Shown: positions 1 through 64,000 of the stretch, one piece after another
How the letters are laid out: each line of letters begins with the position of its first letter
How positions within the stretch are numbered: the first letter of the stretch is position 1
Assembly: GCA_964594455.1 (NCBI GenBank)
Contig: CAZQLY010000007.1
Location: forward strand, 13,586-77,585
Length of the DNA: 64,000 nucleotides
Reading direction: 5' to 3'
DNA from: an uncultured Gammaproteobacteria bacterium
Lineage (GTDB): Bacteria > Patescibacteriota > Patescibacteriia > JAHIZJ01
Notes under the pieces: model-generated
The model's input: the letters and a program-made list of their open reading frames with translations, nothing else
Told to the model about the DNA's origin: nothing
Databases searched by the model: none
Program-made: the position numbers and the translations under genes

Positions 1-1079
1 TTGAGACTATTATCCGTGAAGAAATGAATGCTATTGATGGCCAAGAAATCTTTATGCCTGCTTTGCAGCCAAAAGAAGTCTGGGATAAGACGGGCCGCTG
101 GGAAGAGTTATCGGAAATAATGTATCAATTTCCTGATCGTTCCCAACACCCGGTAGGATTGGCCACAACTCACGAAGAAGTATTGACCGAGATCATAAAA
201 AAACATGTTAATTCATATAAAGATCTGCCGAAATATATTTATCAAATCCAAAATAAATATCGTGATGAACCTAGGGCCAAATCAGGATTAATTAGGGGGA
301 GGGAGTTCCTGATGAAAGATCTCTACAGCCTCCATACCAACGAAGAGGATCTAAACGACTATTACGAAAAAGTAAAGCAAGCATATCTAAAAATATATCA
401 CCGCTGCAACTTAGATGTTTTGGTGATTGAAGCATCGGGTGGAGCTTTTACAAAAAAGTATTCGCATGAGTTTACAGTATTGAGCCCAGCAGGCGAAGAT
501 AACGTAATATACTGTGACAAATGCGGTTTTGCCCAAAATACTGAGATCACAAAACTAAAAGTTGGGGACGCTTGCCCAAGATGCCAGGCTAAGTTAAGAA
601 TTGCTAAGGGTATTGAAGTTGGAAATATTTTTAAACTAGGCACCCGATTCAGCGAAGAGCAAAAAGCATTTTATGCTGACGAAAAAGGTCAGACTCATCC
701 AATTATCATGGCTTCGTATGGAATTGGCTTAGGCAGGCTGATGGGGACAATAGTAGAAGTATATAATGACAAGGACGGAATAATTTGGCCTGATTCTGTT
801 GCTCCTTTTAAGGCTCATTTACTTGTCCTGGGAAATGACAATAAATTACTAACCTCAGCCAAAAAAGTATATAATTCTTGCAAAAACAAGGGTATTGATA
901 TACTATTTGATGACCGTGATATAAGTCCCGGCCAGAAATTAAAGGAGTCAGATTTACTCGGTATCCCTTACCGGCTAATAATAAGTACTAAGACTGGCTC
1001 AAAAATTGAGATGAAGAAAAGAGACTCGCAGTCTTCAAAAACGTTATCAGTCACGGAGGCAATTAATAGTATAAAATGA
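1..1079 (+). CDS. proS: proline--tRNA ligase, 5'-truncated at window edge (reading frame open from base 3; ORF table starts at internal Met 24)
   Basis: Frame stays open to window start (..ETIIREEMNAIDGQEIFMPALQPKEVWDKTGRWEE = class II aaRS motif 1 region of ProRS). Cys4 insertion CDKCGF..CPRCQ. C-terminal anticodon-binding-like domain. 4-nt overlap (ATGA) with mreB. Confidence 0.8.
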   Translation, partial: ETIIREEMNAIDGQEIFMPALQPKEVWDKTGRWEELSEIMYQFPDRSQHPVGLATTHEEVLTEIIKKHVNSYKDLPKYIYQIQNKYRDEPRAKSGLIRGREFLMKDLYSLHTNEEDLNDYYEKVKQAYLKIYHRCNLDVLVIEASGGAFTKKYSHEFTVLSPAGEDNVIYCDKCGFAQNTEITKLKVGDACPRCQAKLRIAKGIEVGNIFKLGTRFSEEQKAFYADEKGQTHPIIMASYGIGLGRLMGTIVEVYNDKDGIIWPDSVAPFKAHLLVLGNDNKLLTSAKKVYNSCKNKGIDILFDDRDISPGQKLKESDLLGIPYRLIISTKTGSKIEMKKRDSQSSKTLSVTEAINSIK

Positions 1080-2128
1080 TAAATCTTTTTAACCGCTTCT
1101 TCGGACGGTTTTCAAAAGATATGGGAATTGACCTGGGTACCTCAAATACCCTGGTTTATGTTCAGGATAAGGGCATAGTAATAAACGAGCCTTCAATTGT
1201 TTCAATAAACACCAGAACTGACCAAATAATTGCTGTGGGCGAAGAAGCCCGCAGAATGGTTGGTAAGACTCCATCACATATCATAGCTACTAAAGCTTTG
1301 ATAGATGGTGTGATCTCTGATTTTGAAATTACCGAAAGAATGTTGCGTCATTTTATCGAAAAAGTTCACCGAGAAACCTTTGCTATTCTTCCTAGACCGC
1401 GAATAGTAATCGGAGTGCCTCAGGGAATAACCGAAGTGGAATTAAAGGCGGTTGAGGACGCCACTCTAAATGCCGGAGCCAGACAAGTATTCCTCATCGA
1501 AGAACCAATGGCTGCTGCTATTGGGGCCAGGATGCCAATCCAAGAAGCTTCGGGAAATATGATTGTCGATATTGGTGGCGGTACTACAGAAATCGCCGTA
1601 ATTTCGCTAGGTGGGATAATCACCTGGAGATCTCTGAGAGTCGCTGGAGACGAATTGGATCAAAATATTGTTCAGTATGCCAGGGAAAACTTTAACTTAC
1701 TTTTGGGCGATCAAACTGCTGAAAATATCAAAAGAAAAATTGCCATGGCTGGGGATATTGATACTCCACTGGAAGCCAAGATGAGGGGCCGAGACCTAAT
1801 ATCCGGTTTACCGAGAGAAGTAACTATAAATAGTCACCAAGTTCAAGAGGCGATACAGAGATCAATCAGATTAGTTATAGAAAATATCAAAGATACGATA
1901 GAATCAACACCACCAGAACTGGTGGCAGATATTTTTGAAAGAGGAATAGTGCTCACCGGTGGCGGTGCTCTGCTGCGCGGCTTAGACAGCGTAATTCATC
2001 GTGAAACACAGATACCAGTTCATATTGCTGATGATCCTTTAACTTGTGTGGTCAGGGGAACCGGATTGGTTTTGGATGACCTGGAGAGCTTAAAAGACGT
2101 TTTATCTATATCAACCCACGAGGAATAA
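1076..2128 (+). CDS. mreB: rod shape-determining protein MreB (actin-like ATPase)
   Basis: GIDLGTSNTLVYV phosphate-1 motif, DIGGGTTE phosphate-2, full-length 350 aa. Followed by mreC/mreD/PBP2. Confidence 0.95.
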   Translation: MINLFNRFFGRFSKDMGIDLGTSNTLVYVQDKGIVINEPSIVSINTRTDQIIAVGEEARRMVGKTPSHIIATKALIDGVISDFEITERMLRHFIEKVHRETFAILPRPRIVIGVPQGITEVELKAVEDATLNAGARQVFLIEEPMAAAIGARMPIQEASGNMIVDIGGGTTEIAVISLGGIITWRSLRVAGDELDQNIVQYARENFNLLLGDQTAENIKRKIAMAGDIDTPLEAKMRGRDLISGLPREVTINSHQVQEAIQRSIRLVIENIKDTIESTPPELVADIFERGIVLTGGGALLRGLDSVIHRETQIPVHIADDPLTCVVRGTGLVLDDLESLKDVLSISTHEE

Positions 2129-2131
2129 TAA

Positions 2132-2947
2132 ATGAGGAATAGACTAGTTAGAATAGTTGGATTAATTTCAGCAGTGGCTATACTGCTTGTTTTTTTGGGG
2201 TATCTCGGCTGGCTGAATCCACTACGAGATGGTTTAACTTTTGTCCTGCGTCCTTTACAAAATACTGGTTGGAAAGGCACAAGCTTTATCGACAATTATT
2301 TTGAAAAACGGGACTCTTATGACACGGTGGTATCTGAACGAGATGAACTGATAGAAAAAAATAATGCCTTGCTAAAAGAAAGTTCGGAATTAAAAAAAAC
2401 AATTTCTGATCTCAATATTACAAGAACTGAGCAGGAATTCTTATCAAAAAAAGGGTACGAATACGTATCGGCCCGGGTTATAGCGCGAACTTCTGACAAC
2501 CTAATGGACGAAGTAATAATTAACGTTGGTGAACAAGATAATGTCAAAGAGGGTTTTGCAGTGGTAGCTGAAAATGGATTTTTGATCGGAAAAATCGTAG
2601 CTACCCACCACTCAATATCAAAAGTCCTTCTAATAACAGATAGTAACAGCGAGGTGGCTGCCCAGGTTCAAAATGAGACTGGCGCTCCAGGCATAGTCAC
2701 CGGTCAGTTGGGCCTCTCCCTACGAATGGATTTGATACCACAAAACGAAGTCATTCAAAAAGATCAGTCAGTAATTACTTCCGGCCTTGAGACTAACATA
2801 CCTAAAGGTTTAATCATTGGTGCTATTAATGATATCTCCATAAACCCAGGCGATATTTTCCAGCAAGCATCAATAACCTCTCAAGCCACATTTAGTAAAT
2901 TGGGTATAGTTTCTGTAATTATCCCCCAAACTGTGATAAATGATTAG
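2132..2947 (+). CDS. mreC: rod shape-determining protein MreC
   Basis: N-terminal TM helix, coiled-coil segment, C-terminal beta-rich domain, position directly after mreB. Confidence 0.8.
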   Translation: MRNRLVRIVGLISAVAILLVFLGYLGWLNPLRDGLTFVLRPLQNTGWKGTSFIDNYFEKRDSYDTVVSERDELIEKNNALLKESSELKKTISDLNITRTEQEFLSKKGYEYVSARVIARTSDNLMDEVIINVGEQDNVKEGFAVVAENGFLIGKIVATHHSISKVLLITDSNSEVAAQVQNETGAPGIVTGQLGLSLRMDLIPQNEVIQKDQSVITSGLETNIPKGLIIGAINDISINPGDIFQQASITSQATFSKLGIVSVIIPQTVIND

Positions 2948-3470
2948 ACACACCATAACAATCGTGTCACTGGTTTTACTAGTTGTTTTGCAAACAACAG
3001 TCTTATCACAATTTGAAACCATAGCTAATAATGTAAACATTTTTCTTCTGGCAATCATGTTTTTCTTGCTCGCAACTAAACTCAAATTGTATTTTGTTTG
3101 GACGATAATATTGGGCGTTTTAGCTGATATGTATTCTGGTCTGGGTTTCGGGGTAATCACAATCTCACTTTTAATAACGGCTAGCGTAGCCTATTTGTTG
3201 TATATTAGTTTTTTCTCACATCGCACCAGCCTCTCATTAGTCTTGCTGGTTTCGGTAATGACAGTTATATATACTCTCTCAATCAGTATACTTTCATTTA
3301 TATATTTCTGGCTTAATGCTCATGATATTACTGTTGATTTAAACGCGCATTACTTGCTTTATGTGTTTGAGCAAACGGTCTATACAAGTATCGCTTTTGT
3401 AATACTCTATCTTTTATTTAATAGCGTAATAAAACAGTTCAGAGAAAGATTTATTATTAGTCGCACCTAA
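2940..3470 (+). CDS. mreD: rod shape-determining protein MreD-like polytopic membrane protein
   Basis: 176-aa, 5-6 predicted TM helices, 8-nt overlap with mreC, synteny mreBCD-mrdA. Confidence 0.6.
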   Translation: MIRHTITIVSLVLLVVLQTTVLSQFETIANNVNIFLLAIMFFLLATKLKLYFVWTIILGVLADMYSGLGFGVITISLLITASVAYLLYISFFSHRTSLSLVLLVSVMTVIYTLSISILSFIYFWLNAHDITVDLNAHYLLYVFEQTVYTSIAFVILYLLFNSVIKQFRERFIISRT

Positions 3471-5392
3471 TGAGATACGATCCATTTGAGACATTTGGCA
3501 ATACCGATGATATTAAAAGAAGGGAAGTAAAAGACTTCTCAGCTATTAGACATGCTGGCGAAGAGTATCGTCCTGAAGATGCTGAAGCCCCAAGTATGCG
3601 TCTACATGTATCTTCAAATAAATTGAATCTATATCTGGCTATTGTGCTGATTGGGTTGGGTACACTGATTTTCAGATCAGGTTATTTACAAATTGCCAGA
3701 GGCTCAGCCTATCTTGATATTGCGGAAGAGAATAGGATTAGGATTCAAAGAATAAAAACGCCCCGTGGCCTAATTTACGACCGTAATGGTAAAGTGCTGG
3801 TTCAAAATATTCCTAATTTTACTCTGCAAGTCATACCCTACGACCTACCCGATGATGAGCGGGAGAAGAATAAACTGTTCTCAGATTTAGCTAAATTTCT
3901 TGAAGTTGATAAAAACATTTTTAGTGAAAAACTAGAAGGTGTAGAGGATTATTCAGCTGAGCCAGTTACTATAGTAGAAGGCATAGACATAAAACAAGCC
4001 ATCCAATTAAAAATAAAAACCTACAATCTCCCCGGCATAGTTCTAAACACGGAATCAAATCGGGAATACTTGGGTGGACCCGCCTTTTCACATATATTAG
4101 GATATGTCGGTAAAATCACCGAAGAAGAGAAGCAAGCTTTACTGGCAGCCAATTATTTACTAGATGATCAGACTGGTAAAACAGGTCTAGAACAAAGTTA
4201 TGAAAATACTCTGAGGGGTGAATATGGCAGAAACCAGGTTGAAGTGGATTCATTTGGCAAGGTAAAAAAGATCGTCGCCTCAGAAGATCCTGTTCTTGGC
4301 CGTAATTTAAATTTGTCGATCGATTTCAGCTATCAAAATAAGCTTCAAGAGCTGCTAGATACTCAGGTAGATAATCTTGGTTCAACTGGGGGTGTAGCTA
4401 TTGCCTTAGACCCTAGAAATGGTGAAGTTCTGGCAATGGTAAATTCTCCAACTTACGATAACAATATTTTTACAGGATCTATTAGCACAGAGGAATATGA
4501 AAAGTTGGTTAATGACCCAAAAAAACCTTTATTCAATCGTTCTTTAACCGGAGAATACCCATCTGGCTCAACTATAAAGCCATTAATAGCGGGATCAGCA
4601 TTGGCCGAAGGTGTGATCACACCACAGACCCAAATTTTGAGTACTGGTGGCATTCGAATTGATAAATGGTTCTTTCCCGATTGGCAAGCTGGCGGACATG
4701 GAGCTACAAATCTAGCTAAGGCGATCGCTCAGTCCGTAAACACTTATTTTTATGCTATCGGTGGTGGTTATGAGGATCAAGAGGGCTTGGGGGTCCAAAA
4801 GATTAAAGAGTACGCCGATCGTTTCGGATTTGGAAAAGCTCTCGGAATAGATTTACCAAACGAGTCCACCGGTTTCCTCCCGGACAAAGAATGGAAAGAA
4901 AGAGTTAAAGGTGAGCCTTGGTATATTGGAGATACTTATCACTTAGCAATTGGTCAAGGCGACCTCTTAGTCACCCCATTGCAGATAGCAAATTTGACAG
5001 CCACGTTTGCTAATGGCGGAACTGTTTATATTCCTCATGTGGTTCAATCAATTTCCGACCCCATCACTAACGAAATAGAGTATCAAGACATTCAAAAGCT
5101 ATCCGATCAAGTAATACCTTTATCAGATATTAACGCTGTTAATACTGGCTTGCGCGAAGCTGTAATCTCAGGCAGTGCCCGATCATTATCAAGCTTAAGC
5201 GTTCCTGTGGCTGGCAAAACTGGAACGGCTCAATTCGCTTCAGATAAAACACACGCCTGGTTCACAGGATTTGCTCCCTATGATAATCCAGAAATAGTCA
5301 TTACGGTTTTGATAGAGGGTGGTGGTGAAGGCCACTCCGCAGCCCTGCCAGTCGCCAAAGATTTTCTTACCTGGTACTACGGTAATTTATAA
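3470..5392 (+). CDS. mrdA: penicillin-binding protein 2 (peptidoglycan D,D-transpeptidase)
   Basis: N-terminal TM anchor, PBP dimerisation domain, transpeptidase motifs SGSTIKP (SxxK), SVN (SxN), KTGTA (KTG). Start overlaps mreD stop (TAATG). Confidence 0.85.
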   Translation: MRYDPFETFGNTDDIKRREVKDFSAIRHAGEEYRPEDAEAPSMRLHVSSNKLNLYLAIVLIGLGTLIFRSGYLQIARGSAYLDIAEENRIRIQRIKTPRGLIYDRNGKVLVQNIPNFTLQVIPYDLPDDEREKNKLFSDLAKFLEVDKNIFSEKLEGVEDYSAEPVTIVEGIDIKQAIQLKIKTYNLPGIVLNTESNREYLGGPAFSHILGYVGKITEEEKQALLAANYLLDDQTGKTGLEQSYENTLRGEYGRNQVEVDSFGKVKKIVASEDPVLGRNLNLSIDFSYQNKLQELLDTQVDNLGSTGGVAIALDPRNGEVLAMVNSPTYDNNIFTGSISTEEYEKLVNDPKKPLFNRSLTGEYPSGSTIKPLIAGSALAEGVITPQTQILSTGGIRIDKWFFPDWQAGGHGATNLAKAIAQSVNTYFYAIGGGYEDQEGLGVQKIKEYADRFGFGKALGIDLPNESTGFLPDKEWKERVKGEPWYIGDTYHLAIGQGDLLVTPLQIANLTATFANGGTVYIPHVVQSISDPITNEIEYQDIQKLSDQVIPLSDINAVNTGLREAVISGSARSLSSLSVPVAGKTGTAQFASDKTHAWFTGFAPYDNPEIVITVLIEGGGEGHSAALPVAKDFLTWYYGNL

Positions 5393-5483
5393 TTACTGTG
5401 GATAACTGATTTGACACAATACCCTTATTTTATTAGTTTTACACCAGTTTCGTTTACTCGGGGGGATTTTTAATTAGTTTTAT

Positions 5484-5957
5484 ATGACTGACAAACAAGA
5501 ATACATTACCAAAGAAGGTTTAGAAAAATTAAAGAAAGAATTGGCTTACCTGAAGACGGAAAAAAGGAGAGAAATAGCCAATCGTATTCGTGATGCTAAG
5601 GAGTTGGGTGATTTATCAGAGAACGCCGAATACGCTGAAGCCAAGAATGAACAATCTTTTATCGAAGGCCGTATTATCCAACTAGAAAACCTTCTCAAAA
5701 ACGTCACCGTGATTACCTCTAATTCAAAGACTAAATCCAATGGAGTGGTTACTGTTGGCTCAAAACTATTACTAAAGACTGTTGATAAAGACGTAGAATA
5801 TACCATTGTCGGATCAAATGAAGCCGATCCAGAGAAGGGATTCATATCAAATGAATCGCCTTTGGGGCGAGCTTTTATAGGTAAAAAAGTCAATGACGAC
5901 GTTGAGGTGGCTGTACCAGCCGGTACTGTGGAATACCGTATTTTGGAAATAAAATAG
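5484..5957 (+). CDS. greA: transcription elongation factor GreA
   Basis: 157 aa, N-terminal coiled-coil with acidic tip (DLSENAEYAEAK), C-terminal FKBP-like domain. Confidence 0.9.
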   Translation: MTDKQEYITKEGLEKLKKELAYLKTEKRREIANRIRDAKELGDLSENAEYAEAKNEQSFIEGRIIQLENLLKNVTVITSNSKTKSNGVVTVGSKLLLKTVDKDVEYTIVGSNEADPEKGFISNESPLGRAFIGKKVNDDVEVAVPAGTVEYRILEIK

Positions 5958-5965
5958 AAATTATC

Positions 5966-5997
5966 AAAAAGAGCTAAAAGCAGAAGGCTCTTTTTTG
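5966..5997 (+). terminator. intrinsic terminator after greA
   Basis: Hairpin agagc-N12-gctct followed by TTTTTT. Confidence 0.5.
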
Positions 5998-6041
5998 ATT
6001 TTAGGCCTAAAAATTGCTATACTTCTAGCGATATTAACTTT

Positions 6042-7508
6042 ATGAGCAGACTCGAAGAAACCAGAAATATACGTCTGGAAAAACTTAAGAAACTGGAGCA
6101 ACTGGGCATAAATGCCTATCCCAGCCAAACCAATCGCACGCACGCAATAAAGGAAGTGCTGGATGGTTTTAATAGCCTGACTAAGTCCAAGAAAAAGGTA
6201 ACGGTTTGCGGTCGACTTAAATCTATTAGAAAGCACGGTGCCTCTTGCTTTGCTGATATTCAGGATAGTACTGGTCAAATCCAGATGTTTATTAGAAAAG
6301 ATGGGGTAGGAGAAAAAAGCTATAAAATTTTTACCGAATTATTTGACCCGAGCGACATTATCGAAGCAACTGGTTTAGCTTTTAATACCAAGAAGGGTGA
6401 AAAGACTGTTCTGGTAAAAAAAGTATCAATGCTGTCAAAAGCCTTGCTGACTATACCAGAAGACCACTATGGCTTAAAAGACATTGAAACTATTCTTAGA
6501 AAAAGATATCTTGACCTGGCTGTTAATCAGGGAACTCGAGACTTATTTATCAAAAAATCAATTTTCTGGAAAACAGTACGGGACTTCATGATCAAAAGTG
6601 ATTTTCTGGAAGTAGAAACACCGATCTTAGAAAGGGTTCCGGGTGGTGCCGAAGCTGAGCCTTTTGTGACGCACCATAATGCCCTGGATCAAGATTTCTA
6701 TCTGCGTATCTCGTTGGAATTACCGCTGAAACGTCTTTTGGTGGGTGGCTATGAAAAAGTTTTTGAAATTGGCCGGATATTCAGAAACGAAGGTATATCC
6801 CACGAACATCTCCAAGATTACACCCAGATGGAGTTCTATTGGGCTTATGCTGAATACAATGCTCTTATGAAATTTGTTGAAAAGTTGTTTAAAGAGATTG
6901 TAAAAAACGTTCACGGCAAGCACAAAGTTAAAAGTTACGGGAAAGAAATTGACTTCTCGGCCAAATGGAAGGTATACGATTACTTTAAACTGTTCAAAGA
7001 AAATACCGGTCTAGACCTGGCATCAACAAATATGGCTGAATTGAAAAGTAAGGCTAAGGCCTTGGGCATTAAACTGGAGTCATTCGCTGGAGAGGGAAGA
7101 GTGATTGATGCTATATACAAAAAAGCTGTTCGACCAAAACTAATCGAGCCAGGATTTTTAATCAACCCGCCGGTAGAAATTGAGCTACTTGCTAAGCGCT
7201 TGCCAGATAATCCAAAACGCGTCCAAAGAATGCAGGTTGTGGCTTGGGGTACTGAATTAGGCAAGGGTTTTTCTGAGTTAAATGACCCAGTTGATCAAAG
7301 AAGGCGTTTCGAAGAACAAATGAAACTGCGCCAGAAAGGCGATAAAGAAGCCCAGCAGCTGGATAGCGATTACGTTGAGGCTATGGAATACGGAATGCCG
7401 CCAAATGCGGGATTTGGCATGTCAGAGCGGTTCTTTGCTGTTTTGATGGATCGGCCAATCAGAGAGACGGTAATTTTTCCACCAATGAAAGTAGAAAAAA
7501 ATGATTGA
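6042..7508 (+). CDS. lysS: lysine--tRNA ligase, class II
   Basis: N-terminal OB anticodon-binding domain, class II motifs (FRNEGIS.HEHL, GGAEAEPF..), 488 aa. Confidence 0.9.
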   Translation: MSRLEETRNIRLEKLKKLEQLGINAYPSQTNRTHAIKEVLDGFNSLTKSKKKVTVCGRLKSIRKHGASCFADIQDSTGQIQMFIRKDGVGEKSYKIFTELFDPSDIIEATGLAFNTKKGEKTVLVKKVSMLSKALLTIPEDHYGLKDIETILRKRYLDLAVNQGTRDLFIKKSIFWKTVRDFMIKSDFLEVETPILERVPGGAEAEPFVTHHNALDQDFYLRISLELPLKRLLVGGYEKVFEIGRIFRNEGISHEHLQDYTQMEFYWAYAEYNALMKFVEKLFKEIVKNVHGKHKVKSYGKEIDFSAKWKVYDYFKLFKENTGLDLASTNMAELKSKAKALGIKLESFAGEGRVIDAIYKKAVRPKLIEPGFLINPPVEIELLAKRLPDNPKRVQRMQVVAWGTELGKGFSELNDPVDQRRRFEEQMKLRQKGDKEAQQLDSDYVEAMEYGMPPNAGFGMSERFFAVLMDRPIRETVIFPPMKVEKND

Positions 7509-8766
7509 TATTAAATTAATAAAAGACAGTCCAGAAGTAGTAATTGAAGCGATGAAAAAACGAGGCGTTAAGTTTGATTTGGATGAAATATTAAGCCTGG
7601 ATAAGCAGCGCCGTGACAAAATTCAAAAGATAGAAGATATTAGAAACAGGCAAAATGAAGCCAGCAATATGATTAGCAAGTTAAAAGGTAAAGATAAGGA
7701 GGAAGTTGTTGCTGAGCTTCGTCCTTTGGTCCAAAAAGAGAAGGTACTCAAAGCGGAGCTGGACATTATAGAAGAAAAATACAATAAGATTCTGATGTCA
7801 CTGCCCAATATCACTAAACCTGATGTAAAAGAAGGAAAATCTGATGCAGACAATGAATTAATAAAAGAGGTTGGTAAAAAAAGGGAATTCGACTTTGAAC
7901 CAAAGGATTATTTAACTATCGGAGAAAAACTTGATTTAATAGACATTAAAAGAGCCGCCAAAGTTTCCGGCAGCCGCTTTGGGTATCTAAAGAATGGCGC
8001 GGCTCGCTTGGAAATGGCCTTGGTTCAATACGCGTTTGATACGCTGGCCGAGCATGGTTTCCATCACGTTGTGCCGCCGGTTTTTATTTCCGAGGAAGCT
8101 ATGGAAGGAATGGGTTATATCGCTGGCGGAGGGGAACAAGAAACATATCATTTCAAAAAAGATAAACTCTACCTGGTAGGCACTTCTGAGCAGTCAATCG
8201 GTCCCATGCACATGAAAGAGATCTTCAATGAAAAAGATTTACCTGTCAGATATGTCGGTTTTTCTAGCTGTTTCCGTCGTGAAGCCGGCAGCTACGGAAA
8301 AGACACTCGGGGAATAATTCGGGTCCATCAATTTGATAAAGTAGAAATGTTTTCCTACTGCCACCCAGATAAATCAGACGAGGAGCAAGAATTCATGCTC
8401 AAGGTTCAGGAAGATTTTGTTCAATCCCTGGATCTGCATTATCGGGTAGTTAAGGCTTGTACTCGTGACACCAGCTATCCATCAGCCAGGACCTATGATT
8501 TAGAATGCTGGATTCCTTCAGAAAAAACTTATCGAGAAACTCATTCCACTTCAAACTGCACTGATTACCAAGCGCGCCGGTTAAAAGTAAGATATAAATC
8601 AAAGCAGGGCAATAAATTTGTTCATACTTTGAATGGAACGGCTTTTGCTATCGGAAGAATACTGGTTGCTATATTAGAAAATCATCAGCAAAAAGACGGA
8701 TCAGTTAAGATACCAAAAGTACTCCAGCAATACGTTAATTTTAATACTCTAGCCAGTCAAAAATAG
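7501..8766 (+). CDS. serS: serine--tRNA ligase
   Basis: N-terminal coiled-coil tRNA-binding arm, class II motif 2 FSSCFRREAGSYGKDTRGIIRVHQFDKVE, motif 3 near C-terminus. 8-nt overlap with lysS. Confidence 0.9.
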   Translation: MIDIKLIKDSPEVVIEAMKKRGVKFDLDEILSLDKQRRDKIQKIEDIRNRQNEASNMISKLKGKDKEEVVAELRPLVQKEKVLKAELDIIEEKYNKILMSLPNITKPDVKEGKSDADNELIKEVGKKREFDFEPKDYLTIGEKLDLIDIKRAAKVSGSRFGYLKNGAARLEMALVQYAFDTLAEHGFHHVVPPVFISEEAMEGMGYIAGGGEQETYHFKKDKLYLVGTSEQSIGPMHMKEIFNEKDLPVRYVGFSSCFRREAGSYGKDTRGIIRVHQFDKVEMFSYCHPDKSDEEQEFMLKVQEDFVQSLDLHYRVVKACTRDTSYPSARTYDLECWIPSEKTYRETHSTSNCTDYQARRLKVRYKSKQGNKFVHTLNGTAFAIGRILVAILENHQQKDGSVKIPKVLQQYVNFNTLASQK

Positions 8767-8768
8767 AT

Positions 8769-9908
8769 ATGAAGAATAATAATTTGACTTGGGTTGAGAT
8801 CAGCCAGTCAGCACTGGTTCATAATCTCCAAAATTTTCGAAAACTACTGCCCCGGAGTATTTCACTAATGCCGATAATAAAAAGCAATGCCTATGGGCAT
8901 GGCCTTTTTGAAACCGCCAAAATAATTCAAACTAAATCAGATATCATTGGCGTTGTCTCGGCTGACGAGGCACTGACTCTGAGAAAGAAAAATATTCGAA
9001 AAAAAATAATAGCCTTGAGTTATTTCAATCCTGAGGATGTGGAAATAGCTGTTAGGCAAAACATCATTTTACCGGTTTACTCATACACCATGGCCCAGCA
9101 GATATCCCGAGCCGCTAAAAAAATAAAGAAACGAGCAGTTGTACATATAAAGATTGACGTCGGCACATCCCGTCTAGGCGTGCTAGCAGAAAACGCCTTG
9201 GGTTTTGCCCGCCGAATCAACAAGTTGCCCAATTTAAAAATCGAAGGCATCTATTCTCATTTAGCGGATTCGGAAAATTTTAACCAGCGTTTTACAAACT
9301 TGCAAATAAAAATATTCACCAAAACAGTGGAACTGCTTGAACAAGATGGTTTTAAGTTTAAATACCAGCACTTAGCCTGTTCGGCCGCCACGCTTATTAA
9401 CCCCAAATCAAGGTTTAATCTGGTCAGAATTGGGATAAGCTTATACGGACTCTGGCCATCAAACGAAACCAAAAAACTTTATCATAATAAATTTAACAGC
9501 TTCAGTCTCAAGCCAGTCCTGTCTTGGCACACCAGGATTATTCATATCAAAGAAATTCCCAAGAACAGCTCTATTGGATATGGCTGTACTTTTGTCACCA
9601 AGAAGAAAACAACTATTGCCATATTGCCTGTGGGGTACTGGGATGGCTATGATAGAAAAAACTCCAATCGATCATCTGTTTTATTGCGTAATAAACGAGT
9701 CAAAATAATTGGTCGTGTTTGCATGAATATGGTTATACTTGATGTGACAGCTATCAATAAACCCAGAGTAGGGGAGCTAATAACTTTAATCGGAAATCAG
9801 GGACGGGAAACAATCTCTGCTGACGAGCTGGCACAAAACACTGGCACTATAAATTACGAAGTTGTTACTCGGATAAATCCTTTGCTGCCTCGAGTCATAA
9901 CTCATTAG
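8769..9908 (+). CDS. alr: alanine racemase (PLP-dependent)
   Basis: PLP-lysine motif IIKSNAYGHG, TIM-barrel N-domain plus C-terminal beta domain, adjacent to ddl. Confidence 0.85.
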   Translation: MKNNNLTWVEISQSALVHNLQNFRKLLPRSISLMPIIKSNAYGHGLFETAKIIQTKSDIIGVVSADEALTLRKKNIRKKIIALSYFNPEDVEIAVRQNIILPVYSYTMAQQISRAAKKIKKRAVVHIKIDVGTSRLGVLAENALGFARRINKLPNLKIEGIYSHLADSENFNQRFTNLQIKIFTKTVELLEQDGFKFKYQHLACSAATLINPKSRFNLVRIGISLYGLWPSNETKKLYHNKFNSFSLKPVLSWHTRIIHIKEIPKNSSIGYGCTFVTKKKTTIAILPVGYWDGYDRKNSNRSSVLLRNKRVKIIGRVCMNMVILDVTAINKPRVGELITLIGNQGRETISADELAQNTGTINYEVVTRINPLLPRVITH

Positions 9909-9923
9909 CGTTTTGCGACACAT

Positions 9924-11057
9924 ATGAATAATTCAACTAACAAAATTAAGGTCGGTGTAATATTTGGTGGACGATCTGGTGAACACGAAGTTTCTTTAGT
10001 TTCTGCTCAGTCAGTTATCAAAACGCTGGATAGAAATAAATATGATGTGATTCCAATCGGCATTTCTAAACAGGGGCTGTGGCTAACTGGCAATGACGCT
10101 ATGAAGTATCTTAAGACTGGTCAAGGGGAAAATATCAGCCAAAATTTCATCTCTCCGGAACCTGATACCAAAGAAATAGTAAAAGTACTAAATAATAAGC
10201 CAAAGACTATACAGAAGCTATTAGACGTCGTTTTTCCCTTATTACACGGGCCCTATGGTGAAGATGGGGCAATCCAAGGCCTATTTGAACTATCTGATCT
10301 GCCATATGTTGGGGCCGGAGTTCTAGCCTCGGCCTGTGGAATGGATAAAGCGATAATGAAAGCTCTGTTTGAAAAGGCTGGATTACCAATTGGCAATTAT
10401 ATTTCATTTACTCATCATGAATGGTCTAAAAATATATCCTTTTATCAAAATGAGATTAAAGAAAAGATAAAATTCCCTTTATTCACAAAACCTGCAAATC
10501 TAGGTTCCAGCGTCGGCATTATGAAGTGCCATGATGAATCAGAATTGAAGTCAGGCGTAGAAGAAGCCTTTAAATTTGATCGAAAGGTGGTGATCGAGGA
10601 AAACATAGTCGGCCGAGAAATAGAATGTTCGGTTTTGGGTAATAATGAACCAAAAGCATCATTACCCGGAGAGGTTAAGCCTAAACGCGAATTTTATGAC
10701 TATGAGGCTAAATACGTAACAGGCGATTCAGACTTGATAATACCTGCCAAACTTACTGATCAGGAAGTCTCGGAAATACAAAAATTAGCTATTAAGACTT
10801 TTAAATCAATTGATTGTTCTGGCTTGGCCAGAGTCGATTTCTTTATTAAAGAGGATGGCCAAATTGTGGTTAATGAAATCAATACCATGCCGGGATTTAC
10901 TTCCATCAGTATGTATCCCAAACTTTGGGAAGTCTCAGGCCTGCCTTATGCTTCTTTATTAGATGAGCTTATTGAGCTGGCCTTAGAAAGGCATGAAGAA
11001 AAGAAAAAACTGAATAGCTCAATTAAGCTTGATAACGACTGGTACAATAAATCATGA
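9924..11057 (+). CDS. ddl: D-alanine--D-alanine ligase
   Basis: ATP-grasp fold. Motifs GGRSGEHEVS, HGPYGEDGAIQG, NEINTMPGFT. 377 aa. Confidence 0.9.
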   Translation: MNNSTNKIKVGVIFGGRSGEHEVSLVSAQSVIKTLDRNKYDVIPIGISKQGLWLTGNDAMKYLKTGQGENISQNFISPEPDTKEIVKVLNNKPKTIQKLLDVVFPLLHGPYGEDGAIQGLFELSDLPYVGAGVLASACGMDKAIMKALFEKAGLPIGNYISFTHHEWSKNISFYQNEIKEKIKFPLFTKPANLGSSVGIMKCHDESELKSGVEEAFKFDRKVVIEENIVGREIECSVLGNNEPKASLPGEVKPKREFYDYEAKYVTGDSDLIIPAKLTDQEVSEIQKLAIKTFKSIDCSGLARVDFFIKEDGQIVVNEINTMPGFTSISMYPKLWEVSGLPYASLLDELIELALERHEEKKKLNSSIKLDNDWYNKS

Positions 11058-12067
11058 GAGGCTTTTCCCAACAACCTAATCGAAGGTTTGTTGCCAAACA
11101 AATTAATTACCGAAATCCATATTTTCATCGGGAATCAAAGCATGAACGAAACCACCGTTTCAGGCGGTTATACACATTTATCTCTATTCTAGTGTTTGCG
11201 GGACTGGTTTATCTATTTATTTACTCAAATCTATTTAAAGTGTCATCGATTGAAGTTAATAGCCCAAGTACCGGTCGTTTGTCTTTTGTAAATAATATAG
11301 TCAATGAATACTTGGAGGAAAAATCTTTATTTATCTTCCCAAACGACAATTGGCTGTTTTTGTCATCAAATAATCTAAACGATTATCTCAAAGATAAAAT
11401 CGAGGAGGCGATATCAGTTGAGTATATAACAACAGAGAAGAAGGTATGGAATAAAGTAATTATAACTTTTGAAGAAAGAACAGCCACCGTTCTGCTTAAA
11501 GAAAATGATGATTATTACTATTTAGATAATCAGGGTGTGGTAGTAAGCCAATATGTCCCACTGGCCAGTGACTTGGCGCAAGAGGGGACAGAAGAAGGCG
11601 AAGAATATGAATCATTGCCAAATTTTCCGATCATTGAAGGGGAGACTCAATCATCCATTGAAATAGGTAAAAGCGTACTACCAGCAAAATTAGTCCAATC
11701 AGTTTTAGTTATTAATGATTTGTTTCCTGAGAGGATCGCTGACTTAGAAATTAAAAACTTCACCACTATTATCAGAGAATGCTACTTTGAAACTATTTCA
11801 GAAGAAGGGCCAACTGGGGACAACGATAACAATGATAATGATGAAGAAGAAATTAATTACGAAACAATTGAAATCTGTCCCCAAAATGATTTCTCTGAAT
11901 TTGGATTGATAACTAACAATGACCTGACAATCTACTTTACTACAAACCAGAGTGAAACAGATCAAATAAATAGCTTGTATCTATCACTTAATGAGGAATT
12001 AGAAACAAAAATAGATAATTTAAGTTATATTGACCTGCGCTATTTACCTAGAGTTTATTATAAATAA
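11054..12067 (+). CDS. FtsQ/DivIB-like cell-division protein (single TM, POTRA-like) with acidic low-complexity insert
   Basis: Basic cytoplasmic N-terminus, one TM helix (LYTFISILVFAGLVYLFIY), position immediately downstream of ddl (conserved ddl-ftsQ synteny), GDNDNNDNDEEE acidic insert. Confidence 0.5.
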   Translation: MRGFSQQPNRRFVAKQINYRNPYFHRESKHERNHRFRRLYTFISILVFAGLVYLFIYSNLFKVSSIEVNSPSTGRLSFVNNIVNEYLEEKSLFIFPNDNWLFLSSNNLNDYLKDKIEEAISVEYITTEKKVWNKVIITFEERTATVLLKENDDYYYLDNQGVVVSQYVPLASDLAQEGTEEGEEYESLPNFPIIEGETQSSIEIGKSVLPAKLVQSVLVINDLFPERIADLEIKNFTTIIRECYFETISEEGPTGDNDNNDNDEEEINYETIEICPQNDFSEFGLITNNDLTIYFTTNQSETDQINSLYLSLNEELETKIDNLSYIDLRYLPRVYYK

Positions 12068-12070
12068 AGC

Positions 12071-13018
12071 ATGATTCTACTTTGGATTTTAATTCTTGTA
12101 GTTAGCTTACTGGCAATAGTAAAGGCCTCTGATTATTTTACAGATGCTAGCGAAAGGTTGGGACATATTTTGAAGCTGAATATGTTCTTTATCGGCATTA
12201 CAATTGTTGCCTTAGGTACTAGTTTGCCTGAGTTGGCCATTTCAATTCTGTCCGTAACCAATAATTCAAGCGAAATTGTCATTAGTAATGTTGTCGGATC
12301 CAATATATTCAACATCCTGATTATAGCTGGTGTGGCTTTTTTGCTGTCGAAGCATTTTGAGATAAAGAAAAAATGGAGTTATCTTTACCTGACCTTATCA
12401 GCAACATTCATAGTTATCACGTCTGTATTTTTTGGTGATCAGAAATTTTTATACTACGAAGGCATAGTTGGGATAGTGGTTTTTTGCGCTTATCTGATTT
12501 TTATCCAGGCGGTGAGAAAAGATAGGGATCTGCATGAGATATTTAACTTCCGTCGACCGCCATTATTTGCTGAAAGATCGCATGGCCATGGTCGGTCAAT
12601 GGGCGTGATCATAATCTCTCTGGTAGTAATATATTTTGGCGCTTGGGCTATTATTCAATCAATAATCAATATAGCTGATACATTAAACATAGAAAAAGCC
12701 ATCATTGCCGTAACAGCGGTTGCTATAGGTACTTCTTTGCCAGAATTGCTGGTAACTTTCTCAGCGGTCAAGAAAAAAAGCTATGATTTGATTGTTGGAA
12801 ATATTGCAGGCTCCAACATGATAAACGCTTTTTTAGTCTTGGGAGTGCCTTCGTTGATAAAACCGCTAAATATACCATTTTCCATCATAGAGATAGGAAT
12901 GCCTTTTTTACTGTATTCTACGCTTCTAATCGCCATTTTTGGCCTTCTAGGCTATACAAAGAGGTGGCTAGGACTCGTATTCCTCATAACCTATATGTTA
13001 TTTATACTTATTATATAA
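12071..13018 (+). CDS. Ca2+/Na+ antiporter family (CaCA/YrbG-like) membrane protein
   Basis: Two internal alpha-repeats each with G(T)SLPEL motif (GTSLPELAIS and GTSLPELLVT), about 10 TM helices. Confidence 0.75.
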   Translation: MILLWILILVVSLLAIVKASDYFTDASERLGHILKLNMFFIGITIVALGTSLPELAISILSVTNNSSEIVISNVVGSNIFNILIIAGVAFLLSKHFEIKKKWSYLYLTLSATFIVITSVFFGDQKFLYYEGIVGIVVFCAYLIFIQAVRKDRDLHEIFNFRRPPLFAERSHGHGRSMGVIIISLVVIYFGAWAIIQSIINIADTLNIEKAIIAVTAVAIGTSLPELLVTFSAVKKKSYDLIVGNIAGSNMINAFLVLGVPSLIKPLNIPFSIIEIGMPFLLYSTLLIAIFGLLGYTKRWLGLVFLITYMLFILII

Positions 13019-13070
13019 ATATAGCTTCGCAAATTGTATATTGTGCGAAGCATTAACAATCCTCCCCTTT

Positions 13071-13108
13071 AGTAAAACAGGCTACTTATCAAGCCTGCTT
13101 TTATTTCG
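13071..13108. terminator. bidirectional intrinsic terminator between convergent antiporter and M23 peptidase genes
   Basis: Hairpin caggct-N8-agcctg flanked by A-rich 5' and CTTTTATTT 3'. A second hairpin gcttcgca-N12-tgcgaagc at 13024-13051. Confidence 0.5.
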
Positions 13109-13110
13109 TT

Positions 13111-14490
13111 CTATGGTAGATAATCTAACGGGTTGACTGGTATACCATCCAATCTGACTTCAAAATGCAAATGCGGACCAGTAGTTAATCTGCCTGCTCC
13201 AGGAGTACCCGGCATGCCACCGCTTAGTCCAATAACCTGTCCACGAGTCACATAAGACTCTTCTTCGACTTTTATATCACTAATATGTCCGTAGACTGTA
13301 GATAGTCCATTAGCATGGATAATCATAATATAGCTGTATCCCAGTCCAGCATCTTTAGCTCTGGCTACATATCCCGAGGCAGCAGCTTTAACCGGTGTCC
13401 CCTGCGCTGCTCGAAGATCTATGGCTGGATGTTCAAACAAGTGTCGGAAAATATAAGCAGGGTCATGGAAATAGGCTGTGATACCTCCAGCCGGGCTTAC
13501 AGGCCAGGATAAAGTTTTAGAGTCATCAATTGAAAGCAGGTCTTCACCTTCGAGTTGTTTCCTGATTGTCTCTTCAATAAGTGTTATTTCTGAATTAACA
13601 CTCATCTGCTCACTCTTAACAGCACTGAGCAGTTCTTGATATTGGCTTTCGCTATTCAATACATCTTGGAGCAATTGTTCTTTGTAGTCCTGCTGCCCAA
13701 GAAGTTCCTGCTGTTCAGCTTCTAGAGTTGTTTTTTTGTCGTTTAAATCAGATTCTTTGGTCTCTAATTCAGCGTTTATAACTTGCAAATCTATTTTGAG
13801 TTGAGTTACTTCATCAAGGGAACCTTTCAAACCGTGTTCTAAATCCTCAAGGTAATTCATCTGACTATAGAAGTTGGAGAATTTGTTTTCCTGTAAAAGA
13901 ATTTCAAAAAGATTTTTATCTTGATAGGTGTTAATCTGCCTGATGAGTTCAGCCAAGCGTACTTTTTGATCAACTATTTGCTCTTCTCTTTCTGAGATCT
14001 TTCTAGTCACTTCTTTAATTTGTAATCTCAATGTTTCAATCTCTGTTTCTGTTATTTGAATCTCAACCTCAGTCTTGTTTATCTGGTCATCTAATGATTC
14101 TACTTGGGTTTCCAGCGTTATTGACTCTTGCTGCTTAATAGCAATATTTTTTCGATATGTTTCGTGTTTGGCATTTAATTCATCTAGTCTTTGTTTACGT
14201 TCTTGAATTTGTAAATTAAGCTCCAACATAGCTTCATCAGTAACTTCCTCATCTTCGGTATTTTCCTCTTCAGTATTTGTCGTATCCCCTGTATCGTTGT
14301 TGTCCTCAACAGCTGTGTCAGTATTAGTGTTGTCAGTTTCAGCTAAGGTTATCGGAGTGTAAGCCAATACAATAAAAGCAATAACCATGCTTGTTATTGC
14401 TCGGAAAAAGATAGTATTGGTTTTATTCTTGTTTTTCATACGAATATTCGCAGTAAATGTTATTCTACCAAAAAAAAAGCTTTTTGGCAA
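13111..14490 (-). CDS. M23 family metallopeptidase with long N-terminal coiled-coil (EnvC-like murein hydrolase)
   Basis: Signal/TM anchor. Asp/Thr/Asn/Glu-rich low-complexity stretch. About 250 aa heptad-like coiled coil. C-terminal LytM domain with HxxxD (HPAIDL) and HxH (HLHFEV) zinc ligands. Confidence 0.8.
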   Translation of the reverse strand: MPKSFFFGRITFTANIRMKNKNKTNTIFFRAITSMVIAFIVLAYTPITLAETDNTNTDTAVEDNNDTGDTTNTEEENTEDEEVTDEAMLELNLQIQERKQRLDELNAKHETYRKNIAIKQQESITLETQVESLDDQINKTEVEIQITETEIETLRLQIKEVTRKISEREEQIVDQKVRLAELIRQINTYQDKNLFEILLQENKFSNFYSQMNYLEDLEHGLKGSLDEVTQLKIDLQVINAELETKESDLNDKKTTLEAEQQELLGQQDYKEQLLQDVLNSESQYQELLSAVKSEQMSVNSEITLIEETIRKQLEGEDLLSIDDSKTLSWPVSPAGGITAYFHDPAYIFRHLFEHPAIDLRAAQGTPVKAAASGYVARAKDAGLGYSYIMIIHANGLSTVYGHISDIKVEEESYVTRGQVIGLSGGMPGTPGAGRLTTGPHLHFEVRLDGIPVNPLDYLP

Positions 14491-14502
14491 ATTTATTATT
14501 CC

Positions 14503-15954
14503 TTAGCTAAGCTTTTTGATAGCGATTTCTATCCGGTTGATGGTTTCTTCTTTTCCTAGAACGTCAGCAATATCAAACACATCTGGTGAGGCTTTTTTAC
14601 CCGAGAGAGAGACTCTGAGGGACCAAAGCATTTCTCCAGTCTTGAGCGAATTGTCTTTTATGTAATCAAAAAATATTTTTTTTAATTGTTCAGCATTGAA
14701 ATCATCATCACTGACATTCCGTATAAGTTCCAATGACTGCTTTAAATGTTGAATTGATTTTTCTTTGTCGCCTTTTTTGGGAATTAGAAATTCGCCATCA
14801 TAATCCAGATGTTTAAACAAGAAAGCGGCCAACTCACCCACTTCATTCAAAGTAACTAATCGTTCTCTGAATAAGTTGGTCACCCTCTGCAGTTTTTTCA
14901 TATCTTCTGTTGGAATCCCGGCTTGATTGTAAAACGGCAAACATTTCTCAGTGAGCTCTTCTAAACTTAGTTGTCGGATATAGTAGCCATTTAAATAATT
15001 CAAACGCTCCAGGTTAAAAACCGCGCCCGCTTTATTTACCTTGGCAAACGAAAACTCTTTGATTAATTCATTAAGGGTAAAAATTTCTTTCTCGTTTTTT
15101 GGATTCCAGCCCAGCATTACTATGAAATTTAAAACCGCCTCAGACAAATAACCTTGGTCTCGATACTCTAAGGCTGAAATAGCCCCATCACGTTTGCTTA
15201 ATTTACCTCCTTTGGGACTCAAGATTAGCGGTAAGTGCGCCATCTCTGGGATGTCCCAGCCAAACGCTTGATATAACCAAATGTGTTTCGGCGCGCTAGG
15301 CAGCCATTCCTCAGCTCTTATGACGTGGCTAATTTCCATTAGATGGTCGTCAATCACATTAGCCAGCTGATAAGTTGGGTAGCCATCAGTCTTCATTAAG
15401 ATGGCATCATCAAGATTTACAAATGAAAACTCGACCCGTCCCCTGATCAGGTCGTTAATTACAATAGTCCCCTGCCCCGGTAGTTTCATCCGGACCACAT
15501 GGGGCTCACCATTGGCCACTCTTTTGGCAGCTTCATCTTTTGGTATCTCCCGACACTGTTGGTCATAGCGCGGTGCAATCTTTTGAGCTTGCTGTATCTT
15601 TCTTACTTTTTCCAACCTCTCTGGCTGGCAAAAGCAATAGTAGGCTTTATCTTTTTCTATTAACTCTTCAATATTTTTTTTATAAATATCTAAACGCTGA
15701 GACTGGTAATAGGGGCCATATTTGCCCTCTTTTTCCGGGCCTTCGTCATAATCCAAGCCATACCAATTTAAAGCCTCAATGATATTTTTAACACTGCCTT
15801 CTACCAACCTGGTCTGATCAGTGTCCTCAATACGCAAAACAAAATCTCCTTGGTTTTGCCTAGCAAATAACCAACTAAACAAAGCAGTTCTTAAGCCCCC
15901 GATATGGAGGAAACCCGTGGGACTGGGGGCAAATCTGACTCGCACTTTTTTCAT
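14503..15954 (-). CDS. gltX: glutamate--tRNA ligase
   Basis: HIGH motif (PSPTGFLHIGG) and KMSKS variant (KLSKR), 483 aa class I aaRS. Confidence 0.9.
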   Translation of the reverse strand: MKKVRVRFAPSPTGFLHIGGLRTALFSWLFARQNQGDFVLRIEDTDQTRLVEGSVKNIIEALNWYGLDYDEGPEKEGKYGPYYQSQRLDIYKKNIEELIEKDKAYYCFCQPERLEKVRKIQQAQKIAPRYDQQCREIPKDEAAKRVANGEPHVVRMKLPGQGTIVINDLIRGRVEFSFVNLDDAILMKTDGYPTYQLANVIDDHLMEISHVIRAEEWLPSAPKHIWLYQAFGWDIPEMAHLPLILSPKGGKLSKRDGAISALEYRDQGYLSEAVLNFIVMLGWNPKNEKEIFTLNELIKEFSFAKVNKAGAVFNLERLNYLNGYYIRQLSLEELTEKCLPFYNQAGIPTEDMKKLQRVTNLFRERLVTLNEVGELAAFLFKHLDYDGEFLIPKKGDKEKSIQHLKQSLELIRNVSDDDFNAEQLKKIFFDYIKDNSLKTGEMLWSLRVSLSGKKASPDVFDIADVLGKEETINRIEIAIKKLS

Positions 15955-15956
15955 AT

Positions 15957-16871
15957 TTATAGCCAGTTCCTTTTACGCAAAATAAATATGCTTCCAATCA
16001 CAACACTTAGAATCAATACTCCCATAATGGCAACTCCCCAGAGGTTTTCAGTAAACGGCAATCCATCTATATTCATTCCATAAATCCCTGTCAACAAAGT
16101 TAAAGGAAGCAAAGCCACAGAAATTATTGTCAGGGTTTTCATAACATTGTTAATGCGCTGAGACAGCAAGAAGTCATTGGTTATAGTAACCCCTTCAATG
16201 CTGTCTCGGAAATTATCCAGCAATATGCAGGCTCGATCCAGAAAGTCTTGTATATCGTCAAAATAGACATTAAGTATTTCCGGCAAAAATCTTTTTTTAG
16301 TGTTCATGATTCTGGAAATCAGCGGCCTTTGCGGGTCAAGTATTCTTCTTAAATTAAGTACGTTCCTTCTTATGATAGCTATGTCATAAGCCGTCTTTTT
16401 TGGCTGTTCATTGTATACGCTTTCCTCCACCTGAAAAACGCTGTTTCCAAACTTAGTTAAAATAGGTGTAGTTTGTCTAAATACGTGATCTAATATTTTA
16501 TAAAGCTGAAATCCTGATGTGAGCTTTGTGGTCTTCTTTAATTTCTTTTGCTGTTTAAATTTTTCAAATATTTGCTTGATCGGCTCATATCCTTTATCTA
16601 TCACTGTGATTATCAAATCGTCTTTCAGGAACACGCCAGTTTCTACAAAATTTATTCTTTTATCCTTTTCGTTGTAATAAGGAAAATGAAAAACTAAAAA
16701 AACATAACTCCGATAAATATCTATTTTCGGACGGTGTCTATTTCCAGGATTCAAGTCTTGAATGTCTAAAGGATGAAAACCGAATTTTTTTAAAAATTCA
16801 ATATCATCATTATTGACGTTATCAATTGAGATCCAGGTTAGATTTTGCCTTTCAGCGATGTTTCTTGCCAT
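15957..16871 (-). CDS. corA: CorA family Mg2+/Co2+ transporter
   Basis: Two C-terminal TM helices with YGMNIDGLP (GMN signature), large cytoplasmic N-domain. Confidence 0.8.
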   Translation of the reverse strand: MARNIAERQNLTWISIDNVNNDDIEFLKKFGFHPLDIQDLNPGNRHRPKIDIYRSYVFLVFHFPYYNEKDKRINFVETGVFLKDDLIITVIDKGYEPIKQIFEKFKQQKKLKKTTKLTSGFQLYKILDHVFRQTTPILTKFGNSVFQVEESVYNEQPKKTAYDIAIIRRNVLNLRRILDPQRPLISRIMNTKKRFLPEILNVYFDDIQDFLDRACILLDNFRDSIEGVTITNDFLLSQRINNVMKTLTIISVALLPLTLLTGIYGMNIDGLPFTENLWGVAIMGVLILSVVIGSIFILRKRNWL

Positions 16872-17604
16872 GACTCCGGTAGATTAACACGTTTATTGGA
16901 AAAATAACAGTTGCATTGATTATTCGTTTCCAGCGCCAAGGTTCGCGATAAAGCCGATACAGCCATTCCAGGCCCAGGCTTCTTATTTTAGCCGGGGCGC
17001 GTTTTACTTTGCCGGACAAATAATCAAATGTCCCACCTACCCCAACAGCTATTTTTACTGTTTCTAATTTGGGTATATTATAGTAAATCCATTTTTCCTG
17101 CTTGGGTGCGCCAAAAGCGACAAACAGAATATCTGGTTTTTTCTTGTTAATTTTCTTAACCACCTTTTCGTCTTTCATCTTCCCAAATATGCTAAATTCA
17201 TTTTCTGCGCCGACTATCTTCAGATTAGGAAACATTCTTTTGGCGTTTTGGGCTGCTTTCATGGCAACTTCGTTTGAGGCGCCCAGGAAATAAACTTTTT
17301 TATGTTTCTCTTCGGCGATTGCGCACAGTTCTCTGACTAGCTCCACTCCGGTTATTCTTTGTTTCAATTTGTGTCCCAAAAAAACGCTGGAAATTTTTAA
17401 ACCAATACCGTCCGGGATGGAAAGCGAAGCCTTGTTTAATATCGTACGGAATTCTTTATCCTTCTGGGCCGTAACGCAAAATTCCGGATTAGGTGTTACG
17501 ATCTGGTTTTGATCGTCAGATTTCAAATACTCTTTCAGCTTGTTCTGAAGTTCTTCTAAATTCAGGCTATTAATTTTTACTCCTAAGATCTCCGTACTAT
17601 CCAT
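16852..17604 (-). CDS. WecB/TagA/CpsF family glycosyltransferase (GT26)
   Basis: About 250 aa, N-terminal ILGVKINSLNLEEL.. typical of TagA/WecG family. Overlaps corA start. Confidence 0.8.
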   Translation of the reverse strand: MDSTEILGVKINSLNLEELQNKLKEYLKSDDQNQIVTPNPEFCVTAQKDKEFRTILNKASLSIPDGIGLKISSVFLGHKLKQRITGVELVRELCAIAEEKHKKVYFLGASNEVAMKAAQNAKRMFPNLKIVGAENEFSIFGKMKDEKVVKKINKKKPDILFVAFGAPKQEKWIYYNIPKLETVKIAVGVGGTFDYLSGKVKRAPAKIRSLGLEWLYRLYREPWRWKRIINATVIFPINVLIYRSHGKKHR

Positions 17605-18154
17605 TTTTGAAACTAAATGATTCTATGATGGAATATTTAGACCCGTAGCTTAATAACTCGCTTTTCATCAAATCAACTTTTTCGTTCATATATTTAACGT
17701 TTAAATTAACGGGTTCCAATCTTAACACGTTCTTGTGAAGAATTCTACCCAAAGTGATATGAGGTTGAAAACGTTTGAAACCTGTCTCGACGATTCTGCG
17801 CTCTTTGATTTTATTTGAAATTTCCAGATACAATTTTGTGAGCGGTTCAGAAGAGCTTACGGTGGCACCAATAATCCTGGGATGATTTTCCGTGAACATG
17901 GTTTCAATGCTTTCTATTTCAATCTCCAATGGTCTAGTACTATCAGAAACGGATTGCAGAATTTCTTTTAGCTGAGCCACTCGATCCATATTTATATTTC
18001 CCAGGAACGACAATGTAATGTGCCATTTATGCTTTTCCGTCCATCTTACCTCTGCATATTCATTTCTCAATTTCTGCAAGTTATCATCCAATTCAGAAAT
18101 TACATCCTGAGGCAGCGGTATAGCAATAAATGCTCGTATAGTATTTTGCTCCAT
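17597..18154 (-). CDS. thpR: RNA 2',3'-cyclic phosphodiesterase (2H phosphoesterase, LigT/ThpR)
   Basis: Two H-x-T/S-x motifs (HITLSFLG and HITLGRI), 185 aa. Confidence 0.8.
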   Translation of the reverse strand: MEQNTIRAFIAIPLPQDVISELDDNLQKLRNEYAEVRWTEKHKWHITLSFLGNINMDRVAQLKEILQSVSDSTRPLEIEIESIETMFTENHPRIIGATVSSSEPLTKLYLEISNKIKERRIVETGFKRFQPHITLGRILHKNVLRLEPVNLNVKYMNEKVDLMKSELLSYGSKYSIIESFSFKNG

Positions 18155-18211
18155 TTTTGTGTATATTATTAGTTGAATTATACCATAAAATAAGCTATAA
18201 TCTAATACACG

Positions 18212-19228
18212 ATGAGAGAAGCAATTCTCTATAAAAAACTAGCAAATGACGTTGTAGAATGCTCTGTTTGTACACATCGTTGCAAGATATCCGATGGACA
18301 AAGAGGTATCTGTTCGGTCCGGAAAAATCGCCAAGGAACGCTCTACGCCCTGAACTATCAAAAGGCTATTTCTGAGGCCATTGATCCCATAGAAAAAAAA
18401 CCTTTTTTTCATTTTTCACCTGGCTCGTACGCTCTTTCTGTTGCCACCCTGGGATGCAACTTTCGTTGCGACAATTGTCAGAACTGGCAAATCTCACAGG
18501 GCTCAAAAATAAGTCCGGAGATTATCGGTGAAGAAATATCACCCAAGGATGTTGTTAGCCATGCTATAGCCCACAAATGCTCAAGCATTGCTTACACCTA
18601 TACCGAACCAACCATTTTTATAGAATACGCCCTGGACACCATGAAGCTCGCAACTGAACGCGGCCTGAAGAACGTCTGGGTCTCAAACGGATTCATGACT
18701 GCTGAAACCCTCAAGACCATTAAGCCATACCTTAACGCTATCAATATTGATCTGAAATATTTCGACAATAAAAAATATTTGAAATATTGCGGCGGACGCT
18801 TACAGCCCATCTTGGATAACATTGTCGCCTTGAAAAAAATGGGCGCCTGGGTAGAGATAACAACTCTCGCTATCCCCTCTTTAAGTGATGATGAAAAAAC
18901 TTTTACAGATATTGCTAAGTTCATTAACGACAAAGTTGGTTCGGATACTCCTTGGCACGTCTCGAAATTTGCCCCAGAGATATCCTTCAAGATGAATGAG
19001 TTCAGTGCTACCGAAATCTCTGCTCTGGAAAAAGCCGCCGCTATCGGAAAGAAAGTGGGGTTGAAATATATCTACATCGGTAACGTTCCTAATCACAAAT
19101 TAGAAAACACCTTTTGTCCCGAATGTAATAACATGGTCATTGAACGGTTGGGCTATCAAGTTGTGCGACGAGATGATAACGGGACTTGCCCAAATTGCCA
19201 AACAAAATTATCAATAATAACAAACTAA
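18212..19228 (+). CDS. amrS: AmmeMemoRadiSam-system radical SAM enzyme (PFL-activase-like)
   Basis: CxxxCxxC radical SAM cluster motif (CNFRCDNCQNW), additional N- and C-terminal Cys pairs. The Memo-like and AMMECR1 genes lie just downstream. Confidence 0.75.
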   Translation: MREAILYKKLANDVVECSVCTHRCKISDGQRGICSVRKNRQGTLYALNYQKAISEAIDPIEKKPFFHFSPGSYALSVATLGCNFRCDNCQNWQISQGSKISPEIIGEEISPKDVVSHAIAHKCSSIAYTYTEPTIFIEYALDTMKLATERGLKNVWVSNGFMTAETLKTIKPYLNAINIDLKYFDNKKYLKYCGGRLQPILDNIVALKKMGAWVEITTLAIPSLSDDEKTFTDIAKFINDKVGSDTPWHVSKFAPEISFKMNEFSATEISALEKAAAIGKKVGLKYIYIGNVPNHKLENTFCPECNNMVIERLGYQVVRRDDNGTCPNCQTKLSIITN

Positions 19229-19243
19229 GGAGATATAAAAATC

Positions 19244-20587
19244 ATGAAATTCGTCAGTCTATTAACACTCATTGCTCTGCTAGTACCTTATTCAGTTTTG
19301 GCTGTTGAATTTAATCCCAACAATATCATTTCCACGGAGCAGCTAATAGATTACCGGTCTATGTCTAAAACCCGCATCCAGTCATTTCTGGAAAAGCAGA
19401 ACGGCACTCTTAAAGACTACAACTATAACGTATACGGTGTAGCCAAGCCTGCGTCAGACATAATATATGATGCAGCGCAGTTTTACCAAATTAACCCCAA
19501 ATACCTATTGGTCCTCTTGCAAAAAGAGCAGAGTCTAATCAGCGATCCAGATCCTACCGAGGGTCAGTATGATTGGGCTACTGGCTATGCTGTCTGCGAC
19601 AGTTGTAGTAAGAGTGATCCCGCCATTCAAAAATACCGTGGCTTCTTCAATCAAGTAAACTGGGCGGCCAGAAGAAATCGCCAATACATTGACGAAGCCG
19701 GGCGGTGGCATTACAAAGTCGGTGGAACTTATAATATTGATGGTATCTCAGTAACTATGGAGAATCAGGCCACAGTTAATCTCTATACTTATACGCCACA
19801 TATTCATGGAAACCAGAATTTCCACCGGTTGTGGTACAGCTGGTTTAATACTCAATATCCAGATGGAAGTTTACTTCAGGCCGAAGGACAACCCGGTGTT
19901 TATCTAATCAAAAACGGAAAAAAACGCGCCTTCTGGTCTCAATCAGCATTCCTAGCCAGCTACAATAAGAGAAATATTATTACTGTAACCCAAGGTGAAT
20001 TAGATGCTTATGATGATGGTGTACCGATAAAATTTGCTGAGTATAGTCTTCTCCGAGGACCCGACGACAACGTTTACCTAATATCGAACAATAAAAAGAG
20101 ACTGATTGAATCTGACGAGGTTTTTAGACAAATCGGCTTCAATCCTGAAGAAGTAATTGACGTAGAAGATGTAGACATTGATAGTTATTCAAACGGAGAA
20201 CCAATAACAATCAATAGCACTTACCCAACCGGGATTCTAATGCAGTCAAAACAGACCGGTGGAGTTTCTTTTGTCCAAAATGGAGTCAGACATTCTATCT
20301 GGTCAAAAGAAATATTATTGTCACAGTTTCCCAATAGCCGGTTAACAATCATGGAGGAATCAGAAATAAACCAATATGCCAAAGGAGGCCCGGTACTCTT
20401 TCGCGATGGTGAATTGATAACTTCCCCCGGCACCAGCTCGGTCTACGTTATCTCTAACGGCCAGAGGCGCCGCATAACCTCCGCCGAAGTATTTAACGCT
20501 CTGGGCTTCAAGTGGAACAATATCATCTACACAAACGATAACGCGCTCGAAATCCACCCATTGGGCGAACCATTAACCCTAGACTAA
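19244..20587 (+). CDS. secreted protein with N-terminal conserved domain and four tandem ~50-aa repeats (core VYLIxNGKKRxIxSxEVFxxLGF)
   Basis: Signal peptide MKFVSLLTLIALLVPYSVLA. Repeats start at residues ~217, ~276, ~340 and ~399 (GVYLIKNGKKRAF / NVYLISNNKKRLI / GVSFVQNGVRHSI / SVYVISNGQRRRI). Inserted between amrS and amrB. Confidence 0.6.
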   Translation: MKFVSLLTLIALLVPYSVLAVEFNPNNIISTEQLIDYRSMSKTRIQSFLEKQNGTLKDYNYNVYGVAKPASDIIYDAAQFYQINPKYLLVLLQKEQSLISDPDPTEGQYDWATGYAVCDSCSKSDPAIQKYRGFFNQVNWAARRNRQYIDEAGRWHYKVGGTYNIDGISVTMENQATVNLYTYTPHIHGNQNFHRLWYSWFNTQYPDGSLLQAEGQPGVYLIKNGKKRAFWSQSAFLASYNKRNIITVTQGELDAYDDGVPIKFAEYSLLRGPDDNVYLISNNKKRLIESDEVFRQIGFNPEEVIDVEDVDIDSYSNGEPITINSTYPTGILMQSKQTGGVSFVQNGVRHSIWSKEILLSQFPNSRLTIMEESEINQYAKGGPVLFRDGELITSPGTSSVYVISNGQRRRITSAEVFNALGFKWNNIIYTNDNALEIHPLGEPLTLD

Positions 20588-20590
20588 ATA

Positions 20591-21394
20591 ATGTCAGTAG
20601 TTTTTGCTGGTTTCGTTCCTCATCCTCCAATTCTAGTCCCAGAGGTTGGAGGCAACGAATCAGAAAAAGTAAACACAACCGCCCAGGCTCTAAAGAAGCT
20701 AGGCCAAGAACTTCGGGCAGCTAAACCCGACTTCATAGTTTTCGTGTCACCACACGGTCCGATTCATCCGGATACTTTTCTGGTAAATTGCGCCGATCAT
20801 TTTGTCTGTAATCTGAAAGCGTTTGGTGACCATAAGACTTCTATCGAGTTACTCGGTCAACCCATCTTCTGCTCTCAACTTATAGAAAAAGCTAACCTCA
20901 ATAAAATCCCGCTTCAGCACATTGAAGTAAATGAAATTGATCATGGAATAACTGTGCCGCTTTATTATTTGATTGAGGGCATAGAAAATATTCCTGCCAT
21001 AATTCCAATTAGCTATTCACTAAACAATCTGCAAACTCACTTTGATTTTGGCCGCTTGATATACGATGTTTGTAAAGGATCAGACAAAAGATTTGCCCTG
21101 ATTGCTTCAGGAGACTTGTCTCATCGTTTAACCGTTGATGCGCCGGCTGGCTACTCAGCCAAAGGCCAAATATTTGATGATAAGCTCCTCGAACTAATTA
21201 ACAAAAAGGATGTCTCAAAAATAATGTCTTTTGATCCCGAACTAGTCGACGAAGCTGGAGAGTGCGGTTATAGATCTCTAATAATCCTTTTGGGATTTTT
21301 GGATCAAACCGAATATACCCCCAAAGTGCTTTCCTATGAAGGACCTTTTGGTGTTGGGTATGCTGTTATTAACTTTACTATCGATAAAATATGA
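20591..21394 (+). CDS. amrB: AmmeMemoRadiSam-system protein B (Memo/LigB-like class III extradiol dioxygenase fold)
   Basis: N-terminal FVPHPPILVPEVGG, His/Asp metal-ligand pattern, overlaps amrA by 4 nt. Confidence 0.75.
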   Translation: MSVVFAGFVPHPPILVPEVGGNESEKVNTTAQALKKLGQELRAAKPDFIVFVSPHGPIHPDTFLVNCADHFVCNLKAFGDHKTSIELLGQPIFCSQLIEKANLNKIPLQHIEVNEIDHGITVPLYYLIEGIENIPAIIPISYSLNNLQTHFDFGRLIYDVCKGSDKRFALIASGDLSHRLTVDAPAGYSAKGQIFDDKLLELINKKDVSKIMSFDPELVDEAGECGYRSLIILLGFLDQTEYTPKVLSYEGPFGVGYAVINFTIDKI

Positions 21395-21900
21395 CTGTGG
21401 AAACAGAACTGGCCAGAAAAGCTATCAGTACATTTCTCAAAGAAAACAAATTCATCAAACCGCCCGATACTACACCCGAGGAGTTAATCCAGCGACAGGC
21501 TGGTGTTTTTGTTAGTCTGCATCAGAATAGCGATCTGAGAGGATGTATTGGTACCATTAATCCGGTGCAAAACAATATCGCTGAAGAAATAATACACAAT
21601 GCAATCAGCGCCGCTACCAAAGACCCGCGCTTCCAACCATTAAACCCAGAGGAGTTGTCAAAAACAGATATTTCAGTCGATATCCTGACAGAGCCCCTAC
21701 CAGCCAACATAAAAGAGCTAGACCCCGATAAATATGGCGTAATAGTAAAAAAAGACAACCAGACGGGCTTATTGCTGCCTAATCTTCCTGGAATAACAAA
21801 TGTCTATGAACAAATTCAAATTGCTTGTCAAAAGGCTGGCCTTGACCCTAATGACTCATTTAGCATATTTAAATTTGAAGTGAAAAGAATCAGTGAATAA
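21391..21900 (+). CDS. amrA: AMMECR1-domain protein (AmmeMemoRadiSam-system protein A)
   Basis: Signature LRGCIGT of AMMECR1 family, 169 aa. Confidence 0.8.
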   Translation: MTVETELARKAISTFLKENKFIKPPDTTPEELIQRQAGVFVSLHQNSDLRGCIGTINPVQNNIAEEIIHNAISAATKDPRFQPLNPEELSKTDISVDILTEPLPANIKELDPDKYGVIVKKDNQTGLLLPNLPGITNVYEQIQIACQKAGLDPNDSFSIFKFEVKRISE

Positions 21901-23782
21901 TAAAGTTTTTAAAGTAATACCGGGCTTAAGACTCCCTCGCAAATTAGGGGTTTTTGATTATTTGGCAGATGATGAAATAGTCAAAGATATAAAAATTGGC
22001 AGCCTGGTTGAAATCCCATTTCGCAATAGAAAGACATTTGGCGTTGTTGCTGAAATCAAAGACAAAAGTGACACTGGAAAAACCTTAAAAAAAATTATCA
22101 AGCTAATACCCCAGTTATCATTAACTGTTAATCAGTTGAAGCTCATAGATGAGTTTTCAAAAAACTTTTTTGTGGCGCCGGCTACTACCTTAAACCAGAT
22201 TTTAAATACCCTGCCCAACAACTTAGATTTCATTTCTAACATATCTAAAGGCAGGTCACAAAAAACAAGTAGCAAAAAGGGGTCAGACAAAGGTTCTCTG
22301 TTTGTTTATGATTCACCTGAAAGCAAATATAATTTCTTATTTGAACAGGTGAAGAAAGAAATTAAATCCCGCCATACCGTATTAATTGTTTCTCCTGAAA
22401 TTTCACAAGTCAGGAAATTATCCAACGAACTATCCGCCTTTTCGCCAGCTACCTTTCACCGACAACTTCCGAGATTTGAATTTTGGAGCAATTATGAAGC
22501 CCTGCTCAATAACAAATATAATTTGGTAATAGGTACCCGAACTTCGCTCTTCCTGCCCTTTCCTCAACTAGACCTGGTAATTATTGATGATGAAGATAAC
22601 CCTAGTCATAGACAGTCAGACCAAAACCCTCGCTTTCATTCTGAACAAGTGGCCGCGATATTAAAAAATATATTTAACTGCAGAATTATTTATACTAGCC
22701 AGGCTCCTAGAAGCACTACCTATTTCAAGGTAAAGAACGATGAGCTTTTACTGGTTAATAATTCAAAAGTACTTCCTGCACCCAGACTGAATACTATTAA
22801 TCTCACCAACGAGAGAAAACTGGGCAACTACTCTTTGTTAAGTGATCAGGTACAAGCAGAAATACACCAGCATCTTAAGGAAAATAAGAAAATATTTTTG
22901 TTTCATAACCGACGCGGTGAGGCTAGCGGACTTTTTTGCCAAGACTGTGGCCAAGCCATCTCCTGCCCACGCTGCCAGTATAAACTTACCGTTTACAAAG
23001 CAAGTAAAAAATCAAATGTACTTATCTGTCATATTTGCAATTATCAAACAAATGTCGCCTTAACCTGCCCTAAATGCCATAGCTCGAAATTAAAGAAAAC
23101 TGGTTCTGGCGGACAAAAATTGTCTCAGGAAGTAAAAAATTTCTTTCCAAAATCTAACGTTGCCCTTATTACCTCCTTCAAACAATGGCTGGATAAAAAA
23201 ATCAAACCCGATATTGTTATTGGCACACAGAAAATGATTAATCCTGACTTTATTGATAACTTTGACTTTATCTGCATAATTAACGCTGATTCGGCTCTTC
23301 AAATTCCTGACTTTTCTTCACCAGAAACAACTTTTAGGATTCTGTACAAACTAATCCTTATGGGCAGCATGAAAAAGAAGCAAATCATTGTCCAGTCATA
23401 TAAGCCCGATCATTATGCTATTAAACTAGCCTCAGAGCTGGATTTTGAAAAATTCTGTGAAGAAGATCTAAAGAACCGTCAGCCGTTTTCCTATCCCCCA
23501 TTTTCTGAATTGGTTCGTTTACTTCTTAAAGATAAAAATAAAGATAAGGCTGCAAAAAAAGCCGAGGAGTTATTTGAAAAAATTAATTCCAATAAAAATA
23601 TACCAGATAACGTAGAAATTATTTACCCTAGTCCTTCCTACATAGAAAAAATCAGGGGGCAATACCGTTGGCAGTTAATTATCAAATTTCATAAGAAAGA
23701 TTTGCCCTTTGTGCGTAATTTGATAAAATTAAGTGACGATAATTGGTTAATTGATCTAAACCCGCTAAACCTACTTTCATAA
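21893..23782 (+). CDS. priA: primosomal protein N' (PriA)-like with non-canonical Walker A/B
   Basis: Cys-rich Zn-binding region CQDCGQ..CPRCQ..CHICN..CPKCH. PriA-like helicase core and C-terminal domain. Walker A position reads VYDSPESKYNFLF (no GxxxxGKT) and Walker B reads IIDDEDNPSH instead of DEEH. Upstream of def-fmt. Confidence 0.7.
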   Translation: MNNKVFKVIPGLRLPRKLGVFDYLADDEIVKDIKIGSLVEIPFRNRKTFGVVAEIKDKSDTGKTLKKIIKLIPQLSLTVNQLKLIDEFSKNFFVAPATTLNQILNTLPNNLDFISNISKGRSQKTSSKKGSDKGSLFVYDSPESKYNFLFEQVKKEIKSRHTVLIVSPEISQVRKLSNELSAFSPATFHRQLPRFEFWSNYEALLNNKYNLVIGTRTSLFLPFPQLDLVIIDDEDNPSHRQSDQNPRFHSEQVAAILKNIFNCRIIYTSQAPRSTTYFKVKNDELLLVNNSKVLPAPRLNTINLTNERKLGNYSLLSDQVQAEIHQHLKENKKIFLFHNRRGEASGLFCQDCGQAISCPRCQYKLTVYKASKKSNVLICHICNYQTNVALTCPKCHSSKLKKTGSGGQKLSQEVKNFFPKSNVALITSFKQWLDKKIKPDIVIGTQKMINPDFIDNFDFICIINADSALQIPDFSSPETTFRILYKLILMGSMKKKQIIVQSYKPDHYAIKLASELDFEKFCEEDLKNRQPFSYPPFSELVRLLLKDKNKDKAAKKAEELFEKINSNKNIPDNVEIIYPSPSYIEKIRGQYRWQLIIKFHKKDLPFVRNLIKLSDDNWLIDLNPLNLLS

Positions 23783-23783
23783 T

Positions 23784-24260
23784 ATGAAATTAAAAGTAAT
23801 AACTGAGGGTGATCCCCGTCTCAGAAAAAAATCAGACCCCGTCACATTAGAGATTATTCCAACTCTCAAGTCCTTTATTCAAAACCTGACTCAAACAATG
23901 TATGAAGATGATGGTATAGGTATTGCCGCCCCTCAGGTAGCCAAAAATATACGAATTATTGTGATCGGAACAAAAAACGGTCCGTTAGTGATGATCAATC
24001 CTAAAATCACAAAAAAATCGTTTAGGAAAGAATGGGGTGAAGAAGGTTGCTTGAGTGTGCCGGGTGTATTTGGTGACGTCAAACGATCGAAATCCATTTC
24101 CGCTACCTATCTGGATAAGAGAGGTAAACTGCAAAAAATACATGCCCAGGGGTTATTCGCCAGAGTAATTCAGCACGAAGTTGACCATATTGATGGGATA
24201 CTTTTTATAGACAAAGCCAAGAACATCAAAAATATAGATAATCATAAGAATCAGTTATAG
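23784..24260 (+). CDS. def: peptide deformylase
   Basis: Motifs GIGIAAPQV, EGCLSVPG, HEVDHIDG. Confidence 0.9.
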   Translation: MKLKVITEGDPRLRKKSDPVTLEIIPTLKSFIQNLTQTMYEDDGIGIAAPQVAKNIRIIVIGTKNGPLVMINPKITKKSFRKEWGEEGCLSVPGVFGDVKRSKSISATYLDKRGKLQKIHAQGLFARVIQHEVDHIDGILFIDKAKNIKNIDNHKNQL

Positions 24261-25217
24261 ATGAATAATAAGCCAAAAGTAGTTTTTTTCGGTACACCAT
24301 CACTGACAGTGCCTTTTTTAGATGCTTTGATTAATAGCGATTACTCTATTTCCGCTGTGATCACTCAACCAGACAGACCGGCCGGTAGAAAAAATATACT
24401 GACCTCACCACCCGTTAAAAAACTAGCCGAACAACAAGGCATAAAAATAATCCAGGTTGAAACTCTTAGAGAAGAGTTAATCCAAGAAGATAAGTCAATC
24501 TTTGATGAGTTCGGGTCTCTTAAAGCTGATGTATATGTGGTTGTGGCTTTTGGGTTAATTATTCCGGAAAGAGTTTTCTCTATACCAAAATTTGGTGCCA
24601 TTAACGTTCATCCTTCTTTATTGCCTAAGTACCGCGGTGCCAGCCCTATTCAATCTGCTATACTCAATAATGATAGAACCACCGGTATCACAATAATGAA
24701 ACTTGATTCGGGAATGGATACCGGACCGATCATCGACCAAATGGAAATAAAACTGACCCAAGATGAAACCACTCCCACTTTAACTGAAAAGATAACAAAA
24801 ATCGGTCCAGCATTTCTAATCAAAACACTGAACGACTATTTGAACGGAAAACTTGTTCCTGAACCCCAAGATAATTCAAAATCAAGCACGACCAAACAGC
24901 TCACCAAAAAAGACGGCCAAATAGACTGGTCCCAGCCGGCGCACAAGATTGAAAGTCAAATAAGAGCTTATCAATTCTGGCCTGGTTCTTATACATTTTT
25001 TAATAATACCAAGATAGAGATATTATCCGCCAGAGTTTCTAAGGCTGACGAGGTACCGGCTTCAGGCACCGTATTAAGCCAATCAAATAACACGTTTGTT
25101 GCAACTGGTCAAGATTTGTTGGAGTTGATAAAGATCAAGCCTGCCTCAAAAAACGAAATGACCGCAGGTGATTTTATTCGCGGCCACAAAGATTTTGTCG
25201 GTACTGTATTGAAATAG
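24261..25217 (+). CDS. fmt: methionyl-tRNA formyltransferase
   Basis: N-terminal formyltransferase domain (VVFFGTP.., HPSLLPKYRGASPIQ), C-terminal tRNA-binding domain. def-fmt synteny. Confidence 0.9.
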   Translation: MNNKPKVVFFGTPSLTVPFLDALINSDYSISAVITQPDRPAGRKNILTSPPVKKLAEQQGIKIIQVETLREELIQEDKSIFDEFGSLKADVYVVVAFGLIIPERVFSIPKFGAINVHPSLLPKYRGASPIQSAILNNDRTTGITIMKLDSGMDTGPIIDQMEIKLTQDETTPTLTEKITKIGPAFLIKTLNDYLNGKLVPEPQDNSKSSTTKQLTKKDGQIDWSQPAHKIESQIRAYQFWPGSYTFFNNTKIEILSARVSKADEVPASGTVLSQSNNTFVATGQDLLELIKIKPASKNEMTAGDFIRGHKDFVGTVLK

Positions 25218-26705
25218 TTACTTACGTAGTTTTTTTGTTACGTGAAAACCTAAGTATCTTCCAAACATTAGTCGAGTTTGAGCCTCAGTGGCTGGCATCG
25301 ATCCAAAAATAATCATACATATCGGAAAAAGAACCCACTGCAGTATCATCACCACAAACCTGTAGACAGGCCTTTTTTGGTGTTTATATGGCAATAGATA
25401 AACGCTCAAGATGGCGCTTACCAGAAGTCCGATCATTGCCGCTGACATCAAAAATTTCAGAACCTGGGGAGCATTTTGAGCTATGATACTATTTAATATT
25501 TCCTCGTTTTGCATTCTTAACGGGAGGTATCCTAAAATAAAAATGATTACAGGAGCCGTGGCCCAGGAATACATGCCCTCAGTCAGATTCCAGAGATATC
25601 TAAACTTCTGGACAAATGGAATAGCTTTGTTTTTTGAAAAATTCCAGACCAAATATGGAAAATGTTCAACTCCCCAAGCCCAACGCCTCTGTTGTTTATA
25701 CAAATTAACGAAACCCTGCCAGATGTTTTGACCGCCCACGGCATCCATTGATATCGGAATATGCATGGACTTAACTTGATAATCACCGTCATACCTCAAC
25801 AAACATTGGAGAAATATCCTTGAGTCTTCCGTCACAATATCACTTTGCCAAAAACCAACATCTACCAACGCTTTGTAGCTCATACTGTGTGAAGAGAAAG
25901 TAAATAATCTCTCCGGCCTTAATTGCTCACTCATCAGCCAAAAGGTAGTACTGTTAGAAACCACTCTCATGATAGCCGGCACATCCCAAATATTGTTATT
26001 AAATAATGGTACCGGCTGATAGCTATAACGGGTTGGGTTTTCGGTCGTTAAATAATGGTATGTCACATAACTAAAGTATTGCTGATTGGCGCAGGTATCA
26101 ACATCAAAAGATGATACGATAATGTTTTCATAAGGAATCTGTAAATCATCAATCATCTCCTTTGTCTGTTGCCCCGCCCAAGCGGTATTCGAGCCTTTGC
26201 CCGGAACTTCTCCAGGCAGATCCTTGGGATGCAAAGATACAACAAATTTGAAGAACTTATCCGCAAATTCCTGTTTTAATATTTCAGCATTCTTGATGGC
26301 GTGTTCTTTGTCGCTCTCTTCTATACAAAAAACCACTATCATTCTTTCGTGGGGATGTTTTACATCGACCAAACTTTGAAAGCTCATCCTCAAGACCTCA
26401 ATCGGTTCCTTGTAAGTCGGCATAAATACCATATGATAGATTTTTTCGTAACCCGGTAACTCCTGGCACTTCTCCACCCAATCAATCCTGCTATCACGCC
26501 TAAATCTGAGGAAAGACAGCACTATGTAAATAATTATGTAAATTACCCGAATGAGCCAGTAGAGATCAAATAAAACTATAAAATATATAGCCCAAAGAGG
26601 CTTTAGGGCAATTAAAGCAATCATCCCGAGGAATGTTGTCCAAATTAACGCCCCCGGGACAATTTCTAATATTCTATATTTTGTATGGTCGGATAGTGCC
26701 ATCAA
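25218..26705 (-). CDS. processive family-2 glycosyltransferase (cellulose/chitin/hyaluronan-synthase-like, membrane-embedded)
   Basis: D, DxD (DVD), TED and Q(Q)RRW motifs (SFDVDT, TEDSRIFLQ, YKQQRRWAWG). N- and C-terminal TM helices. 495 aa. Confidence 0.8.
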   Translation of the reverse strand: MMALSDHTKYRILEIVPGALIWTTFLGMIALIALKPLWAIYFIVLFDLYWLIRVIYIIIYIVLSFLRFRRDSRIDWVEKCQELPGYEKIYHMVFMPTYKEPIEVLRMSFQSLVDVKHPHERMIVVFCIEESDKEHAIKNAEILKQEFADKFFKFVVSLHPKDLPGEVPGKGSNTAWAGQQTKEMIDDLQIPYENIIVSSFDVDTCANQQYFSYVTYHYLTTENPTRYSYQPVPLFNNNIWDVPAIMRVVSNSTTFWLMSEQLRPERLFTFSSHSMSYKALVDVGFWQSDIVTEDSRIFLQCLLRYDGDYQVKSMHIPISMDAVGGQNIWQGFVNLYKQQRRWAWGVEHFPYLVWNFSKNKAIPFVQKFRYLWNLTEGMYSWATAPVIIFILGYLPLRMQNEEILNSIIAQNAPQVLKFLMSAAMIGLLVSAILSVYLLPYKHQKRPVYRFVVMILQWVLFPICMIIFGSMPATEAQTRLMFGRYLGFHVTKKLRK

Positions 26706-26714
26706 TATATCTTA

Positions 26715-27941
26715 CTATTCGTAGCGTAGTGCTTCAATCGGATTTTTTCTAGCTGCTTTTGTGGCTGGCGCTATTCCAAAGATTATTCCCACACCAATTG
26801 ATATTCCGACGGCCATCAAAATAGCCTCTAGTGTGATTGCTGTAGGTATCCCGAAGTTATAATCAATGATTAAGGAAGCCCCATAGGACAAGATAAACCC
26901 AATAAGCCCGCCCAACAGACTTAGTAAACTTGCTTCTATCAAGAATTGAACCAGAATATTTCCGTCAGTGGCACCGACTGCTTTTCTAATTCCTATTTCT
27001 TTTGTCCTCTCGGTTACCGATACTAGCATGATATTCATAATACCAATGCCTCCAACAATCAAAGAAATTGCCGCTATGCCTCCAATAGCACTGGTGATGA
27101 TTGCTAAGACATCGTTAAACAGGTTCAACATATCTTCTTGGGTCAAAATACTAAAATCCTCCAGCTCGTCATGGTTTTCTAATAAAGCAGATTTAATTTC
27201 TTCAATCTTCTCATCAACTATTTCTGAATTCTCGGCTCGGGTAAATATTCTATGCAATAATTCATTACCGTTTATTTCAAATGACAAGGTGTTTGGTATT
27301 GCTATTAAATTATCAAAAGGTGTCGAGCCGCCCAAGAAACTATCTGTTTCCTCTTGTTTTTCCATTATACCAATAACTTCCAGCTCCTTCTTCACAATAT
27401 TTATTTTTTTGCCTATAACTGATTCGGCGTCCTCTCCCGGAAATAAATTTTCTTTAGCTACATAATCCAAAACAACAACACTGGCCGTATTATCCAAATC
27501 ATTCTGGTTAAACCAGCGGCCATACTCCACGTGTTTACTCATCAATTCCTCTAAGTAAAGCCCGGCTCCCACAACAAATGAACCCACTGACTGTTTATCA
27601 TCTCGCATCGCCACACCGTTGACCAGGGTGACTGCATCTGTTTCTAGTAAACCATTGATTGACTCCACGTCATCCTTGTCCTCCATAGTTAAAGTGCTCT
27701 GTCCAGCCAAAGAAGCTGGATTGATGCCTTCTTCCGTATCTATTTTCCCGGGAATTACCATAATTAAATTGCTACCGAAATTATCTATTTGCTTGCCCAC
27801 TTCCGAGCGCACTCCTTCACCAATAGATATCAAGGTTATGACAGAAAACACGCCAATAATAATACCCAGCATTGTTAAAAAAGATCTTAACTTATTGGCT
27901 TTTAAACTGTTAATAGATAATCTCAAGTGTGGAAATATCAT
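26715..27941 (-). CDS. ABC transporter permease, FtsX/MacB-like (large extracytoplasmic domain)
   Basis: N-terminal TM, about 230-aa periplasmic domain, C-terminal three-TM FtsX domain, ends ..ALRYE. 4-nt overlap with the ATPase gene. Confidence 0.8.
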   Translation of the reverse strand: MIFPHLRLSINSLKANKLRSFLTMLGIIIGVFSVITLISIGEGVRSEVGKQIDNFGSNLIMVIPGKIDTEEGINPASLAGQSTLTMEDKDDVESINGLLETDAVTLVNGVAMRDDKQSVGSFVVGAGLYLEELMSKHVEYGRWFNQNDLDNTASVVVLDYVAKENLFPGEDAESVIGKKINIVKKELEVIGIMEKQEETDSFLGGSTPFDNLIAIPNTLSFEINGNELLHRIFTRAENSEIVDEKIEEIKSALLENHDELEDFSILTQEDMLNLFNDVLAIITSAIGGIAAISLIVGGIGIMNIMLVSVTERTKEIGIRKAVGATDGNILVQFLIEASLLSLLGGLIGFILSYGASLIIDYNFGIPTAITLEAILMAVGISIGVGIIFGIAPATKAARKNPIEALRYE

Positions 27942-28612
27942 CTGTTTTCGCTTAATACTCCGTCAACCATTTTGAAATGCCTTTTGGCATATTTATCAAT
28001 CTCAGGATCATGAGTTACTAAAATTATTGTCCGGCCCTCTTTGTTCAGGTTCTTGAGCGACTCCATTATTTCAGCTCCTGAATTAGTATCCAAATTTCCT
28101 GTTGGCTCATCAGCCAAAATAATAGCCGGATCATTTACCAAGGCTCTGGCAATCGCTACTCTTTGCTTCTCCCCTCCGGATAGATTCATTGGAATATAAT
28201 TTTTTCGGTGATCTAGCTTAACCATCTTTATTAAATTGTCTACTCGATTCGATTTCTTGTTTTCTTTCTTAGAATAAATCAATGGCATTCTTACGTTTTC
28301 ATAGACTGAAAGACGAGGCAATAAATTGAATGTTTGAAAAACAAATCCGACCTCTTGTCGCCTCATCAGAGGCAATTTAGATCTGGATATTTTGGTAATA
28401 TCATTCTCTTTTAACCAATAGCTTCCGCTGTCAGCCACATCAAGCATTCCGATAATATTCATCAAAGTCGACTTGCCAGATCCAGACGGACCCATAATAG
28501 AAATAAAATCACCATCCTCAATAGCAAAATTTATATCCTTTAATGCCTGAAAAGGATTATCCGTTGATTTATTGAAAGTTTTATTTATTCTTTTTAATTC
28601 TATTAAGGCCAT
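27938..28612 (-). CDS. ABC transporter ATP-binding protein (MacB/LolD-like)
   Basis: Walker A GPSGSGKST, signature LSGGEKQRVAIARAL, Walker B ILADEPTGNLD, H-loop. Confidence 0.9.
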   Translation of the reverse strand: MALIELKRINKTFNKSTDNPFQALKDINFAIEDGDFISIMGPSGSGKSTLMNIIGMLDVADSGSYWLKENDITKISRSKLPLMRRQEVGFVFQTFNLLPRLSVYENVRMPLIYSKKENKKSNRVDNLIKMVKLDHRKNYIPMNLSGGEKQRVAIARALVNDPAIILADEPTGNLDTNSGAEIMESLKNLNKEGRTIILVTHDPEIDKYAKRHFKMVDGVLSENR

Positions 28613-28718
28613 ATTCTTCTATTTTCCATTGTAGTATATCAGCTATTTTGATTACCTTCAACCAAAAGACCGGGTCAGAATCATCCGAACCCAGCCTTGG
28701 TAAATTAACTGTTGTTGA

Positions 28719-28817
28719 TTATTCAGCTGGAGTTTCTGGGGTCTCTGGGGTCTCTGGAGTTGCTGGAGTTTCTGGGGTTGCTTCTGTGTTTTGACCCTCG
28801 TCATCGATGTAAATCAC
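28719..28817 (-). CDS. candidate 32-aa Thr/Pro/Glu-repeat mini-ORF (MIYIDDEGQNTEATPETPATPETPETPETPAE)
   Basis: GTG start 6 nt after a GGAGGTG Shine-Dalgarno sequence. Lies 28 nt downstream of the PH-like gene on the same strand. DNA is a ccagagacc-type tandem repeat. Very short and low complexity. Confidence 0.25.
   Translation of the reverse strand: MIYIDDEGQNTEATPETPATPETPETPETPAE
28731..28790. repeat. short tandem DNA repeat (ctggagtttctgggg / gtctctgggg units)
   Basis: Visible tandem repetition of ~9-15 nt units, coincident with the TPETP mini-ORF. Confidence 0.5.
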
Positions 28818-28848
28818 TACGGTCACCTCCTTTCAGGTATTTTAATAT

Positions 28849-29316
28849 TTATTTATTACTTATTATATCACGTAATTGTCCTGGATTCTCTGATGACAAC
28901 ACAAAACTATTACTTTTATTCTTAACAGTGATCTCTAGGGCTTGCCCGCCCCCGGAAGAATAAATTGTTTTTTTATCTCTTTTTTTGTTAAAGATACCGT
29001 AATTATAGTAGCTTCTCGACTTTATGTTTACAATTTCAGTTTGATATATATCGTCTATATTTATCCTTTGGCTAAATACTCCAAATCCAAAAATTAATTT
29101 ATTTCCTTCTATTTTGACTCTGTATTTCCAAAATGAAATTATGAAGAACAGGACACCTAACCATTCTAAGATTATTATTATTCTCATACCATACAGTTGC
29201 CCGCTGTTTAGATGAGTAATCCACTCGGCAATACTTAGAATAAAGGTCATTATGAAGAAAAAAATTACATAAAACCATACTGAAAAATGCTTTTCTTCAT
29301 GATACCTCATGTCCAC
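28849..29316 (-). CDS. membrane protein with two N-terminal TM helices and a PH-like (YdbT/bPH-type) domain
   Basis: Hydrophobic N-terminus (FYVIFFFIMTFILSIAEWI, IIIILEWLGVLFFIISFW), GTG start, operon position upstream of the ABC/GT2 genes. Confidence 0.5.
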   Translation of the reverse strand: MDMRYHEEKHFSVWFYVIFFFIMTFILSIAEWITHLNSGQLYGMRIIIILEWLGVLFFIISFWKYRVKIEGNKLIFGFGVFSQRINIDDIYQTEIVNIKSRSYYNYGIFNKKRDKKTIYSSGGGQALEITVKNKSNSFVLSSENPGQLRDIISNK

Positions 29317-29371
29317 AGTCTAACAAAAACAAAGGCCTTTATCAAGTTTTGTCAAGTACTTAAGTATAATA

Positions 29372-31996
29372 TTATTTAATTTTTATCTTCCCCTGTTCAA
29401 AGCCGACAATTACATTTTTGCTACCGGTTATCTTACCAGAGATCATTTCCATAGCCAATGGATCCAAAATCTCCTGCTGGATAACCCTTTTCAGTGGCCG
29501 AGCACCATAAGTGGGGTCATAGCCTCTTTCAGCCAAATATTTCTTGACTTTGTCGGTTACTTCTATCTTGACTCTTTTTTCCTCTAAACGCTCAATGACT
29601 TTTTTCAATTGCAAATCCACGATTTTAACCAAATCGGTTTTCCTTAAACTATGGAAAATAATTGTTTCGTCGACACGATTTAAGAATTCTGGTTTGAAAT
29701 GATTACGCATTAATTCCAATATCTTTTCTCGCATAGCATTTTCATTGCTAATTTTTTCACCTTTTTCATCAAATCCCAGCTGGCCTTTTGTCGCCAGGTC
29801 AATAATCATCTGGGAGCCGATATTTGACGTCATTATGATAATGGTGTTTTTGAAATTTACTATTCGACCCTTGGCGTCAGTTAATCTTCCATCATCCAAA
29901 ATTTGCAAAAGCATGTTAAAGACATCAGGATGAGCCTTTTCAATCTCGTCAAAGAGTATCACGGAATAAGGTCTTCGTCTGACCAACTCAGTTAACTGTC
30001 CGCCCTCCTCATAACCAACATACCCCGGTGGCGAGCCAATCATTTTTGAAACGGCGTGTTTTTCCATGTACTCTGACATGTCCAACCGAATCATTGAGTC
30101 TTCATCGTTAAACATAAACTCGGCTAAGGCTCTGGCCAGCTCAGTCTTACCCACTCCGGTTGGTCCGAGAAAGATAAATGACCCGATCGGTCTTTTTTCT
30201 TCGGCAATGCCGGCTCTGGAGCGACGTACTGCATTAGCCACGGCTGTGATCGCTTCTTTTTGCCCGATGATACGCTTTTTCAGCTCATCTTCCATCCGAG
30301 CTAACTTCGACGCCTCGCTCTCCAACATTTTTGATACTGGAATGCCAGTCCAACGTGCTACGACTTCGGCAATATCTTCTTCAGTAACTTCCTCTTTCAA
30401 AATCGATTGGTCTTTCTGTAACTTGGCTAATTTTTTCTCTTCAGCTTTAATAGTCTTTTCCAACTTGGGAATCTGATCATATCTGATTTCGGCAACTTTT
30501 TCTAATTCACCTTTTCTCTCGGCTATTTCAGCTTCACCCTTTTTCTTATCAATCTCAGATTTTGATTCTCTAATTTTGGAAATTATTTCTTTCTCAGCTT
30601 TCCATTGTATTTCTAACTTTTTAACCGACTCTTGCAAGGAAGCAATCTCGCGCTTTAAGGCAGTTAGTCTTCTTTTTGAATCATCGTCTTTCTCTTTGGC
30701 TAAAGCTTTTTGTTCAATCTCCATCTGACGCACTTTTCTTTTCATCTTATCCAGTTCTTCTGGCATGGAGTCAATCTCCATGCGTAGCCCCGAAGTTGCT
30801 TCGTCAATTAAATCAACGGCTTTATCAGGCAAAAATCTATCACTAATATATCTTTGGGACAAGTCAACTGCTGCCACAATAGCCGGATCAGTTATCCTAA
30901 CACCGTGATGGACTTCATACTTTTCTTTTATACCTCTTAATATGGCAATTGTATCTTCAGTGGATGGTTCAGCTACGTATACTGGTTGGAAACGTCTCTC
31001 TAATGCAGCATCTTTTTCGATATATTTTTGATACTCTTTTAAGGTTGTTGCTCCAATAGCGTGTAATTCACCTCGAGCCAGCGGCGGTTTAAGCATGTTA
31101 GAAGCATCAATGGCGCCCTCAGCTCCACCAGCACCGACAATAGTATGAAGCTCGTCAATAAATAATATAATTTTGCCTTCAGCGGCTTTAATTTCCTTTA
31201 AAACGGCTTTCAGCCTATCTTCAAACTCACCTCGGAATTTAGAACCAGCTATCAGAGACCCCATATCCAAGGCGATCAATTCTTTATTTTTTAAACCCTC
31301 GGGAACATCGCCAGACACAATTCTTTGAGCTAGACCTTCGACAATAGCCGTTTTACCTGTTCCTGGTTCACCAATCAAAACCGGATTGTTTTTTGTACGT
31401 CGTGATAGAACCTGCATAATTCTACGCACCTCATCATCACGACCGATAACTGGATCAAGTTTTTTTATCTTAGCTAAACGTGTCAGATTAGCGCTGTATT
31501 TTTCCAAAGCTTGATATTTGCTTTCTGGATCCTGATCAGTTATCCTCTGGGTACCCCGCACGTCCTTTAATACTTTGAGAATATTATCAGTGGTGATGCC
31601 GTTCCTGCCTAAAAGTTCAGCCACTCGTTTGTCTGACTCCAACATGGCCAGAAAGAGATGTTCGGTGCTGATATATTCATCTTTCAATTTTTCCGCTTCT
31701 TTCATTGCCTGATCAATAACATCTTTGAGATTCTTGGTTATAAAAACCTGGGCAATCCCACCGCTTGGCATTTCTACCTTAGGCAATTTATCAATCTCTC
31801 CAAATACATCTGTTTCCAGCTTAGATATTTCAATCCCCAACTTTCTCAGTATTGGTAAAACCACCCCGTCAGTTTGGAATATTAAAGCTGCTAGCAAATG
31901 GAAGGTATCAATCTGCTGTTGCTTCTTTTCAGCCGCTATTCTTTCTGATTTTTGTACCGCTTCTTGAGCTTTTAGAGTAAAATTGTTTGGGTTCAT
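29372..31996 (-). CDS. clpB: ATP-dependent chaperone ClpB (class 1 AAA+ disaggregase)
   Basis: N-domain, two AAA+ modules with Walker A (GEPGTGKT and GPTGVGKT), long coiled-coil M-domain, 874 aa. Confidence 0.95.
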
Positions 31997-32041
31997 ATTT
32001 ATCTGACGTTAATTCACAGTGTAAATATGATATAATCAAAA

Positions 32042-32068
32042 TTAGCACTTGTCAAGTTAGAGTGCTAA
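32042..32068. promoter_or_regulatory. CIRCE inverted repeat (HrcA operator) upstream of clpB
   Basis: TTAGCACTT-N9-GAGTGCTAA matches the CIRCE consensus TTAGCACTC-N9-GAGTGCTAA at 17/18. On the clpB strand it embeds a TTGACA -35 hexamer. Lies 45-75 nt upstream of the clpB ATG. Confidence 0.75.
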
Positions 32069-32089
32069 TTATGTTTTACACAACTATTG

Positions 32090-32392
32090 TTATGGGTATT
32101 CAATATAGGTTCCTGCTTCTTTTTGGGAAACTATTTCACCGTATTTATCAAGCGTAAACTGTGTTCTGTTTCCTGTGTTGCCCTTGTCTTTACATATTAG
32201 GGTCCACATTCTTTCTGTTTCATGCTCAAATATTGTTTCTATTGATCCACTAGCGCAATATTTATCCTCGGCATATTCAACTAACTGCTCCTGGGTGGCT
32301 AATTCGTCTTTAGTAAATATAGTCAGGAGCAGAATTATAATAATAACCACTAATATGATTATAGCCATTATCATTATTAATCTTTTGCCCAT
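32090..32392 (-). CDS. small hypothetical protein with N-terminal TM helix
   Basis: 100 aa, MGKRLIMIMAIIILVVIIIILLLTIF hydrophobic anchor, no recognisable domain. Confidence 0.45.
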   Translation of the reverse strand: MGKRLIMIMAIIILVVIIIILLLTIFTKDELATQEQLVEYAEDKYCASGSIETIFEHETERMWTLICKDKGNTGNRTQFTLDKYGEIVSQKEAGTYIEYP

Positions 32393-32455
32393 ATATTTTT
32401 ATAAATTATTATCCTCACCTTTATAATAGATACCCATCACTTTTAGGTCAAATGT

Positions 32456-32911
32456 CTATTGGGAATAACCAATCGGCAACATAACAACTGGCTTCCAGCC
32501 CTTATCAGCTTTTAAAATCTCTTTTATACTGTTTTCCCTGAATCCCCCGACCCAACACGCCGATAAGCCCATATCAACTGCCTGCAGCCAAGCATAGCTC
32601 GCAGCTATTGTGGCATCTTGTATACAATAAAGTTCCCTGCCTCTCTGGCCATAGTTAAGGGCCGATCTTCCAGGTACAGCGAAGAATGCTAGCACCACCG
32701 GAGCCTGTGATATAAATATCTGTAGGTATGAAGCTTTAACTAGTTCTTTCTTAACATCGTCTTCATGAACAACAGAAATTTCTCTGGCTTTCAAATTACC
32801 GGCCGAAGGAGCTGAGTACGCAACTTTCAAGATCTCGTCTAGCTTTTTTTCTTCTATTTCAGTGTCTCTAAACCTTCGAACTGCTTCTCTTTTCTCAAAT
32901 AGTTCATTCAT
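32456..32911 (-). CDS. nitroreductase-family protein (short form)
   Basis: N-terminal R-x-S-x-R-x-F pattern (REAVRRFRD), SAPSAGNLKAREISVV FMN-binding region, 151 aa. Confidence 0.7.
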   Translation of the reverse strand: MNELFEKREAVRRFRDTEIEEKKLDEILKVAYSAPSAGNLKAREISVVHEDDVKKELVKASYLQIFISQAPVVLAFFAVPGRSALNYGQRGRELYCIQDATIAASYAWLQAVDMGLSACWVGGFRENSIKEILKADKGWKPVVMLPIGYSQ

Positions 32912-32927
32912 ATTTTTATTCTACCAT

Positions 32928-32955
32928 AAAAAAAGAGGACTGGTTATCGGTCCTC
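32928..32955 (-). terminator. intrinsic terminator of GC-rich lipoprotein gene
   Basis: Hairpin gaggac-N9-gtcctc overlapping the stop codon, followed on the minus strand by TTTTTTT. Confidence 0.55.
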
Positions 32956-33585
32956 GGGATTGTAGTCAATGTACGGAATCGGCTCGTCATCAAAGTAGAT
33001 CAACTCGGGGCTGATGTTGGTAATGGGCCGAATTTGGCTTCTCCGTACCGGGATAGCAAACGGCATGCCAGCTTGCATGTGAAAAGCCATGGCGTGTAGC
33101 GAAATGGGCTCGTCTCTGGAATAGCGCCTGACATAATTGCCGAACCGTCTGGAATCTGGATGGACCCAGGCGCTATTCGCGACCAGGACCTCAAAGGTTG
33201 TTGTATCACTATCTGCAGTGGCCACGTTGATTAAAAGCCACTGATCTCCCGGAATCTCTTCGACCCGAGAAGCCTCGTCCTCAGCCGCAATGGCTGATCC
33301 GGCAATCGCACCCATTGGCCCCAAGAGCACAAATCCCAGAACACCACCGCCAGCCGCCGCGCCGCCTACATCACCGGCAACGATCATGGATCCATCTTCG
33401 CTGTGATAAGCATAGTTAACTACCCAGCCTCGATAATACTCAATCCGCATCAAAGAGTCTTGGGTGGCTATTTCCCTTCTCAGTTGCTCATTTCGTTCCG
33501 TCTTCTCCGTCTCGGTGGCACCAAATCCACAACCGCAGGCAATAATCAATATTGCCAAAAAAGGAATCCAACTGTACACCTTCAT
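32944..33585 (-). CDS. lipoprotein with glycine-zipper segment (GC-rich island)
   Basis: Lipobox LIIACGC. GDVGGAAAGGGVLGFVLLGPMGAIAGSAIAA glycine zipper. Strong SD AAGGAGG 8 nt before ATG. Own TTGACT-N17-TAAGAT promoter at 33635-33663. Visibly higher GC than neighbours. Confidence 0.6.
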   Translation of the reverse strand: MKVYSWIPFLAILIIACGCGFGATETEKTERNEQLRREIATQDSLMRIEYYRGWVVNYAYHSEDGSMIVAGDVGGAAAGGGVLGFVLLGPMGAIAGSAIAAEDEASRVEEIPGDQWLLINVATADSDTTTFEVLVANSAWVHPDSRRFGNYVRRYSRDEPISLHAMAFHMQAGMPFAIPVRRSQIRPITNISPELIYFDDEPIPYIDYNPEDR

Positions 33586-33634
33586 AGTACTTCCCTCCTT
33601 TTACCCACTATCAAAAAGAACAATCAAGGATAAA

Positions 33635-33663
33635 ATCTTAGCAAATGGTTATTTAATAGTCAA
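33635..33663 (-). promoter_or_regulatory. sigma70-like promoter for GC-rich lipoprotein gene
   Basis: TTGACT -35, 17-nt spacer, TAAGAT -10 on the minus strand, about 45 nt upstream of the ATG. Confidence 0.35.
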
Positions 33664-33665
33664 TT

Positions 33666-34985
33666 TTATTCGTAGCGCAAAGCCTGAACCGGATCCAAAC
33701 GTGATGCTTTCCAAGCTGGATATAATCCAAATATAACTCCGGTCCCAACCGAAACTAATACCGCCAGTAATATTGCGTCTACGGAAAATACTGCGCTAAC
33801 ACTGACATAGCTGGTAACAATATTAGTAAGTATCTTTCCGATTACTATGCCGAGAATACCTCCCACGCCGGTTAATATTATTGATTCGGTTAAGAACTGA
33901 ATCAGAATGTGTCTGGTTTTGGCACCCACAGCTTTTCTCAAACCTATTTCTTGCGTTCGTTCAGTCACAGAAACCATCATAATATTCATAATTCCAATTC
34001 CACCGACTAATAATGATATAGCGGCCACGCCCGTTAACATATTAGTAAAGACCGATATGGCGTCATCACGAGCATCCAGGATATCTTGAGCGGTCGTAAC
34101 CATAAAATCCGCATCATCAACGTTGTCATAGCCATGATTTTCCAATATAGAGTCCTCTATCTTGGCAGCTAAACTATTAACTGACTCCTCATCAACCGCA
34201 TCCACCGTGATGGAATTAATATTTTCTTGTTCAAAATTAGCCATAGCTGTTGTGTATGGCAGATAAATATTTCTATTACGAACACCAAATCTCATCATTG
34301 GAGCCCCCTCTTCTCCATCTTCGCTTCCTTCTCCTTTCAAAATGCCCGCTATTTTATATTCAATATCACCGATGTTAATCAAGCCATTAATTAATGATTC
34401 CGAATCATCAGAAAATTCTTCAGCCGCACCGCTGTCAAAAATAACGATATTCTCGGCACTTGAGATATTATCTTCCGAAAAATCACGTCCGTATTCTATC
34501 CCTCTGTCGTTCATCACAAAGTAGTTATTTGAAACTCCGATAGCGTTAAACTGCATATCCTCGTTGTTGAAATTGATTGTAATATTGCTGTTTACTTCCG
34601 GGGTAGCATATTCCAACAACCCACCTTCAAAAGTCAAAACATCATCATAATCTTCGGTGGTAAGAGTTGGATCGGTGGGCCGCATTCTAAAAGCCGCCAT
34701 ACCGCCTCCTGGGCCTCCTCCAATACCTAATGCGCCGCCTTCATCCCGATCCTCATCTTCCGATTCTTCTTCCTCTTCAGCAATGGCTTGCGAACTAACC
34801 GTTATAGTTTTAGCTCCTAAAACCGAAAAATTTCCGACCACGTTTTCTTTAACGCCCTGGCCCAGCGAATACAAAGAGATGACTGCGGCAATGCCAATTA
34901 TAATTCCCAAAATTGTCAGGAAACTTCTACCTTTATTGGCTAATATTGCAGTGGTTGACTGGCTAATGATTGACCCCACTTTCAT
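33666..34985 (-). CDS. ABC transporter permease, FtsX/MacB-like, with Glu/Asp/Gly-rich insert
   Basis: Same architecture as 26715-27941 (N-terminal TM, large extracytoplasmic domain, C-terminal three-TM FtsX domain, ..ALRYE end). Insert EEEEESEDEDRDEGGALGIGGGPGGG. Confidence 0.8.
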   Translation of the reverse strand: MKVGSIISQSTTAILANKGRSFLTILGIIIGIAAVISLYSLGQGVKENVVGNFSVLGAKTITVSSQAIAEEEEESEDEDRDEGGALGIGGGPGGGMAAFRMRPTDPTLTTEDYDDVLTFEGGLLEYATPEVNSNITINFNNEDMQFNAIGVSNNYFVMNDRGIEYGRDFSEDNISSAENIVIFDSGAAEEFSDDSESLINGLINIGDIEYKIAGILKGEGSEDGEEGAPMMRFGVRNRNIYLPYTTAMANFEQENINSITVDAVDEESVNSLAAKIEDSILENHGYDNVDDADFMVTTAQDILDARDDAISVFTNMLTGVAAISLLVGGIGIMNIMMVSVTERTQEIGLRKAVGAKTRHILIQFLTESIILTGVGGILGIVIGKILTNIVTSYVSVSAVFSVDAILLAVLVSVGTGVIFGLYPAWKASRLDPVQALRYE

Positions 34986-35662
34986 ACTGGTTCGTCTTTA
35001 ATTATTTTCCCGTCCAACAATCTGATTATTCGATGAGCATAGCAAGCAATTTCTTCTTCGTGGGTGATAAGAACCACTGTGGTACCCTCTTTGTTTATAT
35101 CCGAAATAATGCTCATTATGCTTTTAGCTGTCATAGAATCAATATTTCCGGTTGGCTCATCTGCTAATAGTATGGTTGGTTCTTTAATTAAAGCTCGTGC
35201 TATAGCCACTCTTTGAATCTGGCCACCTGACAGCTCATTGCTTTTGTGCTCAATGTGGTCAGTCAATCCCAGCTTCTCTATCAACTTCAAAGCTCTAGTA
35301 AAATCACCACTGCGGCTTCGGTAGATTGTCGGCAGCATAATATTATTAACCACAGAAGTTCTCTTCAAGAGATTGAATCTTTGAAAAACAAAACCGATTT
35401 CCTCATTGCGAACATCAGCCAGCTGATTAGCGCTTAGATTTTTTGTATCTTTGTCGTTTAATCTATACTCTCCATCATAATGCTTGTCCAAAAGGCCTAA
35501 GATATGCAACAAAGTAGACTTCCCGCTTCCGGAAGGTCCCATTATGGCCACAAATTCTCCTCTTTTTACCTTTAAATCAATACCGCGCAAAGCGTTAGTC
35601 TGAGCACCTCGTTTAGCTTCATATATTTTTTTAACGTCTTTTAATTCAATTGCAGATTCCAT
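34982..35662 (-). CDS. ABC transporter ATP-binding protein (MacB-like)
   Basis: Walker A GPSGSGKST, signature LSGGQIQRVAIARAL, Walker B LLADEPTGNID. Confidence 0.9.
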   Translation of the reverse strand: MESAIELKDVKKIYEAKRGAQTNALRGIDLKVKRGEFVAIMGPSGSGKSTLLHILGLLDKHYDGEYRLNDKDTKNLSANQLADVRNEEIGFVFQRFNLLKRTSVVNNIMLPTIYRSRSGDFTRALKLIEKLGLTDHIEHKSNELSGGQIQRVAIARALIKEPTILLADEPTGNIDSMTAKSIMSIISDINKEGTTVVLITHEEEIACYAHRIIRLLDGKIIKDEPV

Positions 35663-36049
35663 CTATTTTGTGAGCTGGTAATATATCTCATTAGCCTGAG
35701 ATAGCGTAATCCCACCCTCCTCAACCGCTTGATCTAGCATTTGTTCAAACTTGGAAACAAATCTCTTATTGTCAGTTCCCATCGGAGAACTCTCTTTCAT
35801 TTCATCAATAGCGTCATAATCAACATCTCCGGTATCTTCATCTATGAATCTTGATATATCCATAAATCCCGGTCCTTGCCGGCCTCCAAACGATCCCTGA
35901 AAATCCCTATTGACCATGGGTCTAAGTTCATCACTACTTTGACCGCCTGGACTGATAATAATGTAAACCAATAAAGATACAGCAACCAGTGAACTGAATA
36001 TTGAAATAGTTTTAAAGGTTTTTAGTTTTTTATAAACTTTTTCATCCAT
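35663..36049 (-). CDS. small membrane-anchored protein, first gene of the second ABC operon
   Basis: 128 aa, one TM helix (ISIFSSLVAVSLLVYIIISP). Stop adjacent to the ABC ATPase start. Acidic C-terminal region. Confidence 0.5.
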   Translation of the reverse strand: MDEKVYKKLKTFKTISIFSSLVAVSLLVYIIISPGGQSSDELRPMVNRDFQGSFGGRQGPGFMDISRFIDEDTGDVDYDAIDEMKESSPMGTDNKRFVSKFEQMLDQAVEEGGITLSQANEIYYQLTK

Positions 36050-36467
36050 ATTTATGCATTTACGCTTATAATACAGCGAACTTGGAAAAATTATTTCAAT
36101 AACATCTCTTTATTTACCTCATCAATCAAGAAATACAAAAAAATATTCCTTGACCCCCGTTATACAACGGGGCAGGCTTGTGGAGAGATACAATGATGTA
36201 TATCTCCACTCGTTCGCTTCACTCTCTCGGTCGAGAAATAATTTACTCCTAGACTCTCAAATCAATATTAGGGATGGGGGGTATATTAATCTATTCGATG
36301 AAATAATATCTTTTTGGGATTGTAATACATGTGAAGGGGTTCGATCGCGTCTAGGGCCGGATGAGAGGACCGAAGATGACGGTCGATCCCTAATTTCCGG
36401 CCCTGGCTATGTCCACCCTCTCTGGACAATGTCATTGCCGAAAAATTAACAATTAAAAATAAGTAAT

Positions 36468-36926
36468 ATGAAAAAAAGAACTCTCATGTCGATTGCCATG
36501 CTGGTCGGTGTAGGAATTATCACCGCTGGTATTGCCTCGGCGAACGGAGGTTTCGGGTTTGGCTTCGGAGCTGACTTGGACCCTGAAGAAGCAGCCAATC
36601 TGGCCACAGAACGCTTCCAGCATCAAGCCGATTTGCTTGAAACTGATGTCGATACAGTCAAGGATGCCTGGTCTCAAGGCAAGCGAATAGACGAACTTGC
36701 TGAAGAGCTCGGTATTGATGAAGAAGCTCTTCAGGCACGTATGCAGGAAGAGCATCAAGCCAGAATGGAAGAGCGCCTACAGTCAATGGTTGATCAGGGC
36801 GTGATAACTCAGGAGCAAATGCAAAACCGCCTTCAATTCATGGAGGACAATGGTTTCCAGGGCAAAGGATTTGGTTCAGGCATGGGTCACCATCATGGTG
36901 GCAAAGGCTTAGGACTCGGTTTCTAA
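36468..36926 (+). CDS. secreted Gly/His-rich periplasmic protein (CpxP/ZraP-like helical protein, tentative)
   Basis: Signal peptide, GGFGFGFG tract, helical Glu/Gln-rich core, C-terminal GSGMGHHHGGKGLGLGF metal-binding-like tail. GC-rich relative to flanks. No SD. Confidence 0.55.
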   Translation: MKKRTLMSIAMLVGVGIITAGIASANGGFGFGFGADLDPEEAANLATERFQHQADLLETDVDTVKDAWSQGKRIDELAEELGIDEEALQARMQEEHQARMEERLQSMVDQGVITQEQMQNRLQFMEDNGFQGKGFGSGMGHHHGGKGLGLGF

Positions 36927-36960
36927 CCCTAAACTAAAAATCCACCCCCCCCTAATTAAA

Positions 36961-36994
36961 GAATCCGCCTTAGTACAGGGCGGGTTCTTTTATT
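36961..36994. terminator. bidirectional intrinsic terminator
   Basis: Hairpin gaatccgcc-N9-ggcgggttc followed by TTTTATT. Overlaps the stop of the convergent alpha/beta-hydrolase pseudogene. Confidence 0.6.
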
Positions 36995-37748
36995 GGATTT
37001 CTTTTATTAAAGTATTAAAGAATTGATGTTTAGCCACCTTCTCAAGCCAGGACTTATGACCGCATTTAGGCAGTAAAATGACCTTAAAATCGCTCAAAAT
37101 GGCTTCCAGAGGCTCTTTTACGCCGGTATAGGGGTGAGTGTGTCCTTATCACCGTGGATTGCTATTACAGGGCATTTTATCGATTGACCCATTTTTAGCA
37201 ATTTTCCGCTTTTTCTCAGCTTGTCTGCATCCGGCCAAATGCTCTGGTAGATTTCATAATCGTATTTAATTTCTGCTGAATCTTCTAACGCATCATGGGA
37301 ATCCAGCTGGGACATCAATTTTCCAAACTTTTTGAAAACCTCATTCTTATTACTGTTAGATGAATCGTTTAACTCTCTACTTAATTTATCAAACTGTTGC
37401 TTGTGCTTGCTACTCATTTTTTGAAAAACGAGCCTTATTCATCACATCAACATATTTAGCGTCAAAAGGTCCGCTCGATATTAGGATCAACTTCTTAACC
37501 AAATCAGGATAACGAGCGGCAAAAATCCACCCTAGCCAGGCTCCCCAAGAATATCCAACTAAAACATAGGGCAGCTCACCAGTATCTGTTATTTGCTGTT
37601 TTAATTCTTCCACCTGCCCACTGACAGTCTTCTTTGTTTGATTAGGAGCAATAACACTAAAAGATCGGCTCAGGTACTCAGCCACTGGCTTCATTTCTCC
37701 GACTGCACCGGGGCCGCCGTGGATTAAGACAACTCGTGTTTTTCCCAA
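36990..37748 (-). pseudogene. alpha/beta hydrolase (proline-iminopeptidase-like) disrupted by two frameshifts
   Basis: Three consecutive frames (37748-37410, 37417-37118, ~37137-36990) encode the HGGPG oxyanion region, the GYSWGA nucleophile elbow, the HGDKDTL acid region and the C-terminal CGH histidine. TTG start. Confidence 0.6.
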
Positions 37749-37754
37749 ATTGTT

Positions 37755-37877
37755 TTACTTAGATTTATTTTCTTTTCCCGCTTTTGAAAGTAAGAAAATC
37801 ATCCCTCCTAAGCACACCAAAAAAATACCAATGCCGATTGGCGAGCCCCAGCCTAATACCATAAATGCATCTTCCAT
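37755..37877 (-). CDS. candidate 40-aa hydrophobic peptide (MEDAFMVLGWGSPIGIGIFLVCLGGMIFLLSKAGKENKSK)
   Basis: Unannotated small ORF with ATG start. Ends 6 nt before the hydrolase pseudogene start. No SD. Confidence 0.25.
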   Translation of the reverse strand: MEDAFMVLGWGSPIGIGIFLVCLGGMIFLLSKAGKENKSK

Positions 37878-37947
37878 GGTTTTGAAATTTAATAATAATA
37901 ATTAAATAATATACTTATTTCGGAAATATCACAATAAAAAAAGAGGC

Positions 37948-38121
37948 TCAAGTTTGAGACTCGGCCTCGCCGTTGGTATCATCACCCAGTCTATCCAGGT
38001 GATCCGCATCACTCTCTTCCAGCGACCTGATGTATGAAATGAACCACCAGGTCATTCCCCAACCGATCAATAGAACTACCAGCACAACAGCTGCCAACAC
38101 TATTTTGAAAAAGAACCACAT
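37948..38121 (-). CDS. 57-aa small membrane protein (MWFFFKIVLAAVVLVVLLIGWGMTWWFISYIRSL..)
   Basis: Not in the ORF table (below 60 aa). GGGAGG SD 9 nt upstream of ATG. Begins 15 nt after the stop of the 38137-38481 ORF. Followed by hairpin gaggc-N16-gcctc plus TTTTTTT (minus strand). GC-rich. Confidence 0.4.
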   Translation of the reverse strand: MWFFFKIVLAAVVLVVLLIGWGMTWWFISYIRSLEESDADHLDRLGDDTNGEAESQT

Positions 38122-38136
38122 CTGAACGACCTCCCT

Positions 38137-38481
38137 CTAGTCAGAGCTGCAAACAATCCTAGCCTGCATCTTGGCGGTCATACCCTCACATTCAAGGTTG
38201 ACCCATTTGATGCCGCGGTTAGGCTTGCCAACGCGAGCAACCCTCACCTTGCCTGGACCGCCTTGGATCTGGGTGAATTCCTTTTCCCAGCCCTCTTCGA
38301 ACTTGACGATGGTCGGACCGACAGCCGGAACACCCAATGGTGCGGCAGGATAATGACGGCTTCGGCCTGTCCCTGGGGGACACAAATGCGCACTGTGTTC
38401 ATCGCTTACCTCCTGTTGTGGTTGTAATAGCCAAAAAGAACACACCGAACACATCTTACTACTTATTATTAAATACAGCAA
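38137..38481 (-). CDS. hypothetical protein, GC-rich, start and frame uncertain
   Basis: Long ORF frame encodes ..VGPTIVKFEEGWEKEFTQIQGGPGKVRVARVGKPNRGIKWVNLECEGMTAKMQARIVCSSD. A canonical start (CAGGAGG-N6-ATG at 38402) is in a different frame and reads MNTVRICVPQGQAEAVIILP.. before terminating. Suggests frameshift, sequencing indel or internal TTG start. Confidence 0.4.
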   Translation of the reverse strand: MLYLIISSKMCSVCSFWLLQPQQEVSDEHSAHLCPPGTGRSRHYPAAPLGVPAVGPTIVKFEEGWEKEFTQIQGGPGKVRVARVGKPNRGIKWVNLECEGMTAKMQARIVCSSD

Positions 38482-38525
38482 ATATAATAAGCCGGGGGTA
38501 CCGGCATATTACATTTCTAGTTTTA

Positions 38526-38879
38526 TTATTTTTTTTCAGTGATTCTGTTCAAACATAAAAACAAAATACCTACTATGAAAAATGGCAGCCCAGATACTGC
38601 CACCGCGTATAACTCATTACGACCAGCTGTTACATGGGCAAAAATACCAAAAGCTATTCCAGTTATTGCTAAAACCCAGCCCCCCACCTTTTCGTTCTTC
38701 CAGGCAATAATCAAACCTATAGCGTTGCAAATAATCAATACTGTAATACCAAATGACTCCCAGCTAAAGCTTTCACCACCACCTACCCCATAACCCACTC
38801 CCATTAATACCCAAAAAGATACTAGGATAACACCTATCGTCCTTGAAGTAATACGCAATATTTTCTCGTTTTTGATCAT
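38526..38879 (-). CDS. small polytopic membrane protein
   Basis: 117 aa, four predicted TM helices, Gly-rich loop GYGVGGGESF. Confidence 0.5.
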   Translation of the reverse strand: MIKNEKILRITSRTIGVILVSFWVLMGVGYGVGGGESFSWESFGITVLIICNAIGLIIAWKNEKVGGWVLAITGIAFGIFAHVTAGRNELYAVAVSGLPFFIVGILFLCLNRITEKK

Positions 38880-38882
38880 CGC

Positions 38883-39623
38883 TTAAATTATATCAATAGT
38901 TTCTGGCTTAAGTAAACACCAGTCATGATTCCCATCTATGGATGTAATCTTACTATTGGATATTTTTTTATTAATTGAATGGGCATAATCTTTTTTAAAA
39001 ACCTCATCATCTTCTCCCCAAAGAATTATAGTTCTTGTTTTTTTTCGATTCATCACCTGAAATAATTCATTGGTGTAATCACTTTGTCCAAGGTTAACTG
39101 CTCGATTTAGTTTAAATAAGTTCAAAATGATTTCAGAAATAAAGTCTCTGGCAATTATAAATGATACGAATTTATTTGGATATTTTAGGATACCCCGAAC
39201 GGCTTTTAACAAGAATAAAAAAGAGATTTTATTAATGGTATATTTCGCCTGCTGACCAGTTGAGCTGACTAATATTAATTTCTTTACCATTGGTAACTGA
39301 GCTGCCAATTCCAAAGCAATGTCTCCACCAAATGAGTGGCCAGCAACCACTATATCAGATAATTTTAGTGACTTGATAAATTCGCTTAAAAATAAAGACA
39401 GGTCGTTTATTAGCCATTTTTCTTTTCCGTCAAAAGGGTTTTGGAAATAAGGAATAGTTGGTGCAATGATTGTATACTTCTTTGACAATATTTCAAATGT
39501 CTTAATATACGTTGTTGGTTTTAATCCAGCTCCATGCAGCCACAGCAAATAGGGCCCGCTTCCACAAGTCCAATAATCAGCCTGAATCCCTTTATATTCA
39601 AATGTTTTTTTATTCATATGCAT
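38883..39623 (-). CDS. alpha/beta hydrolase (intact)
   Basis: HGAG oxyanion motif (LWLHGAGL), GHSFGG nucleophile elbow, 246 aa. A paralogous-looking pseudogene lies at 36990-37748. Confidence 0.75.
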   Translation of the reverse strand: MHMNKKTFEYKGIQADYWTCGSGPYLLWLHGAGLKPTTYIKTFEILSKKYTIIAPTIPYFQNPFDGKEKWLINDLSLFLSEFIKSLKLSDIVVAGHSFGGDIALELAAQLPMVKKLILVSSTGQQAKYTINKISFLFLLKAVRGILKYPNKFVSFIIARDFISEIILNLFKLNRAVNLGQSDYTNELFQVMNRKKTRTIILWGEDDEVFKKDYAHSINKKISNSKITSIDGNHDWCLLKPETIDII

Positions 39624-39679
39624 TAAGATAAATAACTTAGCATTATAGCTATCTAAATTGTCTAGTCAAGTAGGCAGCA

Positions 39680-39707
39680 TTGACAACACAAAAATAATTG
39701 CTATTAT
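39680..39707 (+). promoter_or_regulatory. near-consensus sigma70 promoter with extended -10
   Basis: TTGACA -35, 16-nt spacer, TGcTATTAT extended -10, about 40 nt upstream of the SD/ATG of the 39749 gene. Confidence 0.45.
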
Positions 39708-39748
39708 TCATGCGTCATAGTTGTCCAGTACAAAGCAAAGGAGGGCTT

Positions 39749-40168
39749 ATGGACAGTAATTTGCCTGTGACGAAGACAGCCGATGTCAGCTTCGGTGACT
39801 TCACTTACGTTGCTCGTTACTATCGCATCACACCACTGGGAAGGTTCGCGGTCGGATTCGTTTTTGCTCTCGAACCACTGCAACCCGGCTCCGAGTGGCC
39901 AATCGATTGGGAGTCCTTCCTCTTCGCAGTAGCAGACGCTATTTCCTCTGCGGAAAGGATCGGTTCCTTGGGTGTTGGGCTCGTCTTCCTGGAGACTCAC
40001 CATGATGATGAGGAGCTTTGCCCAGGTGAAAGTGCCAGCCATGATCTGAGCATCGATATCACTGAGCAGGAAGCCCATATGCACAGGAGGGATAACGCAC
40101 CAGCTGATGCTCTTACGGCTTTTGCTGACCTGATCAGCGAACCAGAAACTGCGCCCACCACTGAGTGA
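39749..40168 (+). CDS. hypothetical 139-aa acidic protein (GC-rich island)
   Basis: AAAGGAGGG SD 5 nt before ATG (MDSNLPVTKTADVSF..), followed by terminator. The ORF table extends to 39698 but that upstream Met has no SD. The antisense ORF 39704-40084 is judged spurious. Confidence 0.55.
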   Translation: MDSNLPVTKTADVSFGDFTYVARYYRITPLGRFAVGFVFALEPLQPGSEWPIDWESFLFAVADAISSAERIGSLGVGLVFLETHHDDEELCPGESASHDLSIDITEQEAHMHRRDNAPADALTAFADLISEPETAPTTE

Positions 40169-40177
40169 TCAGCCCCT

Positions 40178-40206
40178 AGACCTGCTCCAACGTAGGTCTT
40201 TTTTTA
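40178..40206 (+). terminator. intrinsic terminator
   Basis: Hairpin agacct-N10-aggtct followed by TTTTTTT. Confidence 0.5.
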
Positions 40207-40248
40207 AGAATATGCTAATATATAGTTGTTATTATTAAGAACATAAAG

Positions 40249-41157
40249 ATGAAAAAGAGCTTAAGAATCTTTCTTATTTCTATTGCTTCAATTGCTCTTT
40301 CGGCAACTATTATTCATGCTGCTAGCTTGAACGTAACTAACCAGTTAGGCGGTTCTTCTGGTGATTCATTCGATATTGATGGAGCTATAATAGTAGATTC
40401 TATGAGGGTTGGCGCCCAAGGAGTGGGTGGTGTAACTTTTTTTAATGGGACTATCGTTAATGAAACAACGAACGACAGTGGCTTAGGCATGCCCGTAACA
40501 TTTGGAGATGATGTTAGAATAGATGGTTTAATCTACCGGTCTGAAATCGGTGGTGACAACCCAATCAAAATTGCTGACAGCCTGAGGCCGTCAAGTAACG
40601 GAGCATATTCATTAGGATCTTCAGATTATAAATTTAAAGATGCCTACCTTTCTGGAACACTGACAGTAGACACATTATCAGTTTCCAGTCTTGAAGGATC
40701 GGGTATAGTAAGCAGTAATAACATTCTTAACGGGTCTATTAAAGAGGATGATATTCTTCAAAATGCTATTACCAGTGATTTAATAGATAATGGCACAATT
40801 GCAACCGCCGACATATCAGACGGTGCTGTTAGTTATGATAAAATTAGCGGTCCAGGAGGCACGAATCTTCCCATTGCTTACGGAGTCATTGACGCTGATG
40901 GTAATATTCTCGGGGGTACATCAAATTTCACATGCACGTTAGTTGATGATGCTCCCGGCGTGGGTGATTGGTATGAGATTAGCATCGAAGGCGAATCTCT
41001 AAGTGCCATACAACACGTAACAATTGCAAATACTCTTGCCGACGGTGGTATGGCAAATATATTTTCTAATGACGGTAACGTAGTAATATATTTCAGAGAC
41101 TTTGATGGAGATTATGTATTACCACAAGGATTCTATTTTGTAACTTATAAATTATAG
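40249..41157 (+). CDS. secreted Gly/Ser/Asp-rich beta-type surface protein (fibre-like)
   Basis: Signal peptide MKKSLRIFLISIASIALSATIIHA, repetitive G/S/D/T-rich sequence. Confidence 0.55.
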   Translation: MKKSLRIFLISIASIALSATIIHAASLNVTNQLGGSSGDSFDIDGAIIVDSMRVGAQGVGGVTFFNGTIVNETTNDSGLGMPVTFGDDVRIDGLIYRSEIGGDNPIKIADSLRPSSNGAYSLGSSDYKFKDAYLSGTLTVDTLSVSSLEGSGIVSSNNILNGSIKEDDILQNAITSDLIDNGTIATADISDGAVSYDKISGPGGTNLPIAYGVIDADGNILGGTSNFTCTLVDDAPGVGDWYEISIEGESLSAIQHVTIANTLADGGMANIFSNDGNVVIYFRDFDGDYVLPQGFYFVTYKL

Positions 41158-41164
41158 TTGCAAT

Positions 41165-41199
41165 AAAAAAAACCGCGCAACACCCAGGCGGTTTTTTTA
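41165..41199. terminator. bidirectional intrinsic terminator
   Basis: AAAAAAAA-aaccgc-N11-gcggtt-TTTTTTT between convergent genes. Confidence 0.6.
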
Positions 41200-41204
41200 T
41201 TTAC

Positions 41205-41744
41205 TTACAAGCTTCTGCGCCTAAGCAAAATGATTACTACAACAAAACCTATCAGCAAAATAACAACAATCGCGCTATAGAGAATAATATTATTATTGTT
41301 GTTGTTCTCGTCACTGCTCGATACTTCATCAGAATTAACTACTACCACCTCTCCTGTTTCGTCGACTACATAATCACTAGTATCTGTTTCATCGTTAGTA
41401 TTGGTTTGAACAACTGTGGTTGTGTTGGTATTTCCATTGCTCTGAAGAACCTCCAAGGTCACTCCAATATTACCTTCGACAAATGTATAACCTAGGCCCT
41501 GGCAGCATGCCTCGATCGTTTGACTAGTCTCACAATTAATACTTGTCTCTATCTCAACCCAACCATCTGGGACATATACTTGTTCCCCGCCACCATCTTC
41601 CCAAAAAGCACCACATTTTTTTTCATTGCCATTGATAACCATAGATACGTCGGTGTCGGGTGTCTCATCCGGAGCTTCTTCCGCTGCTATGGTCACTAAC
41701 GGTAATATTAATAATAAAATTGCGATTACTAATAACTTTTTCAT
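41205..41744 (-). CDS. surface-anchored Cys-containing, Thr-rich protein with C-terminal TM anchor
   Basis: Signal peptide, Cys-rich region, TNTTTVVQTNTNDETDT stalk, C-terminal hydrophobic helix plus RRRSL stop-transfer. Confidence 0.5.
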   Translation of the reverse strand: MKKLLVIAILLLILPLVTIAAEEAPDETPDTDVSMVINGNEKKCGAFWEDGGGEQVYVPDGWVEIETSINCETSQTIEACCQGLGYTFVEGNIGVTLEVLQSNGNTNTTTVVQTNTNDETDTSDYVVDETGEVVVVNSDEVSSSDENNNNNNIILYSAIVVILLIGFVVVIILLRRRSL

Positions 41745-41758
41745 TTTTTTATATTTAA

Positions 41759-42991
41759 TTATCGGCTAAATCCCCATTTGATAAGGCTTTCAGTCTCGTT
41801 TGATACGCTATGGCGCCACAGCGATGGATTCCCTAATAAAATTGCGGTTATCTCCTGGCCTTGTGAATTCTTGGCTCTGGTCATTAAACAGTATCCTGCT
41901 TCATCTAAATATCCAGTCTTGCCTCCTATTAAGTATAAATCAGATTCCTGAACCAGTAAATTTGTGTTTTTAATATGATGGTAATGACCGGTATTGATCA
42001 TAGAAAAGTTATAGGCGGGTGAAGTTGTAGCTTGTGATATGATAAAGTAATTTAGCGCCTTATTACTTAACAGTATTAAATCACGAACTGTTGATTTATT
42101 GGTCACTTCCAACCCGGTCGGATCAGTAAATGTTGTATTATTCATGCCAATTGTTTCTGCCTTATGATTCATTTTTGAAACAAACTCAGCTTCAGACAAA
42201 CCAGTGGAACGTGCCAAAGCCCGAGCCGCATTGTTAGCTGAGCCAATCAGCATAGTATAAAAAAGATCTTTGACGGTTAAAGTTTCGCCAATTGACGCAT
42301 AGAGTTTCGCTCCGATAGCCATGTCATTAGATTCCAATGTTACCACTGTATCCCAGCCAGGATTATTGTCCAAAAAAACCAAGGCGTTCATCAGTTTGGT
42401 TAGACTGGCGATCGATCTTACTTCATCAGCATTCTTTTCGTACAAAACCTGACTGGTTTCTTTATCAACTACTATGGCTAATTCTGAAGTAATGGTGGGA
42501 AGATCCGGACTGCTGGCAAAAATCGCTACCTGAGAAAATGGAAAATGGATGTAGGTTTTAACTGTGTGGTTTTGAATATCAACGTTGGCCGGAATTGTCT
42601 GCCATTGATTAGTTATCCGATTAAAAAATTTAAACTCCACGTCATTGTAAGACGAATCGTATTGCAGCGAGAGCGCAATGGGTTTTTCTAAGACGGTCGG
42701 GTTGGGTACACGAATATCGTATTGGAAGATATCGCTGGCCAGCCTCTGATTTGCTGGTATCTCAAATTCTTCCTGAGCCAGCTTTCTAACCTTTACCCAA
42801 GCGGCATCCGAGAGAATATTTGGCATTATTCCCACCCGAAATAAATTTTCACGATCAGGAATCGTATAGCCCCGCTGGATTGTTGGCTCGTCCAAATGAA
42901 TGGCTCGTTCAGTTAAAATACCGGCCCGGGCTGAATTCCCCAAGATAAATAAACCAACTCCCAGGATAATCGTATAGACCACTTTTCTCAT
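41759..42991 (-). CDS. dacA: D-alanyl-D-alanine carboxypeptidase (S11, PBP5/6-like)
   Basis: Signal peptide. SIASLTK (SxxK), SAN (SxN) and KTGY (KTG) motifs. Confidence 0.8.
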   Translation of the reverse strand: MRKVVYTIILGVGLFILGNSARAGILTERAIHLDEPTIQRGYTIPDRENLFRVGIMPNILSDAAWVKVRKLAQEEFEIPANQRLASDIFQYDIRVPNPTVLEKPIALSLQYDSSYNDVEFKFFNRITNQWQTIPANVDIQNHTVKTYIHFPFSQVAIFASSPDLPTITSELAIVVDKETSQVLYEKNADEVRSIASLTKLMNALVFLDNNPGWDTVVTLESNDMAIGAKLYASIGETLTVKDLFYTMLIGSANNAARALARSTGLSEAEFVSKMNHKAETIGMNNTTFTDPTGLEVTNKSTVRDLILLSNKALNYFIISQATTSPAYNFSMINTGHYHHIKNTNLLVQESDLYLIGGKTGYLDEAGYCLMTRAKNSQGQEITAILLGNPSLWRHSVSNETESLIKWGFSR

Positions 42992-43063
42992 ACTTATATT
43001 TTACATTTTCAAACAAAAAGAAACAACCCCCTTTTATGAGGGTTGCTCCTATTTTAGGAATAT

Positions 43064-44185
43064 TTAACGTGTAGCGTAGAGTTGTTCTGTTTGATTGGCA
43101 ATCTTGTGCCAGTTAAATTCTTTCAATACTGTTTGGCGAGCGCTTTTACCAATCTTTTTGGTCTGAACAGGTTTTTGAAGCAGCTCAGCTAATTTCTTCT
43201 GTAGGTCATTGACGTCTTTATTCTTGAAGGTGTAACCAATATTCTCCTTATTAGCGCGAATGACTTCCATATTTTCCGGGATGTTACTGGCTAAGGCACA
43301 CTGGCCATATCCAGCCGCTTCCAGCAAGGCAATCGGCAAGCCTTCCGACTCAGATGGCAAGACAAATAAATAGGCATTGGAATACAGCTCGGATAAAGTC
43401 TTGCCTTTTTGAAAACCAGTGAAGATAATACGCGGATCATTGCCAGCAATCTCCTTTAAGCGCTTAACATAAGCGTCAGTGAAAAAGGACCCGCCAGCAA
43501 TCACTAATCTTTTATTAGTATTAATTCTTTTATATGCCTCAATTAAGTAATGAATTCCTTTGTGCGGAATCAAACGAGACACAGCCAAGATATACTGGTC
43601 AGTAATCAAGCCGAATTTATTCTTAATCAGCTTGGCTTTTGACTGCTTTAAGAAATCTTTGGAAATTCCGTTCGGAATATAGATTGGTTTCTTGTTAAAT
43701 GATTTAACACAATATTTCTGAATTGACTTGGATACTGCAATAGTTTGATGCGGGAAGACCAATGAGGCCCACTCACCCAGCCAAAGCATGTACCGAGCAA
43801 ACCCATTCCATTTCTGGTGTCGACGATCAACACAGTGAAAGGTAGACACCACTTTGGCTTTGCGGCTAAATATTCTAGGAATAAACGATAAGAGAGACGG
43901 ACCAACACCGTGGTAATGGATAATGTCATACCCTTTTGTCGCCGCGTGAATCGACGAAAAAAGAGTATGAGTAATAGCATCCAAATGTTTGGTTCGTAAT
44001 GAGTTTATACTAATCAAGCGAATACCCTTGTAGGTTTTACGGTTCGCCTTTGTATAATAAGGCCGCGTATAGACAGTAACTTGATGGCCTCTTTTTACCA
44101 ATTCCAAGGACAGCTCCTCAACGTGGCGTTCTATACCGCCAAATTGAGCCGGTATTCCCTTTTGGCCAATTATAGCTATTTTCAT
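43064..44185 (-). CDS. family-4 glycosyltransferase (GT-B, retaining)
   Basis: GT4 C-terminal E-x7-E region (SEGLPIALLEAAGYG), 373 aa. Confidence 0.8.
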   Translation of the reverse strand: MKIAIIGQKGIPAQFGGIERHVEELSLELVKRGHQVTVYTRPYYTKANRKTYKGIRLISINSLRTKHLDAITHTLFSSIHAATKGYDIIHYHGVGPSLLSFIPRIFSRKAKVVSTFHCVDRRHQKWNGFARYMLWLGEWASLVFPHQTIAVSKSIQKYCVKSFNKKPIYIPNGISKDFLKQSKAKLIKNKFGLITDQYILAVSRLIPHKGIHYLIEAYKRINTNKRLVIAGGSFFTDAYVKRLKEIAGNDPRIIFTGFQKGKTLSELYSNAYLFVLPSESEGLPIALLEAAGYGQCALASNIPENMEVIRANKENIGYTFKNKDVNDLQKKLAELLQKPVQTKKIGKSARQTVLKEFNWHKIANQTEQLYATR

Positions 44186-44309
44186 ATATTTGGCGTTACT
44201 TCTTAAATTAACGAAGTAGCTTATCAGATATTGGCCGCTTTGTCAAGATCCAAAGACCCGGTATCAAAAAACCACTAGCGTCTTAGTGGCTTTGATTTTA
44301 TTACAATCT

Positions 44310-45773
44310 TTATTCGACTACAACACCCTTGCCTTGCCCTAAGGCTTCGTTCAAATCGGTTGTCACGCTAGAAAAGCTTTTGGTAAGAGTGCTTCCACCT
44401 TTCATGGCAGTCAGAGCTGATTGACCCAATAAGGTTATCGTATTTCCCACGTCTGATACAATGGGTGTAATTTGAACTTCAAAACTTGCAGTCAATGTTT
44501 GTTGATTATTTTCTATCGATCCGATTGGCCAAGTAACTGTCCTGGTGTTGCTGTCATAACTAATGTTCTGCCCGGCTGATACACTAGCATTTCCCACCCA
44601 AACTACATTTTCAGGCAGCTGAGCCTTAACATCAGCACTGGTCAATTCTTGATTGTTTTTTATTGTCCAAAAGATGCGATACCCAGTCAGCTCCCCTACT
44701 TGAGGTGGGATCGGTCCATACCCAAATTGTACTCCAGCTGAACTGAAATAATGAGTCTCAGCTACAAATTCCAAGGTTTCAGTACCAGTTTGAGTGTTTC
44801 CGGTAATTAACTCTTCAGCAGTTTTTTCTGGCTTGATGGTTACTTTATATTCTGAATCCGCTATTAGTTTTCCTGAGGCGGTGACTTGAGCCGAAAATGT
44901 ATCAACCCTATTTTGTTCAGCTTCAGCACTTTTACCATGTAGACCCGTGGACCATTCTTTGCCAGCTTCAAGTTCATCGATATTAATCTCTAAAATATTG
45001 TTTGGGATAACAACTCCCGTTAAGAACACATAATCACTGGGAGGAGTAACAGTAACTTTTATATCTTGTAGGGTTTCTGCACCTGTATTCTTCAGAACTA
45101 AATTTAATATATATGATTCCGAGCCCACAGTCTCATCAGTTCCCAACCAACTGGCCACCAATGTTGATCCTGTAGTTTGATATAAATAAATTTCCGACTT
45201 GTCATATGTCTCATCGCCGCTGCTATAATAAACCAAAACCTTCACCATTGAAGAAGAATTAATGTCGTTTAATGTCTGCCCAGAAACAGTCAGATCAAAA
45301 CTCTGACCACCTTCTATTTTTTCTATCTGCCACAAGTTGTTTTGCTGGTTTGAAGGTTCTTGCGAAGCTGACTGATACTCAAAGTCTTCCGGATAGCTGA
45401 ACTCTATTTTTATTGTATTAAGGTTTGATTCACCGGGGTTCTTTAATGACAGCGTAAATTCTATTACTTCTCCACTGGAAACCGTCTCTGGTCCGCTGAG
45501 TGTCGCTTGGATTGAAGGACTGGGTAATAAATCACCTGATGTGAAGTAAAAAACGTTTAATACAATTAAGACAAAGATAATCAAAGCTAATATAGTATCA
45601 AGAATCAGATGACCTTTACGCCTATTTTCGTAGCGACCGTGGTATTTGGCTGCCAGCGGCGGCGCAAATACATTGAGCGTGCCGATAATAACCTGTCGTC
45701 CCTTGGTCTCTTTTTCTCTAGAAAAAACTTCGCCTTTTAGTACTGCTAATTTTTTGTCGTTTTCCTTACTCAT
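44310..45773 (-). CDS. membrane-anchored surface protein with DUF11/CARDB-like beta-sandwich repeats
   Basis: N-terminal TM helix, repeated ..LKNPGESNLNTIKIEFSYPEDFE.. / ..LKNTGAETLQDIKVTVTPPSDYVF.. modules. Confidence 0.5.
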   Translation of the reverse strand: MSKENDKKLAVLKGEVFSREKETKGRQVIIGTLNVFAPPLAAKYHGRYENRRKGHLILDTILALIIFVLIVLNVFYFTSGDLLPSPSIQATLSGPETVSSGEVIEFTLSLKNPGESNLNTIKIEFSYPEDFEYQSASQEPSNQQNNLWQIEKIEGGQSFDLTVSGQTLNDINSSSMVKVLVYYSSGDETYDKSEIYLYQTTGSTLVASWLGTDETVGSESYILNLVLKNTGAETLQDIKVTVTPPSDYVFLTGVVIPNNILEINIDELEAGKEWSTGLHGKSAEAEQNRVDTFSAQVTASGKLIADSEYKVTIKPEKTAEELITGNTQTGTETLEFVAETHYFSSAGVQFGYGPIPPQVGELTGYRIFWTIKNNQELTSADVKAQLPENVVWVGNASVSAGQNISYDSNTRTVTWPIGSIENNQQTLTASFEVQITPIVSDVGNTITLLGQSALTAMKGGSTLTKSFSSVTTDLNEALGQGKGVVVE

Positions 45774-45777
45774 ATTT

Positions 45778-47835
45778 TTAATATACTGAAGTTGTTAAAG
45801 CCAAAATATCTTCTGATCCATCATTATCAACATCAGAGATCGTCAGTTGTACACCACCACGATATGATAAATCATAAGCAAAGAAGCCTGGCAACACCAT
45901 GTTCCCAAACCGGTCTAAGATACGCACGTGCGGACCGCCACCTGGTCCGGCACCGGTGATAATTTCATCCATACCGTCATTATTAACATCTGTTACTGCC
46001 ACGCTGACTCCGCCGCGAAACCGTTCGTCATAGGCAAAGAATCCAGCCTCGACGTTGCCGTCGCGATCAAAAACTCTGATATGCGGGCCGCCAGTATAAC
46101 CCGCTCCAGTGATTATTTCATTCTTGCCGTCTTTATCTACATCGCCCACGGTCACATTAACACCTCCGCGGAAATGCTCGGCATAGGCAAAGAAGCCAGG
46201 GTGTATTAAATTGCCCTGATAATCAAATATTCTTACGTGCGGGCCGCCACCCTGGCCAGTACCGGTTACTATTTCTAACTTACCGTTACGATATAATTCA
46301 CCCACTGCTAAATTAATGCCTTTATCATAATTGGATCCGTAGGGCTGGAATTCTTTGGTTAAAAAACCACTGCTGTTGTATATTTGCACCTTACCGCTCC
46401 AGCCAACAATGATCTCGTTGTTTCCGTCCTGATCTAAATCCTCTTTTAAGATTGTCAGCCCACCAGCATAATCACTGTTGTAAGTAAAGAAGCCATGGCG
46501 CACGGTATTGCCTAGCGGATCAAATGATTGGGCATAGGCGCCGTTAATATATTGCCCAGACTCAATTTCAAACTGTCGTTTAAGTAAGATTATTCCGTCG
46601 TGTCCGGCTAGTTGAACTGATGTTATAATTTCACCTGAATTAACCGTGGTATCCTGAGAGCCTTTTATCTTTTCATATCCGCCTCCCAGATTAACTGATC
46701 GGGTTTGGCCGGATGAATTGACTAACACTATTCCGTTCTGGAAATCACGACGGCAGACTCCTGAGCTCAAATCGCTGGTGCTTCCGCTGTCAACATTATA
46801 TGCTTCACCGGACGGATCTCCTAAAATCACCTGAAATTCGTCATACCACCACAGGGCGTTGTGCTGGATTGAACCTTTGTCATAACTAAAGAAACCGTCA
46901 TTCATCAGAGTGCTGGTTAAAGTATAGCGCATATTTTTATAATCTGTGGCGCTGCCAGTGCTGGATCTTCCGTTTATAATCACTAACGAAGGTAAAAAGC
47001 TTTGTTGAATCGCATCATAATATTTGTCCATGGCACCAGACCAGCCTCCGTCTAAGACAGAGGGAAATTCTTCTACTAACCTGCCATTAACACTGGAGAA
47101 ATACTGACCGCCACCATTACCTACTATTATAGCGCCATCGCCTTCTAACTCCCGCGATTTTTCTAAAAGATTACTCATTCCTTCACGCCAAGCACTGTCT
47201 AGAACGCTGCTGGTTTCGGCCACACCGTCACGATTTAAATCGATATCACCGTCGTTCAACCAGGAGATATCATTCCACATGTTGTCATAAAAAATTCCAT
47301 CCCAGTATCCGGTCGACATCACATTGTCATGCATGAATTGGGGTAAATAATTGTACCAGCGTTCGCTGTTGCTCCAGTCTCCCGTCGGGGTGACGTTAAT
47401 CATCTTGGTATTGGGCCAGAACACGACCGTATCTCCACTGGAATCTTTGAGCCACCAATCCTCTTGAAATCCTTGATACAGCTGATAGTGCGGATCATCC
47501 GTATCAGTGATCTCACCATATGAATTAGGTATTTCTTGTGATAAGACGTAGGCCAAAATAACTATATCTGAATTTAACCGCTTCAACTCCTGCAGCGCGC
47601 TGGGGCTGGTATATTGCAGTTCCAATCCTACTATGACCGTATCCCAGCGCGACAAGCTGGTTGCTTCTTCCATTGATAAGGTGGGCTGCAAGAACATGTT
47701 GGCCAGCCGAGGGTATTTATCAACCAGGGTTCTACTTTCAGAAGATCTTGTAAACAATATTAAACCGCCAATAGCTAATAATGCTATAGCAAATGTTAAA
47801 AAGTATCTATTTTTTTTCAGCCAGTAAAGATTCAT
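45778..47835 (-). CDS. membrane-anchored protein with N-terminal glycoside-hydrolase-like domain and C-terminal FG-GAP/VCBS repeats
   Basis: Four or more repeats of GxFxxxxxxxRGGVxVxVxDVDxDGxxEIITGAGxGGGPHVRIFD, characteristic of integrin-alpha-type beta-propeller blades. Confidence 0.6.
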   Translation of the reverse strand: MNLYWLKKNRYFLTFAIALLAIGGLILFTRSSESRTLVDKYPRLANMFLQPTLSMEEATSLSRWDTVIVGLELQYTSPSALQELKRLNSDIVILAYVLSQEIPNSYGEITDTDDPHYQLYQGFQEDWWLKDSSGDTVVFWPNTKMINVTPTGDWSNSERWYNYLPQFMHDNVMSTGYWDGIFYDNMWNDISWLNDGDIDLNRDGVAETSSVLDSAWREGMSNLLEKSRELEGDGAIIVGNGGGQYFSSVNGRLVEEFPSVLDGGWSGAMDKYYDAIQQSFLPSLVIINGRSSTGSATDYKNMRYTLTSTLMNDGFFSYDKGSIQHNALWWYDEFQVILGDPSGEAYNVDSGSTSDLSSGVCRRDFQNGIVLVNSSGQTRSVNLGGGYEKIKGSQDTTVNSGEIITSVQLAGHDGIILLKRQFEIESGQYINGAYAQSFDPLGNTVRHGFFTYNSDYAGGLTILKEDLDQDGNNEIIVGWSGKVQIYNSSGFLTKEFQPYGSNYDKGINLAVGELYRNGKLEIVTGTGQGGGPHVRIFDYQGNLIHPGFFAYAEHFRGGVNVTVGDVDKDGKNEIITGAGYTGGPHIRVFDRDGNVEAGFFAYDERFRGGVSVAVTDVNNDGMDEIITGAGPGGGPHVRILDRFGNMVLPGFFAYDLSYRGGVQLTISDVDNDGSEDILALTTSVY

Positions 47836-49027
47836 AAATCTTAATCAATTTATGATAATATTTTTCCGGACTGCGCTGCTGCACCAGTTGATGAGCTCGC
47901 TGACCCATTTCCTCCACCTTGTTTTTATCAGTAATTATTTTATTTATTTTTTCTCGCAAATCGTCAGCTGAACCAGTTTCAAATAAATAACCAGATTTGC
48001 CATCTTCTATCATTTCCGGTATGCCTCCGATTCTGGAGCCGATCACCGGCTTGCCTAGGCTATTTGCTTCCAATATTGTCAGCGGCTGGTTTTCATACCA
48101 CTCAGATGGGACCACTACAGTTAATGAATTTTTGATACTATCTTTGAGCGCCTCACCGGATTGATAGCCCAGGAATTTCACATTGCTGATCTTTTCCTGA
48201 GACACCTTCTTTTTTAATTCATCTTCCAGCGGCCCGGTCCCGACAATCTTAAATTGATAGTCTATCTCCTTGGCCGCTTCAATAAATGTCTTAATTCCTT
48301 TTTCTTGCGAGAGTCTCCCAAAATACAAAACATAGTTTCCAGGCGGATTATATTCAGCTTTCTGGGTATCAATAAAATTAGCCAAGTGCCTTATTTCAAT
48401 TATTGGCTCTTCCCACTCTCTAATCTTTTTGACTAAGAACTCGCTCGGGCTAATAAAAACATTGACGTTGTCTTCGTAAGCTTTAATAATTTTATGAAAA
48501 TACATTTCAATACAAGCCAATATTGAAGCCGGCAATGAATTTTTTAAACAGCGATTATTTATGGCCTGCCAATAATTGTAACCTTTGCATTTTTCACAAA
48601 CCTTACCCTGGGTAAAAAACAGATAGTTGGGGCAAAGCAGCTTATAATCGTGCAGAGTTAATATTGTCGGGATTGAATGTTTCTTCAGAGTTAGCAGGAC
48701 TGAAGGAGATATTTGGTGATAAATATTGTGAACGTGAGCAATATCAGGTTTTTCCTTTTTAATCAACTGGCTCAGCTTGCGCGCAGCCTCAAACGAATAC
48801 AGCATACGGCCGGCTGTTCTTAAGCCCTCTTTGTCAAACCTGACGTTTTCAAAATTAACCTTTGAAACAAAGTATTTTGAATACGGAGAAGGGTCATTCT
48901 TTTCATGTTGCATAGAAAAGACAACCACCTGGTGGGCATTTTTCTCCAGCAACTCTTTGATATCAAAAAAATGTTTCTCAGCTCCGCCTTTTACAAAGTA
49001 GAATTTGTTGATCAGTAATACCTTCAT
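47807..49027 (-). CDS. family-4 glycosyltransferase
   Basis: GT4 motif ENQPLTILEANSLGKPVIGSRIGGIPE, 406 aa. Confidence 0.8.
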   Translation of the reverse strand: MKVLLINKFYFVKGGAEKHFFDIKELLEKNAHQVVVFSMQHEKNDPSPYSKYFVSKVNFENVRFDKEGLRTAGRMLYSFEAARKLSQLIKKEKPDIAHVHNIYHQISPSVLLTLKKHSIPTILTLHDYKLLCPNYLFFTQGKVCEKCKGYNYWQAINNRCLKNSLPASILACIEMYFHKIIKAYEDNVNVFISPSEFLVKKIREWEEPIIEIRHLANFIDTQKAEYNPPGNYVLYFGRLSQEKGIKTFIEAAKEIDYQFKIVGTGPLEDELKKKVSQEKISNVKFLGYQSGEALKDSIKNSLTVVVPSEWYENQPLTILEANSLGKPVIGSRIGGIPEMIEDGKSGYLFETGSADDLREKINKIITDKNKVEEMGQRAHQLVQQRSPEKYYHKLIKIYESLLAEKK

Positions 49028-49106
49028 GTTTTTATTGTAACATTTTTAGAAACATATAAATATAGCAAAATATTATCATCCTGTCAATGCTAAGACGCTA
49101 ACAACC

Positions 49107-49134
49107 TTGACAAAATCCTGTTTTCGTGTACAAT
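49107..49134 (+). promoter_or_regulatory. near-consensus sigma70 promoter upstream of GC-rich gene
   Basis: TTGACA-N16-TACAAT, about 90 nt upstream of the AAAGGAGG SD and ATG at 49228. Confidence 0.45.
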
Positions 49135-49227
49135 ATACTGTTCTGTTTTCAGAACGTTGATTTCAAAATCCAAGGGTACTTGTGCCCTAAAAAACTTGAT
49201 TCAAGCCCTGCGCAAAGGAGGAATGCC

Positions 49228-50640
49228 ATGTCCGCAAACTCAAGGGTCAGGTGGTGGATGGTACTGCTAGCAGTACTGCTTTTTCTTCTACCTGCTTCCA
49301 TTTGGTTCGGCTGGCTCCTCCGGGGACCATCTGAACCACCGACTCGCCTCGAGACCCAGTTCACTGACACGTGCTTCTGGGATCCTGAGGCCGATCTGAA
49401 CTTCGGTACCGTGACAGTGGGGACAACAAACACTCTTCGTTTCCCGCTGTACAACGATTCCGACTCACGGATCGTGATTCATCTGTCAGCTTCGAGTGAT
49501 CAGTTCACTCTGGAGCCCAACGGTGGTGACTACACTATGCTCCCACAGCAGACTGTTGTCATCGCTGTTACTTTCTGTCCGGACACCTTAGGGCCTCAAC
49601 ACTGCCGTGTTTCCATGGGTCACCCCAGTCTGGATGAGATCATCTGTTTCGGCCTGGCCACGACTGGCCCGACTCGCAGCAAGTATGATCAGCCGTTCGA
49701 TACACATTCGATCTGGAATACCCCGATCGGCAGCGAGGCGGACTACGTTCTAGCTGGATTCAAGCCCGGGAAGTATATCGACATCGACCGTGACCACATC
49801 CTGAGCTCTGGCCAGCAACGTAAGCTCCTGGCTCACGAGTCGTGGCCAAACATCTGCGAGGGAGACAAATTCCTCTCCGATGTCTGGGTACCCGATGACT
49901 ATGTTGTGCCTTCCGATGGCAAGAACAACGCCGCCGCCTTCATCCTCCCGGATGGAGAGCATATTTACCAAGCCAATCCCATCTCACGGTGCGAAGAGGC
50001 TGGTCCAGTCTACGCTGGTTGGGCGGCAGTACCAGAGGCGGTGACCAGCATCTATGATGAAGGTCTCTATGGCGGTCATGGTGGCTCCAGTCTGTCCAGT
50101 ATCGGAGGCACTATTCGACTAGGCGAACTAACCTCAGACGAGCCGATTGGCCACGCTCTCAAGATTCTTGTTTTGGCGGCTCGCTACTGCTCTGACGAGG
50201 ATGGTGGCTTCCGCTGGCCGGCTTACCGGGCTGATGCTTACGCCCTCGACCCGGACAATCCCCTGAGGTACAACCAACTGGGTTCGGCTTCTCCGGCGGT
50301 AAAGATGGGATCGCTTCTAGCTGTCCCTGACTGGGTGGACCTCAATTCACTCGGTCTCCAGACGTACGCCGCCTGGAAAATCGCTGTGGCGCTCCAAGAC
50401 TACGGAGCGTACATAGTCGATGATTCGGCCTGGCACACATACTATCTCTGCGCTGAGCAGGGCGTGGGTCAGGAATTCCAGAATACTTACGATCTGGGCA
50501 TAGCCGCTCAAGCCGGTCCTTGGTATGACGACATGATGTGCCTTATCCAATGGCTGCATGTTGTCGACACCAATGGTCCCGACACCATTGGTGGTGGCGG
50601 CGCTCCTTGGAGACCGCTAGCGCCACCTATCGGCGACTGA
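49228..50640 (+). CDS. secreted protein with N-terminal anchor, Ig-like (ASPM/HYDIN-type) beta-sandwich and large C-terminal Trp-rich domain (GC-rich island)
   Basis: Start taken at the Met preceded by AAAGGAGG (the ORF table's 49126 start lies in AT-rich DNA without SD). Hydrophobic N-terminus WWMVLLAVLLFLLPASIWFGWLL. FGTVTVGTTNTLRFPLYNDSDSRIVIHL Ig-like motif. Visibly high GC. Confidence 0.6.
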   Translation: MSANSRVRWWMVLLAVLLFLLPASIWFGWLLRGPSEPPTRLETQFTDTCFWDPEADLNFGTVTVGTTNTLRFPLYNDSDSRIVIHLSASSDQFTLEPNGGDYTMLPQQTVVIAVTFCPDTLGPQHCRVSMGHPSLDEIICFGLATTGPTRSKYDQPFDTHSIWNTPIGSEADYVLAGFKPGKYIDIDRDHILSSGQQRKLLAHESWPNICEGDKFLSDVWVPDDYVVPSDGKNNAAAFILPDGEHIYQANPISRCEEAGPVYAGWAAVPEAVTSIYDEGLYGGHGGSSLSSIGGTIRLGELTSDEPIGHALKILVLAARYCSDEDGGFRWPAYRADAYALDPDNPLRYNQLGSASPAVKMGSLLAVPDWVDLNSLGLQTYAAWKIAVALQDYGAYIVDDSAWHTYYLCAEQGVGQEFQNTYDLGIAAQAGPWYDDMMCLIQWLHVVDTNGPDTIGGGGAPWRPLAPPIGD

Positions 50641-50658
50641 TTCGCTCTTTCCTTCCTC

Positions 50659-50692
50659 GGGCCAGAAGTTTCACGCTTCTGGCCCTTTTTTT
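50659..50692 (+). terminator. strong intrinsic terminator
   Basis: Perfect 10-bp stem gggccagaag-N7-cttctggccc followed by TTTTTTT. Confidence 0.7.
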
Positions 50693-50712
50693 ATTTACCT
50701 AGAGGTATTATT
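50688..50712. repeat. 25-nt inverted-repeat copy L (TTTTTATTTACCTAGAGGTATTATT)
   Basis: Exact reverse-complement match to 53776-53800. Partial similarity continues (tgagaggg vs agagagag). Immediately 3' of a GC-rich terminator hairpin in both copies. Confidence 0.6.
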
Positions 50713-50920
50713 TGAGAGGGACTAAAAGTATGAATCATAACAATATTACGTAATCTTTAGTCTCCGTAAATAACTTAGGCGGATATTTGAGATGCCGGAT
50801 CCCGGTCCGGCATGACGATGAGGGGTGTAAATAACCCTCGTGAAAACAATGTGCATGTTGACATTTTTCAATTTCTTCGTTAGAGTATTCAGATTTGGTA
50901 ATTTATAGTAAAATATACAT

Positions 50921-52114
50921 ATGAATATAGCTTTTATCACTCACGCTTTCCCCTACCCAGCTGAAAAAGACGGGCATACATTGATCGCCTACCAAATTAT
51001 AAAAGGATTAGCAGAGTACCATAAAATCTCGTTGTTTTGTTTCGGCGACAAAAATGACCAGATGAATATTGGTGCAATTAGCGATTTGGGAGTAAAAGTA
51101 AATATTTATGAAAGGCCAAAACGGTCCTTACTTTTTTATTATCTGTCCAGCATTTCCAAGAAACTTGCCTGGTTCCAATACCGTCTCTATACCAAAGAGA
51201 TGATTAATAAAGTTAAGGAAATAGATAATTCGTCTGAGTATGACATAATCTATATTCACTCGCCCTTTGTCTCGGCCTATCTGGGGCTGGTGAAAAATAA
51301 ACCAACTGTCTTGACCTATATTGATGCCTGGTCATCCTGGTACCAACAGTTCTACGATATTTCAAAAAACCCTCTCAAAAAGCTTCATTACCTTCAAGAA
51401 GGAAGAAAATCTCGACAACTGGAAAAAGACTTGTTACTCAAAGCCTACGCTTCAGTAGTCGTGTCCAATGTCGATAAAGAGATAATCATGAAACATTCTC
51501 CAGAAGCTAATATTGTGGTCATACCGAACGGAGTCGATCTGGATTATTTCCGACCATCTACTACCCCGCCCGATCCAGAACAAATTATTTTTAGCGGGAC
51601 AATGGATTACCCTCCCAACGTAAAAGCGGTTCTGGATTTCAAAGAAAAGATTTGGCCTAAATTAAAAAAAGAAAAACCAAATCTCAGCTGGTATATTGTA
51701 GGCAAAAATCCGACTCTGGACGTATTCGAACTTCAATCGCTGGACAATCAAATTACTGTTACTGGCTATGTCAAAGATATCAGGACACATCTCTGGCGCT
51801 CGGCAGTCTATTTATCGCCTCTATCGCTAGGCACTGGTTTTAAAAATAAGATTATTGAAGCTATGGCTTGCGGCAAAGCCATTGTGGCCAGCCCAGTCAG
51901 CTTGGCCGGCTTCCCAGTATCTGATGGTGAAAATGTTTTGATCGCTAATAATTCTCAGGAGTTTGCTGATAAAATACTCTATCTACTAAATAACCAAGAC
52001 AAACGACAAAAAATAGAATCAAGGGCTAGAACCTTTGCTGAAATGTATGACTGGTTTACCTCAGTACGCCAATACGAAAATCTAATGAAGCAGGCAGTTA
52101 AACATGACAAATAA
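50921..52114 (+). CDS. family-4 glycosyltransferase
   Basis: GT4 C-terminal region (KIIEAMACGKAIVASP), 397 aa, low GC. Confidence 0.8.
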   Translation: MNIAFITHAFPYPAEKDGHTLIAYQIIKGLAEYHKISLFCFGDKNDQMNIGAISDLGVKVNIYERPKRSLLFYYLSSISKKLAWFQYRLYTKEMINKVKEIDNSSEYDIIYIHSPFVSAYLGLVKNKPTVLTYIDAWSSWYQQFYDISKNPLKKLHYLQEGRKSRQLEKDLLLKAYASVVVSNVDKEIIMKHSPEANIVVIPNGVDLDYFRPSTTPPDPEQIIFSGTMDYPPNVKAVLDFKEKIWPKLKKEKPNLSWYIVGKNPTLDVFELQSLDNQITVTGYVKDIRTHLWRSAVYLSPLSLGTGFKNKIIEAMACGKAIVASPVSLAGFPVSDGENVLIANNSQEFADKILYLLNNQDKRQKIESRARTFAEMYDWFTSVRQYENLMKQAVKHDK

Positions 52115-53489
52115 CCCACCAAATGTTTTAAAACCCTTGTTGATCGTCACGGTATTGGCCATACCTATTTTGTTTTTTATAGCCCAAAATCCCAGCTGGC
52201 AAACTTTGTTACAAATCGCCTTTTTAGTGATTCTTGTTCCCCTTTTCTTAATCAGCGTAGAAATGGGTTTCTTGGCCTTGATTGTTCTTCGGCCGGCCAT
52301 GGATTTATTTAGTCAGGTTGAATTTCTAAAACTGGGTAATTTCTCCTTAAATCTCTCTTCTACAGTCAGCATCTTAGCTATTGCCTGGATTGCATACATT
52401 ATTCTCAAGAATCGTCAGCAAGTTTGGCGGCGTCCGCTATTTTATCCAATTTTAGTTTTCTTTGTGATAAGCCTAGCTTCCATCTTCTATACTTATGATT
52501 TTGCTAATACTTTGACCGAGATTGTACGCAGTGCCAGTATCTTTTTCGTCTATCTTCTGGCCAGCATGGTCATTAATTCACTAGAGCGTTTTAAACGCTT
52601 CCTAAAGGCAGTAGGTTTTTCTCTAGTTGCGCCGGTATTTTTTGCTATTGTGCAATTGATCAGCCAAACCGGATTAAGCTTTGCTGGAGTAAATAACAGG
52701 CTCTATGGCACGTTTGGCCATCCCAATGCTTTGGCTTTTTACATGGTTTTAACTATCGGAATTTTTATCACTTACTTCTTTAGCTTGCCTCTCGAGAAAA
52801 GAAATAAAAGTATTTTAGCAATTCCAGCCATACTATTTTTTATTCTGCTTCTCACTTACACCCGTGGAGCTTGGCTTGGTTTGGGAGCATTCTTGATACT
52901 AATAGGCTTCTTTCATTATCGAAAAGCAATCATAGCTTTGATTGTTGTAGCTGTATTAGCAATCGGACTAGCACCCACTGTAAATAATTTCCTTTTTGAT
53001 GAATTCAATATCAATCTATCAAATGTACCAGTAATCCAAAGAATAACTGACGAATCAAGCGAAGAAAGCTCTATTGAGTGGCGACTCGAAGTTTGGTCAG
53101 ATATGAGGCGCCGAATCGTTGAGCAGCCTTATTTTGGATATGGATTAGGATCCTTCCCTGTCCTACGCGAACAGTCAGTCAAAGGTTTCTTTGAAAGCAC
53201 TGACGCCCATAATGATTATCTCCGATACATTATTGAGTTAGGTTTTGTTGGCCTGTTAGCTTACTGCTTTTTGATTTTCAAAAACATTGGTAACCTATTC
53301 TACCGTTATATCAAATCTCAAACTCGTGAGACTAAAGCCTGGCTGCTGGGCGGATGCACACTAGCTGTTTCATTTGCTATCATGAGTTTTTATGACAACA
53401 TTATGCAAGGTACTGCTGTGATGTGGTTATTTTGGTCATTAATGGCTGTAGTCTACAACTATTCAAAATTCATGCAAAAAAATAGTTAG
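52104..53489 (+). CDS. O-antigen ligase/polymerase-like (Wzy_C family) polytopic membrane protein
   Basis: About 11 TM helices with extracytoplasmic loop containing the R-x-xx-W / HN-x-Y..E pattern (TDAHNDYLRYIIELGFVG). 461 aa. Overlaps the GT4 gene by 11 nt. Confidence 0.7.
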   Translation: MTNNPPNVLKPLLIVTVLAIPILFFIAQNPSWQTLLQIAFLVILVPLFLISVEMGFLALIVLRPAMDLFSQVEFLKLGNFSLNLSSTVSILAIAWIAYIILKNRQQVWRRPLFYPILVFFVISLASIFYTYDFANTLTEIVRSASIFFVYLLASMVINSLERFKRFLKAVGFSLVAPVFFAIVQLISQTGLSFAGVNNRLYGTFGHPNALAFYMVLTIGIFITYFFSLPLEKRNKSILAIPAILFFILLLTYTRGAWLGLGAFLILIGFFHYRKAIIALIVVAVLAIGLAPTVNNFLFDEFNINLSNVPVIQRITDESSEESSIEWRLEVWSDMRRRIVEQPYFGYGLGSFPVLREQSVKGFFESTDAHNDYLRYIIELGFVGLLAYCFLIFKNIGNLFYRYIKSQTRETKAWLLGGCTLAVSFAIMSFYDNIMQGTAVMWLFWSLMAVVYNYSKFMQKNS

Positions 53490-53567
53490 CTAAATAACCT
53501 CGCCTTCCCTTCTCAAGAGTAATGCACTAGGTTAAGTACACAGCTCAGAATAATAGTACTGTCATTT

Positions 53568-53619
53568 TCGGACTCCCGCCTCGACTCGCCCGGCTCATCG
53601 GGCGAGGCGGGTGATCCGA
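53568..53619. repeat. GC-rich imperfect palindrome (tcggaCTCCCGCCTCGactcGCCCG-gctcat-CGGGCGAGGCGGGtgaTCCGA)
   Basis: Long stem-loop inside a 280-nt non-coding stretch, flanked by ttttcgga / tccgaaaat. Confidence 0.45.
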
Positions 53620-53775
53620 AAATCCCGTTCAAATAGCAAATTAGTAAAACCTCTCTTACCCGCCTCCAGTCAGCAAGAGTAACGTTTCAAATACAGTATT
53701 GGTCCTGCGGCTGGGTTATTTACAGTGGCTAAAGATTACATAAGTGGCTATTATCTATACTTTTATTCTCTCTCT

Positions 53776-53800
53776 AATAATACCTCTAGGTAAATAAAAA
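53776..53800. repeat. 25-nt inverted-repeat copy R (AATAATACCTCTAGGTAAATAAAAA)
   Basis: Reverse complement of 50688-50712. Abuts the terminator at 53801-53840. Confidence 0.6.
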
Positions 53801-53840
53801 GAGAGCCGGATAACCTCGAAAGGTTAACCGGCTCTTTGCT
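53801..53840 (-). terminator. intrinsic terminator of the GC-rich minus-strand operon
   Basis: Hairpin agagccgg-N18-ccggctct with internal aacct/aggtt sub-stem. Followed on the minus strand by CTTTTTATTT. Confidence 0.7.
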
Positions 53841-53867
53841 AATGTGCGTTACCCTGTTTGCCCAGAG

Positions 53868-54707
53868 CTACTCCTCGCAGAGTCTGGCGTTGCCATCCTC
53901 CGGGAGTTCAATGAACAACTTTCCGTAGCTGAAGGGCCAGGCTTCGTGCCCTTCATAGTCCTTAAGCCGGAGGTACAGTCCACTACATCGACCACAGGGG
54001 TCGACCGTGAACGTAACCGACTCAGTCGCCTTGGGAACATTCTTGACTTCCGGATCTGCTCCCCGACGACATTCGTAGCCACAGAGGTACAGAGTGACAG
54101 GGCCTACGACATTCAGTTTCGGCGGGTGGACCTCGTTGTAAAGATTCACCTTGGCCGTAATCTGATACTGACCGCCGTTCCAGACGATCCTCCAGATACC
54201 GTACGTCATGACCGTTTCCCCATCCGCCTTGGGCTGGACCGAGGGTTCGGCCGTTGCCGCCTGATTGGTCTGGGGAACCGTTCTCGGAACCGTCCGAGCA
54301 CCCGTATTGCTCACGCTGCTCGTCCGAGCGGTATTGCTCGTCTTGCGCGTGACCGGAGCCGTCTTGATCACCGGCGGTTCGGGAACAGCGTGTTCGCCGA
54401 CCGTACCGGGACCGTTGTCCTCGCGAACAACCTTCTGCTCGGATTCGGGCTTGGGCTGTCCGGCGGTAGTGACGGAATCGTCCGGAGCTCCGGTCTCGTC
54501 CTTCTTCTCGACGACCTTCTTCTGCTCATCCTGGGCGACCGGCTCGTCGGCGGGCTTCTTCTGCTCGTCGGCGGGTGTGGTGGCTTCCTTTTTGAGCGTG
54601 ACCTTTTCCTTGGGCGCCGGATCGTCGTCGTCCGCCATGACCATCGGGGACACGGTGAACATCATCGCAACGAACAGCGCCAGCATGATCCACAGAGACT
54701 TCTTCAT
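53868..54707 (-). CDS. secreted protein: signal peptide, Pro/Glu/Lys-rich linker, Cys-rich C-terminal domain (GC-rich island)
   Basis: MKKSLWIMLALFVAMMFTVSPMVMA signal. AAGGAGG SD. Six C-terminal Cys (CGYECRRG..CGRCSG..LCEE). Antisense ORFs 53844-54893 and 54265-55005 judged spurious (GC-rich DNA). Confidence 0.55.
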   Translation of the reverse strand: MKKSLWIMLALFVAMMFTVSPMVMADDDDPAPKEKVTLKKEATTPADEQKKPADEPVAQDEQKKVVEKKDETGAPDDSVTTAGQPKPESEQKVVREDNGPGTVGEHAVPEPPVIKTAPVTRKTSNTARTSSVSNTGARTVPRTVPQTNQAATAEPSVQPKADGETVMTYGIWRIVWNGGQYQITAKVNLYNEVHPPKLNVVGPVTLYLCGYECRRGADPEVKNVPKATESVTFTVDPCGRCSGLYLRLKDYEGHEAWPFSYGKLFIELPEDGNARLCEE

Positions 54708-54767
54708 TTCGACACCCCTCCTTCAATTGGGTATTGTTCGCTTCTTGCTTCAGGTCACGACCGGCGC

Positions 54768-55640
54768 TCAACCACCGATCTCAATCCCGTACAGTCGGTC
54801 GTCTTCGGGCCAGAGATTGGCGATCGCATCCAGCTGGTTGAGCATGAATGTGAATACGGTCCAGCCTCCGCCGAGATCGACCAGGTTCATTAGTTCGGTG
54901 GCATGTTCGAAATCGCCAGGCAAACCAACGTACACGCCGGACCGCAGTTCAGTACCGTCGGCCAGTTGCAGCCTCAGATACGTAACCGCGCCCTTGGCGA
55001 CGTAGAACTTGGCGGTCCACATGCCGTCCTCCCAATACGTCGTATGGGGGGCAAACCGGAATGTAGTCCAGGTTCCCATCCAGAATACCGGAACGTCGGG
55101 ATCAGCCGGATTGTTCATGTAGCCCTCGGGAAGAGAATTCCCGGTGTACCACACTTGTACTTCCACCAGATCGTCGACATCCGTCATCGGGTCAATCATC
55201 AACTGTCCGTCTTCGACGTAGAGCGAGAATTCCCGATAGACTTCGAAGTCTGAGGCGTTGATCGCGTTCAGTTCGACTCCGTTGACGGAGATATCGAGCA
55301 TTCGGTGATACCGATTGTCCGAATCCCTCCGCCAGAAGCCGACGCTGAACTTCTCGTTTCCCCAGACCTGTCGATCGAACGTACCGACGACCTCGCCGCC
55401 CTGAAAAGTGCCAAACAGGATCATGATGTTGGGGTCCTGCAGGTATCCCGGGACGACTGAGCCGGAGATGTAGACTTCCTCACCATCCAGCGCCATCGGC
55501 GACAAAAGGGTGATGCTGAACTCCGCATTGGTCTCCTCCTGGTTGCCGGGGTTGGTGATATCCCACGAGTCGCGGGAACACCCGGATGCCAGACCGAGGA
55601 TAGCCAGCACGGCCAGAATTGCCAGTTTGCTAAAACGCAT
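54768..55640 (-). CDS. lipoprotein of unknown function (GC-rich island)
   Basis: Lipobox LGLASGC. GGGAGG SD 9 nt upstream. 290 aa beta-rich. Confidence 0.55.
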   Translation of the reverse strand: MRFSKLAILAVLAILGLASGCSRDSWDITNPGNQEETNAEFSITLLSPMALDGEEVYISGSVVPGYLQDPNIMILFGTFQGGEVVGTFDRQVWGNEKFSVGFWRRDSDNRYHRMLDISVNGVELNAINASDFEVYREFSLYVEDGQLMIDPMTDVDDLVEVQVWYTGNSLPEGYMNNPADPDVPVFWMGTWTTFRFAPHTTYWEDGMWTAKFYVAKGAVTYLRLQLADGTELRSGVYVGLPGDFEHATELMNLVDLGGGWTVFTFMLNQLDAIANLWPEDDRLYGIEIGG

Positions 55641-55718
55641 CGTCTCTTTCCTCCCTTGAAAATGGGCATCTAGGAGTATATCCGGGGCATCCGGATAACT
55701 CCGGATGCCCCACCCCTG

Positions 55719-57533
55719 CTACCAGCTGTAGTCGAATCCGACCTTGACCCAATGCCGATCGGTCTTGTAATCATGACCGGCGATCAGATCGTGGTCTTCG
55801 CCATTCGGGATGAACTTGTACGACCCTTTGAACCGCCAATAGCGATTGGGCCGGTACTCAAATCCGATTCCCGGTCCGGACCATTCGAAGGCCCAGATAT
55901 CCGAATCATACTCCCACCAATCGTATGAGCCATAGAAGACCCACTTGACGGTGGGCTTGAAGCCGATCCGGGCTTCGATCACCTGCATGGTGTCGGCGAC
56001 AAACGTCTCCGTTCGACCGTCGAAGTGCCGCGACTGCTCCTTTCGCAGGATCTGGTTGTATCCGATCCGCGAGTAGAACCAGCCGGGTTCCAGAGTCAGG
56101 TTGGCATCGAGGTTGCGCTCGAGATTGGTGCCAGCTTTGTAGTTGACCTCGTAGTAACCCCGAGCCGGGGTAACTCCGAGCACTCGGCCGTACCAGCCAT
56201 ACCCATCGACATACACGCCGTCTTCTTCCACATGCGTCTTCGTCGGAGAGACAACTGTGTAGTTGAGATAGGTACGCTGCCCGGCACCATACCATCCGCC
56301 TCCTTCGAGGTAGACGGCGGTACCAAGGTCGTTGCCGTAGATGTTGGAGCGTAAACCGCCTCGGTATTCACCGATGTGGTTCGCATCCGCGATCGCTTGC
56401 TCGACCCGCAGTACGGCGGCCAGATCTCGGAACCAGAAAGTTCCGTCCCAGCCGCTCAGACGAGGCAGCCATTCGATGCCAGAGTAGGCGCTCCATTGTT
56501 CGTCGCCGCCTCCTTGAGAATGGAATCCGTCGACCCAGAGAACACCGCCCTGGACAAAGTCCCGAGCATGTTCCACTTCTTTCTTCTTCTTGACTGGCGG
56601 AGTGGGCGGCGGCGTATAACCAACACGCTCTTCCACCTGTGTCTCAGCCTCATACTCCAGAGGCAGCGCAACGAAGGCGCCGTTCTGGCAGTCCAAGAAC
56701 TGATAGAGGAAATGCCTGTAGCCGCCATTATCCACATAGGGATATTCGACGGCCAGAAGCGAGTCAACCGGTTCGAGGTTCCGCACGTCCTTCCAGTAGC
56801 AGACCGTGGTATCCCAGACCTTGACTTCCTGGCTCGTTCTTCCACCGAAGACGAGCCCGTCGAGAACCAGAGGCCGATCACAAGTTGAGTAGATCCATAC
56901 CGTATCGGGCAGGCTTGCCTCGACCAGCGAGATCCACATCTGTCGCACCTTCTCGGGCACGTTCATCAGTTCCACCTGCTTGCGCAGAGGAATGCCCGCT
57001 GGATCTCCGAGAACGAAGTTCCACCGGTTGATCTGAGTGTCCGTTTCGGTTACGAAGACTTCTTCGCCCTGATAGACCGTGTTACGGTCCACCTGGTTCC
57101 ACTTCTTCAGGGTGTCGACGGGAACGCCGACTTCCTGAGCGATCTTGCCCCACGATTCGCCCTTCCGGATGGATCGTGATGCGGGTAGTTCAATGGCTTT
57201 GGGCTTAGCTCTGCGCTCGACGCGCAGATTTGTCCCTGACACCTTTCTCCAGTCATCACCATCGCAGTATGCGAGAACGGTGTAATAGCTGAAGTAGGCA
57301 TCAGCGCTCGTCTCTTCCAAGACGAAGTGGCTGGTCGCCGAAACAAGTTCCGACTTCACGCCACCGTTGAGCTGGATGAGTCCCACTTCGATCATGCCAT
57401 CGGCACGATTCGACTTGAGCTCCTTCGTGACGATCTGATTGTCTTCCAACGGAGGCTGAATGCAATCAGCCAGCGCCAGGTTGACTCCCAGCAGAGCCAC
57501 GAACACGATCACCAGACACAGCATTTTCCTCAT
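55719..57533 (-). CDS. outer-membrane-type protein: signal peptide, LysM domain, C-terminal beta-barrel ending in aromatic residue (GC-rich island)
   Basis: LysM-like segment GESWGKIAQEVGVPVDTLKKWNQVDRNTVYQGEEVFV. C-terminal ~270 aa of alternating aromatic/polar beta-strand pattern ending ..KVGFDYSW (typical OMP C-terminal signature). GGAGG SD. Confidence 0.6.
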   Translation of the reverse strand: MRKMLCLVIVFVALLGVNLALADCIQPPLEDNQIVTKELKSNRADGMIEVGLIQLNGGVKSELVSATSHFVLEETSADAYFSYYTVLAYCDGDDWRKVSGTNLRVERRAKPKAIELPASRSIRKGESWGKIAQEVGVPVDTLKKWNQVDRNTVYQGEEVFVTETDTQINRWNFVLGDPAGIPLRKQVELMNVPEKVRQMWISLVEASLPDTVWIYSTCDRPLVLDGLVFGGRTSQEVKVWDTTVCYWKDVRNLEPVDSLLAVEYPYVDNGGYRHFLYQFLDCQNGAFVALPLEYEAETQVEERVGYTPPPTPPVKKKKEVEHARDFVQGGVLWVDGFHSQGGGDEQWSAYSGIEWLPRLSGWDGTFWFRDLAAVLRVEQAIADANHIGEYRGGLRSNIYGNDLGTAVYLEGGGWYGAGQRTYLNYTVVSPTKTHVEEDGVYVDGYGWYGRVLGVTPARGYYEVNYKAGTNLERNLDANLTLEPGWFYSRIGYNQILRKEQSRHFDGRTETFVADTMQVIEARIGFKPTVKWVFYGSYDWWEYDSDIWAFEWSGPGIGFEYRPNRYWRFKGSYKFIPNGEDHDLIAGHDYKTDRHWVKVGFDYSW

Positions 57534-57661
57534 GGGTCACCCCTCCTTCTCTTCGTCTTTCCTGTTTCGAAAATAGATTGTCAGTGAGCTATCCGAGAGC
57601 AAGAGAGCTCTCAAGTTCAATGGATTGCCCACTGAACTCATCGAGACCTCTTGCTCGATAT

Positions 57662-58567
57662 TTATTCAAAGTTTCGAAATTCCTCTTCTGGTCCATTCCA
57701 GACCGACTTTCCCTTCTGAACTTCGCTGGCATTCCTGACGTGGTCGTGAAATGTATTTATTTTATTACGATCATCCGAAACCACCCTCACTCTATTCGAC
57801 ATATTTTTTCTACCCGGTATCTCTTCTATATCATCAACATTATTTTTGTTAGGAATATAATTTTCAACCATGTAGTCATTTTTGTCAGCCTCACTCTGAT
57901 CTCTTAATTCCGCAGAACCGTCAGTCGGCTCATCATCACGAGATACTCTAGAATTATCCCTACCTTGTTCACGAAAACCCTGATAGATATGAAATCCGGC
58001 AGATCCGCCAAAGCCAATCAGTAATCCGGCAATTATATTCATGGGGATATTAGGACGAGCCGGATCAGTCTCAGTAAACGGATAGTCAACAACCTTTAAG
58101 ACAATGGAATTGCCACCACCAACATATTCAACACCATTCTCGGACAACACAATAGCTAAAGCCTTAGCCAGTTCAGTAGCTCGCTCAGGTTCAGTGTTGT
58201 AAACTGAAACCTTTACCATGCCAACATCAGCCAAGACTCTGGTTTCAATCTGTTTTTTCCATTCTTGGCGTCTGGCTTCCTCATTCTCAGGAAAGCTGAA
58301 ATCTGAAGACAAATAACCAGAGTTTAACACCTTATCATAGAAAGACGTGGTATAGATAACCTGGCCTAAAGAAAGGCTTAGTCTTTCAGCTGACTTGGCA
58401 GCAGCATAAGCATCTAGATTCGTATCCTTCTCGATCACTAAAAGTGAAAAAGAAGAACGGTACTCAGGCTTTTGGATTAAAGTGACAATTACACTTAATC
58501 CAACAACCACTAAAGTTACAAGCAGAATTGATATCCAATTTTCTTTAATTTTAGCTAAATAATTCAT
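57662..58567 (-). CDS. Wzz-like polysaccharide chain-length determinant (PCP) with extended acidic C-terminal tail
   Basis: N-terminal TM (ISILLVTLVVVGLSVIVTLI), periplasmic helical domain, second TM (IIAGLLIGFGGSAGFHIY), low GC. Confidence 0.65.
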   Translation of the reverse strand: MNYLAKIKENWISILLVTLVVVGLSVIVTLIQKPEYRSSFSLLVIEKDTNLDAYAAAKSAERLSLSLGQVIYTTSFYDKVLNSGYLSSDFSFPENEEARRQEWKKQIETRVLADVGMVKVSVYNTEPERATELAKALAIVLSENGVEYVGGGNSIVLKVVDYPFTETDPARPNIPMNIIAGLLIGFGGSAGFHIYQGFREQGRDNSRVSRDDEPTDGSAELRDQSEADKNDYMVENYIPNKNNVDDIEEIPGRKNMSNRVRVVSDDRNKINTFHDHVRNASEVQKGKSVWNGPEEEFRNFE

Positions 58568-58744
58568 TCTTGTGCCTTAATTTATAATTTTTACCGAAGT
58601 TCGGTACAATATTAGGCCCCTCCTCCGATAAACAGCATAGGTTAACATATATTTCCGCACTTGTCAACACCTAAGGGGCGTAAACCAAAAGAACAGACTT
58701 TAGCCTGTTCACTTTAGTTTATCTCTATAATTATTTCAACAATA

Positions 58745-58900
58745 TCAGCCCAAGAGGTCAATCAGCTGGTCCAAAAATATAACAATTAATACCAAGAGGC
58801 CGATTAGTAAAAACAGGCAACCCAAGCCGCCATAGAGCATCATTTTGGCTCTGATTTTCTTTTTCTCAAGCTCTATTTTGTTGCCTTGTTGCTCGACCAT
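58745..58900 (-). CDS. candidate 51-aa membrane protein translationally coupled to AMP phosphorylase
   Basis: ATG begins 1 nt after the upstream stop (TAAaATG). MVEQQGNKIELEKKKIRAKMMLYGGLGCLFLLIGLLVLIVIFL.. single TM helix. Below the ORF-table size cutoff. Confidence 0.35.
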   Translation of the reverse strand: MVEQQGNKIELEKKKIRAKMMLYGGLGCLFLLIGLLVLIVIFLDQLIDLLG

Positions 58901-58901
58901 T

Positions 58902-60395
58902 TTATTTTATAGTAAATATTTTTAGCTTTGACAAAGCCTTCTGTGCTAGGACCATCCTTTCTTTGCTCTGAGCATAAAAAGTATAAGTGGGATCGCCCTT
59001 TTTGATCCTGTCGCCTATTCTTTTGTGAATGTGAATACCGGCTAATTTTTCTGAAGGTGCTCCCAAAAGTCTAGCAATATCATCAATCGCTATATCATTC
59101 ACCTCATTTATCTTGCCGTTCTTTTTGGCAAAGTAACGTTTTTTGATGGCGCTTAATGTAACATCATCTGATTTAATATTTGGATTGCCACCTTGAAGCT
59201 TAATTATTTTTTGCATTTTTTCCCAGGCCTGACCCGAGTCTAAAATCTTTTGAGCCAATTTTCTTCCTTGTCCGGCCTTAGCTTTACCGCACAGCTCAAA
59301 TAATTCGCCAGCCAAGAGAATTGATTTTTTCTCTAGATCCATCGGCCTAAGTGGATGTCTTTGTAATACTCTTAAGGCGTCCCGAGCTTCCAGAGCGGGT
59401 CCGATTCCCCGGCCAACTGGTTCTCGAGCTTCAACCATTTTTACTTTCACTTTCATCCCAAATCTTTTCCCTAGATAGAGAAACTTTCTCTCTACATCCC
59501 AGGCTAGTTTTAAATTTGGAATTTTCGTAGTCGGACCAACCGGCATATCAATAACCAAATATTTAATACCCATGGCAACTTTTTTGGCCATGATGCTGAC
59601 TATCATTTTATTGTATGGCTCTATGCCTAAAGGATGCGAGGCTCTGATAATCCGATCGTCGGCCGGGGCGACATTTAGACCACCTCCCCACACCAAACAA
59701 CAATTGTTTTTCTTAACAAACTCTTTTATTTTTTTGATCGGATGGCCGACGGGCGCCAGCATCTCCATAGTATCCGCAGTTCCGGCTGGTGAAGTTACTG
59801 CTCGGGACGACGTCTTGGGAATAATTAATCCTGTAGATGCCACAATCGGGATAACAATCATTGAGGTACGATTACCAGCCAGACCCCCCACCGAATGTTT
59901 GTCTACAACCTTGCCACGAAATCTAACCTGTTCGCCTGTTTCAGCCATAGCTTTGGTCAGATAGTACAGCTCTTCCTTGGAATAATGACGAGCAAAGCTG
60001 CTGGCCACAAAATAGCTGATCTCGCTCCGGCCCAACCTGCGGTTAACTATGTCCTTGACAATCGAGCGTATTTCCTTATAGGTCAAGCTTTTGCCGAGCA
60101 ACTTCTTGATAATTGCCTTGATAGAAGCCGGGCGCGACAATACTTTAACCTGCAAAATCTCATCCTTCTTTATTTTGTGCTCCTCCCAGACTTCTCGAAA
60201 CAGACCTATTTCTCCCGGTTTAACTTTTCGGCTGGTAAAATCAGCTTCGGCCACAACTTTATTCTTTCCCCAGCGCAATTCCAGATCATCACCGGGATGC
60301 ACTCCAAAACGTTCAGCCTCAGAGTTGCGCAATACGGCAACGTAGGGACCATCCGCTCGAAAGTCTAATTTTTTTGTCTTTAAAAAGAATGGCAT
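58902..60395 (-). CDS. deoA: AMP phosphorylase (thymidine-phosphorylase family, archaeal-type DeoA)
   Basis: N-terminal extension plus glycosyl-transferase family 3 core (SVGGLAGNRTS, TSSRAVTSPAGTADT). Operon with RuBisCO and R15P isomerase. Confidence 0.75.
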   Translation of the reverse strand: MPFFLKTKKLDFRADGPYVAVLRNSEAERFGVHPGDDLELRWGKNKVVAEADFTSRKVKPGEIGLFREVWEEHKIKKDEILQVKVLSRPASIKAIIKKLLGKSLTYKEIRSIVKDIVNRRLGRSEISYFVASSFARHYSKEELYYLTKAMAETGEQVRFRGKVVDKHSVGGLAGNRTSMIVIPIVASTGLIIPKTSSRAVTSPAGTADTMEMLAPVGHPIKKIKEFVKKNNCCLVWGGGLNVAPADDRIIRASHPLGIEPYNKMIVSIMAKKVAMGIKYLVIDMPVGPTTKIPNLKLAWDVERKFLYLGKRFGMKVKVKMVEAREPVGRGIGPALEARDALRVLQRHPLRPMDLEKKSILLAGELFELCGKAKAGQGRKLAQKILDSGQAWEKMQKIIKLQGGNPNIKSDDVTLSAIKKRYFAKKNGKINEVNDIAIDDIARLLGAPSEKLAGIHIHKRIGDRIKKGDPTYTFYAQSKERMVLAQKALSKLKIFTIK

Positions 60396-60396
60396 A

Positions 60397-61644
60397 TTAT
60401 TTTCTGCCCCATTTTTTCAGGGCTAAGCTAAGCTCTATATTATTCTTGGCAAAATTTTCCAACGATTGTTGTTTCATCGCAGCGGTTATTGATTGATTTA
60501 TAGCTAAAGCACCGTGGTAAGTGCCTTGAGGATGTCCATGTAATCCACCACCAAAATTCATTATCATGTCCGGTCCAATAATTTTATAAAGATCCGGGAT
60601 CAGTCCGGGGTGTAGCCCACCTGAGGCTATCGGCATTACCGGTTTTATTTTTCCCCACGGTTTTTTCAAAAACTTATTAAGAAGTAGAACGTCTTCTTTG
60701 CCGCCTTCCATCTTTCCTACAACTGTACCAGTATGCAGCTGATCTATTCCACCCAGCCGAGCCAACTTAGCGATTACTAACATTGAGATGCCGTGTTTAG
60801 CGTTTCTTGTCATGACTGAATGCATGGCTCGGTGACCGTGTAATATCAAGCCTAATCTTTTTTTGCGCAAAGCCTGGAGACCGGAAAAACCGACAGTCAT
60901 TATATCCACCATAGCACAATGTCCGCCAGCCTTTTTTACAAACTCAGCTCGTTTAATCATCTCATTGGCTGGGGCACTGATATTAAAAGCGCACAATTTT
61001 TTACTGCCTGTTTCTTTCTCGGCTTTTCTGGCCAAGCGGACAGTTTCTCTGACTCGTTTAGTAAGTGGGTTAAATGATAGGTCTGTTAGGTTTTCGTCAT
61101 CTTTTATTAGATCAGCTCCACCGCGAAAAGCATCATAGGCCACTCGAGCGTGCTGCTTCCAGGTCAAGCCGATTTTTGGTTTGATAATTCCACCTATCAA
61201 AGGACGTTTCTTAATTCCTAATTGACGACGGACGCCTTTTAAACCAAAGGCGGGGCCCAAAAAAGTGTTGATGTACTGTTCGGGCATTTCTAAATCCAGC
61301 AATCTGATGTTTTTGATCACCTTCATGCTAAATATATTTCCAGCTACACATGACAAGAGCTGAGAAATATTGCCCGGTTCAAACAGCTCTAAAGGATAAG
61401 CGATTTGGGCTATATTCTTCCTGGGATACAGCTTAATTACTCGGGCTGATAAACGCTGGAACATTTTATCAGTCAATGTTCCAACACTAGTCCAAGTTCC
61501 TACTGATGATTCTGCTGCAACAATCTGTGCTGATTCTCTTAATGTTTTATTTGATTCAATGTAAAAGGTAGCAATAATATATCGGCTCTTTACTAGTCTT
61601 TTATTCAGAGACAAGTAGCCAAGACGGACGTAATCTTTTTTCAT
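60397..61644 (-). CDS. rbcL: ribulose-1,5-bisphosphate carboxylase large subunit, form II/III
   Basis: Active-site motifs GGADLIKDDE, IKPKIGL (carbamylated Lys), LHGHRAMH, GGGLHGHP. 415 aa, no small subunit gene. Confidence 0.9.
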   Translation of the reverse strand: MKKDYVRLGYLSLNKRLVKSRYIIATFYIESNKTLRESAQIVAAESSVGTWTSVGTLTDKMFQRLSARVIKLYPRKNIAQIAYPLELFEPGNISQLLSCVAGNIFSMKVIKNIRLLDLEMPEQYINTFLGPAFGLKGVRRQLGIKKRPLIGGIIKPKIGLTWKQHARVAYDAFRGGADLIKDDENLTDLSFNPLTKRVRETVRLARKAEKETGSKKLCAFNISAPANEMIKRAEFVKKAGGHCAMVDIMTVGFSGLQALRKKRLGLILHGHRAMHSVMTRNAKHGISMLVIAKLARLGGIDQLHTGTVVGKMEGGKEDVLLLNKFLKKPWGKIKPVMPIASGGLHPGLIPDLYKIIGPDMIMNFGGGLHGHPQGTYHGALAINQSITAAMKQQSLENFAKNNIELSLALKKWGRK

Positions 61645-62597
61645 CTTTTTAACCAGGGATAATATTTTTTTATGTATCTTTTGACCTCCGAGGGATTTAG
61701 AACACCAAATTCACATACAATACCTGTAATATTTGCTGCCGGAACCCGATCAAAAGCTAAATTCAAGATATTCAGCCCAGCCGGTGCTCCAGACCATATT
61801 TCTTTGGCCGGTCTATGTTCCAGCTTGATTCTTTGATTTCTGGCATATTTCAATAGACTGGAAACAATATAAACCGGCACTTTATTAACTTCTGCAGCCA
61901 ATGCTATTCCGTAGCTACCTATTTTATTAATAACAGACCCATCCGGTTCAATAACATCAGCCCCGATCAGAACTTGATCCATCATTAAATCCCTGCCAGA
62001 AGCTGTACTGATGAGAAATGGAGCGGCTGAATCAACCACCAGGGTTACCGGGATTTTTTTTGACCTTAGTCTTTTGGCCGTAATCCGACCTTGATACAAG
62101 GGCCGGGTTTCAGAGTTATAGACTTTGAATTTCTTCTGGCTATAGGTTTTTACTAAGAGATTTTCTACTGTTGTTGAATGACAGTGAGTATATACGTTAT
62201 CGCCTTTTTTTATAATCAATCGTCCCAGCTTGGAAATATCTTCAACGGTGTCATCAATAATCTTATTAAATTCTAAGACAGATTTATGCAAAACAAATTT
62301 ATCAGGCTGTTTTTTTATCCTCTCCCAAACAAAAAATAGGCCATTCCTGGCTAAAGGCTCTGTGGGCCGGTTATTTTTTATCAAATAAGTTGCAGCAGCC
62401 TTCATCTCTCTGAGCCAGTTTTTTGGCTGCTTGATGCCCAGATGTTTTCCAAAATCATCGTAAGCATCCAACACCGCCCTAGCTACAGCGGTTGCTCCCT
62501 GGTATTTAAAATCGTCTATGTCTTTTAATGCCTTGTCTAGTTTTTGATAACCCATTTTTATTAAAACCTCCTCAATCGGACGAGAAGGCTCCCTCAC
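61641..62597 (-). CDS. ribose-1,5-bisphosphate isomerase (eIF-2B alpha/beta/delta-like, e2b2)
   Basis: eIF2B-like fold, 318 aa, 4-nt overlap with rbcL, conserved AMP-pathway synteny. Confidence 0.75.
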   Translation of the reverse strand: MREPSRPIEEVLIKMGYQKLDKALKDIDDFKYQGATAVARAVLDAYDDFGKHLGIKQPKNWLREMKAAATYLIKNNRPTEPLARNGLFFVWERIKKQPDKFVLHKSVLEFNKIIDDTVEDISKLGRLIIKKGDNVYTHCHSTTVENLLVKTYSQKKFKVYNSETRPLYQGRITAKRLRSKKIPVTLVVDSAAPFLISTASGRDLMMDQVLIGADVIEPDGSVINKIGSYGIALAAEVNKVPVYIVSSLLKYARNQRIKLEHRPAKEIWSGAPAGLNILNLAFDRVPAANITGIVCEFGVLNPSEVKRYIKKYYPWLKR

Positions 62598-62616
62598 TCT
62601 ATTTCACAAATAATAT

Positions 62617-62985
62617 CTATGATTTAATACACTCTCTAATCCTAACCAGCAGATCATCCAAGCTGAGATTGGCTTTTACGAAATAATCACGAGCGCCTTC
62701 GTCCATGGCCTTTTTTATTTCCGCCTTGTCTCCGAAATTTGATAATATTATTACAGGCATATCTTTCGTTTCTTCACTGGCCTTTACTTCTTTTAAGACC
62801 TCATGCCCATTTTTCTTGGGCATCAATAAATCTAATAATAGCAGATCGGGTTTAAACTTTTTCACCTTGAGCAATCCTTCTGCTCCGTCAACCCCCGATT
62901 CAACCTCGTATCCGGCTTTCTTTAGTTTGTCTGTCAGGGCCTGGAGTAGGAATGCCTCGTCTTCCACTACTAATATTTTTGACAT
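62617..62985 (-). CDS. single-domain response regulator (CheY-like receiver)
   Basis: DD acid pocket (VEDEAF), phospho-acceptor D in LLLLDLLMP, conserved K near ..VKAN.., 122 aa. Confidence 0.8.
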   Translation of the reverse strand: MSKILVVEDEAFLLQALTDKLKKAGYEVESGVDGAEGLLKVKKFKPDLLLLDLLMPKKNGHEVLKEVKASEETKDMPVIILSNFGDKAEIKKAMDEGARDYFVKANLSLDDLLVRIRECIKS

Positions 62986-62986
62986 A

Positions 62987-63361
62987 CTATTTCTTGGTTA
63001 CTTCGTGTATCTTATTTTTAATCTCCTCAAGATTGGTCTTTGTCTTCACCATATAATGAATCGCTCCCAGTCCTTCAGCCTTCTTCAAATATGCGGAATC
63101 ATCGAGATTACTTAAGATCATGATTGGTATTTGCTTGGTAGATGACTCCCTCTTTAGTTTCTCCAATACCTCAAATCCGCTCATCTTAGGCATAATTAAA
63201 TCTAACAAAATCACATCGGGTAATATTGCCTTAGCTTGTTCAACCCCCTCCTCACCATTTTTGGCAATAGTAAAATTAAACTCATTCTGCAGTTTGGTCT
63301 GAAGTGCTTTTCCGATAATTTCTTCGTCCTCGACAACGAGAACTTTAATCTTGTCAGCCAT
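62987..63361 (-). CDS. single-domain response regulator (CheY-like receiver), tandem paralogue
   Basis: VVEDEE.., VILLDLIMP phospho-acceptor site, 124 aa. 1-nt gap from the next gene. Confidence 0.8.
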   Translation of the reverse strand: MADKIKVLVVEDEEIIGKALQTKLQNEFNFTIAKNGEEGVEQAKAILPDVILLDLIMPKMSGFEVLEKLKRESSTKQIPIMILSNLDDSAYLKKAEGLGAIHYMVKTKTNLEEIKNKIHEVTKK

Positions 63362-63368
63362 ATATTAT

Positions 63369-64000
63369 TTATATTAATGTCTTTTCACCTTCTCGGCGCT
63401 TACTGCCGGATAAAGGAAGGCTGAAGAAGAAGCTAGTCCCTTTGCCCTCTGTTGATTTGAACCAGATCTTACCACCAGAGGCGTCTACCACGGATTTAGC
63501 TACGTATAATCCCAAGCCAGTTCCTTCTGTTTGCAAAGTAATAACGTTATCCGCCCGGAAAAATTTCTTGAACACTTTTGGCTGTTGAGCCTTGGGAATG
63601 CCGACTCCGGTATCAAACACCTCAAAGGTGAGGTACTTCTTATCTTTCTTGACTCTGACACCAGCTTGACCATCTTCGTTAGTATACTTAACAGCGTTGG
63701 ACAATAAATTTTGAAACACCTGGCGGATCAGCTTCGGATCAATTTTGATCTGAGGAATACCACCCTTTAATCCATTATAGACTACCTTAAGCTTCTTCTC
63801 TTTGACTTTTGGCGTCAGCTCAAATATTACGCTCTTAATCATTCCATCAATATCGGTAGGAATGGGTTCAATAGCAATGGTGCCAGACTCTATGCGCGAC
63901 ACATTCAATAGGTCGTTCACCAGGGCAATCATTCTCTCATTGGACTTATAAGTATGGTCGAGATATTCTAACTGCTCTTTATTGACCTTGCCTGCCTCTT
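63369..64000 (-). CDS. sensor histidine kinase, 5'-truncated at window end (HisKA C-terminal part plus HATPase_c)
   Basis: Frame remains open to base 64000 upstream of the listed Met. ..LVNDLLNVSRIESG end of dimerisation domain. N-box (LLSNAVKYT), G1 (DTGVGI) and G2 (GTGLGL) ATP-lid motifs. Confidence 0.8.
   Translation of the reverse strand, partial: EAGKVNKEQLEYLDHTYKSNERMIALVNDLLNVSRIESGTIAIEPIPTDIDGMIKSVIFELTPKVKEKKLKVVYNGLKGGIPQIKIDPKLIRQVFQNLLSNAVKYTNEDGQAGVRVKKDKKYLTFEVFDTGVGIPKAQQPKVFKKFFRADNVITLQTEGTGLGLYVAKSVVDASGGKIWFKSTEGKGTSFFFSLPLSGSKRREGEKTLI

What the first reader, a model, noticed from the sequence alone, without database searches (positions are those of the whole stretch)
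32928..40206. Series of small GC-rich single-gene cassettes, each with its own consensus-like promoter and/or strong SD and mostly its own terminator
At least four short GC-rich units share the same architecture: the lipoprotein 32944-33585, the Gly/His-rich secreted protein 36468-36926, the 38137-38481 ORF plus 57-aa membrane protein, and the 139-aa protein 39749-40168. Three of them show a near-consensus sigma70-like promoter (TTGACT-N17-TAAGAT, TTGACA-N16-TGcTATTAT) and an AAAGGAGG(G) SD. The 38402 ORF start has a CAGGAGG SD. Most end in a clean intrinsic terminator. Native neighbours are AT-rich and mostly lack an SD. The recurrence of this packaging, all encoding envelope, secreted or membrane products, suggests repeated acquisition of foreign single-gene modules, or a shared mobilisation mechanism not marked by any recognisable integrase or transposase.
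Basis: partly seen in the sequence, partly recalled or inferred. Interest (0 to 1): 0.6.

Follow-up and report, generated by a model that had tools for sequence, protein, structure and literature searches.

The report
GC-rich orphan gene islets with SDs
Three small GC-rich orphan gene units with strong ribosome-binding sites sit among the AT-rich, SD-less genes of an uncultured CPR-type bacterium. They look like ordinary horizontally acquired accessory genes rather than a new mobile-cassette system, and the fourth "cassette" is a native gene.

Summary
The compositional and SD contrast is real. In this 41% GC window, all 8 genes with foreign-type composition carry a strong SD (duplex -11.5 to -12.7 kcal/mol). 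None of 51 native genes does at its annotated start (Fisher p = 4.5e-10).

Three of the four named units fit the description. These are C1 (lipoprotein, 32944-33585), C3 (two genes, 38402-37948) and C4 (39749-40168). Each has a leader, SD, ORF and terminator. All three are orphans in every library searched.

The Gly/His-rich gene C2 (36468-36926) does not fit. It has no SD. It has homologues in six other low-GC metagenome contigs, where it is always GC-richer than its contig, so it is native.

I found no flanking repeats, no integrase or transposase, and no similarity between cassette flanks, so nothing supports a shared mobilisation mechanism. Two larger units of the same architecture (49.1-50.7 kb and 53.8-57.6 kb) are syntenic and under purifying selection in a sister genome (86% nucleotide identity). 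The class is therefore stably inherited.

C3A is frameshifted. The envelope bias is partial (6 of 8) and is shared by native neighbours. Promoters are not distinctive.

Best reading: moron-like, horizontally acquired islets that kept an SD-led design in a genome whose own mRNAs seem leaderless or short-leadered. This is ordinary in kind and tidy in detail.

The parts
33635..33663 (-). C1 promoter-like site, TTGACT-N17-TAAGAT, in the AT-rich spacer just after the stop of the MacB permease gene
   Evidence: 9/12 match, TG before the -10. Read directly.
33590..33602 (-). C1 Shine-Dalgarno, AAAAGGAGGGAAG, 4 nt before the ATG
   Evidence: -12.3 kcal/mol against the anti-SD.
32944..33585 (-). C1 CDS, 213 aa. 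Signal peptide plus lipobox (LIIAC), Gly/Ala zipper-like stretch, 52% GC, GC3 0.55. Orphan.
   Evidence: No Pfam, PHROG, NCBIfam, PADLOC or PDB match.
32928..32955 (-). C1 intrinsic terminator, GAGGAC-9-GTCCTC plus T7. The stop codon lies in the loop. It ends 17 nt before the nitroreductase start codon.
   Evidence: (-9.8 kcal/mol).
38137..38402 (-). C3A coding region, with the SD CAGGAGG just upstream at 38409-38415. The SD-led ATG is at 38402. The coding signal moves to the -1 frame about 60-75 nt downstream and ends at TAG 38139-38137. This is a frameshifted gene or an assembly indel. About 88 aa if repaired. Orphan.
37948..38121 (-). C3B CDS, 57 aa. N-terminal hydrophobic segment and acidic tail. 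Its SD, GAGGGAGG (38130-38137), overlaps the C3A stop codon.
   Evidence: (-12.6).
37936..37968 (-). C3 terminator, a hairpin plus T7. The C3B stop codon lies inside the stem.
   Evidence: -14.5 kcal/mol for the fragment.
39680..39707 (+). C4 promoter-like site, TTGACA-N16-TATTAT with TGc upstream. It is back-to-back with a native promoter-like site at 39669-39642 on the other strand.
   Evidence: both 11/12.
39737..40168 (+). C4 SD (AAAGGAGGG, 39737-45) and CDS 39749-40168. 139 aa, acidic (pI 4.3), no signal peptide, 54% GC. Orphan.
   Evidence: (phmmer against 1.84 billion representatives found only itself).
40178..40206 (+). C4 intrinsic terminator, an 8-bp stem plus T7.
   Evidence: -14.9 kcal/mol, z -3.1.
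36468..36926 (+). C2, a native gene and not a foreign cassette. 152-aa secreted Gly/Glu/Gln/His-rich protein. No SD.
   Evidence: 44% identity, E 2e-37, to a gene beside the orthologous ABC operon in L084. (6 loci, the gene always 6-12 GC points above its contig)..
36958..36990 (.). Strong hairpin between C2 and the convergent broken hydrolase gene. Probably a bidirectional terminator.
   Evidence: -24.7 kcal/mol, z -4.5.
49107..50692 (+). A unit of the same class, outside the finding. TTGACA-N16-TACAAT (49107-49134), a leader of about 90 nt, SD AAAGGAGGAA, a 470-aa secreted Ig/ASH-like protein (49228-50640, 56% GC), and a terminator at 50659-50692.
   Evidence: z 11; promoter and SD conserved in the sister genome, dN/dS 0.09.
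53796..57553 (-). A three-gene operon of the same class, outside the finding. 604 aa (LysM, 55719-57533), 290-aa lipoprotein (54768-55640) and 279-aa secreted protein (53868-54707). Each gene has a strong SD. Terminator at 53796-53835. 57-60% GC, GC3 about 0.7.
   Evidence: z 12-17; dN/dS 0.09-0.24.

Best explanation
**What the units are.** C1, C3 (two genes) and C4 are three unrelated, self-contained expression units. Each has a sigma70-type promoter in an AT-rich junction, a leader of 35 nt or more, a strong SD, one or more ORFs, and an intrinsic terminator. In C1 and C3 the terminator overlaps the stop codon.

**Where they came from.** They are horizontally acquired orphan accessory genes, small islets comparable to phage morons. 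They lie in a variable, envelope-gene-rich stretch of the core chromosome of a CPR/Patescibacteria-type bacterium. The donor gene pool was GC-richer and SD-using.

**Why the contrast is so sharp.** The recipient's own genes lack SDs, and many appear to be transcribed as leaderless or very short-leader mRNAs. The imported SD-led design therefore stands out. It has probably been retained because a GC-rich, leadered mRNA needs an SD to be translated.

**How they behave now.** The units are expressed independently of their neighbours and are insulated by their terminators. Nothing is moving them now. The larger members of the same class have been inherited vertically under purifying selection.

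**C2.** C2 is a native gene that only mimics the GC signal.

**Shown:** composition, SDs, terminators, orphan status, C2 homology, and synteny and selection for the large units.

**Inferred:** foreign origin, leaderless native mRNAs, and why the SD is kept.
For: - SD contrast: 8/8 GC-rich genes against 0/51 native genes.
- Synonymous GC excess: z = 4-5 for the small units and 11-17 for the large units, against a native sd of 1.6.
- Codon-choice log-likelihood per codon is -0.08 to +0.13 for the small units. Natives score -0.37 +/- 0.08 with a maximum of -0.15, and the large islands score +0.09 to +0.34.
- Amino-acid usage is typical of GC-rich genomes, with Lys at 2% against 7.7% in natives.
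- GC-rich segments begin at the SD or start codon and end at the terminator.
- The small units have no relatives anywhere searched.
- The junctions are reproduced in an independent Logan assembly.
- The large units are syntenic in sister contig L003, with conserved promoter and SD and dN/dS of 0.09-0.24.
- Among native operon-leading genes, 14 of 20 have a -10-like hexamer ending 4-22 nt before the start codon. The hexamers upstream of 49027 and 50921 are conserved in the sister.
- HGT islands are documented in Patescibacteria (PMC12455944).
- The moron definition (own promoter and terminator, deviant GC) comes from PMC3594210.
Against: - No donor or homologue was found, so foreign origin rests on composition and signals only.
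- The lineage is poorly sampled (the closest permease relative is 49% identical). Fast-evolving native genes could therefore also appear as orphans.
- C2 shows that a native gene can be persistently GC-richer than its genome, and it is also a codon-usage outlier (-0.09).
- Presence or absence of C1, C3 and C4 in a sister genome could not be tested.
- C3A is frameshifted, so at least one unit may be decaying or mis-assembled.
- The leaderless inference is confounded by higher AT content near start codons, and there are no transcript data.
- The 16S 3' end is not in the window.
Confidence: 0.6

Rival explanations
1. These are native, lineage-specific genes and not HGT. On this view a conserved class of mostly envelope proteins in this lineage has intrinsically GC-rich coding sequences and uses leadered, SD-dependent initiation. 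The rest of the genome uses leaderless or SD-independent initiation.
For: - The large units are syntenic, under purifying selection and equally GC-rich in the sister genome.
- The C2 family keeps a +6 to +12 point GC offset across genomes of 29-46% GC.
- There are no mobility genes or repeats.
- Orphan status is expected for fast-evolving surface proteins in a poorly sampled lineage.
- dS is lower in GC-rich genes than in natives (0.28-0.70 against 0.61-1.57, p = 0.006). This could reflect constraint on synonymous sites.
Against: - GC3 of 0.54-0.73 against 0.28-0.48 in natives is far larger than C2's effect (z = 2.2 against 4-17).
- No selective reason is known for such a shift.
- C2, the one demonstrably native GC-rich gene, lacks an SD.
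- C3A and C4 are not envelope proteins.
Confidence: 0.22
2. A shared cassette-mobilisation system (integron-like, MITE/IS-borne or recombinase-driven) inserted the units. Each unit would be marked by a common recombination site.
For: - The packaging recurs.
- The T7-AT tails of the C1 and C3 terminators are 15/16 identical (32923-32938 and 37931-37946).
- A 97-nt repeat follows the terminators of the two large units.
Against: - No direct or inverted repeats bracket any small unit.
- The orientations are mixed, and the units are separated by native operons.
- No integrase, transposase or relaxase was found in the Pfam scans of 59 window proteins; about 11 native genes were not scanned.
- The 16-nt similarity is the generic stem end plus T-tract of a terminator.
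- The 97-nt repeat has no copy near the small units. It is missing from the sister genome, which still carries the large units, so it arrived after them.
Confidence: 0.05
3. The GC-rich segments are artefacts or non-coding. They would be either chimeric joins from a GC-richer organism in the metagenome or GC-rich structured RNA genes.
For: - GC-rich islands in AT-rich genomes are often RNA genes.
- The contig is a MAG. It has apparent frameshifts, two in the hydrolase at 37003-37748 and one in C3A.
Against: - Logan contigs L001 and L002 span the junctions at 100% identity, although they come from the same run.
- The large islands recur in a second sample.
- Rfam gives nothing, even at E<=1.
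- In each unit the SD, ATG, ORF and terminator are in register.
- C1 has a lipobox and C3B has a TM segment.
- Codon-position GC periodicity is present.
- dN/dS is well below 1 for the large units.
Confidence: 0.04

Closest known systems
Phage morons (HK97/HK022 type; PMC3594210)
   Same: One or two genes with their own sigma70-type promoter and intrinsic terminator. The GC content differs from the neighbours. They are inserted between unrelated genes, and the products are often membrane or surface proteins.
   Different: These units are not in a prophage. The surrounding genes are core chromosomal (ClpB, ABC transporters, hydrolases, PBP). There is no phage homology. Insertion relative to a cassette-free relative has not been shown.
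Horizontally acquired genomic islets and orphan genes in Patescibacteria (PMC12455944)
   Same: Compositionally deviant segments in streamlined CPR genomes that are attributed to HGT. Many encode proteins of unknown function.
   Different: These are very small (0.45-0.65 kb). No donor is identifiable. They show an unusually clean SD-versus-no-SD contrast with native genes. The larger members have been stably inherited.
Integron gene cassettes
   Same: Small, mostly single-ORF units of foreign composition encoding orphan proteins.
   Different: Integron cassettes are promoterless. They end in attC sites and are arrayed in one orientation next to intI. Here each unit has its own promoter-like site and terminator, the orientations are mixed, and native operons lie between them. 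There is no intI and no attC-like repeat.
Genomes with dual initiation modes (leaderless or SD-independent alongside SD-led genes, as in Actinobacteria, Deinococcus and Bacteroidota; from my own knowledge)
   Same: The native genes lack SDs, and their -10 boxes abut the start codons. A minority of genes carry canonical SDs.
   Different: Here the SD-led minority coincides exactly with compositionally foreign genes. No transcript or ribosome data exist for this organism.

Membership tests
Phage moron | Independent transcription unit: own promoter upstream and factor-independent terminator downstream | tested here: met
   Promoter-like sites for C1 and C4. Only a weak candidate for C3 (8/12, read). 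Terminators for all three. These are sequence predictions only.
Phage moron | Nucleotide composition differs from flanking genes | tested here: met
   52-56% GC against 41%.
Phage moron | Located within a (pro)phage genome, as an extra insertion relative to related phages | tested here: not met
   The neighbours are core cellular genes. There are no PHROG or phage hits. No cassette-free relative is available.
Integron gene cassette | attC recombination site at the 3' end, and an array next to an intI integrase | tested here: not met
   No shared imperfect inverted repeats at cassette ends. No integrase domain in the window proteins scanned. Orientations are mixed.
Classical genomic island or IS/MITE-borne insertion | Flanking direct repeats or terminal inverted repeats, a tRNA target, and mobility genes | tested here: not met
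   No tRNA in the window. No bracketing repeats. No transposase or integrase.
Horizontally transferred gene (generic) | Atypical composition at synonymous sites | tested here: met
   z = 4.0-4.8 for C1, C3A and C4. z = 2.2 for C3B (56 codons) and for C2. Native maximum 3.4.
Horizontally transferred gene (generic) | Patchy distribution: absent from close relatives, or phylogeny nested in another lineage | not testable with these tools
   No sister contig covers 32-41 kb. There are no homologues from which to build a tree.
C2 family (conserved secreted Gly/Glu/Gln-rich protein of low-GC CPR-like genomes) | Sequence homology over the full length, and recurrent genomic association | tested here: met
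   44% identity, E 2e-37, next to the orthologous MacB operon. Five further loci at 40-53% identity, four of them beside a sigma-factor-like gene plus a membrane-protein gene; I called these sigma/anti-sigma from reading the sequences, without a domain search.

The most novel reading that the evidence does not exclude
The genome may run two translation-initiation regimes. Housekeeping genes would be leaderless or SD-independent. A discrete set of GC-rich, SD-led and mostly envelope genes would form a separately controllable expression class that is kept under purifying selection. Its SDs, leaders and synonymous GC would be maintained by selection rather than being a fading import signature. 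That would make SD presence a functional regulon marker in a CPR symbiont, for example for surface remodelling on host contact.
Probability: 0.12. Interest if true: 0.6.

Novelty: new member of a known kind. Interest (0 to 1): 0.3.

Why it matters
If the reading is right, SD presence is an almost perfect marker of compositionally foreign genes in this SD-poor genome (8/8 against 0/51). This has three consequences.
- It gives a cheap second criterion for detecting HGT in CPR and other SD-poor lineages.
- It implies that the ribosome of this organism still uses the anti-SD even though native genes do not rely on it.
- It shows that small orphan envelope genes can be fixed and kept under selection in a streamlined symbiont genome.

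It does not reveal a new mobile element or a new mechanism.

Tried and rejected
**Donor and homologue hunts**
- All were negative for C1, C3A and C4: the 5.8 billion-protein word search, a full phmmer against 1.84 billion representatives for C4, and tblastn against phages (C1 and C4) and plasmids.
- Also negative: IMG/VR scans for C1 and C4, Pfam, PHROGs, NCBIfam and PADLOC, and PDB sequences.
- The large-unit proteins gave nothing in IMG/VR or JGI metagenome scans.

**Sister-genome test for the small units**
- The permease protein search gave 49% identity at best.
- The 90%-identity clusters of 20 window proteins contain only this genome, apart from the 604-aa protein.

**Structure prediction**
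- Models without an alignment were unusable (pLDDT 51 for C4 and 32 for the C-terminal half of the 604-aa protein). No fold searches were run.

**RNA and frameshifting**
- Rfam found nothing at gathering thresholds over the whole window, or at E<=1 over 32.8-40.4 kb.
- I considered programmed -1 frameshifting for C3A. There is no X XXY YYZ heptamer at the switch point.

**Mobility and paralogy**
- I considered integron-like or MITE-like mobilisation and rejected it.
- I considered paralogy among the cassettes. There is none.

**Literature**
- A search for the run accessions found nothing.


Full report
**Context.** The window is 41.2% GC. It carries core chromosomal genes: aminoacyl-tRNA synthetases, MreBC, PBP2, GreA, Alr/Ddl, PriA, Def/Fmt, ClpB, two MacB-type ABC transporters and polysaccharide genes. 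It also carries a RuBisCO-like gene plus an AMP-phosphorylase-like pair. There are no tRNAs and no Rfam families. The best named relatives of its permease are Dojkabacteria and Saccharibacteria, and the closest relative is only 49% identical. This is a poorly sampled CPR/Patescibacteria-type MAG. It is an NCBI contig of 86.8 kb, and the same DNA occurs in Logan assemblies of run SRR7048224.

**The observation.** A per-gene table and a maximal-segment scan confirm GC-rich segments at 32935-33540 (53.8%), 37943-38421 (53.7%) and 39763-40198 (54.8%). A weaker one lies at 36336-36984 (49.5%). I scored SDs as duplex energy between positions -20 to -4 and the anti-SD.
- C1 (start 33585) scores -12.3, C3A (38402) -11.6, C3B (38121) -12.6 and C4 (39749) -12.3.
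- The 36468 gene scores +0.1.
- Among 51 native genes the best value at the annotated start is -8.2, and most are near 0.
- Only one native gene (61641-62597) has a comparable motif, before an alternative start.

The window holds four more GC-rich genes outside the finding: a 470-aa ASH/Ig-like protein (49228-50640) and a three-gene operon (57533-53868). All four have SDs of -11.5 to -12.7. The association is therefore 8/8 against 0/51 (p = 4.5e-10). This is much more than chance and is the most solid part of the finding.

**Composition.**
- Using native codon usage to predict each gene's GC from its protein, C1, C3A and C4 exceed expectation by z = 4.0-4.8. The native sd is 1.6 and the native maximum is 3.4.
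- The large units exceed expectation by z = 11-17. C2 is within the native range at z = 2.2.
- On synonymous codon choice, the small units fall between native genes and the large islands, outside the native range.
- Their proteins are Lys/Asn/Ile-poor and Ala/Gly/Pro/Trp-rich.

**Signals.**
However, promoter-like matches are not enriched in the region (37 against 28.4 +/- 6.4).
- Native genes have equally good promoters: 39669-39642 for the hydrolase and 32055-32027 for clpB, both 11/12.
- The promoters sit in AT-rich DNA outside the GC-rich segments.
- For C3 I could find only a weak candidate, TTGCTG-N17-TAAGAT at 38481-38453 (8/12).
- Terminators are present for C1, C3 and C4. In C1 and C3 the stop codon lies inside the hairpin.

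**Gene models.**
- C1 is a lipoprotein, with a signal peptide and the lipobox LIIAC. C3B is a 57-aa protein with an N-terminal membrane segment. C3A and C4 have no export signal.
- The SD-led ATG at 38402 opens a 52-codon frame that is not the frame of the 114-aa ORF 38137-38481.
- Codon-position GC (high-low-high) follows the ATG frame for about 60-75 nt and then the -1 frame. No slippery heptamer is present. C3A is therefore a frameshifted gene or carries an assembly indel.
- The neighbouring alpha/beta-hydrolase (37003-37748) is also broken twice, once at an A6 run.

**C2 is native.**
- The closest relative of the ABC operon (L084, JGI) carries, just after its permease, a 149-aa protein that is 44% identical to C2 (E 2e-37). 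This divergence is similar to that of the permease itself.
- A metagenome scan with the two-sequence profile found five more loci.
- In every locus the gene is 6-12 GC points richer than its contig, across contigs of 29-46% GC. Four loci place it after a sigma-factor-like gene and a membrane-protein gene; I called these sigma/anti-sigma from their sequences alone, without a domain search.
- Its GC offset is thus intrinsic to the family, and it has no SD. It should be removed from the series.

**Origin of C1, C3 and C4.** All three are orphans, as the summary states. The full list of searches and libraries is under Tried and rejected (main). No cassette protein resembles another. Given the poor sampling of the lineage, orphan status alone does not prove foreign origin. 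Together with the synonymous-site shift, the amino-acid usage and the SDs, acquisition from a GC-richer, SD-using and unsampled gene pool is the best explanation. Phage or plasmid accessory genes are the obvious candidates.

**Mobility.**
- No direct or inverted repeats bracket the units.
- There is no integrase or transposase among the 59 window proteins scanned against Pfam; about 11 native genes were not scanned.
- The only shared string (32923-32938 and 37931-37946, 15/16) is the generic stem end plus T7-AT of the terminators.
- The junctions are reproduced at 100% identity in independently assembled Logan contigs.

**What the sister genome shows.**
- A 16-kb Logan contig from another sample (L003, DRR203642) aligns with window 45447-61910 at about 86% identity. 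It includes both large GC-rich units, at the same positions and with the same GC.
- Their genes are under purifying selection, with dN/dS of 0.09, 0.09, 0.22 and 0.24.
- The promoter and SD of the 470-aa gene and the SD of the 604-aa gene are conserved.
- The class is therefore old, functional and vertically inherited since that split. This is the opposite of an active cassette system.
- I could not obtain sister DNA for 32-41 kb, so the age of the three small units is unknown.

**Why the contrast is so clean (inference).**
- In 14 of 20 native operon-leading genes, a -10-like hexamer ends 4-22 nt before the start codon. Only 2-4 genes have one in each more distant bin.
- The hexamers upstream of the genes starting at 49027 and 50921 are conserved in the sister.
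- This suggests leaderless or very short-leader native mRNAs, which cannot carry an SD.
- The GC-rich units have leaders of about 35-90 nt and need an SD.
- Higher AT content near start codons confounds this count, and no transcript data exist.

**Verdict.** The HGT reading is reasonable for three units and wrong for one. The shared-mobilisation reading is unsupported. The closest analogue is the phage moron, but membership fails on the phage-context criterion. The proper label is small horizontally acquired islets of orphan genes, a known kind.

Noticed in passing
window 49107-50692 (+) and 53796-57553 (-): Two larger GC-rich (56-60%), SD-led units encode secreted, lipoprotein or LysM proteins. 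They are syntenic in sister contig L003 and under purifying selection. My first ORF calls on the + strand at 53844-55253 were spurious (dN/dS about 1); the real genes are on the - strand.
   Followed up: yes
window 50678-50774 (+) and 53715-53810 (-): A 97-nt inverted repeat (82% identity) begins in the T-tract of the terminator of each large GC-rich unit and brackets the native GT and Wzy genes. Both copies lie in insertions (about 165 and 290 bp, each with its own GC-rich hairpin) that are absent from the sister genome. It could be MITE-like, small-RNA-like or the ends of an invertible segment. There is no other copy in the window.
   Followed up: partly
window 38325-38345 (C3A) and 37003-37748 (alpha/beta hydrolase): There are apparent frameshifts, one in C3A and two in the hydrolase (one at an A6 run near 37417). 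These are either real pseudogenes in a decaying, variable region or homopolymer and indel errors in the assembly.
   Followed up: partly
window 36050-36467; L084 2668-3107: The long intergenic leaders (418 and 440 nt) upstream of C2 and of its closest homologue fold much better than shuffles (z -4.4 and -6.7). They share a GGAGAGAUA...UCUCC hairpin followed by GTCGAGRAATAWTT. Other homologues have short leaders and lack the motif. Rfam gives nothing. This is possibly a lineage-specific cis-regulatory RNA.
   Followed up: partly
native gene starts across the window, e.g. 32911, 42991, 49027, 50921, 38879: -10-like hexamers end 6-7 nt before many native start codons, and within 4-22 nt in 14 of 20 operon-leading genes. 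This suggests leaderless or very short-leader mRNAs and explains the lack of SDs.
   Followed up: partly
window 45447-61910 against L003: Synonymous divergence is lower in the GC-rich genes (dS 0.28-0.70) than in native genes (0.61-1.57; p = 0.006). Part of this may be a recombination tract covering 55.4-58.9 kb, because the adjacent native gene 57662-58567 is also low (0.61). Otherwise it is unexplained.
   Followed up: partly
window 55719-57533 (-): The 604-aa protein has a signal peptide, a LysM domain and a beta-rich C-terminal half ending ...GFDYSW, with a weak LptD hit (E 1.3e-3). That is an outer-membrane-protein-like ending in a presumed CPR genome. The AF2 model without an alignment was unusable (pLDDT 32).
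   Followed up: partly
window 38883-39623 (-) and 40249-41157 (+): These two genes between and beside the cassettes are unusually AT-rich even for this genome (32% GC, z -3.1; GC3 0.28, z -3.0). The 36-41 kb stretch is therefore compositionally heterogeneous in both directions, as expected for a gene-turnover zone.
   Followed up: no
window 32941-32949 and 37948-37950: The stop codons of C1 and C3B lie inside their terminator hairpins. The SD of C3B overlaps the stop codon of C3A. The units are tightly packed.
   Followed up: yes

Follow-up and report, generated by a model that had tools for sequence, protein, structure and literature searches.

The explanation that best covers our observations as a whole, and in which we place moderate confidence, is that the GC-rich gene at 49228-50640 (+) of the window, the whole 64,000-nucleotide stretch of DNA analysed here, encodes a polysaccharide-cleaving enzyme that is tethered to the cell surface and comes from an uncharacterised family, that this gene is old and vertically inherited, and that the repeat found after its terminator is a separate element. 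An earlier sequence-only reading had described the same gene and had taken it, together with a second GC-rich block, for part of one foreign functional set that was split or independently inserted around native GT4 and Wzy genes. The anatomy proposed in that reading has held up well, and the history that it proposed has not.

The claim that a GC-rich ORF lies in AT-rich DNA is correct, since the CDS (470 aa, P0001) is 56% GC and its flanks ~39%. In 500-nt windows within 49250-50749 the GC content is 0.53-0.58, compared with 0.36-0.39 on both sides, and GC1/GC2/GC3 of the CDS are 0.61/0.47/0.61, compared with 0.43-0.50/0.28-0.40/0.34-0.44 in the flanking genes. The sister strain L009 has a 92% identical orthologue. 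The promoter, SD and perfect 10-bp-stem terminator that had been read around the gene are all present and are kept in L009. The predicted sigma-70-type promoter, TTGACA-N16-TACAAT (49107-49134, +), matches the consensus at 11 of 12 positions and takes the form TTGACA-16-TATAAT in L009; the region as a whole holds nine promoter-like sites, with 2.5 expected from shuffles. A divergent, TG-extended promoter-like site, TTGACA-17-TATATT (49059-49087, -), faces the GT4a gene (47807-49027, -), and its -35 element is also kept in L009. The 5′ leader of ~93 nt (49135-49227, +) contains two short hairpins (49139-49156 and 49173-49189), both of whose stems are kept in L009, one via a G.U to G-C change, and also a strong SD, AAAGGAGG at 49214-49221, placed 6 nt upstream of the ATG at 49228. 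The predicted intrinsic terminator (50659-50694, +) consists of a GC-rich stem of 10-11 bp with a 5-nt loop (GGGCCAGAAG-loop-CTTCTGGCCC) followed by a T7 run. Consensus features of both a sigma-70 promoter and a Rho-independent terminator are present and conserved in a relative, and the view of the gene as a self-contained GC-rich unit with its own promoter, SD and terminator is supported. It would be transcribed singly from the consensus promoter and translated via the strong SD, with transcription ending at its own terminator. A longer GTG start at 49126 falls within the promoter and is not conserved. A riboswitch or other known RNA in the leader or the repeat was rejected, as there was no Rfam match, and the fold of the leader is not significant (z = -1.04).

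The gene is one of many GC-rich genes in the genome. Gene GC content is bimodal, with 112 of 1,130 ORFs (~110 genes, or ~10%) at 50% or above, and 62.5% of these GC-rich ORFs have a strong SD, as against 4.6% of the rest. The comparison of codon usage with the genes at 53868-57533 did find the resemblance that the sequence-only reading expected (RSCU correlation r = 0.59, compared with -0.05 for the flanks). The match in composition to what was then called the 53776-57600 island is therefore real but is not specific to an island, since the correlation with the genome-wide GC-rich class is r = 0.73 and ~110 genes are alike in this respect. The GC excess would then be a lasting trait of a class of genes spread over the genome and not the mark of a recent transfer. 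Translational selection was considered as the cause of the high GC3 and rejected, as the genes for EF-Tu, ribosomal proteins, RpoB/C and GroEL have GC3 values of only 0.23-0.40. A crude hydrophobicity test revealed no enrichment of secreted proteins in the class (0.32 vs 0.36).

The locus itself speaks to the age of the gene. Its conserved AT-rich genes (45778-53489; identified by Pfam, with synteny in L009, G001, G002, G003, G005 and G006) include, besides GT4a, a GHL15/FG-GAP gene (45778-47835, -), GT4b (50921-52114, +) and Wzy (52104-53489, +). They are followed by the second GC-rich block of the same compositional class (53868-57533, -), which holds p279, p290 with a lipoprotein signal, and p604 with a signal peptide, a LysM and a weak LptD-like C-terminus, and then by Wzz (57662-58567, -). 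The order GHL15, GT4, GC-rich gene, GT4, Wzy, (p279), p290, p604, Wzz is conserved in four other genera, and in five genera of a single family of the ultra-small CPR bacteria the gene is found between the two GT4 genes of this Wzy/Wzz polysaccharide locus. Its amino-acid identities between genera, at 46-57%, resemble those of the supposedly native neighbours. The GC excess is seen in every genus, with GC3 0.2-0.3 above that of the flanks, although 4-fold sites are saturated between genera. A gene that occupies the same slot in five genera and is GC-rich in all of them despite synonymous saturation is not a recent insert.

The alternative that the two blocks are one recent foreign set, split by or inserted around the native GT4 and Wzy genes with a repeat at the junctions, draws on the atypical GC content and codon usage common to both blocks, on the inverted repeat at both inner borders, and on the confinement of the gene within its class to one family, the 34 other families of the class being without it. 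We nevertheless consider it very improbable, because it has to contend with the shared order and GC excess at 46-57% amino-acid identity, with a DNA identity to L009 of 86% that is equal in islands and flanks, with a repeat that is missing at both L009 sites and present at five unrelated loci, and with the lack of any integrase or transposase in or beside the two blocks. The synteny in related genomes to which the sequence-only reading looked for a test is a fixed slot, contrary to a fresh insertion. That reading also named low-GC CPR homologues and the lack of a GC rise as outcomes that would speak against it; GC is elevated, and CPR homologues exist but are themselves GC-rich. Of the features used to recognise genomic islands, atypical base composition and codon usage are found here, while empty sites, patchy presence, island-owned mobility genes and flanking repeats are not, the repeat that does flank the gene being a separate insertion. 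The short contigs of ~60% GC in the metagenome bin, which look like contamination, might suggest that the GC-rich block is an assembly chimera, but the same junctions, gene order and GC steps recur in each of six independent assemblies (the six listed above for synteny), and we give this possibility negligible weight.

What does remain of the claim of foreignness is the origin of the gene. Its clade is a single one (SH-aLRT 97) nested among non-CPR sequences in the tree, and this nesting together with the one-family distribution makes a foreign origin plausible. The gene probably entered the ancestor of one CPR family from outside the CPR and would thereafter have passed down vertically, staying in a fixed slot of the locus that can be taken over by other secreted genes. 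It is found at the same place in L009, G001, G002, G003 and G006, and other genes fill the slot in G005 and G004. In genus g6 the occupant is a GC-rich, SD-led lipoprotein gene of the GHL15 family (Pfam E 1e-14); every genome also has a second GHL15 gene at a distance of two genes from the slot. Horizontally acquired islets and their amelioration, for which Lawrence and Ochman (1997) are cited in a survey of horizontal transfer in Patescibacteria (PMC12455944), resemble the present case in their atypical GC and codon usage, one-family distribution and nesting among sequences of other phyla. In contrast to ameliorating islets, the GC excess here is undecayed despite saturated synonymous sites, and ~10% of the genes share it along with a strong SD.

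The 25-nt repeat shared by the two blocks had been placed at the island junctions. The exact pair is real, with TTTATTTACCTAGAGGTATTATT at 50690-50712 (+) and a second copy at 53776-53798 (-), where chance would yield zero such pairs, but the shared stretch heads a mosaic repeat and is not an island junction. Similarity between the two sites extends over ~100 nt. Copy 1 (50695-50878, +), with the head TTACCTAGAGGTATTATT..., directly follows the T-run of the terminator and lies outside the gene unit; 141 nt of it are 100% identical to C6:69473-69613, and L009 has 22 nt in its place. Copy 2 (53471-53795, -) is inverted relative to copy 1, contains the head, a 72-nt stem module (nhmmer match at C7:67241-67309) and the hpA palindrome, and is located after the p279 terminator, abutting the Wzy stop, where L009 has 36 nt. 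Because L009 is without both copies, the repeat does not mark an island border. It is a separate mosaic element that has spread recently, and like REP/BIME- or MITE-type repeats it is multi-copy and strictly intergenic and has palindromic modules. It directly follows terminators, its set of modules varies, and strains differ in whether they have it. It differs from them in that its modules are longer (~72 nt, with a 10-12 bp stem ATAACCCGCC...GGCGGGTTAT) and its copy number is low, at 12 modules in 7 loci. No TIR or TSD was seen at the two window sites. An IS200/IS605-derived element with a TTAC target is only a lead: the genome has three Y1_Tnp matches above the cut-off and no TnpB. Reading the modules as integron cassettes or attC sites was rejected, as there is no IntI (only Xer-like genes match profile TIGR02249, at 126 bits at best vs a cut-off of 265) and the gene comes with a promoter. 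Although the ends of the stem modules are of the AAC...GTT type, the modules form no cassette arrays. A scan of the repeat head against 596 Gb of genomes returned single chance matches only and was uninformative.

The protein consists of an N-terminal helix, an Ig-like domain and a C-terminal domain of ~325 aa, in keeping with the earlier description of an anchored protein with an Ig-like sandwich and a C-terminal domain of its own. The signal-anchor comprises aa 1-34 (49228-49329, +), with a hydrophobic helix at aa 4-31 in the AF2 model. In other genera the orthologues have lipoprotein signals (LSSC, LAGAC, LNTAC) in place of the anchor helix, and the combination of a TM helix here with lipoboxes there makes a protein tethered to the membrane at the cell surface the best reading. 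The domain at aa 54-145 (49387-49662, +) is an Ig-like beta-sandwich of the ASH/PapD/MSP type. Profiles of the ASH/PapD-like families (Pfam PF15780 and PF22073, NCBIfam NF012200) find it below their curated cut-offs: Cep192_D4 at E 2.3e-7 (31.4 bits, gathering 35.5), ASH at E 7e-5 (23.4, gathering 27) and choice-of-anchor D at E 2e-4 (21.9, cut-off 45). Foldseek superposes it on solved ASH/PapD-like domains as the seven-to-eight-strand beta-sandwich expected of them, namely those of HYDIN (2ys4 and 2e6j; E ~1e-4 to 4e-5, target TM 0.60-0.66, rmsd 2.8-3.0 over 94-99 columns) and the PapD-like domain of CEP192 (9fh8; E 2e-5). The fold is thus held in common with HYDIN, CEP192 and the bacterial ‘choice-of-anchor D’ domains; unlike the ciliary and centrosomal domains of HYDIN and CEP192, however, it would serve here as an extracellular spacer, and its profile scores stay below the curated cut-offs. 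The protein may be pictured as an N-terminal membrane anchor joined by a short linker to the ASH/PapD-like Ig spacer, with a putative catalytic module of 325 aa behind it.

The C-terminal domain (aa 146-470; 49663-50637, +) belongs to an uncharacterised family and is a putative polysaccharide-cleaving module. Its AF2 model is very confident (pLDDT 96.4, pTM 0.94) and comprises a beta-rich and an alpha/beta subdomain, not a TIM barrel. The domain had been called Trp-rich; Trp is present at 11 of 325 residues, an enrichment that is modest (3.4%). We found no Pfam match even at E 10, no NCBIfam match, no sequence match in the PDB by profile search, and no match of the domain alone in a Foldseek search of the PDB (best E 1.3), where the full-length model returned the Ig domain only. 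These searches likewise gave no similarity in sequence or fold to a characterised GH or PL family, and no characterised member of the family was found. The relatives form 3,408 clusters at the 50% level and show the modular association typical of CAZymes, in which CBMs and secretion signals accompany the domain: many relatives are fusions, and the partners include CBM6/9/35/4_9, ricin-B, F5/8-C, PA14, fn3, GDSL (SGNH) esterase, dockerin, RTX, GH26 and T9SS tails. Thirteen polar or aromatic residues show little or no variation across 70 diverse members (R150, S161, W163, N164, D187, N233, R254, R297, E300, H309, W330, D336 and Y395). R209, which is otherwise conserved in the family, is lost in the CPR clade, so activity or specificity may have changed. 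Homologues of the domain also occur within Gordonia phage minor tail proteins such as Forza gp90 and that of Guillaume, adjoining a parallel beta-helix (TMq 0.65-0.74, E 1e-13 to 1e-19; PHROG 17388 at E 3.6e-12; tblastn covering 98% of the domain, with 18-26% identity over the whole domain). These tail-associated depolymerase or enzymatic domains differ from ours in being parts of virion proteins of 750-985 aa with the homologue in the middle, and they are likewise uncharacterised.

From these associations we infer that the domain most likely cleaves polysaccharide, as a hydrolase or a lyase. Its substrate might be the polymer of the surrounding Wzy/Wzz/GT4 locus, which it would trim, release or otherwise process, or a glycan on a partner cell. 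The gene neighbourhoods of six unrelated homologues were compared: two of these homologues lie at the edge of Wzx/Wzy clusters, one is beside GH36 and GH5 genes, and two others are near CHAP, SH3 (SH3_3) or Amidase_2 genes. Only two of the six are polysaccharide-synthesis loci, a proportion that we count against our overall explanation. The CHAP, SH3 and Amidase_2 neighbours would fit a cell-wall substrate, and the domain could be a hydrolase of peptidoglycan or a secondary wall polymer, used to remodel the cell's own wall or to attack that of a host. Phage tail-associated enzymes often open the cell wall, and p604 next to our gene has a LysM. We regard a wall hydrolase as rather improbable all the same, given that no LysM, SH3 or PG_binding fusion is among the 25 commonest partner families, that the partner modules are typical of soluble or matrix polysaccharides, and that the domain resembles no known family of muramidases, amidases or transglycosylases.

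The same phage homologues also suit a domain that does not cleave at all but binds a glycan or receptor, which would make the protein an adhesin to its own matrix or, like a phage tail, to a host cell. CPR bacteria are commonly episymbionts, and a tether via an Ig-like spacer and many invariant aromatic, Arg and Asn residues would be in order for such a role. An adhesin is unlikely in our judgement, as the relatives usually have separate modules for binding (CBMs, ricin-B, F5/8-C, PA14) in the usual catalytic-plus-binding architecture, as invariant Asp, Glu and His are present, and as the slot is filled in one genus by GHL15, a predicted hydrolase. The label ‘minor tail protein’ is positional and could mean receptor binding. 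A non-cleaving sugar-binding module would be consistent, too, with the many invariant Arg, Asn, Trp and Tyr residues, which we count against the enzyme reading.

A polysaccharide-cleaving enzyme at this position would have known counterparts. Hydrolase or lyase genes within exopolysaccharide or capsule loci include those for PslG, the hydrolase domain of PelA, AlgL and BcsZ (PMC4928890, PMC9894940), and our gene resembles them as one for a secreted or tethered, putative enzyme among GT, Wzy and Wzz genes that would process the polymer of its locus. It differs in that its C-terminal domain is unrelated in sequence and fold to GH39, GH166, PL5 and GH8, in its CPR host, and in belonging to a compositional and expression class separate from its neighbours. 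The hypothetical families of TIM-barrel glycoside hydrolases described by Naumoff include GHL15 (PF14885; cited in PMC5765458). GHL15 fills the very same slot in genus g6, but the C-terminal domain gives no GHL15 match and is its positional analogue, not its homologue.

A bolder proposal, which we put forward only tentatively and which as a joint claim is doubtful, is that the C-terminal domain founds a new carbohydrate-active family with a fold absent from the PDB, common to thousands of secreted bacterial proteins and to actinophage tails, and that the gene belongs to a standing second class of GC-rich, SD-dependent, monocistronic, self-terminated genes whose composition is actively maintained by mRNA selection or biased gene conversion and is not a fading trace of transfer. 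The locus carries a warning that compositional ‘islands’ with repeats at their edges may mimic fresh insertions and yet be old residents, and it offers a clean syntenic test case of how a minority of GC-rich, SD-led genes outlasts neutral decay in an AT-rich, largely SD-less genome. The C-terminal domain, with domain partners and gene neighbours of the glycan-cleaving type, relatives in phage tails, ~3,400 clusters and a very confident predicted structure, but neither a Pfam model nor a relative of solved structure, offers enzyme discovery a concrete target. If an activity could be assigned to it, thousands of proteins would gain an annotation and CAZy might gain a family.

The gene studied here runs from an ATG at 49228 to a stop at 50640 and encodes a product of 470 aa (P0001). 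The window corresponds to C7:13586-77585 in a 1.34-Mb genome bin (G000; 58 contigs, 42.6% GC), and in 500-nt windows GC was 0.53-0.58 across 49250-50749 versus 0.36-0.39 on both sides, which bears out the sequence-only reading of a GC-rich ORF in AT-rich DNA. The consensus promoter, Shine-Dalgarno sequence (SD) and 10-bp-stem terminator of that reading are also present: TTGACA-16-TACAAT at 49107-49134, with 11 of 12 consensus positions, the SD AAAGGAGG 6 nt upstream of the ATG, and a GC stem of 10-11 bp plus a T7 run at 50659-50692. All three are conserved in the sister strain L009, whose -10 element is TATAAT. The GC excess is found at every codon position (0.61/0.47/0.61 versus 0.43-0.50/0.28-0.40/0.34-0.44 in the neighbours) and likewise in the synonymous choices, with C-ending two-fold codons at 64% (neighbours 26-40%) and a CTN share of Leu codons of 96% (neighbours 32-67%).

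Gene GC is bimodal in G000, with a main mode at about 41% and a second hump at 51-59% comprising 112 of 1,130 ORFs, spread across all large contigs. The ORF set is a simple longest-ORF call with some spurious frames in GC-rich DNA, and the statistics exclude the short contigs C15, C18, C21, C27, C36, C44 and C48, probable contaminants whose 58-69% GC sets them apart from the remaining contigs. The codon usage of the studied gene resembles that of the second GC-rich island of the locus, genes p279, p290 and p604 at 53868-57533 (r = 0.59), as had been proposed, but the resemblance is not specific, since the correlation with the GC-rich class on other contigs is 0.73; with the flanks it is -0.05. 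A strong six-base SD precedes the start of 62.5% of GC-rich ORFs versus 4.6% of AT-rich ones (internal controls 4.5% and 1.5%, respectively), and the 3' end of the 16S rRNA is CCUCC. The bimodal GC and the SD contrast point to two gene classes that differ in their mode of expression. Translational selection for expression level was ruled out as the cause of the GC excess because highly expressed genes have low GC3. Two c-di-GMP-II riboswitch matches, at G000:C4:80357-80476 (locus L007 1358-1477, -) and G000:C12:19478-19595 (locus L005 6479-6596, +), fall in regions with many GC-rich genes; against a gathering score of 53.5, one reaches 60.2 bits and the other, at 45 bits, falls short. Downstream of the C12 match are a GC-rich lipoprotein gene and a gene of 1016 aa.

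The locus order is GT4, DUF11 protein, GHL15/FG-GAP, GT4a, studied gene, GT4b, Wzy, p279, p290, p604 (LysM), Wzz, so that the studied gene is placed between two GT4 genes. L009, a Logan contig, has the same gene order and GC steps, and that the GC-rich block is an assembly artefact is scarcely conceivable. The order is also kept in four more genomes, representing three further genera in the same family, in which the orthologue of the studied gene is 46-57% identical and the neighbours 45-59%. The earlier proposal that the GC-rich genes are a recent foreign set, split or inserted around the GT4/Wzy genes, is contradicted by this conserved order and by a GC3 excess over the flanks of 0.2-0.3 in every genome for the orthologues of the studied gene, p290 and p604. 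A recent foreign island is also very improbable because DNA identity to L009 is 86-87% in GC-rich and AT-rich parts alike, and because four-fold sites at conserved residues are saturated between genera (likeness 0.26-0.35 observed versus 0.26-0.31 expected, no better than chance). The GC excess is not a local feature and not a recent one, and from its persistence between genera and the chance-level four-fold likeness we infer that a fading trace of a donor cannot account for it and that a continuing force or repeated replacement is required. A 122-domain tree places all six sequences of the family in a single clade (SH-aLRT 97), together with two others named Patescibacteria and three without a name; this clade is nested among sequences of other bacteria, which fits one old gain of the studied gene followed by vertical descent. 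In 34 further families of this class the gene was not found. After Wzz, AMP phosphorylase and form II/III-type RuBisCO, a pair for nucleotide salvage that is typical of CPR/DPANN, adjoin the locus (window 58902-60395 and beyond), as they do in relatives. The product of p604 (55719-57533, -) combines a signal peptide and a LysM domain with a C-terminus that weakly matches LptD (E 1.3e-3).

The similarity past the terminators of the studied gene and p279, originally described as a shared 25-nt repeat, is present at both sites but extends for about 100 nt. Copy 1 (50695-50878) and copy 2 (53471-53795) are replaced in L009 by 22 and 36 nt, respectively, and at both sites the two strains break directly after the TTTTTAT of the terminator. 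The last codons of Wzy (53470-53489) differ from L009 exactly where copy 2 abuts, and its insertion or an associated rearrangement has rewritten the Wzy C-terminus. Over 141 nt, copy 1 and C6:69473-69613 are 100% identical, while the orthologous DNA of the strains is only 86% identical, so the repeat has spread recently. Longer versions, reaching 323 nt, occur on C1, C5, C11 and C12. Three kinds of piece are combined in these mosaic elements: a head (TTTACCTAGAGGTATTATT...), a GC-rich, roughly 40-nt palindrome (CCCGCCTCGACTCGC...GCGAGGCGGG), and 72-nt modules closed by ATAACCCGCC...GGCGGGTTAT, of which there are 12 at seven loci, all intergenic. The palindrome, which is found both solo and within the mosaic repeat as one of its modules, much like REP elements, occurs 13 times in the genome (window 53568-53619, C1:47776, C1:121749, C2:25752, C4:117782, C5:42282, C5:120171, C6:72107, C9:1858, C10:5078, C11:11035, C12:17708 and C14:11003). 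Six of seven head-bearing copies come after GC-rich genes, presumably because it is these genes that have hairpin-plus-T-run terminators. The repeat matches no Rfam family, and the genome has no integron integrase. The genome does have three Y1-transposase (PF01797) homologues with scores over the cut-off (G000:C4:115931-116167, C5:94662-94916 and C10:42657-42836), the C5 copy being flanked by 114-nt direct repeats (94296-94409, 95115-95227), and these homologues might mobilise the hairpin repeats.

In the full-length AlphaFold model (pLDDT 92), P0001 consists of a helix (aa 4-31), a disordered linker (aa 35-48), a beta-sandwich (aa 54-145) and a compact C-terminal domain. The sandwich matches the PapD-like domains of HYDIN and CEP192 by fold (E about 1e-5, TM 0.60-0.66), although by sequence its Pfam and NCBIfam scores are under the curated cut-offs; the helix and these matches agree with the proposed N-terminally anchored protein with an Ig-like sandwich. 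Orthologues from other genera open with lipoprotein signals (LSSC, LAGAC, LNTAC) and one is missing the Ig domain; what unites these proteins is that the C-terminal domain is tethered on the outer face of the membrane.

That domain (aa 146-470), modelled alone at pLDDT 96.4 and pTM 0.94, matched no Pfam family even at E 10, no NCBIfam family, no PDB sequence with a 48-sequence profile, and no PDB structure by Foldseek (best E 1.3, TM below 0.15). It did match predicted viral structures (TMq 0.65-0.74, E 1e-13 to 1e-19), namely a minor tail protein of Gordonia phage Guillaume, a protein annotated 'parallel beta-helix repeat' and two others, and by sequence PHROG 17388 'minor tail protein' (E 3.6e-12). 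Five Gordonia phages show 25.6% identity over 98% of the domain, and phage Forza gp90 (985 aa), encoded within the structural module, has the homologous domain mid-protein. A profile search over 1.84 billion representatives gave 3,408 clusters at E <=1e-3 and 1,194 at E <=1e-30, a large family without any characterised member. Some family proteins have two or three copies of the domain, and its partners (fn3, T9SS tail, GDSL esterase, ricin-B, F5/8-C, FG-GAP, PA14, CBM6/9/35/4_9, dockerin, RTX, GH26) are of the kind carried by secreted carbohydrate-active enzymes; that the domain is instead a cell-wall hydrolase we consider doubtful. Thirteen polar or aromatic positions are (near-)invariant among 70 diverse members (R150, S161, W163, N164, D187, N233, R254, R297, E300, H309, W330, D336 and Y395), and a non-catalytic adhesin is unlikely, if a little less so. 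At position 209 (R209; codon 49852-49854), an Arg precedes a conserved Cys in 36 of 47 aligned members and in 67 of 70 in a wider set; only the CPR clade has swapped it, having I, Q, T, E or V throughout, a change that may alter specificity.

In genus g6 the place of the studied gene is taken by a GC-rich, SD-led GHL15-family lipoprotein gene (L030 8296-9501 = G005:C5:78295-79500; Pfam E 1e-14) with its own promoter-like site, a non-orthologous replacement, and in genus g5 an unrelated secreted ORF of 210 aa; the slot between the GT4 genes can thus be refilled by other genes. GHL15 proteins are predicted TIM-barrel glycoside hydrolases (PMC5765458), and glycanases are regular components of exopolysaccharide loci (PMC4928890, PMC9894940). 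Among six homologues examined outside the CPR, two lie on the margin of Wzx/Wzy clusters and one neighbours GH36 and GH5 genes. Given its partner domains, its relatives in phage tails, the conservation of acidic and basic residues, these gene neighbourhoods and the GHL15 swap, we lean towards P0001 being a surface-held protein whose C-terminal module would cut a polysaccharide. Held on the cell surface, P0001 would cleave, through this module, either what the surrounding Wzy-dependent pathway makes or a glycan on a partner cell.

What the first reader, a model, noticed from the sequence alone, without database searches (positions are those of the whole stretch)
53776..57600. GC-rich three-gene envelope operon of a two-membrane (diderm) type embedded in a low-GC, CPR-like genome
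Genes 55719-57533, 54768-55640 and 53868-54707 (all minus strand) are visibly far more GC-rich than the surrounding ~35-40% GC DNA. They encode a LysM-plus-C-terminal-beta-barrel protein ending in ..FDYSW, a lipoprotein and a Cys-rich secreted protein. These are hallmarks of an outer-membrane-bearing organism. Each has a strong GGAGG SD, whereas most native genes in the window lack one. The island sits inside a native low-GC polysaccharide locus, between a GT4/Wzy pair and a Wzz-like gene. This points to a real horizontally acquired cassette from a high-GC organism with an outer membrane, possibly a host. It could also be an assembly or binning chimera, or a previously undescribed surface system. 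The LysM-then-barrel order is reminiscent of inverse autotransporters (intimin/invasin). Here, however, the barrel is C-terminal with no passenger, and the candidate cargo proteins are encoded separately, which is unusual.
Basis: partly seen in the sequence, partly recalled or inferred. Interest (0 to 1): 0.78.

Follow-up and report, generated by a model that had tools for sequence, protein, structure and literature searches.

The report
Outer-membrane-type barrel operon in a CPR bacterium
The GC-rich three-gene block is neither an assembly error nor a recent foreign insert: it is a conserved native part of a surface-sugar locus in a group of ultra-small (CPR/Patescibacteria) bacteria, and its first gene encodes a cell-wall-binding protein ending in a barrel of the kind otherwise known from outer membranes, which these bacteria are thought to lack.

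Summary
Window 53.8-57.55 kb has GC 0.57 against 0.40 in the background (z=11.4), and GC3 0.69-0.74 against 0.37. Each of the three genes has a GGAGG-type SD.

The favoured readings (recent transfer from a GC-rich diderm, or a chimera) are not supported. The order Wzz-P1-P2-P3-Wzy recurs in at least 10 independently assembled Patescibacteria contigs of up to 697 kb, down to about 25% P1 identity. The cassette has diverged about as much as its flanks. In every lineage with enough flank, its GC3 sits 0.1-0.35 above that genome's own background. SDs are almost confined to the GC-rich genes. Synonymous divergence is reduced in P1, P3 and the variable gene. The composition therefore looks gene-specific and maintained, most likely reflecting high expression.

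The most likely role is a peptidoglycan-tethered barrel complex serving the locus's surface glycan. Which membrane holds the barrel is unresolved, and BamA presence could not be tested.

The parts
55719..57533 (-). P1, 604 aa: signal peptide, N-terminal beta domain, LysM, conserved 'GGDPAG' middle domain, Pro-rich linker, C-terminal outer-membrane-type beta-barrel ending KVGFDYSW
57468..57533 (-). P1 signal peptide (aa 1-22, ..LALA|DC)
   Evidence: Sequence. Only hydrophobic stretch in the protein. N-terminal helix in the model.
57207..57437 (-). P1 N-terminal beta-rich domain (aa 33-109); present only in the closer relatives
   Evidence: AF2 strands 33-109. Alignment A4 shows it is absent in distant members.
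57054..57179 (-). P1 LysM peptidoglycan-binding module (aa 119-160)
   Evidence: PF01476 E=4.4e-6, above the gathering score. PDB LysM hits. 12 of 29 family members hit LysM.
56634..57029 (-). P1 conserved middle alpha/beta domain (aa 169-300) with W-x3-GGDPAG motif and Cys245/Cys282; family unknown
   Evidence: Alignment A4. AF2 pLDDT >90. Not LysM-like by hhalign, probability 0.4%. No PDB sequence hit.
56556..56618 (-). P1 Pro-rich disordered linker (aa 306-326)
   Evidence: pLDDT <50 at 306-326. Pro-rich, length-variable columns in A4.
55722..56552 (-). P1 C-terminal transmembrane-type beta-barrel (aa 328-604), 14-16 up-down strands, with terminal beta-signal G-x-x-aromatic-x-aromatic
57540..57549 (-). 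Shine-Dalgarno site of P1 (GAAGGAGGGG)
   Evidence: Sequence. Conserved in relatives.
55684..55711 (-). Perfect 12-bp GC-rich hairpin right after the P1 stop, with no T-run; possible attenuator or mRNA stabiliser between P1 and P2
55649..55657 (-). Shine-Dalgarno site of P2 (AAGGGAGGA)
   Evidence: Conserved in relatives.
54768..55640 (-). P2, 290 aa lipoprotein (lipobox LASG|C, Cys21); no known domain; conserved partner of P1 in all lineages
   Evidence: ORF. Alignment of 9 lineages with invariant Cys. No Pfam, NCBIfam, PHROG or PDB hit. dN/dS 0.22 against 0.02-0.07 in flanks.
54715..54724 (-). Shine-Dalgarno site of P3 (GAAGGAGGGG)
   Evidence: SD-like motifs sit upstream of P3 in most relatives.
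53868..54707 (-). P3, 279 aa secreted protein: signal peptide, ~150-aa acidic Pro/Thr/Lys-rich linker (lineage-specific), ~100-aa C-terminal domain with 5 Cys
   Evidence: ORF. Alignments. No database hit. dN/dS 0.26.
53792..53835 (-). Intrinsic terminator of the P1-P2-P3 unit (15-bp stem plus T-run)
   Evidence: Conserved in L004.
57662..58567 (-). Wzz-like chain-length protein, low GC, no SD; always directly upstream of P1
   Evidence: PF02706. Synteny.
52104..53489 (+). Wzy_C polymerase/ligase, low GC; always convergent with P3
   Evidence: PF04932. Synteny.
50921..52114 (+). GT4 glycosyltransferase, low GC
   Evidence: Synteny.
49228..50640 (+). Fourth GC-rich, SD-led secreted gene ('variable slot'): Ig-like ASH/Cep192-type domain plus C-terminal domain. 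It has its own promoter-like site TTGACA-16-TACAAT (49107-49134), SD AAGGAGG (49215-49221) and terminator (50659-50695).
   Evidence: Non-homologous but equally GC-rich, usually SD-led secreted genes occupy this slot in other lineages.

Best explanation
What it is. The block is a native, vertically inherited and probably highly expressed envelope module. It forms the core of a Wzz/Wzy-type surface-glycan locus shared by one clade of Patescibacteria (CPR). It is not a recently acquired island.

Shown:
1. The gene order Wzz-P1-P2-P3-Wzy(rev)-GT(rev)-variable secreted gene-GT4-GHL15/FG-GAP is conserved from 95% down to about 25% P1 identity, while the upstream neighbourhood changes.
2. Cassette proteins have diverged about as much as Wzz and Wzy.
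3. In every lineage with enough flank to compare, P1, P2, P3 and the variable gene carry a GC3 excess of 0.1-0.35 over that genome's own background. SDs are almost confined to these genes.
4. P1 is predicted with high confidence to be a Sec-exported protein. Its LysM module and a conserved middle domain are joined by a Pro-rich linker to a C-terminal outer-membrane-type beta-barrel with a conserved terminal beta-signal.
5. P2 is a conserved lipoprotein, and P3 is a small secreted protein. Both evolve faster than their neighbours.

Inferred:
- The GC3/SD signature is maintained by selection for strong expression (codon and initiation optimisation) of abundant surface proteins. Reduced dS in P1, P3 and the variable gene fits this.
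- After export, the LysM side of P1 binds the cell's own peptidoglycan. The barrel sits in a lipid layer outside the wall. By analogy with known outer-membrane barrels, both barrel termini would face the wall side.
- P2 (lipid-anchored) and P3 would associate with the barrel. The complex would tether that layer to the wall and/or provide the passage or anchoring point for the glycan made by the adjacent Wzz/Wzy/GT genes. This works like OmpM, OmpA or the intimin periplasmic LysM tether.

Sub-confidences: native conserved module rather than recent HGT or chimera, about 0.9. P1 is LysM plus an OMP-type barrel, about 0.85. Expression-linked cause of the GC3/SD signature, about 0.5. Tether/porin role in the cell's own outer lipid layer, about 0.3-0.35.
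For: Synteny and GC skew are seen in independent assemblies: L001/L002/L003, L004, L005, L007, L008, L009/L010 on a 697-kb contig, L011 (441 kb), L012 (196 kb), L013 (246 kb), and L015, L016.

Co-divergence: P1 44-48% and P2 44-47% identity, against Wzz 51-57% and Wzy 44-53%.

GC3 tracks the background: cassette 0.65-0.82 on backgrounds of 0.34-0.62, and 0.72-0.92 on 0.43-0.68.

SD: 5 of 5 GC3-rich genes against 1 of 51 others in the window. SDs are conserved upstream of P1-P3 in other lineages and absent from flanks.

dS: P1 0.28, P3 0.39 and the variable gene 0.47, against 0.61-1.57 in flanks; dN is similar or higher.

Codon shift is not uniform: TTC, ATC, AAG and CTG are favoured; TTA, ATA and AGA are nearly absent; GGG is unchanged.

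Peptidoglycan machinery is present in the window: Peptidase_S11 and Peptidase_M23 by Pfam; MreB, PBP2, Ddl and Alr by my reading of the ORFs.

CPR identity.
Against: CPR bacteria are regarded as lacking an outer membrane and its biogenesis genes (bioRxiv 10.1101/2021.05.31.446380; PMC6851277; bioRxiv 10.64898/2026.03.03.709456). The membrane that would hold the barrel is therefore unknown.

I could not test for BamA/Omp85 or other OM genes in these genomes. No other beta-signal protein was found among 312 ORFs in about 250 kb of sequence in hand.

The barrel is a prediction, and no Pfam OMP family reaches its threshold.

High expression is inferred, not measured. No ribosomal-protein genes were available to show that GC3-rich codons are the genome's 'optimal' set.

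Lower dS could instead reflect recent allele exchange, and P2's dS (0.71) is not reduced.

The functions of P2 and P3 are unknown, and their physical association with P1 rests on conserved adjacency only.
Confidence: 0.6

Rival explanations
1. Ancient horizontal acquisition. The ancestor of this Patescibacteria clade took the P1(-P2-P3) genes from a diderm, and they have been inherited vertically since. The GC3/SD signature began as donor composition and is now kept by selection. This is compatible with the main explanation; it is a rival only on origin.
For: The OMP-type fold and beta-signal are otherwise diderm traits. The family is confined to one clade, with about 30 clusters at 50% identity among 1.84 billion representatives and one GTDB species representative.
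Against: No non-CPR relative was found beyond LysM-only hits. Donor composition should have decayed at this divergence, since flank dS is already 0.6-1.6 between the two closest genomes. The GC3 excess also scales with each genome's background.
Confidence: 0.3
2. The barrel is a host-directed device. P1 is exported by the epibiont and its barrel inserts into the outer membrane (or other outer lipid layer) of the host cell, while LysM holds on to peptidoglycan. The two cells are riveted together, or a channel opens. P2 and P3 are adhesins or specificity factors.
For: CPR lack an outer membrane of their own according to the literature and are typically episymbionts (own knowledge). P2 and P3 evolve fast, with dN/dS 0.22-0.26 and P2 at 74% identity where flanks are 91-94%. 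That fits host-interaction surfaces.
Against: No delivery system is encoded in the locus. A conserved C-terminal BAM-type beta-signal implies assembly from the periplasmic side of a membrane that has BAM. The constant linkage to Wzz/Wzy glycan genes suggests a role in the cell's own envelope.
Confidence: 0.15
3. The high GC3 is produced by GC-biased gene conversion or frequent recombination at these surface-protein genes, not by selection for expression.
For: Polysaccharide and surface-antigen loci are recombination hot spots (own knowledge). P2 at 74% against 94% in neighbours between close genomes looks like allele replacement or diversifying selection. The low dS of P1 could reflect recent exchange. 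The variable slot is filled by non-homologous genes in different lineages.
Against: The bias stops exactly at gene borders and skips the interleaved Wzy/GT4 genes. It is coupled to SD presence. It is not uniform across G/C-ending codons: GGG is unchanged and GAG and CAC barely change.
Confidence: 0.25
4. Recent horizontal transfer from a high-GC diderm, possibly the host, into a native low-GC locus.
For: There is a strong compositional and tetranucleotide anomaly, and the expression signals look foreign.
Against: The same cassette, position and skew occur in at least 10 diverged lineages, with divergence matching the flanks. There are no mobility genes, tRNA or flanking direct repeats. No donor homologues were found.
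Confidence: 0.03
5. Assembly or binning chimera.
For: Abrupt composition change at about 53.8 and 57.55 kb.
Against: Both junctions are reproduced in independent assemblies from NCBI, JGI, ENA and Logan, on contigs of up to 697 kb. LysRS orthologues lie on the same contigs.
Confidence: 0.01
6. The C-terminal domain is not membrane-embedded. It is a secreted or wall-associated soluble beta-barrel, for example glycan- or lipid-binding, that only resembles OMPs in a predicted model.
For: There is no known outer membrane in CPR. No Pfam OMP model passes its threshold. The inward or outward facing of residues could not be computed, because no coordinates were available.
Confidence: 0.1

Closest known systems
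OmpM / Slp-type SLH-porins of diderm Terrabacteria (Negativicutes, Deinococcus-Thermus, Cyanobacteria, Thermotogae)
   Same: Both have an N-terminal wall-binding module, an extended linker and a C-terminal outer-membrane barrel, and so act as a wall-to-outer-membrane tether plus pore. They occur in Terrabacteria, the group that contains CPR.
   Different: The wall-binding module is LysM (binds peptidoglycan glycan directly), not SLH with pyruvylated polymer. There is an extra conserved middle domain. The linker is Pro-rich rather than coiled-coil. There is no sequence relationship. It is found in a phylum reported to have lost porins and SLH.
Inverse autotransporters (intimin/invasin, type Ve secretion)
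   Different: P1 ends at the last barrel strand, so there is no passenger. There is no IAT_beta Pfam match. The best matches are 14-stranded OmpG and FadL rather than the 12-stranded intimin barrel.
OmpA family
   Same: A barrel plus a peptidoglycan-binding domain joined by a Pro-rich hinge, functioning as an envelope tether.
   Different: The domain order is reversed. The binding domain is LysM rather than OmpA_C. The barrel is larger (14-16 strands against 8). Only one family member gives a sub-threshold OmpA_membrane hit.
Outer-membrane barrels of polysaccharide loci (Wzi capsule anchor; PgaA, AlgE, PelB and BcsC export porins)
   Different: They are weaker matches than OmpG and FadL. There are no TPR or OPX partners. 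P1 has LysM and lies in a putatively monoderm organism.
OmpG / FadL 14-stranded monomeric channels
   Different: Sequence identity is 8-9%. P1 has no FadL hatch domain and carries about 300 aa of N-terminal wall-binding domains.

Membership tests
Outer-membrane (BAM-type) transmembrane beta-barrel proteins | Closed, all-antiparallel up-down beta-barrel with an even number of strands | tested here: met
Outer-membrane (BAM-type) transmembrane beta-barrel proteins | C-terminal beta-signal (polar-x-G-x-x-aromatic-x-aromatic, with a terminal aromatic residue) | tested here: met
   P1 ends K-V-G-F-D-Y-S-W. G(-6), aromatic or hydrophobic (-3) and a terminal W/F/Y are conserved in most of 29 family members. 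The consensus itself is from my own knowledge.
Outer-membrane (BAM-type) transmembrane beta-barrel proteins | Sec signal peptide, no hydrophobic helix in the mature part, Gly/aromatic-rich and Cys-free barrel | tested here: met
Outer-membrane (BAM-type) transmembrane beta-barrel proteins | Significant sequence match to a curated OMP family | tested here: not met
   Only sub-threshold hits: LptD 18.6 bits against a cut-off of 22.4; OmpA_membrane, OMP_b-brl and Porin_4 at E 2.5e-3 to 8e-3 in single members; OpcA at E=0.04.
Outer-membrane (BAM-type) transmembrane beta-barrel proteins | Resides in an outer membrane and is assembled by an Omp85/BamA machine encoded in the same genome | not testable with these tools
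   Whole genomes could not be fetched. There is no Omp85 or POTRA hit among the genes seen in about 250 kb of loci. The literature says CPR lack an outer membrane.
Inverse autotransporter (intimin/invasin) | N-terminal periplasmic LysM before the barrel | tested here: met
   LysM at aa 119-160, barrel at aa 328-604.
Inverse autotransporter (intimin/invasin) | C-terminal passenger exported through the barrel | tested here: not met
   The protein ends with the last barrel strand.
Inverse autotransporter (intimin/invasin) | 12-stranded IAT_beta barrel | tested here: not met
OmpM / SLH-porin tether | N-terminal SLH domain | tested here: not met
   No SLH hit; the domain is LysM instead.
OmpM / SLH-porin tether | C-terminal porin-type barrel joined by an extended linker | tested here: met
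   Pro-rich linker at 306-326 plus the barrel. This is analogy only.
Omp85 (BamA/TamA/FhaC) | POTRA domain(s) plus a 16-stranded Omp85 barrel | tested here: not met
Recently acquired genomic island | Atypical composition | tested here: met
   z=11.4 for GC; tetranucleotide distance 0.647 against 0.16.
Recently acquired genomic island | Absent or differently placed in related genomes; divergence decoupled from flanks | tested here: not met
   Same position in at least 10 lineages, with identity tracking Wzz and Wzy.
Recently acquired genomic island | Mobility signatures (integrase, tRNA target, flanking direct repeats) | tested here: not met
   No tRNA in the window. No integrase or transposase ORF in 49-59 kb. 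The only repeat pair brackets GT4-Wzy and is lineage-specific.
Wzx/Wzy-dependent surface polysaccharide locus | Wzy polymerase, Wzz-type co-polymerase and glycosyltransferases clustered together | tested here: met
   Wzy_C, Wzz and three GT4 genes, plus GHL15/FG-GAP and DUF11 proteins.
Wzx/Wzy-dependent surface polysaccharide locus | Wzx flippase and an initiating transferase in the locus | not tested
   Neither was seen among the genes annotated, but the search was not systematic.

The most novel reading that the evidence does not exclude
One clade of CPR/Patescibacteria is not monoderm. It keeps, or has re-invented, an outer lipid membrane. P1 would be its peptidoglycan-tethered porin, a LysM counterpart of OmpM. 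P2 would be an outer-layer lipoprotein. The locus would build the associated surface glycan. This would be a living intermediate in the diderm-to-monoderm transition inside Terrabacteria.
Probability: 0.2. Interest if true: 0.92.

Novelty: new variant of a known kind. Interest (0 to 1): 0.72.

Why it matters
CPR bacteria make up a large share of bacterial diversity. They are treated as single-membrane cells that lost porins and outer-membrane tethers. A conserved protein that is predicted with high confidence to be a wall-tethered outer-membrane barrel, complete with a BAM-type signal, challenges that picture for at least one clade. The alternative is a new way for an epibiont to use a barrel, for example in a host membrane.

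It also gives a concrete gene to look for in cryo-ET, proteomics and heterologous BAM assays, so the envelope question becomes testable.

Separately, the locus is a clear case where a strong GC/codon/SD anomaly is not a sign of foreign DNA. It marks a native gene class: SD-led, GC3-rich, secreted. This is a caution for HGT and chimera detection in MAGs, and a possible handle on expression classes in organisms where most genes lack an SD.

Tried and rejected
- AF2 with only 4 sequences gave pLDDT 39 and was unusable. It was solved by adding 25 relatives from the exhaustive HMMER search.
- A profile search with the 29-sequence alignment through the word-indexed database returned only the same three proteins.
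A 5-sequence version gave two loci.
- Exact look-ups of the window's own P1 and LysRS found no contig record, so the source assembly remains unnamed. LysRS is 100% identical to a protein on an 86,772-bp NCBI contig.
- The afdb50 fold library was unavailable.
- The idea that the 'GGDPAG' middle domain is a second, degenerate LysM was rejected: hhalign probability 0.4% and no PDB sequence hit. The viral fold library also showed only barrel and LysM matches.
- P2 and P3 have no hits in Pfam, NCBIfam, PHROGs or PDB, even with multi-lineage profiles.
- The consensus promoter/terminator scan of the cassette found nothing above shuffles and missed the evident P3 terminator.
- Rfam found nothing in the window at gathering scores and nothing credible in the repeat region or the 36-40 kb GC patches.
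- No outer-membrane-related gene (TolC, Omp85, Lpt, secretin) was found among the window's transport and envelope genes, only MacB-type ABC systems.
Strand count and inward or outward residue facing could therefore not be computed directly.

Full report
OBSERVATION

The compositional island is real. One-kb windows at 54-57 kb have GC 0.56-0.59 against about 0.39 around them. At 200-nt resolution the rise starts near 53800 and ends near 57550. Against 3.7-kb background windows (0.397 +/- 0.015) the cassette (0.572) is 11.4 sd out. Its tetranucleotide distance to the background is 0.647 against 0.160 +/- 0.016. The excess is mainly at synonymous sites: GC3 is 0.69, 0.71 and 0.74 for the three genes, against 0.34-0.43 for Wzz, Wzy, GT4, RuBisCO and AMP phosphorylase.

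The three minus-strand ORFs are as described. The many overlapping ORFs in other frames are the usual by-product of GC-rich DNA. The stated frames are the conserved ones.

Each gene has a long SD: GAAGGAGGGG, AAGGGAGGA and GAAGGAGGGG. Among 56 genes in the window, all 5 with GC3 >= 0.55 have a strong SD, against 1 of 51 others (Fisher p=1.6e-6). A perfect 12-bp hairpin follows P1, and an intrinsic terminator follows P3.

- 49228-50640 (+), with GC3 0.60, an SD, its own TTGACA-16-TACAAT promoter-like site and a terminator.
- The lipoprotein gene 32944-33585 (-).

NOT A CHIMERA, NOT A RECENT ISLAND

P1 has only three word-index homologues. All three lie in the same context, RuBisCO-AMP phosphorylase-Wzz-P1-P2-P3-Wzy-GT4, in independent assemblies. 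Two more such loci came from a metagenome scan.

An exhaustive HMMER search of 1.84 billion representatives found about 30 true family members beyond LysM-only hits. Of the seven whose contigs I could read, six have P1 directly after a Wzz-like gene:
- L009, on a 697-kb Patescibacteria contig.
- L011 (441 kb), L012 (196 kb) and L013 (246 kb).
- L015 and L016.

Where the contig continues, the order is P2-like lipoprotein, small secreted P3-like gene, then convergent Wzy, GT, a variable secreted gene, GT4 and GHL15/FG-GAP. The upstream neighbourhood differs between lineages: the RuBisCO cluster, TopA/DprA, or ProRS. The exception is the most divergent member, on a 3.9-kb contig next to an SLT gene.

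Pairwise identities show the cassette diverging in step with its neighbours. For the window against L001, L007 and L008: P1 44-48%, P2 44-47%, Wzz 51-57%, Wzy 44-53%.

The GC3 excess is present in every lineage with enough flank to compare, and it scales with that genome's background. It is 0.65-0.82 on backgrounds of 0.34-0.62, and 0.72-0.92 on 0.43-0.68. SDs sit upstream of nearly all the GC-rich genes and almost never upstream of their neighbours. There is no tRNA, integrase or flanking direct repeat.

WHY GC-RICH?

Between the window and its closest relative (L004), flank genes have dS of 0.6-1.6. That is near saturation, so donor composition could not have persisted passively across the much deeper splits. 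By contrast dS is 0.28 for P1, 0.39 for P3 and 0.47 for the variable gene, with dN similar or higher.

The codon shift is selective. TTC is 86% against 30%, ATC 75/24, AAG 84/30 and CTG 46/20. TTA, ATA and AGA are almost eliminated, and GGG is unchanged.

Four features point the same way: the exclusive coupling to strong SDs, the genes' own terminators and (for the variable gene) promoter-like site, and the fact that all six SD-bearing genes encode signal-peptide proteins. I infer a native class of strongly expressed surface-protein genes under synonymous-site selection. GC-biased gene conversion or recurrent recombination remains a live alternative. P2 is 74% identical where its neighbours are 91-94%, and the variable slot is filled by unrelated genes in different lineages. 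Expression was not measured, and no ribosomal-protein genes were available for comparison.

THE PROTEINS

P1 with a 29-sequence alignment gives a confident model, with mean pLDDT 88.4. Its parts are:
- Signal peptide, aa 1-22.
- Beta domain, aa 33-109, present only in closer relatives.
- LysM, aa 119-160 (Pfam E=4e-6; PDB LysM hits).
- A conserved alpha/beta middle domain, aa 169-300, with the W-x3-GGDPAG motif and two conserved Cys.
- A disordered Pro-rich linker, aa 306-326.
- Long up-down strands at aa 328-603.

Independent sequence-level hints agree:
- Sub-threshold LptD, OmpA_membrane, OMP_b-brl, Porin_4 and OpcA matches in different members.
- Barrel composition of Gly 13%, aromatics 19% and no Cys.
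- Dyad hydrophobic/polar strands.
- A C-terminus K-V-G-F-D-Y-S-W that fits the BAM beta-signal and is conserved across the family (the consensus is from my own knowledge).

I could not count strands from coordinates, because none were accessible. The DSSP elements allow 14 or 16.

P2 is a lipoprotein whose lipobox Cys is invariant in nine lineages. P3 is a signal-peptide protein with a lineage-specific acidic/Pro-rich linker and a small C-terminal domain with 5 Cys. Neither has any detectable relative in Pfam, NCBIfam, PHROGs or PDB. Both have higher dN/dS (0.22-0.26) than their neighbours (0.02-0.09).

ORGANISM

The window's LysRS is 100% identical to a protein on an 86.8-kb NCBI contig. Its nearest relatives are 'Patescibacteria group bacterium' proteins, including ones on the very contigs that carry P1 homologues. 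Next come Kerfeld-, Doudna- and Gribaldobacteria. The window also encodes the form III-like RuBisCO/AMP phosphorylase pathway and peptidoglycan enzymes (Peptidase_S11 and Peptidase_M23). A LysM ligand is therefore available.

MECHANISM (inferred)

After Sec export, the LysM and middle domains would bind the cell's peptidoglycan. The Pro-rich linker would span to a lipid layer holding the barrel. P2 (lipid-anchored) and P3 would associate with it. The complex would tether that layer to the wall and/or serve as the passage or anchor for the glycan made by the flanking Wzz/Wzy/GT genes. This works like OmpM, OmpA or the periplasmic LysM of intimin.

The difficulty is that CPR are described as lacking an outer membrane. 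I could not test for BamA in these genomes. No other beta-signal protein occurs among 312 ORFs in the roughly 250 kb in hand, and no outer-membrane-related gene lies nearby.

That leaves three options:
(a) This clade has an outer lipid layer.
(b) The barrel is deployed into a host membrane.
(c) The domain is not membrane-embedded.

I rank them (a) >= (b) > (c). None is shown.

COMPARISON AND NOVELTY

P1 is not a member of the inverse autotransporters (no passenger, no IAT_beta), of OmpM (no SLH), of OmpA, or of Omp85. It shares a working principle with the first three. No paper in the searched library links Patescibacteria with porins and LysM. I rate it a new variant of a known kind: a wall-tethered outer-membrane-type barrel, in an unexpected phylum and in a new conserved locus. 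The GC/SD gene class is a second, independent point of interest.

VERDICT

The HGT and chimera interpretations are rejected. An undescribed surface system is supported. Interest 0.72.

Noticed in passing
window 50678-50774 (+) and 53715-53810 (-): A ~97-nt sequence, 82% identical between copies with a 23-nt exact core (0 expected by chance), lies immediately after the terminators of the variable gene and of P3. The copies are in inverted orientation and bracket the GT4-Wzy pair. Both insertions are absent from the closest relative L004, which has only the terminators. There is no Rfam match. It may be a small mobile element (MITE-like), or a substrate for inversion of the 3-kb segment.
   Followed up: partly
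window 32944-33585 (-): A 213-aa lipoprotein gene (lipobox IIAC|G) with GC 0.52, GC3 0.55 and a strong SD (AAAGGAGGG). It lies next to a MacB-type ABC transporter (33666-35662). It shows the same SD-led, GC-rich, secreted signature as the cassette, but far from it. No Pfam hit.
   Followed up: partly
window 49228-50640 (+); L001 16454-17650; L012 15653-17032; L013 16527-17750: The slot between the two GT4 genes holds a different secreted protein in different lineages: Ig-like/ASH plus a C-terminal domain with a PHROG 'minor tail protein' hit (E=4e-12) here, GHL15 in L001 and L013, DUF4832/GH42-like in L012. In every case the gene is GC3-rich, and it is usually SD-led.
   Followed up: partly
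window 54768-55640 and 53868-54707 vs L004: P2 and P3 are 74% and 80% identical between the two closest genomes, while P1 and all flanks are 91-94%. Their dN/dS is 0.22-0.26. This suggests diversifying selection or allele replacement in the two small proteins.
   Followed up: partly
window 19244-20587 (+): This is the only low-GC3 gene (0.43) in the window with a strong SD (AAGGAG). It also encodes a signal-peptide protein (447 aa, no Pfam hit). All six SD-bearing genes in the window therefore encode exported proteins.
   Followed up: no
window 53575-53611: A GC-rich nested hairpin (CCCGCCTCG...CGAGGCGGG) lies in the 378-nt Wzy/P3 convergent spacer, inside the lineage-specific insertion. Its function is unknown.
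   Followed up: no
window 58902-62597 (-): AMP phosphorylase, a form III-like RuBisCO and an adjacent ORF (61641-62597) that occupies the position of the IF-2B-family (e2b2-like) gene in the relatives. This is the nucleoside-salvage CO2-fixing shunt typical of CPR/DPANN. It is directly upstream of the Wzz gene in about half of the lineages.
   Followed up: partly
window 36468-36926 (+), 38100-38500, 39700-40100: Three further moderately GC-rich patches (0.50-0.53). The first encodes a small signal-peptide protein with a GGFGFGFG stretch. The other two contain only doubtful ORFs and have no Rfam match. They remain unexplained.
   Followed up: partly
window 55684-55711: A perfect 12-bp GC-rich stem without a T-run lies between the P1 stop and the P2 SD. 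It could set the P1:P2/P3 expression ratio by partial termination or transcript stabilisation.
   Followed up: no
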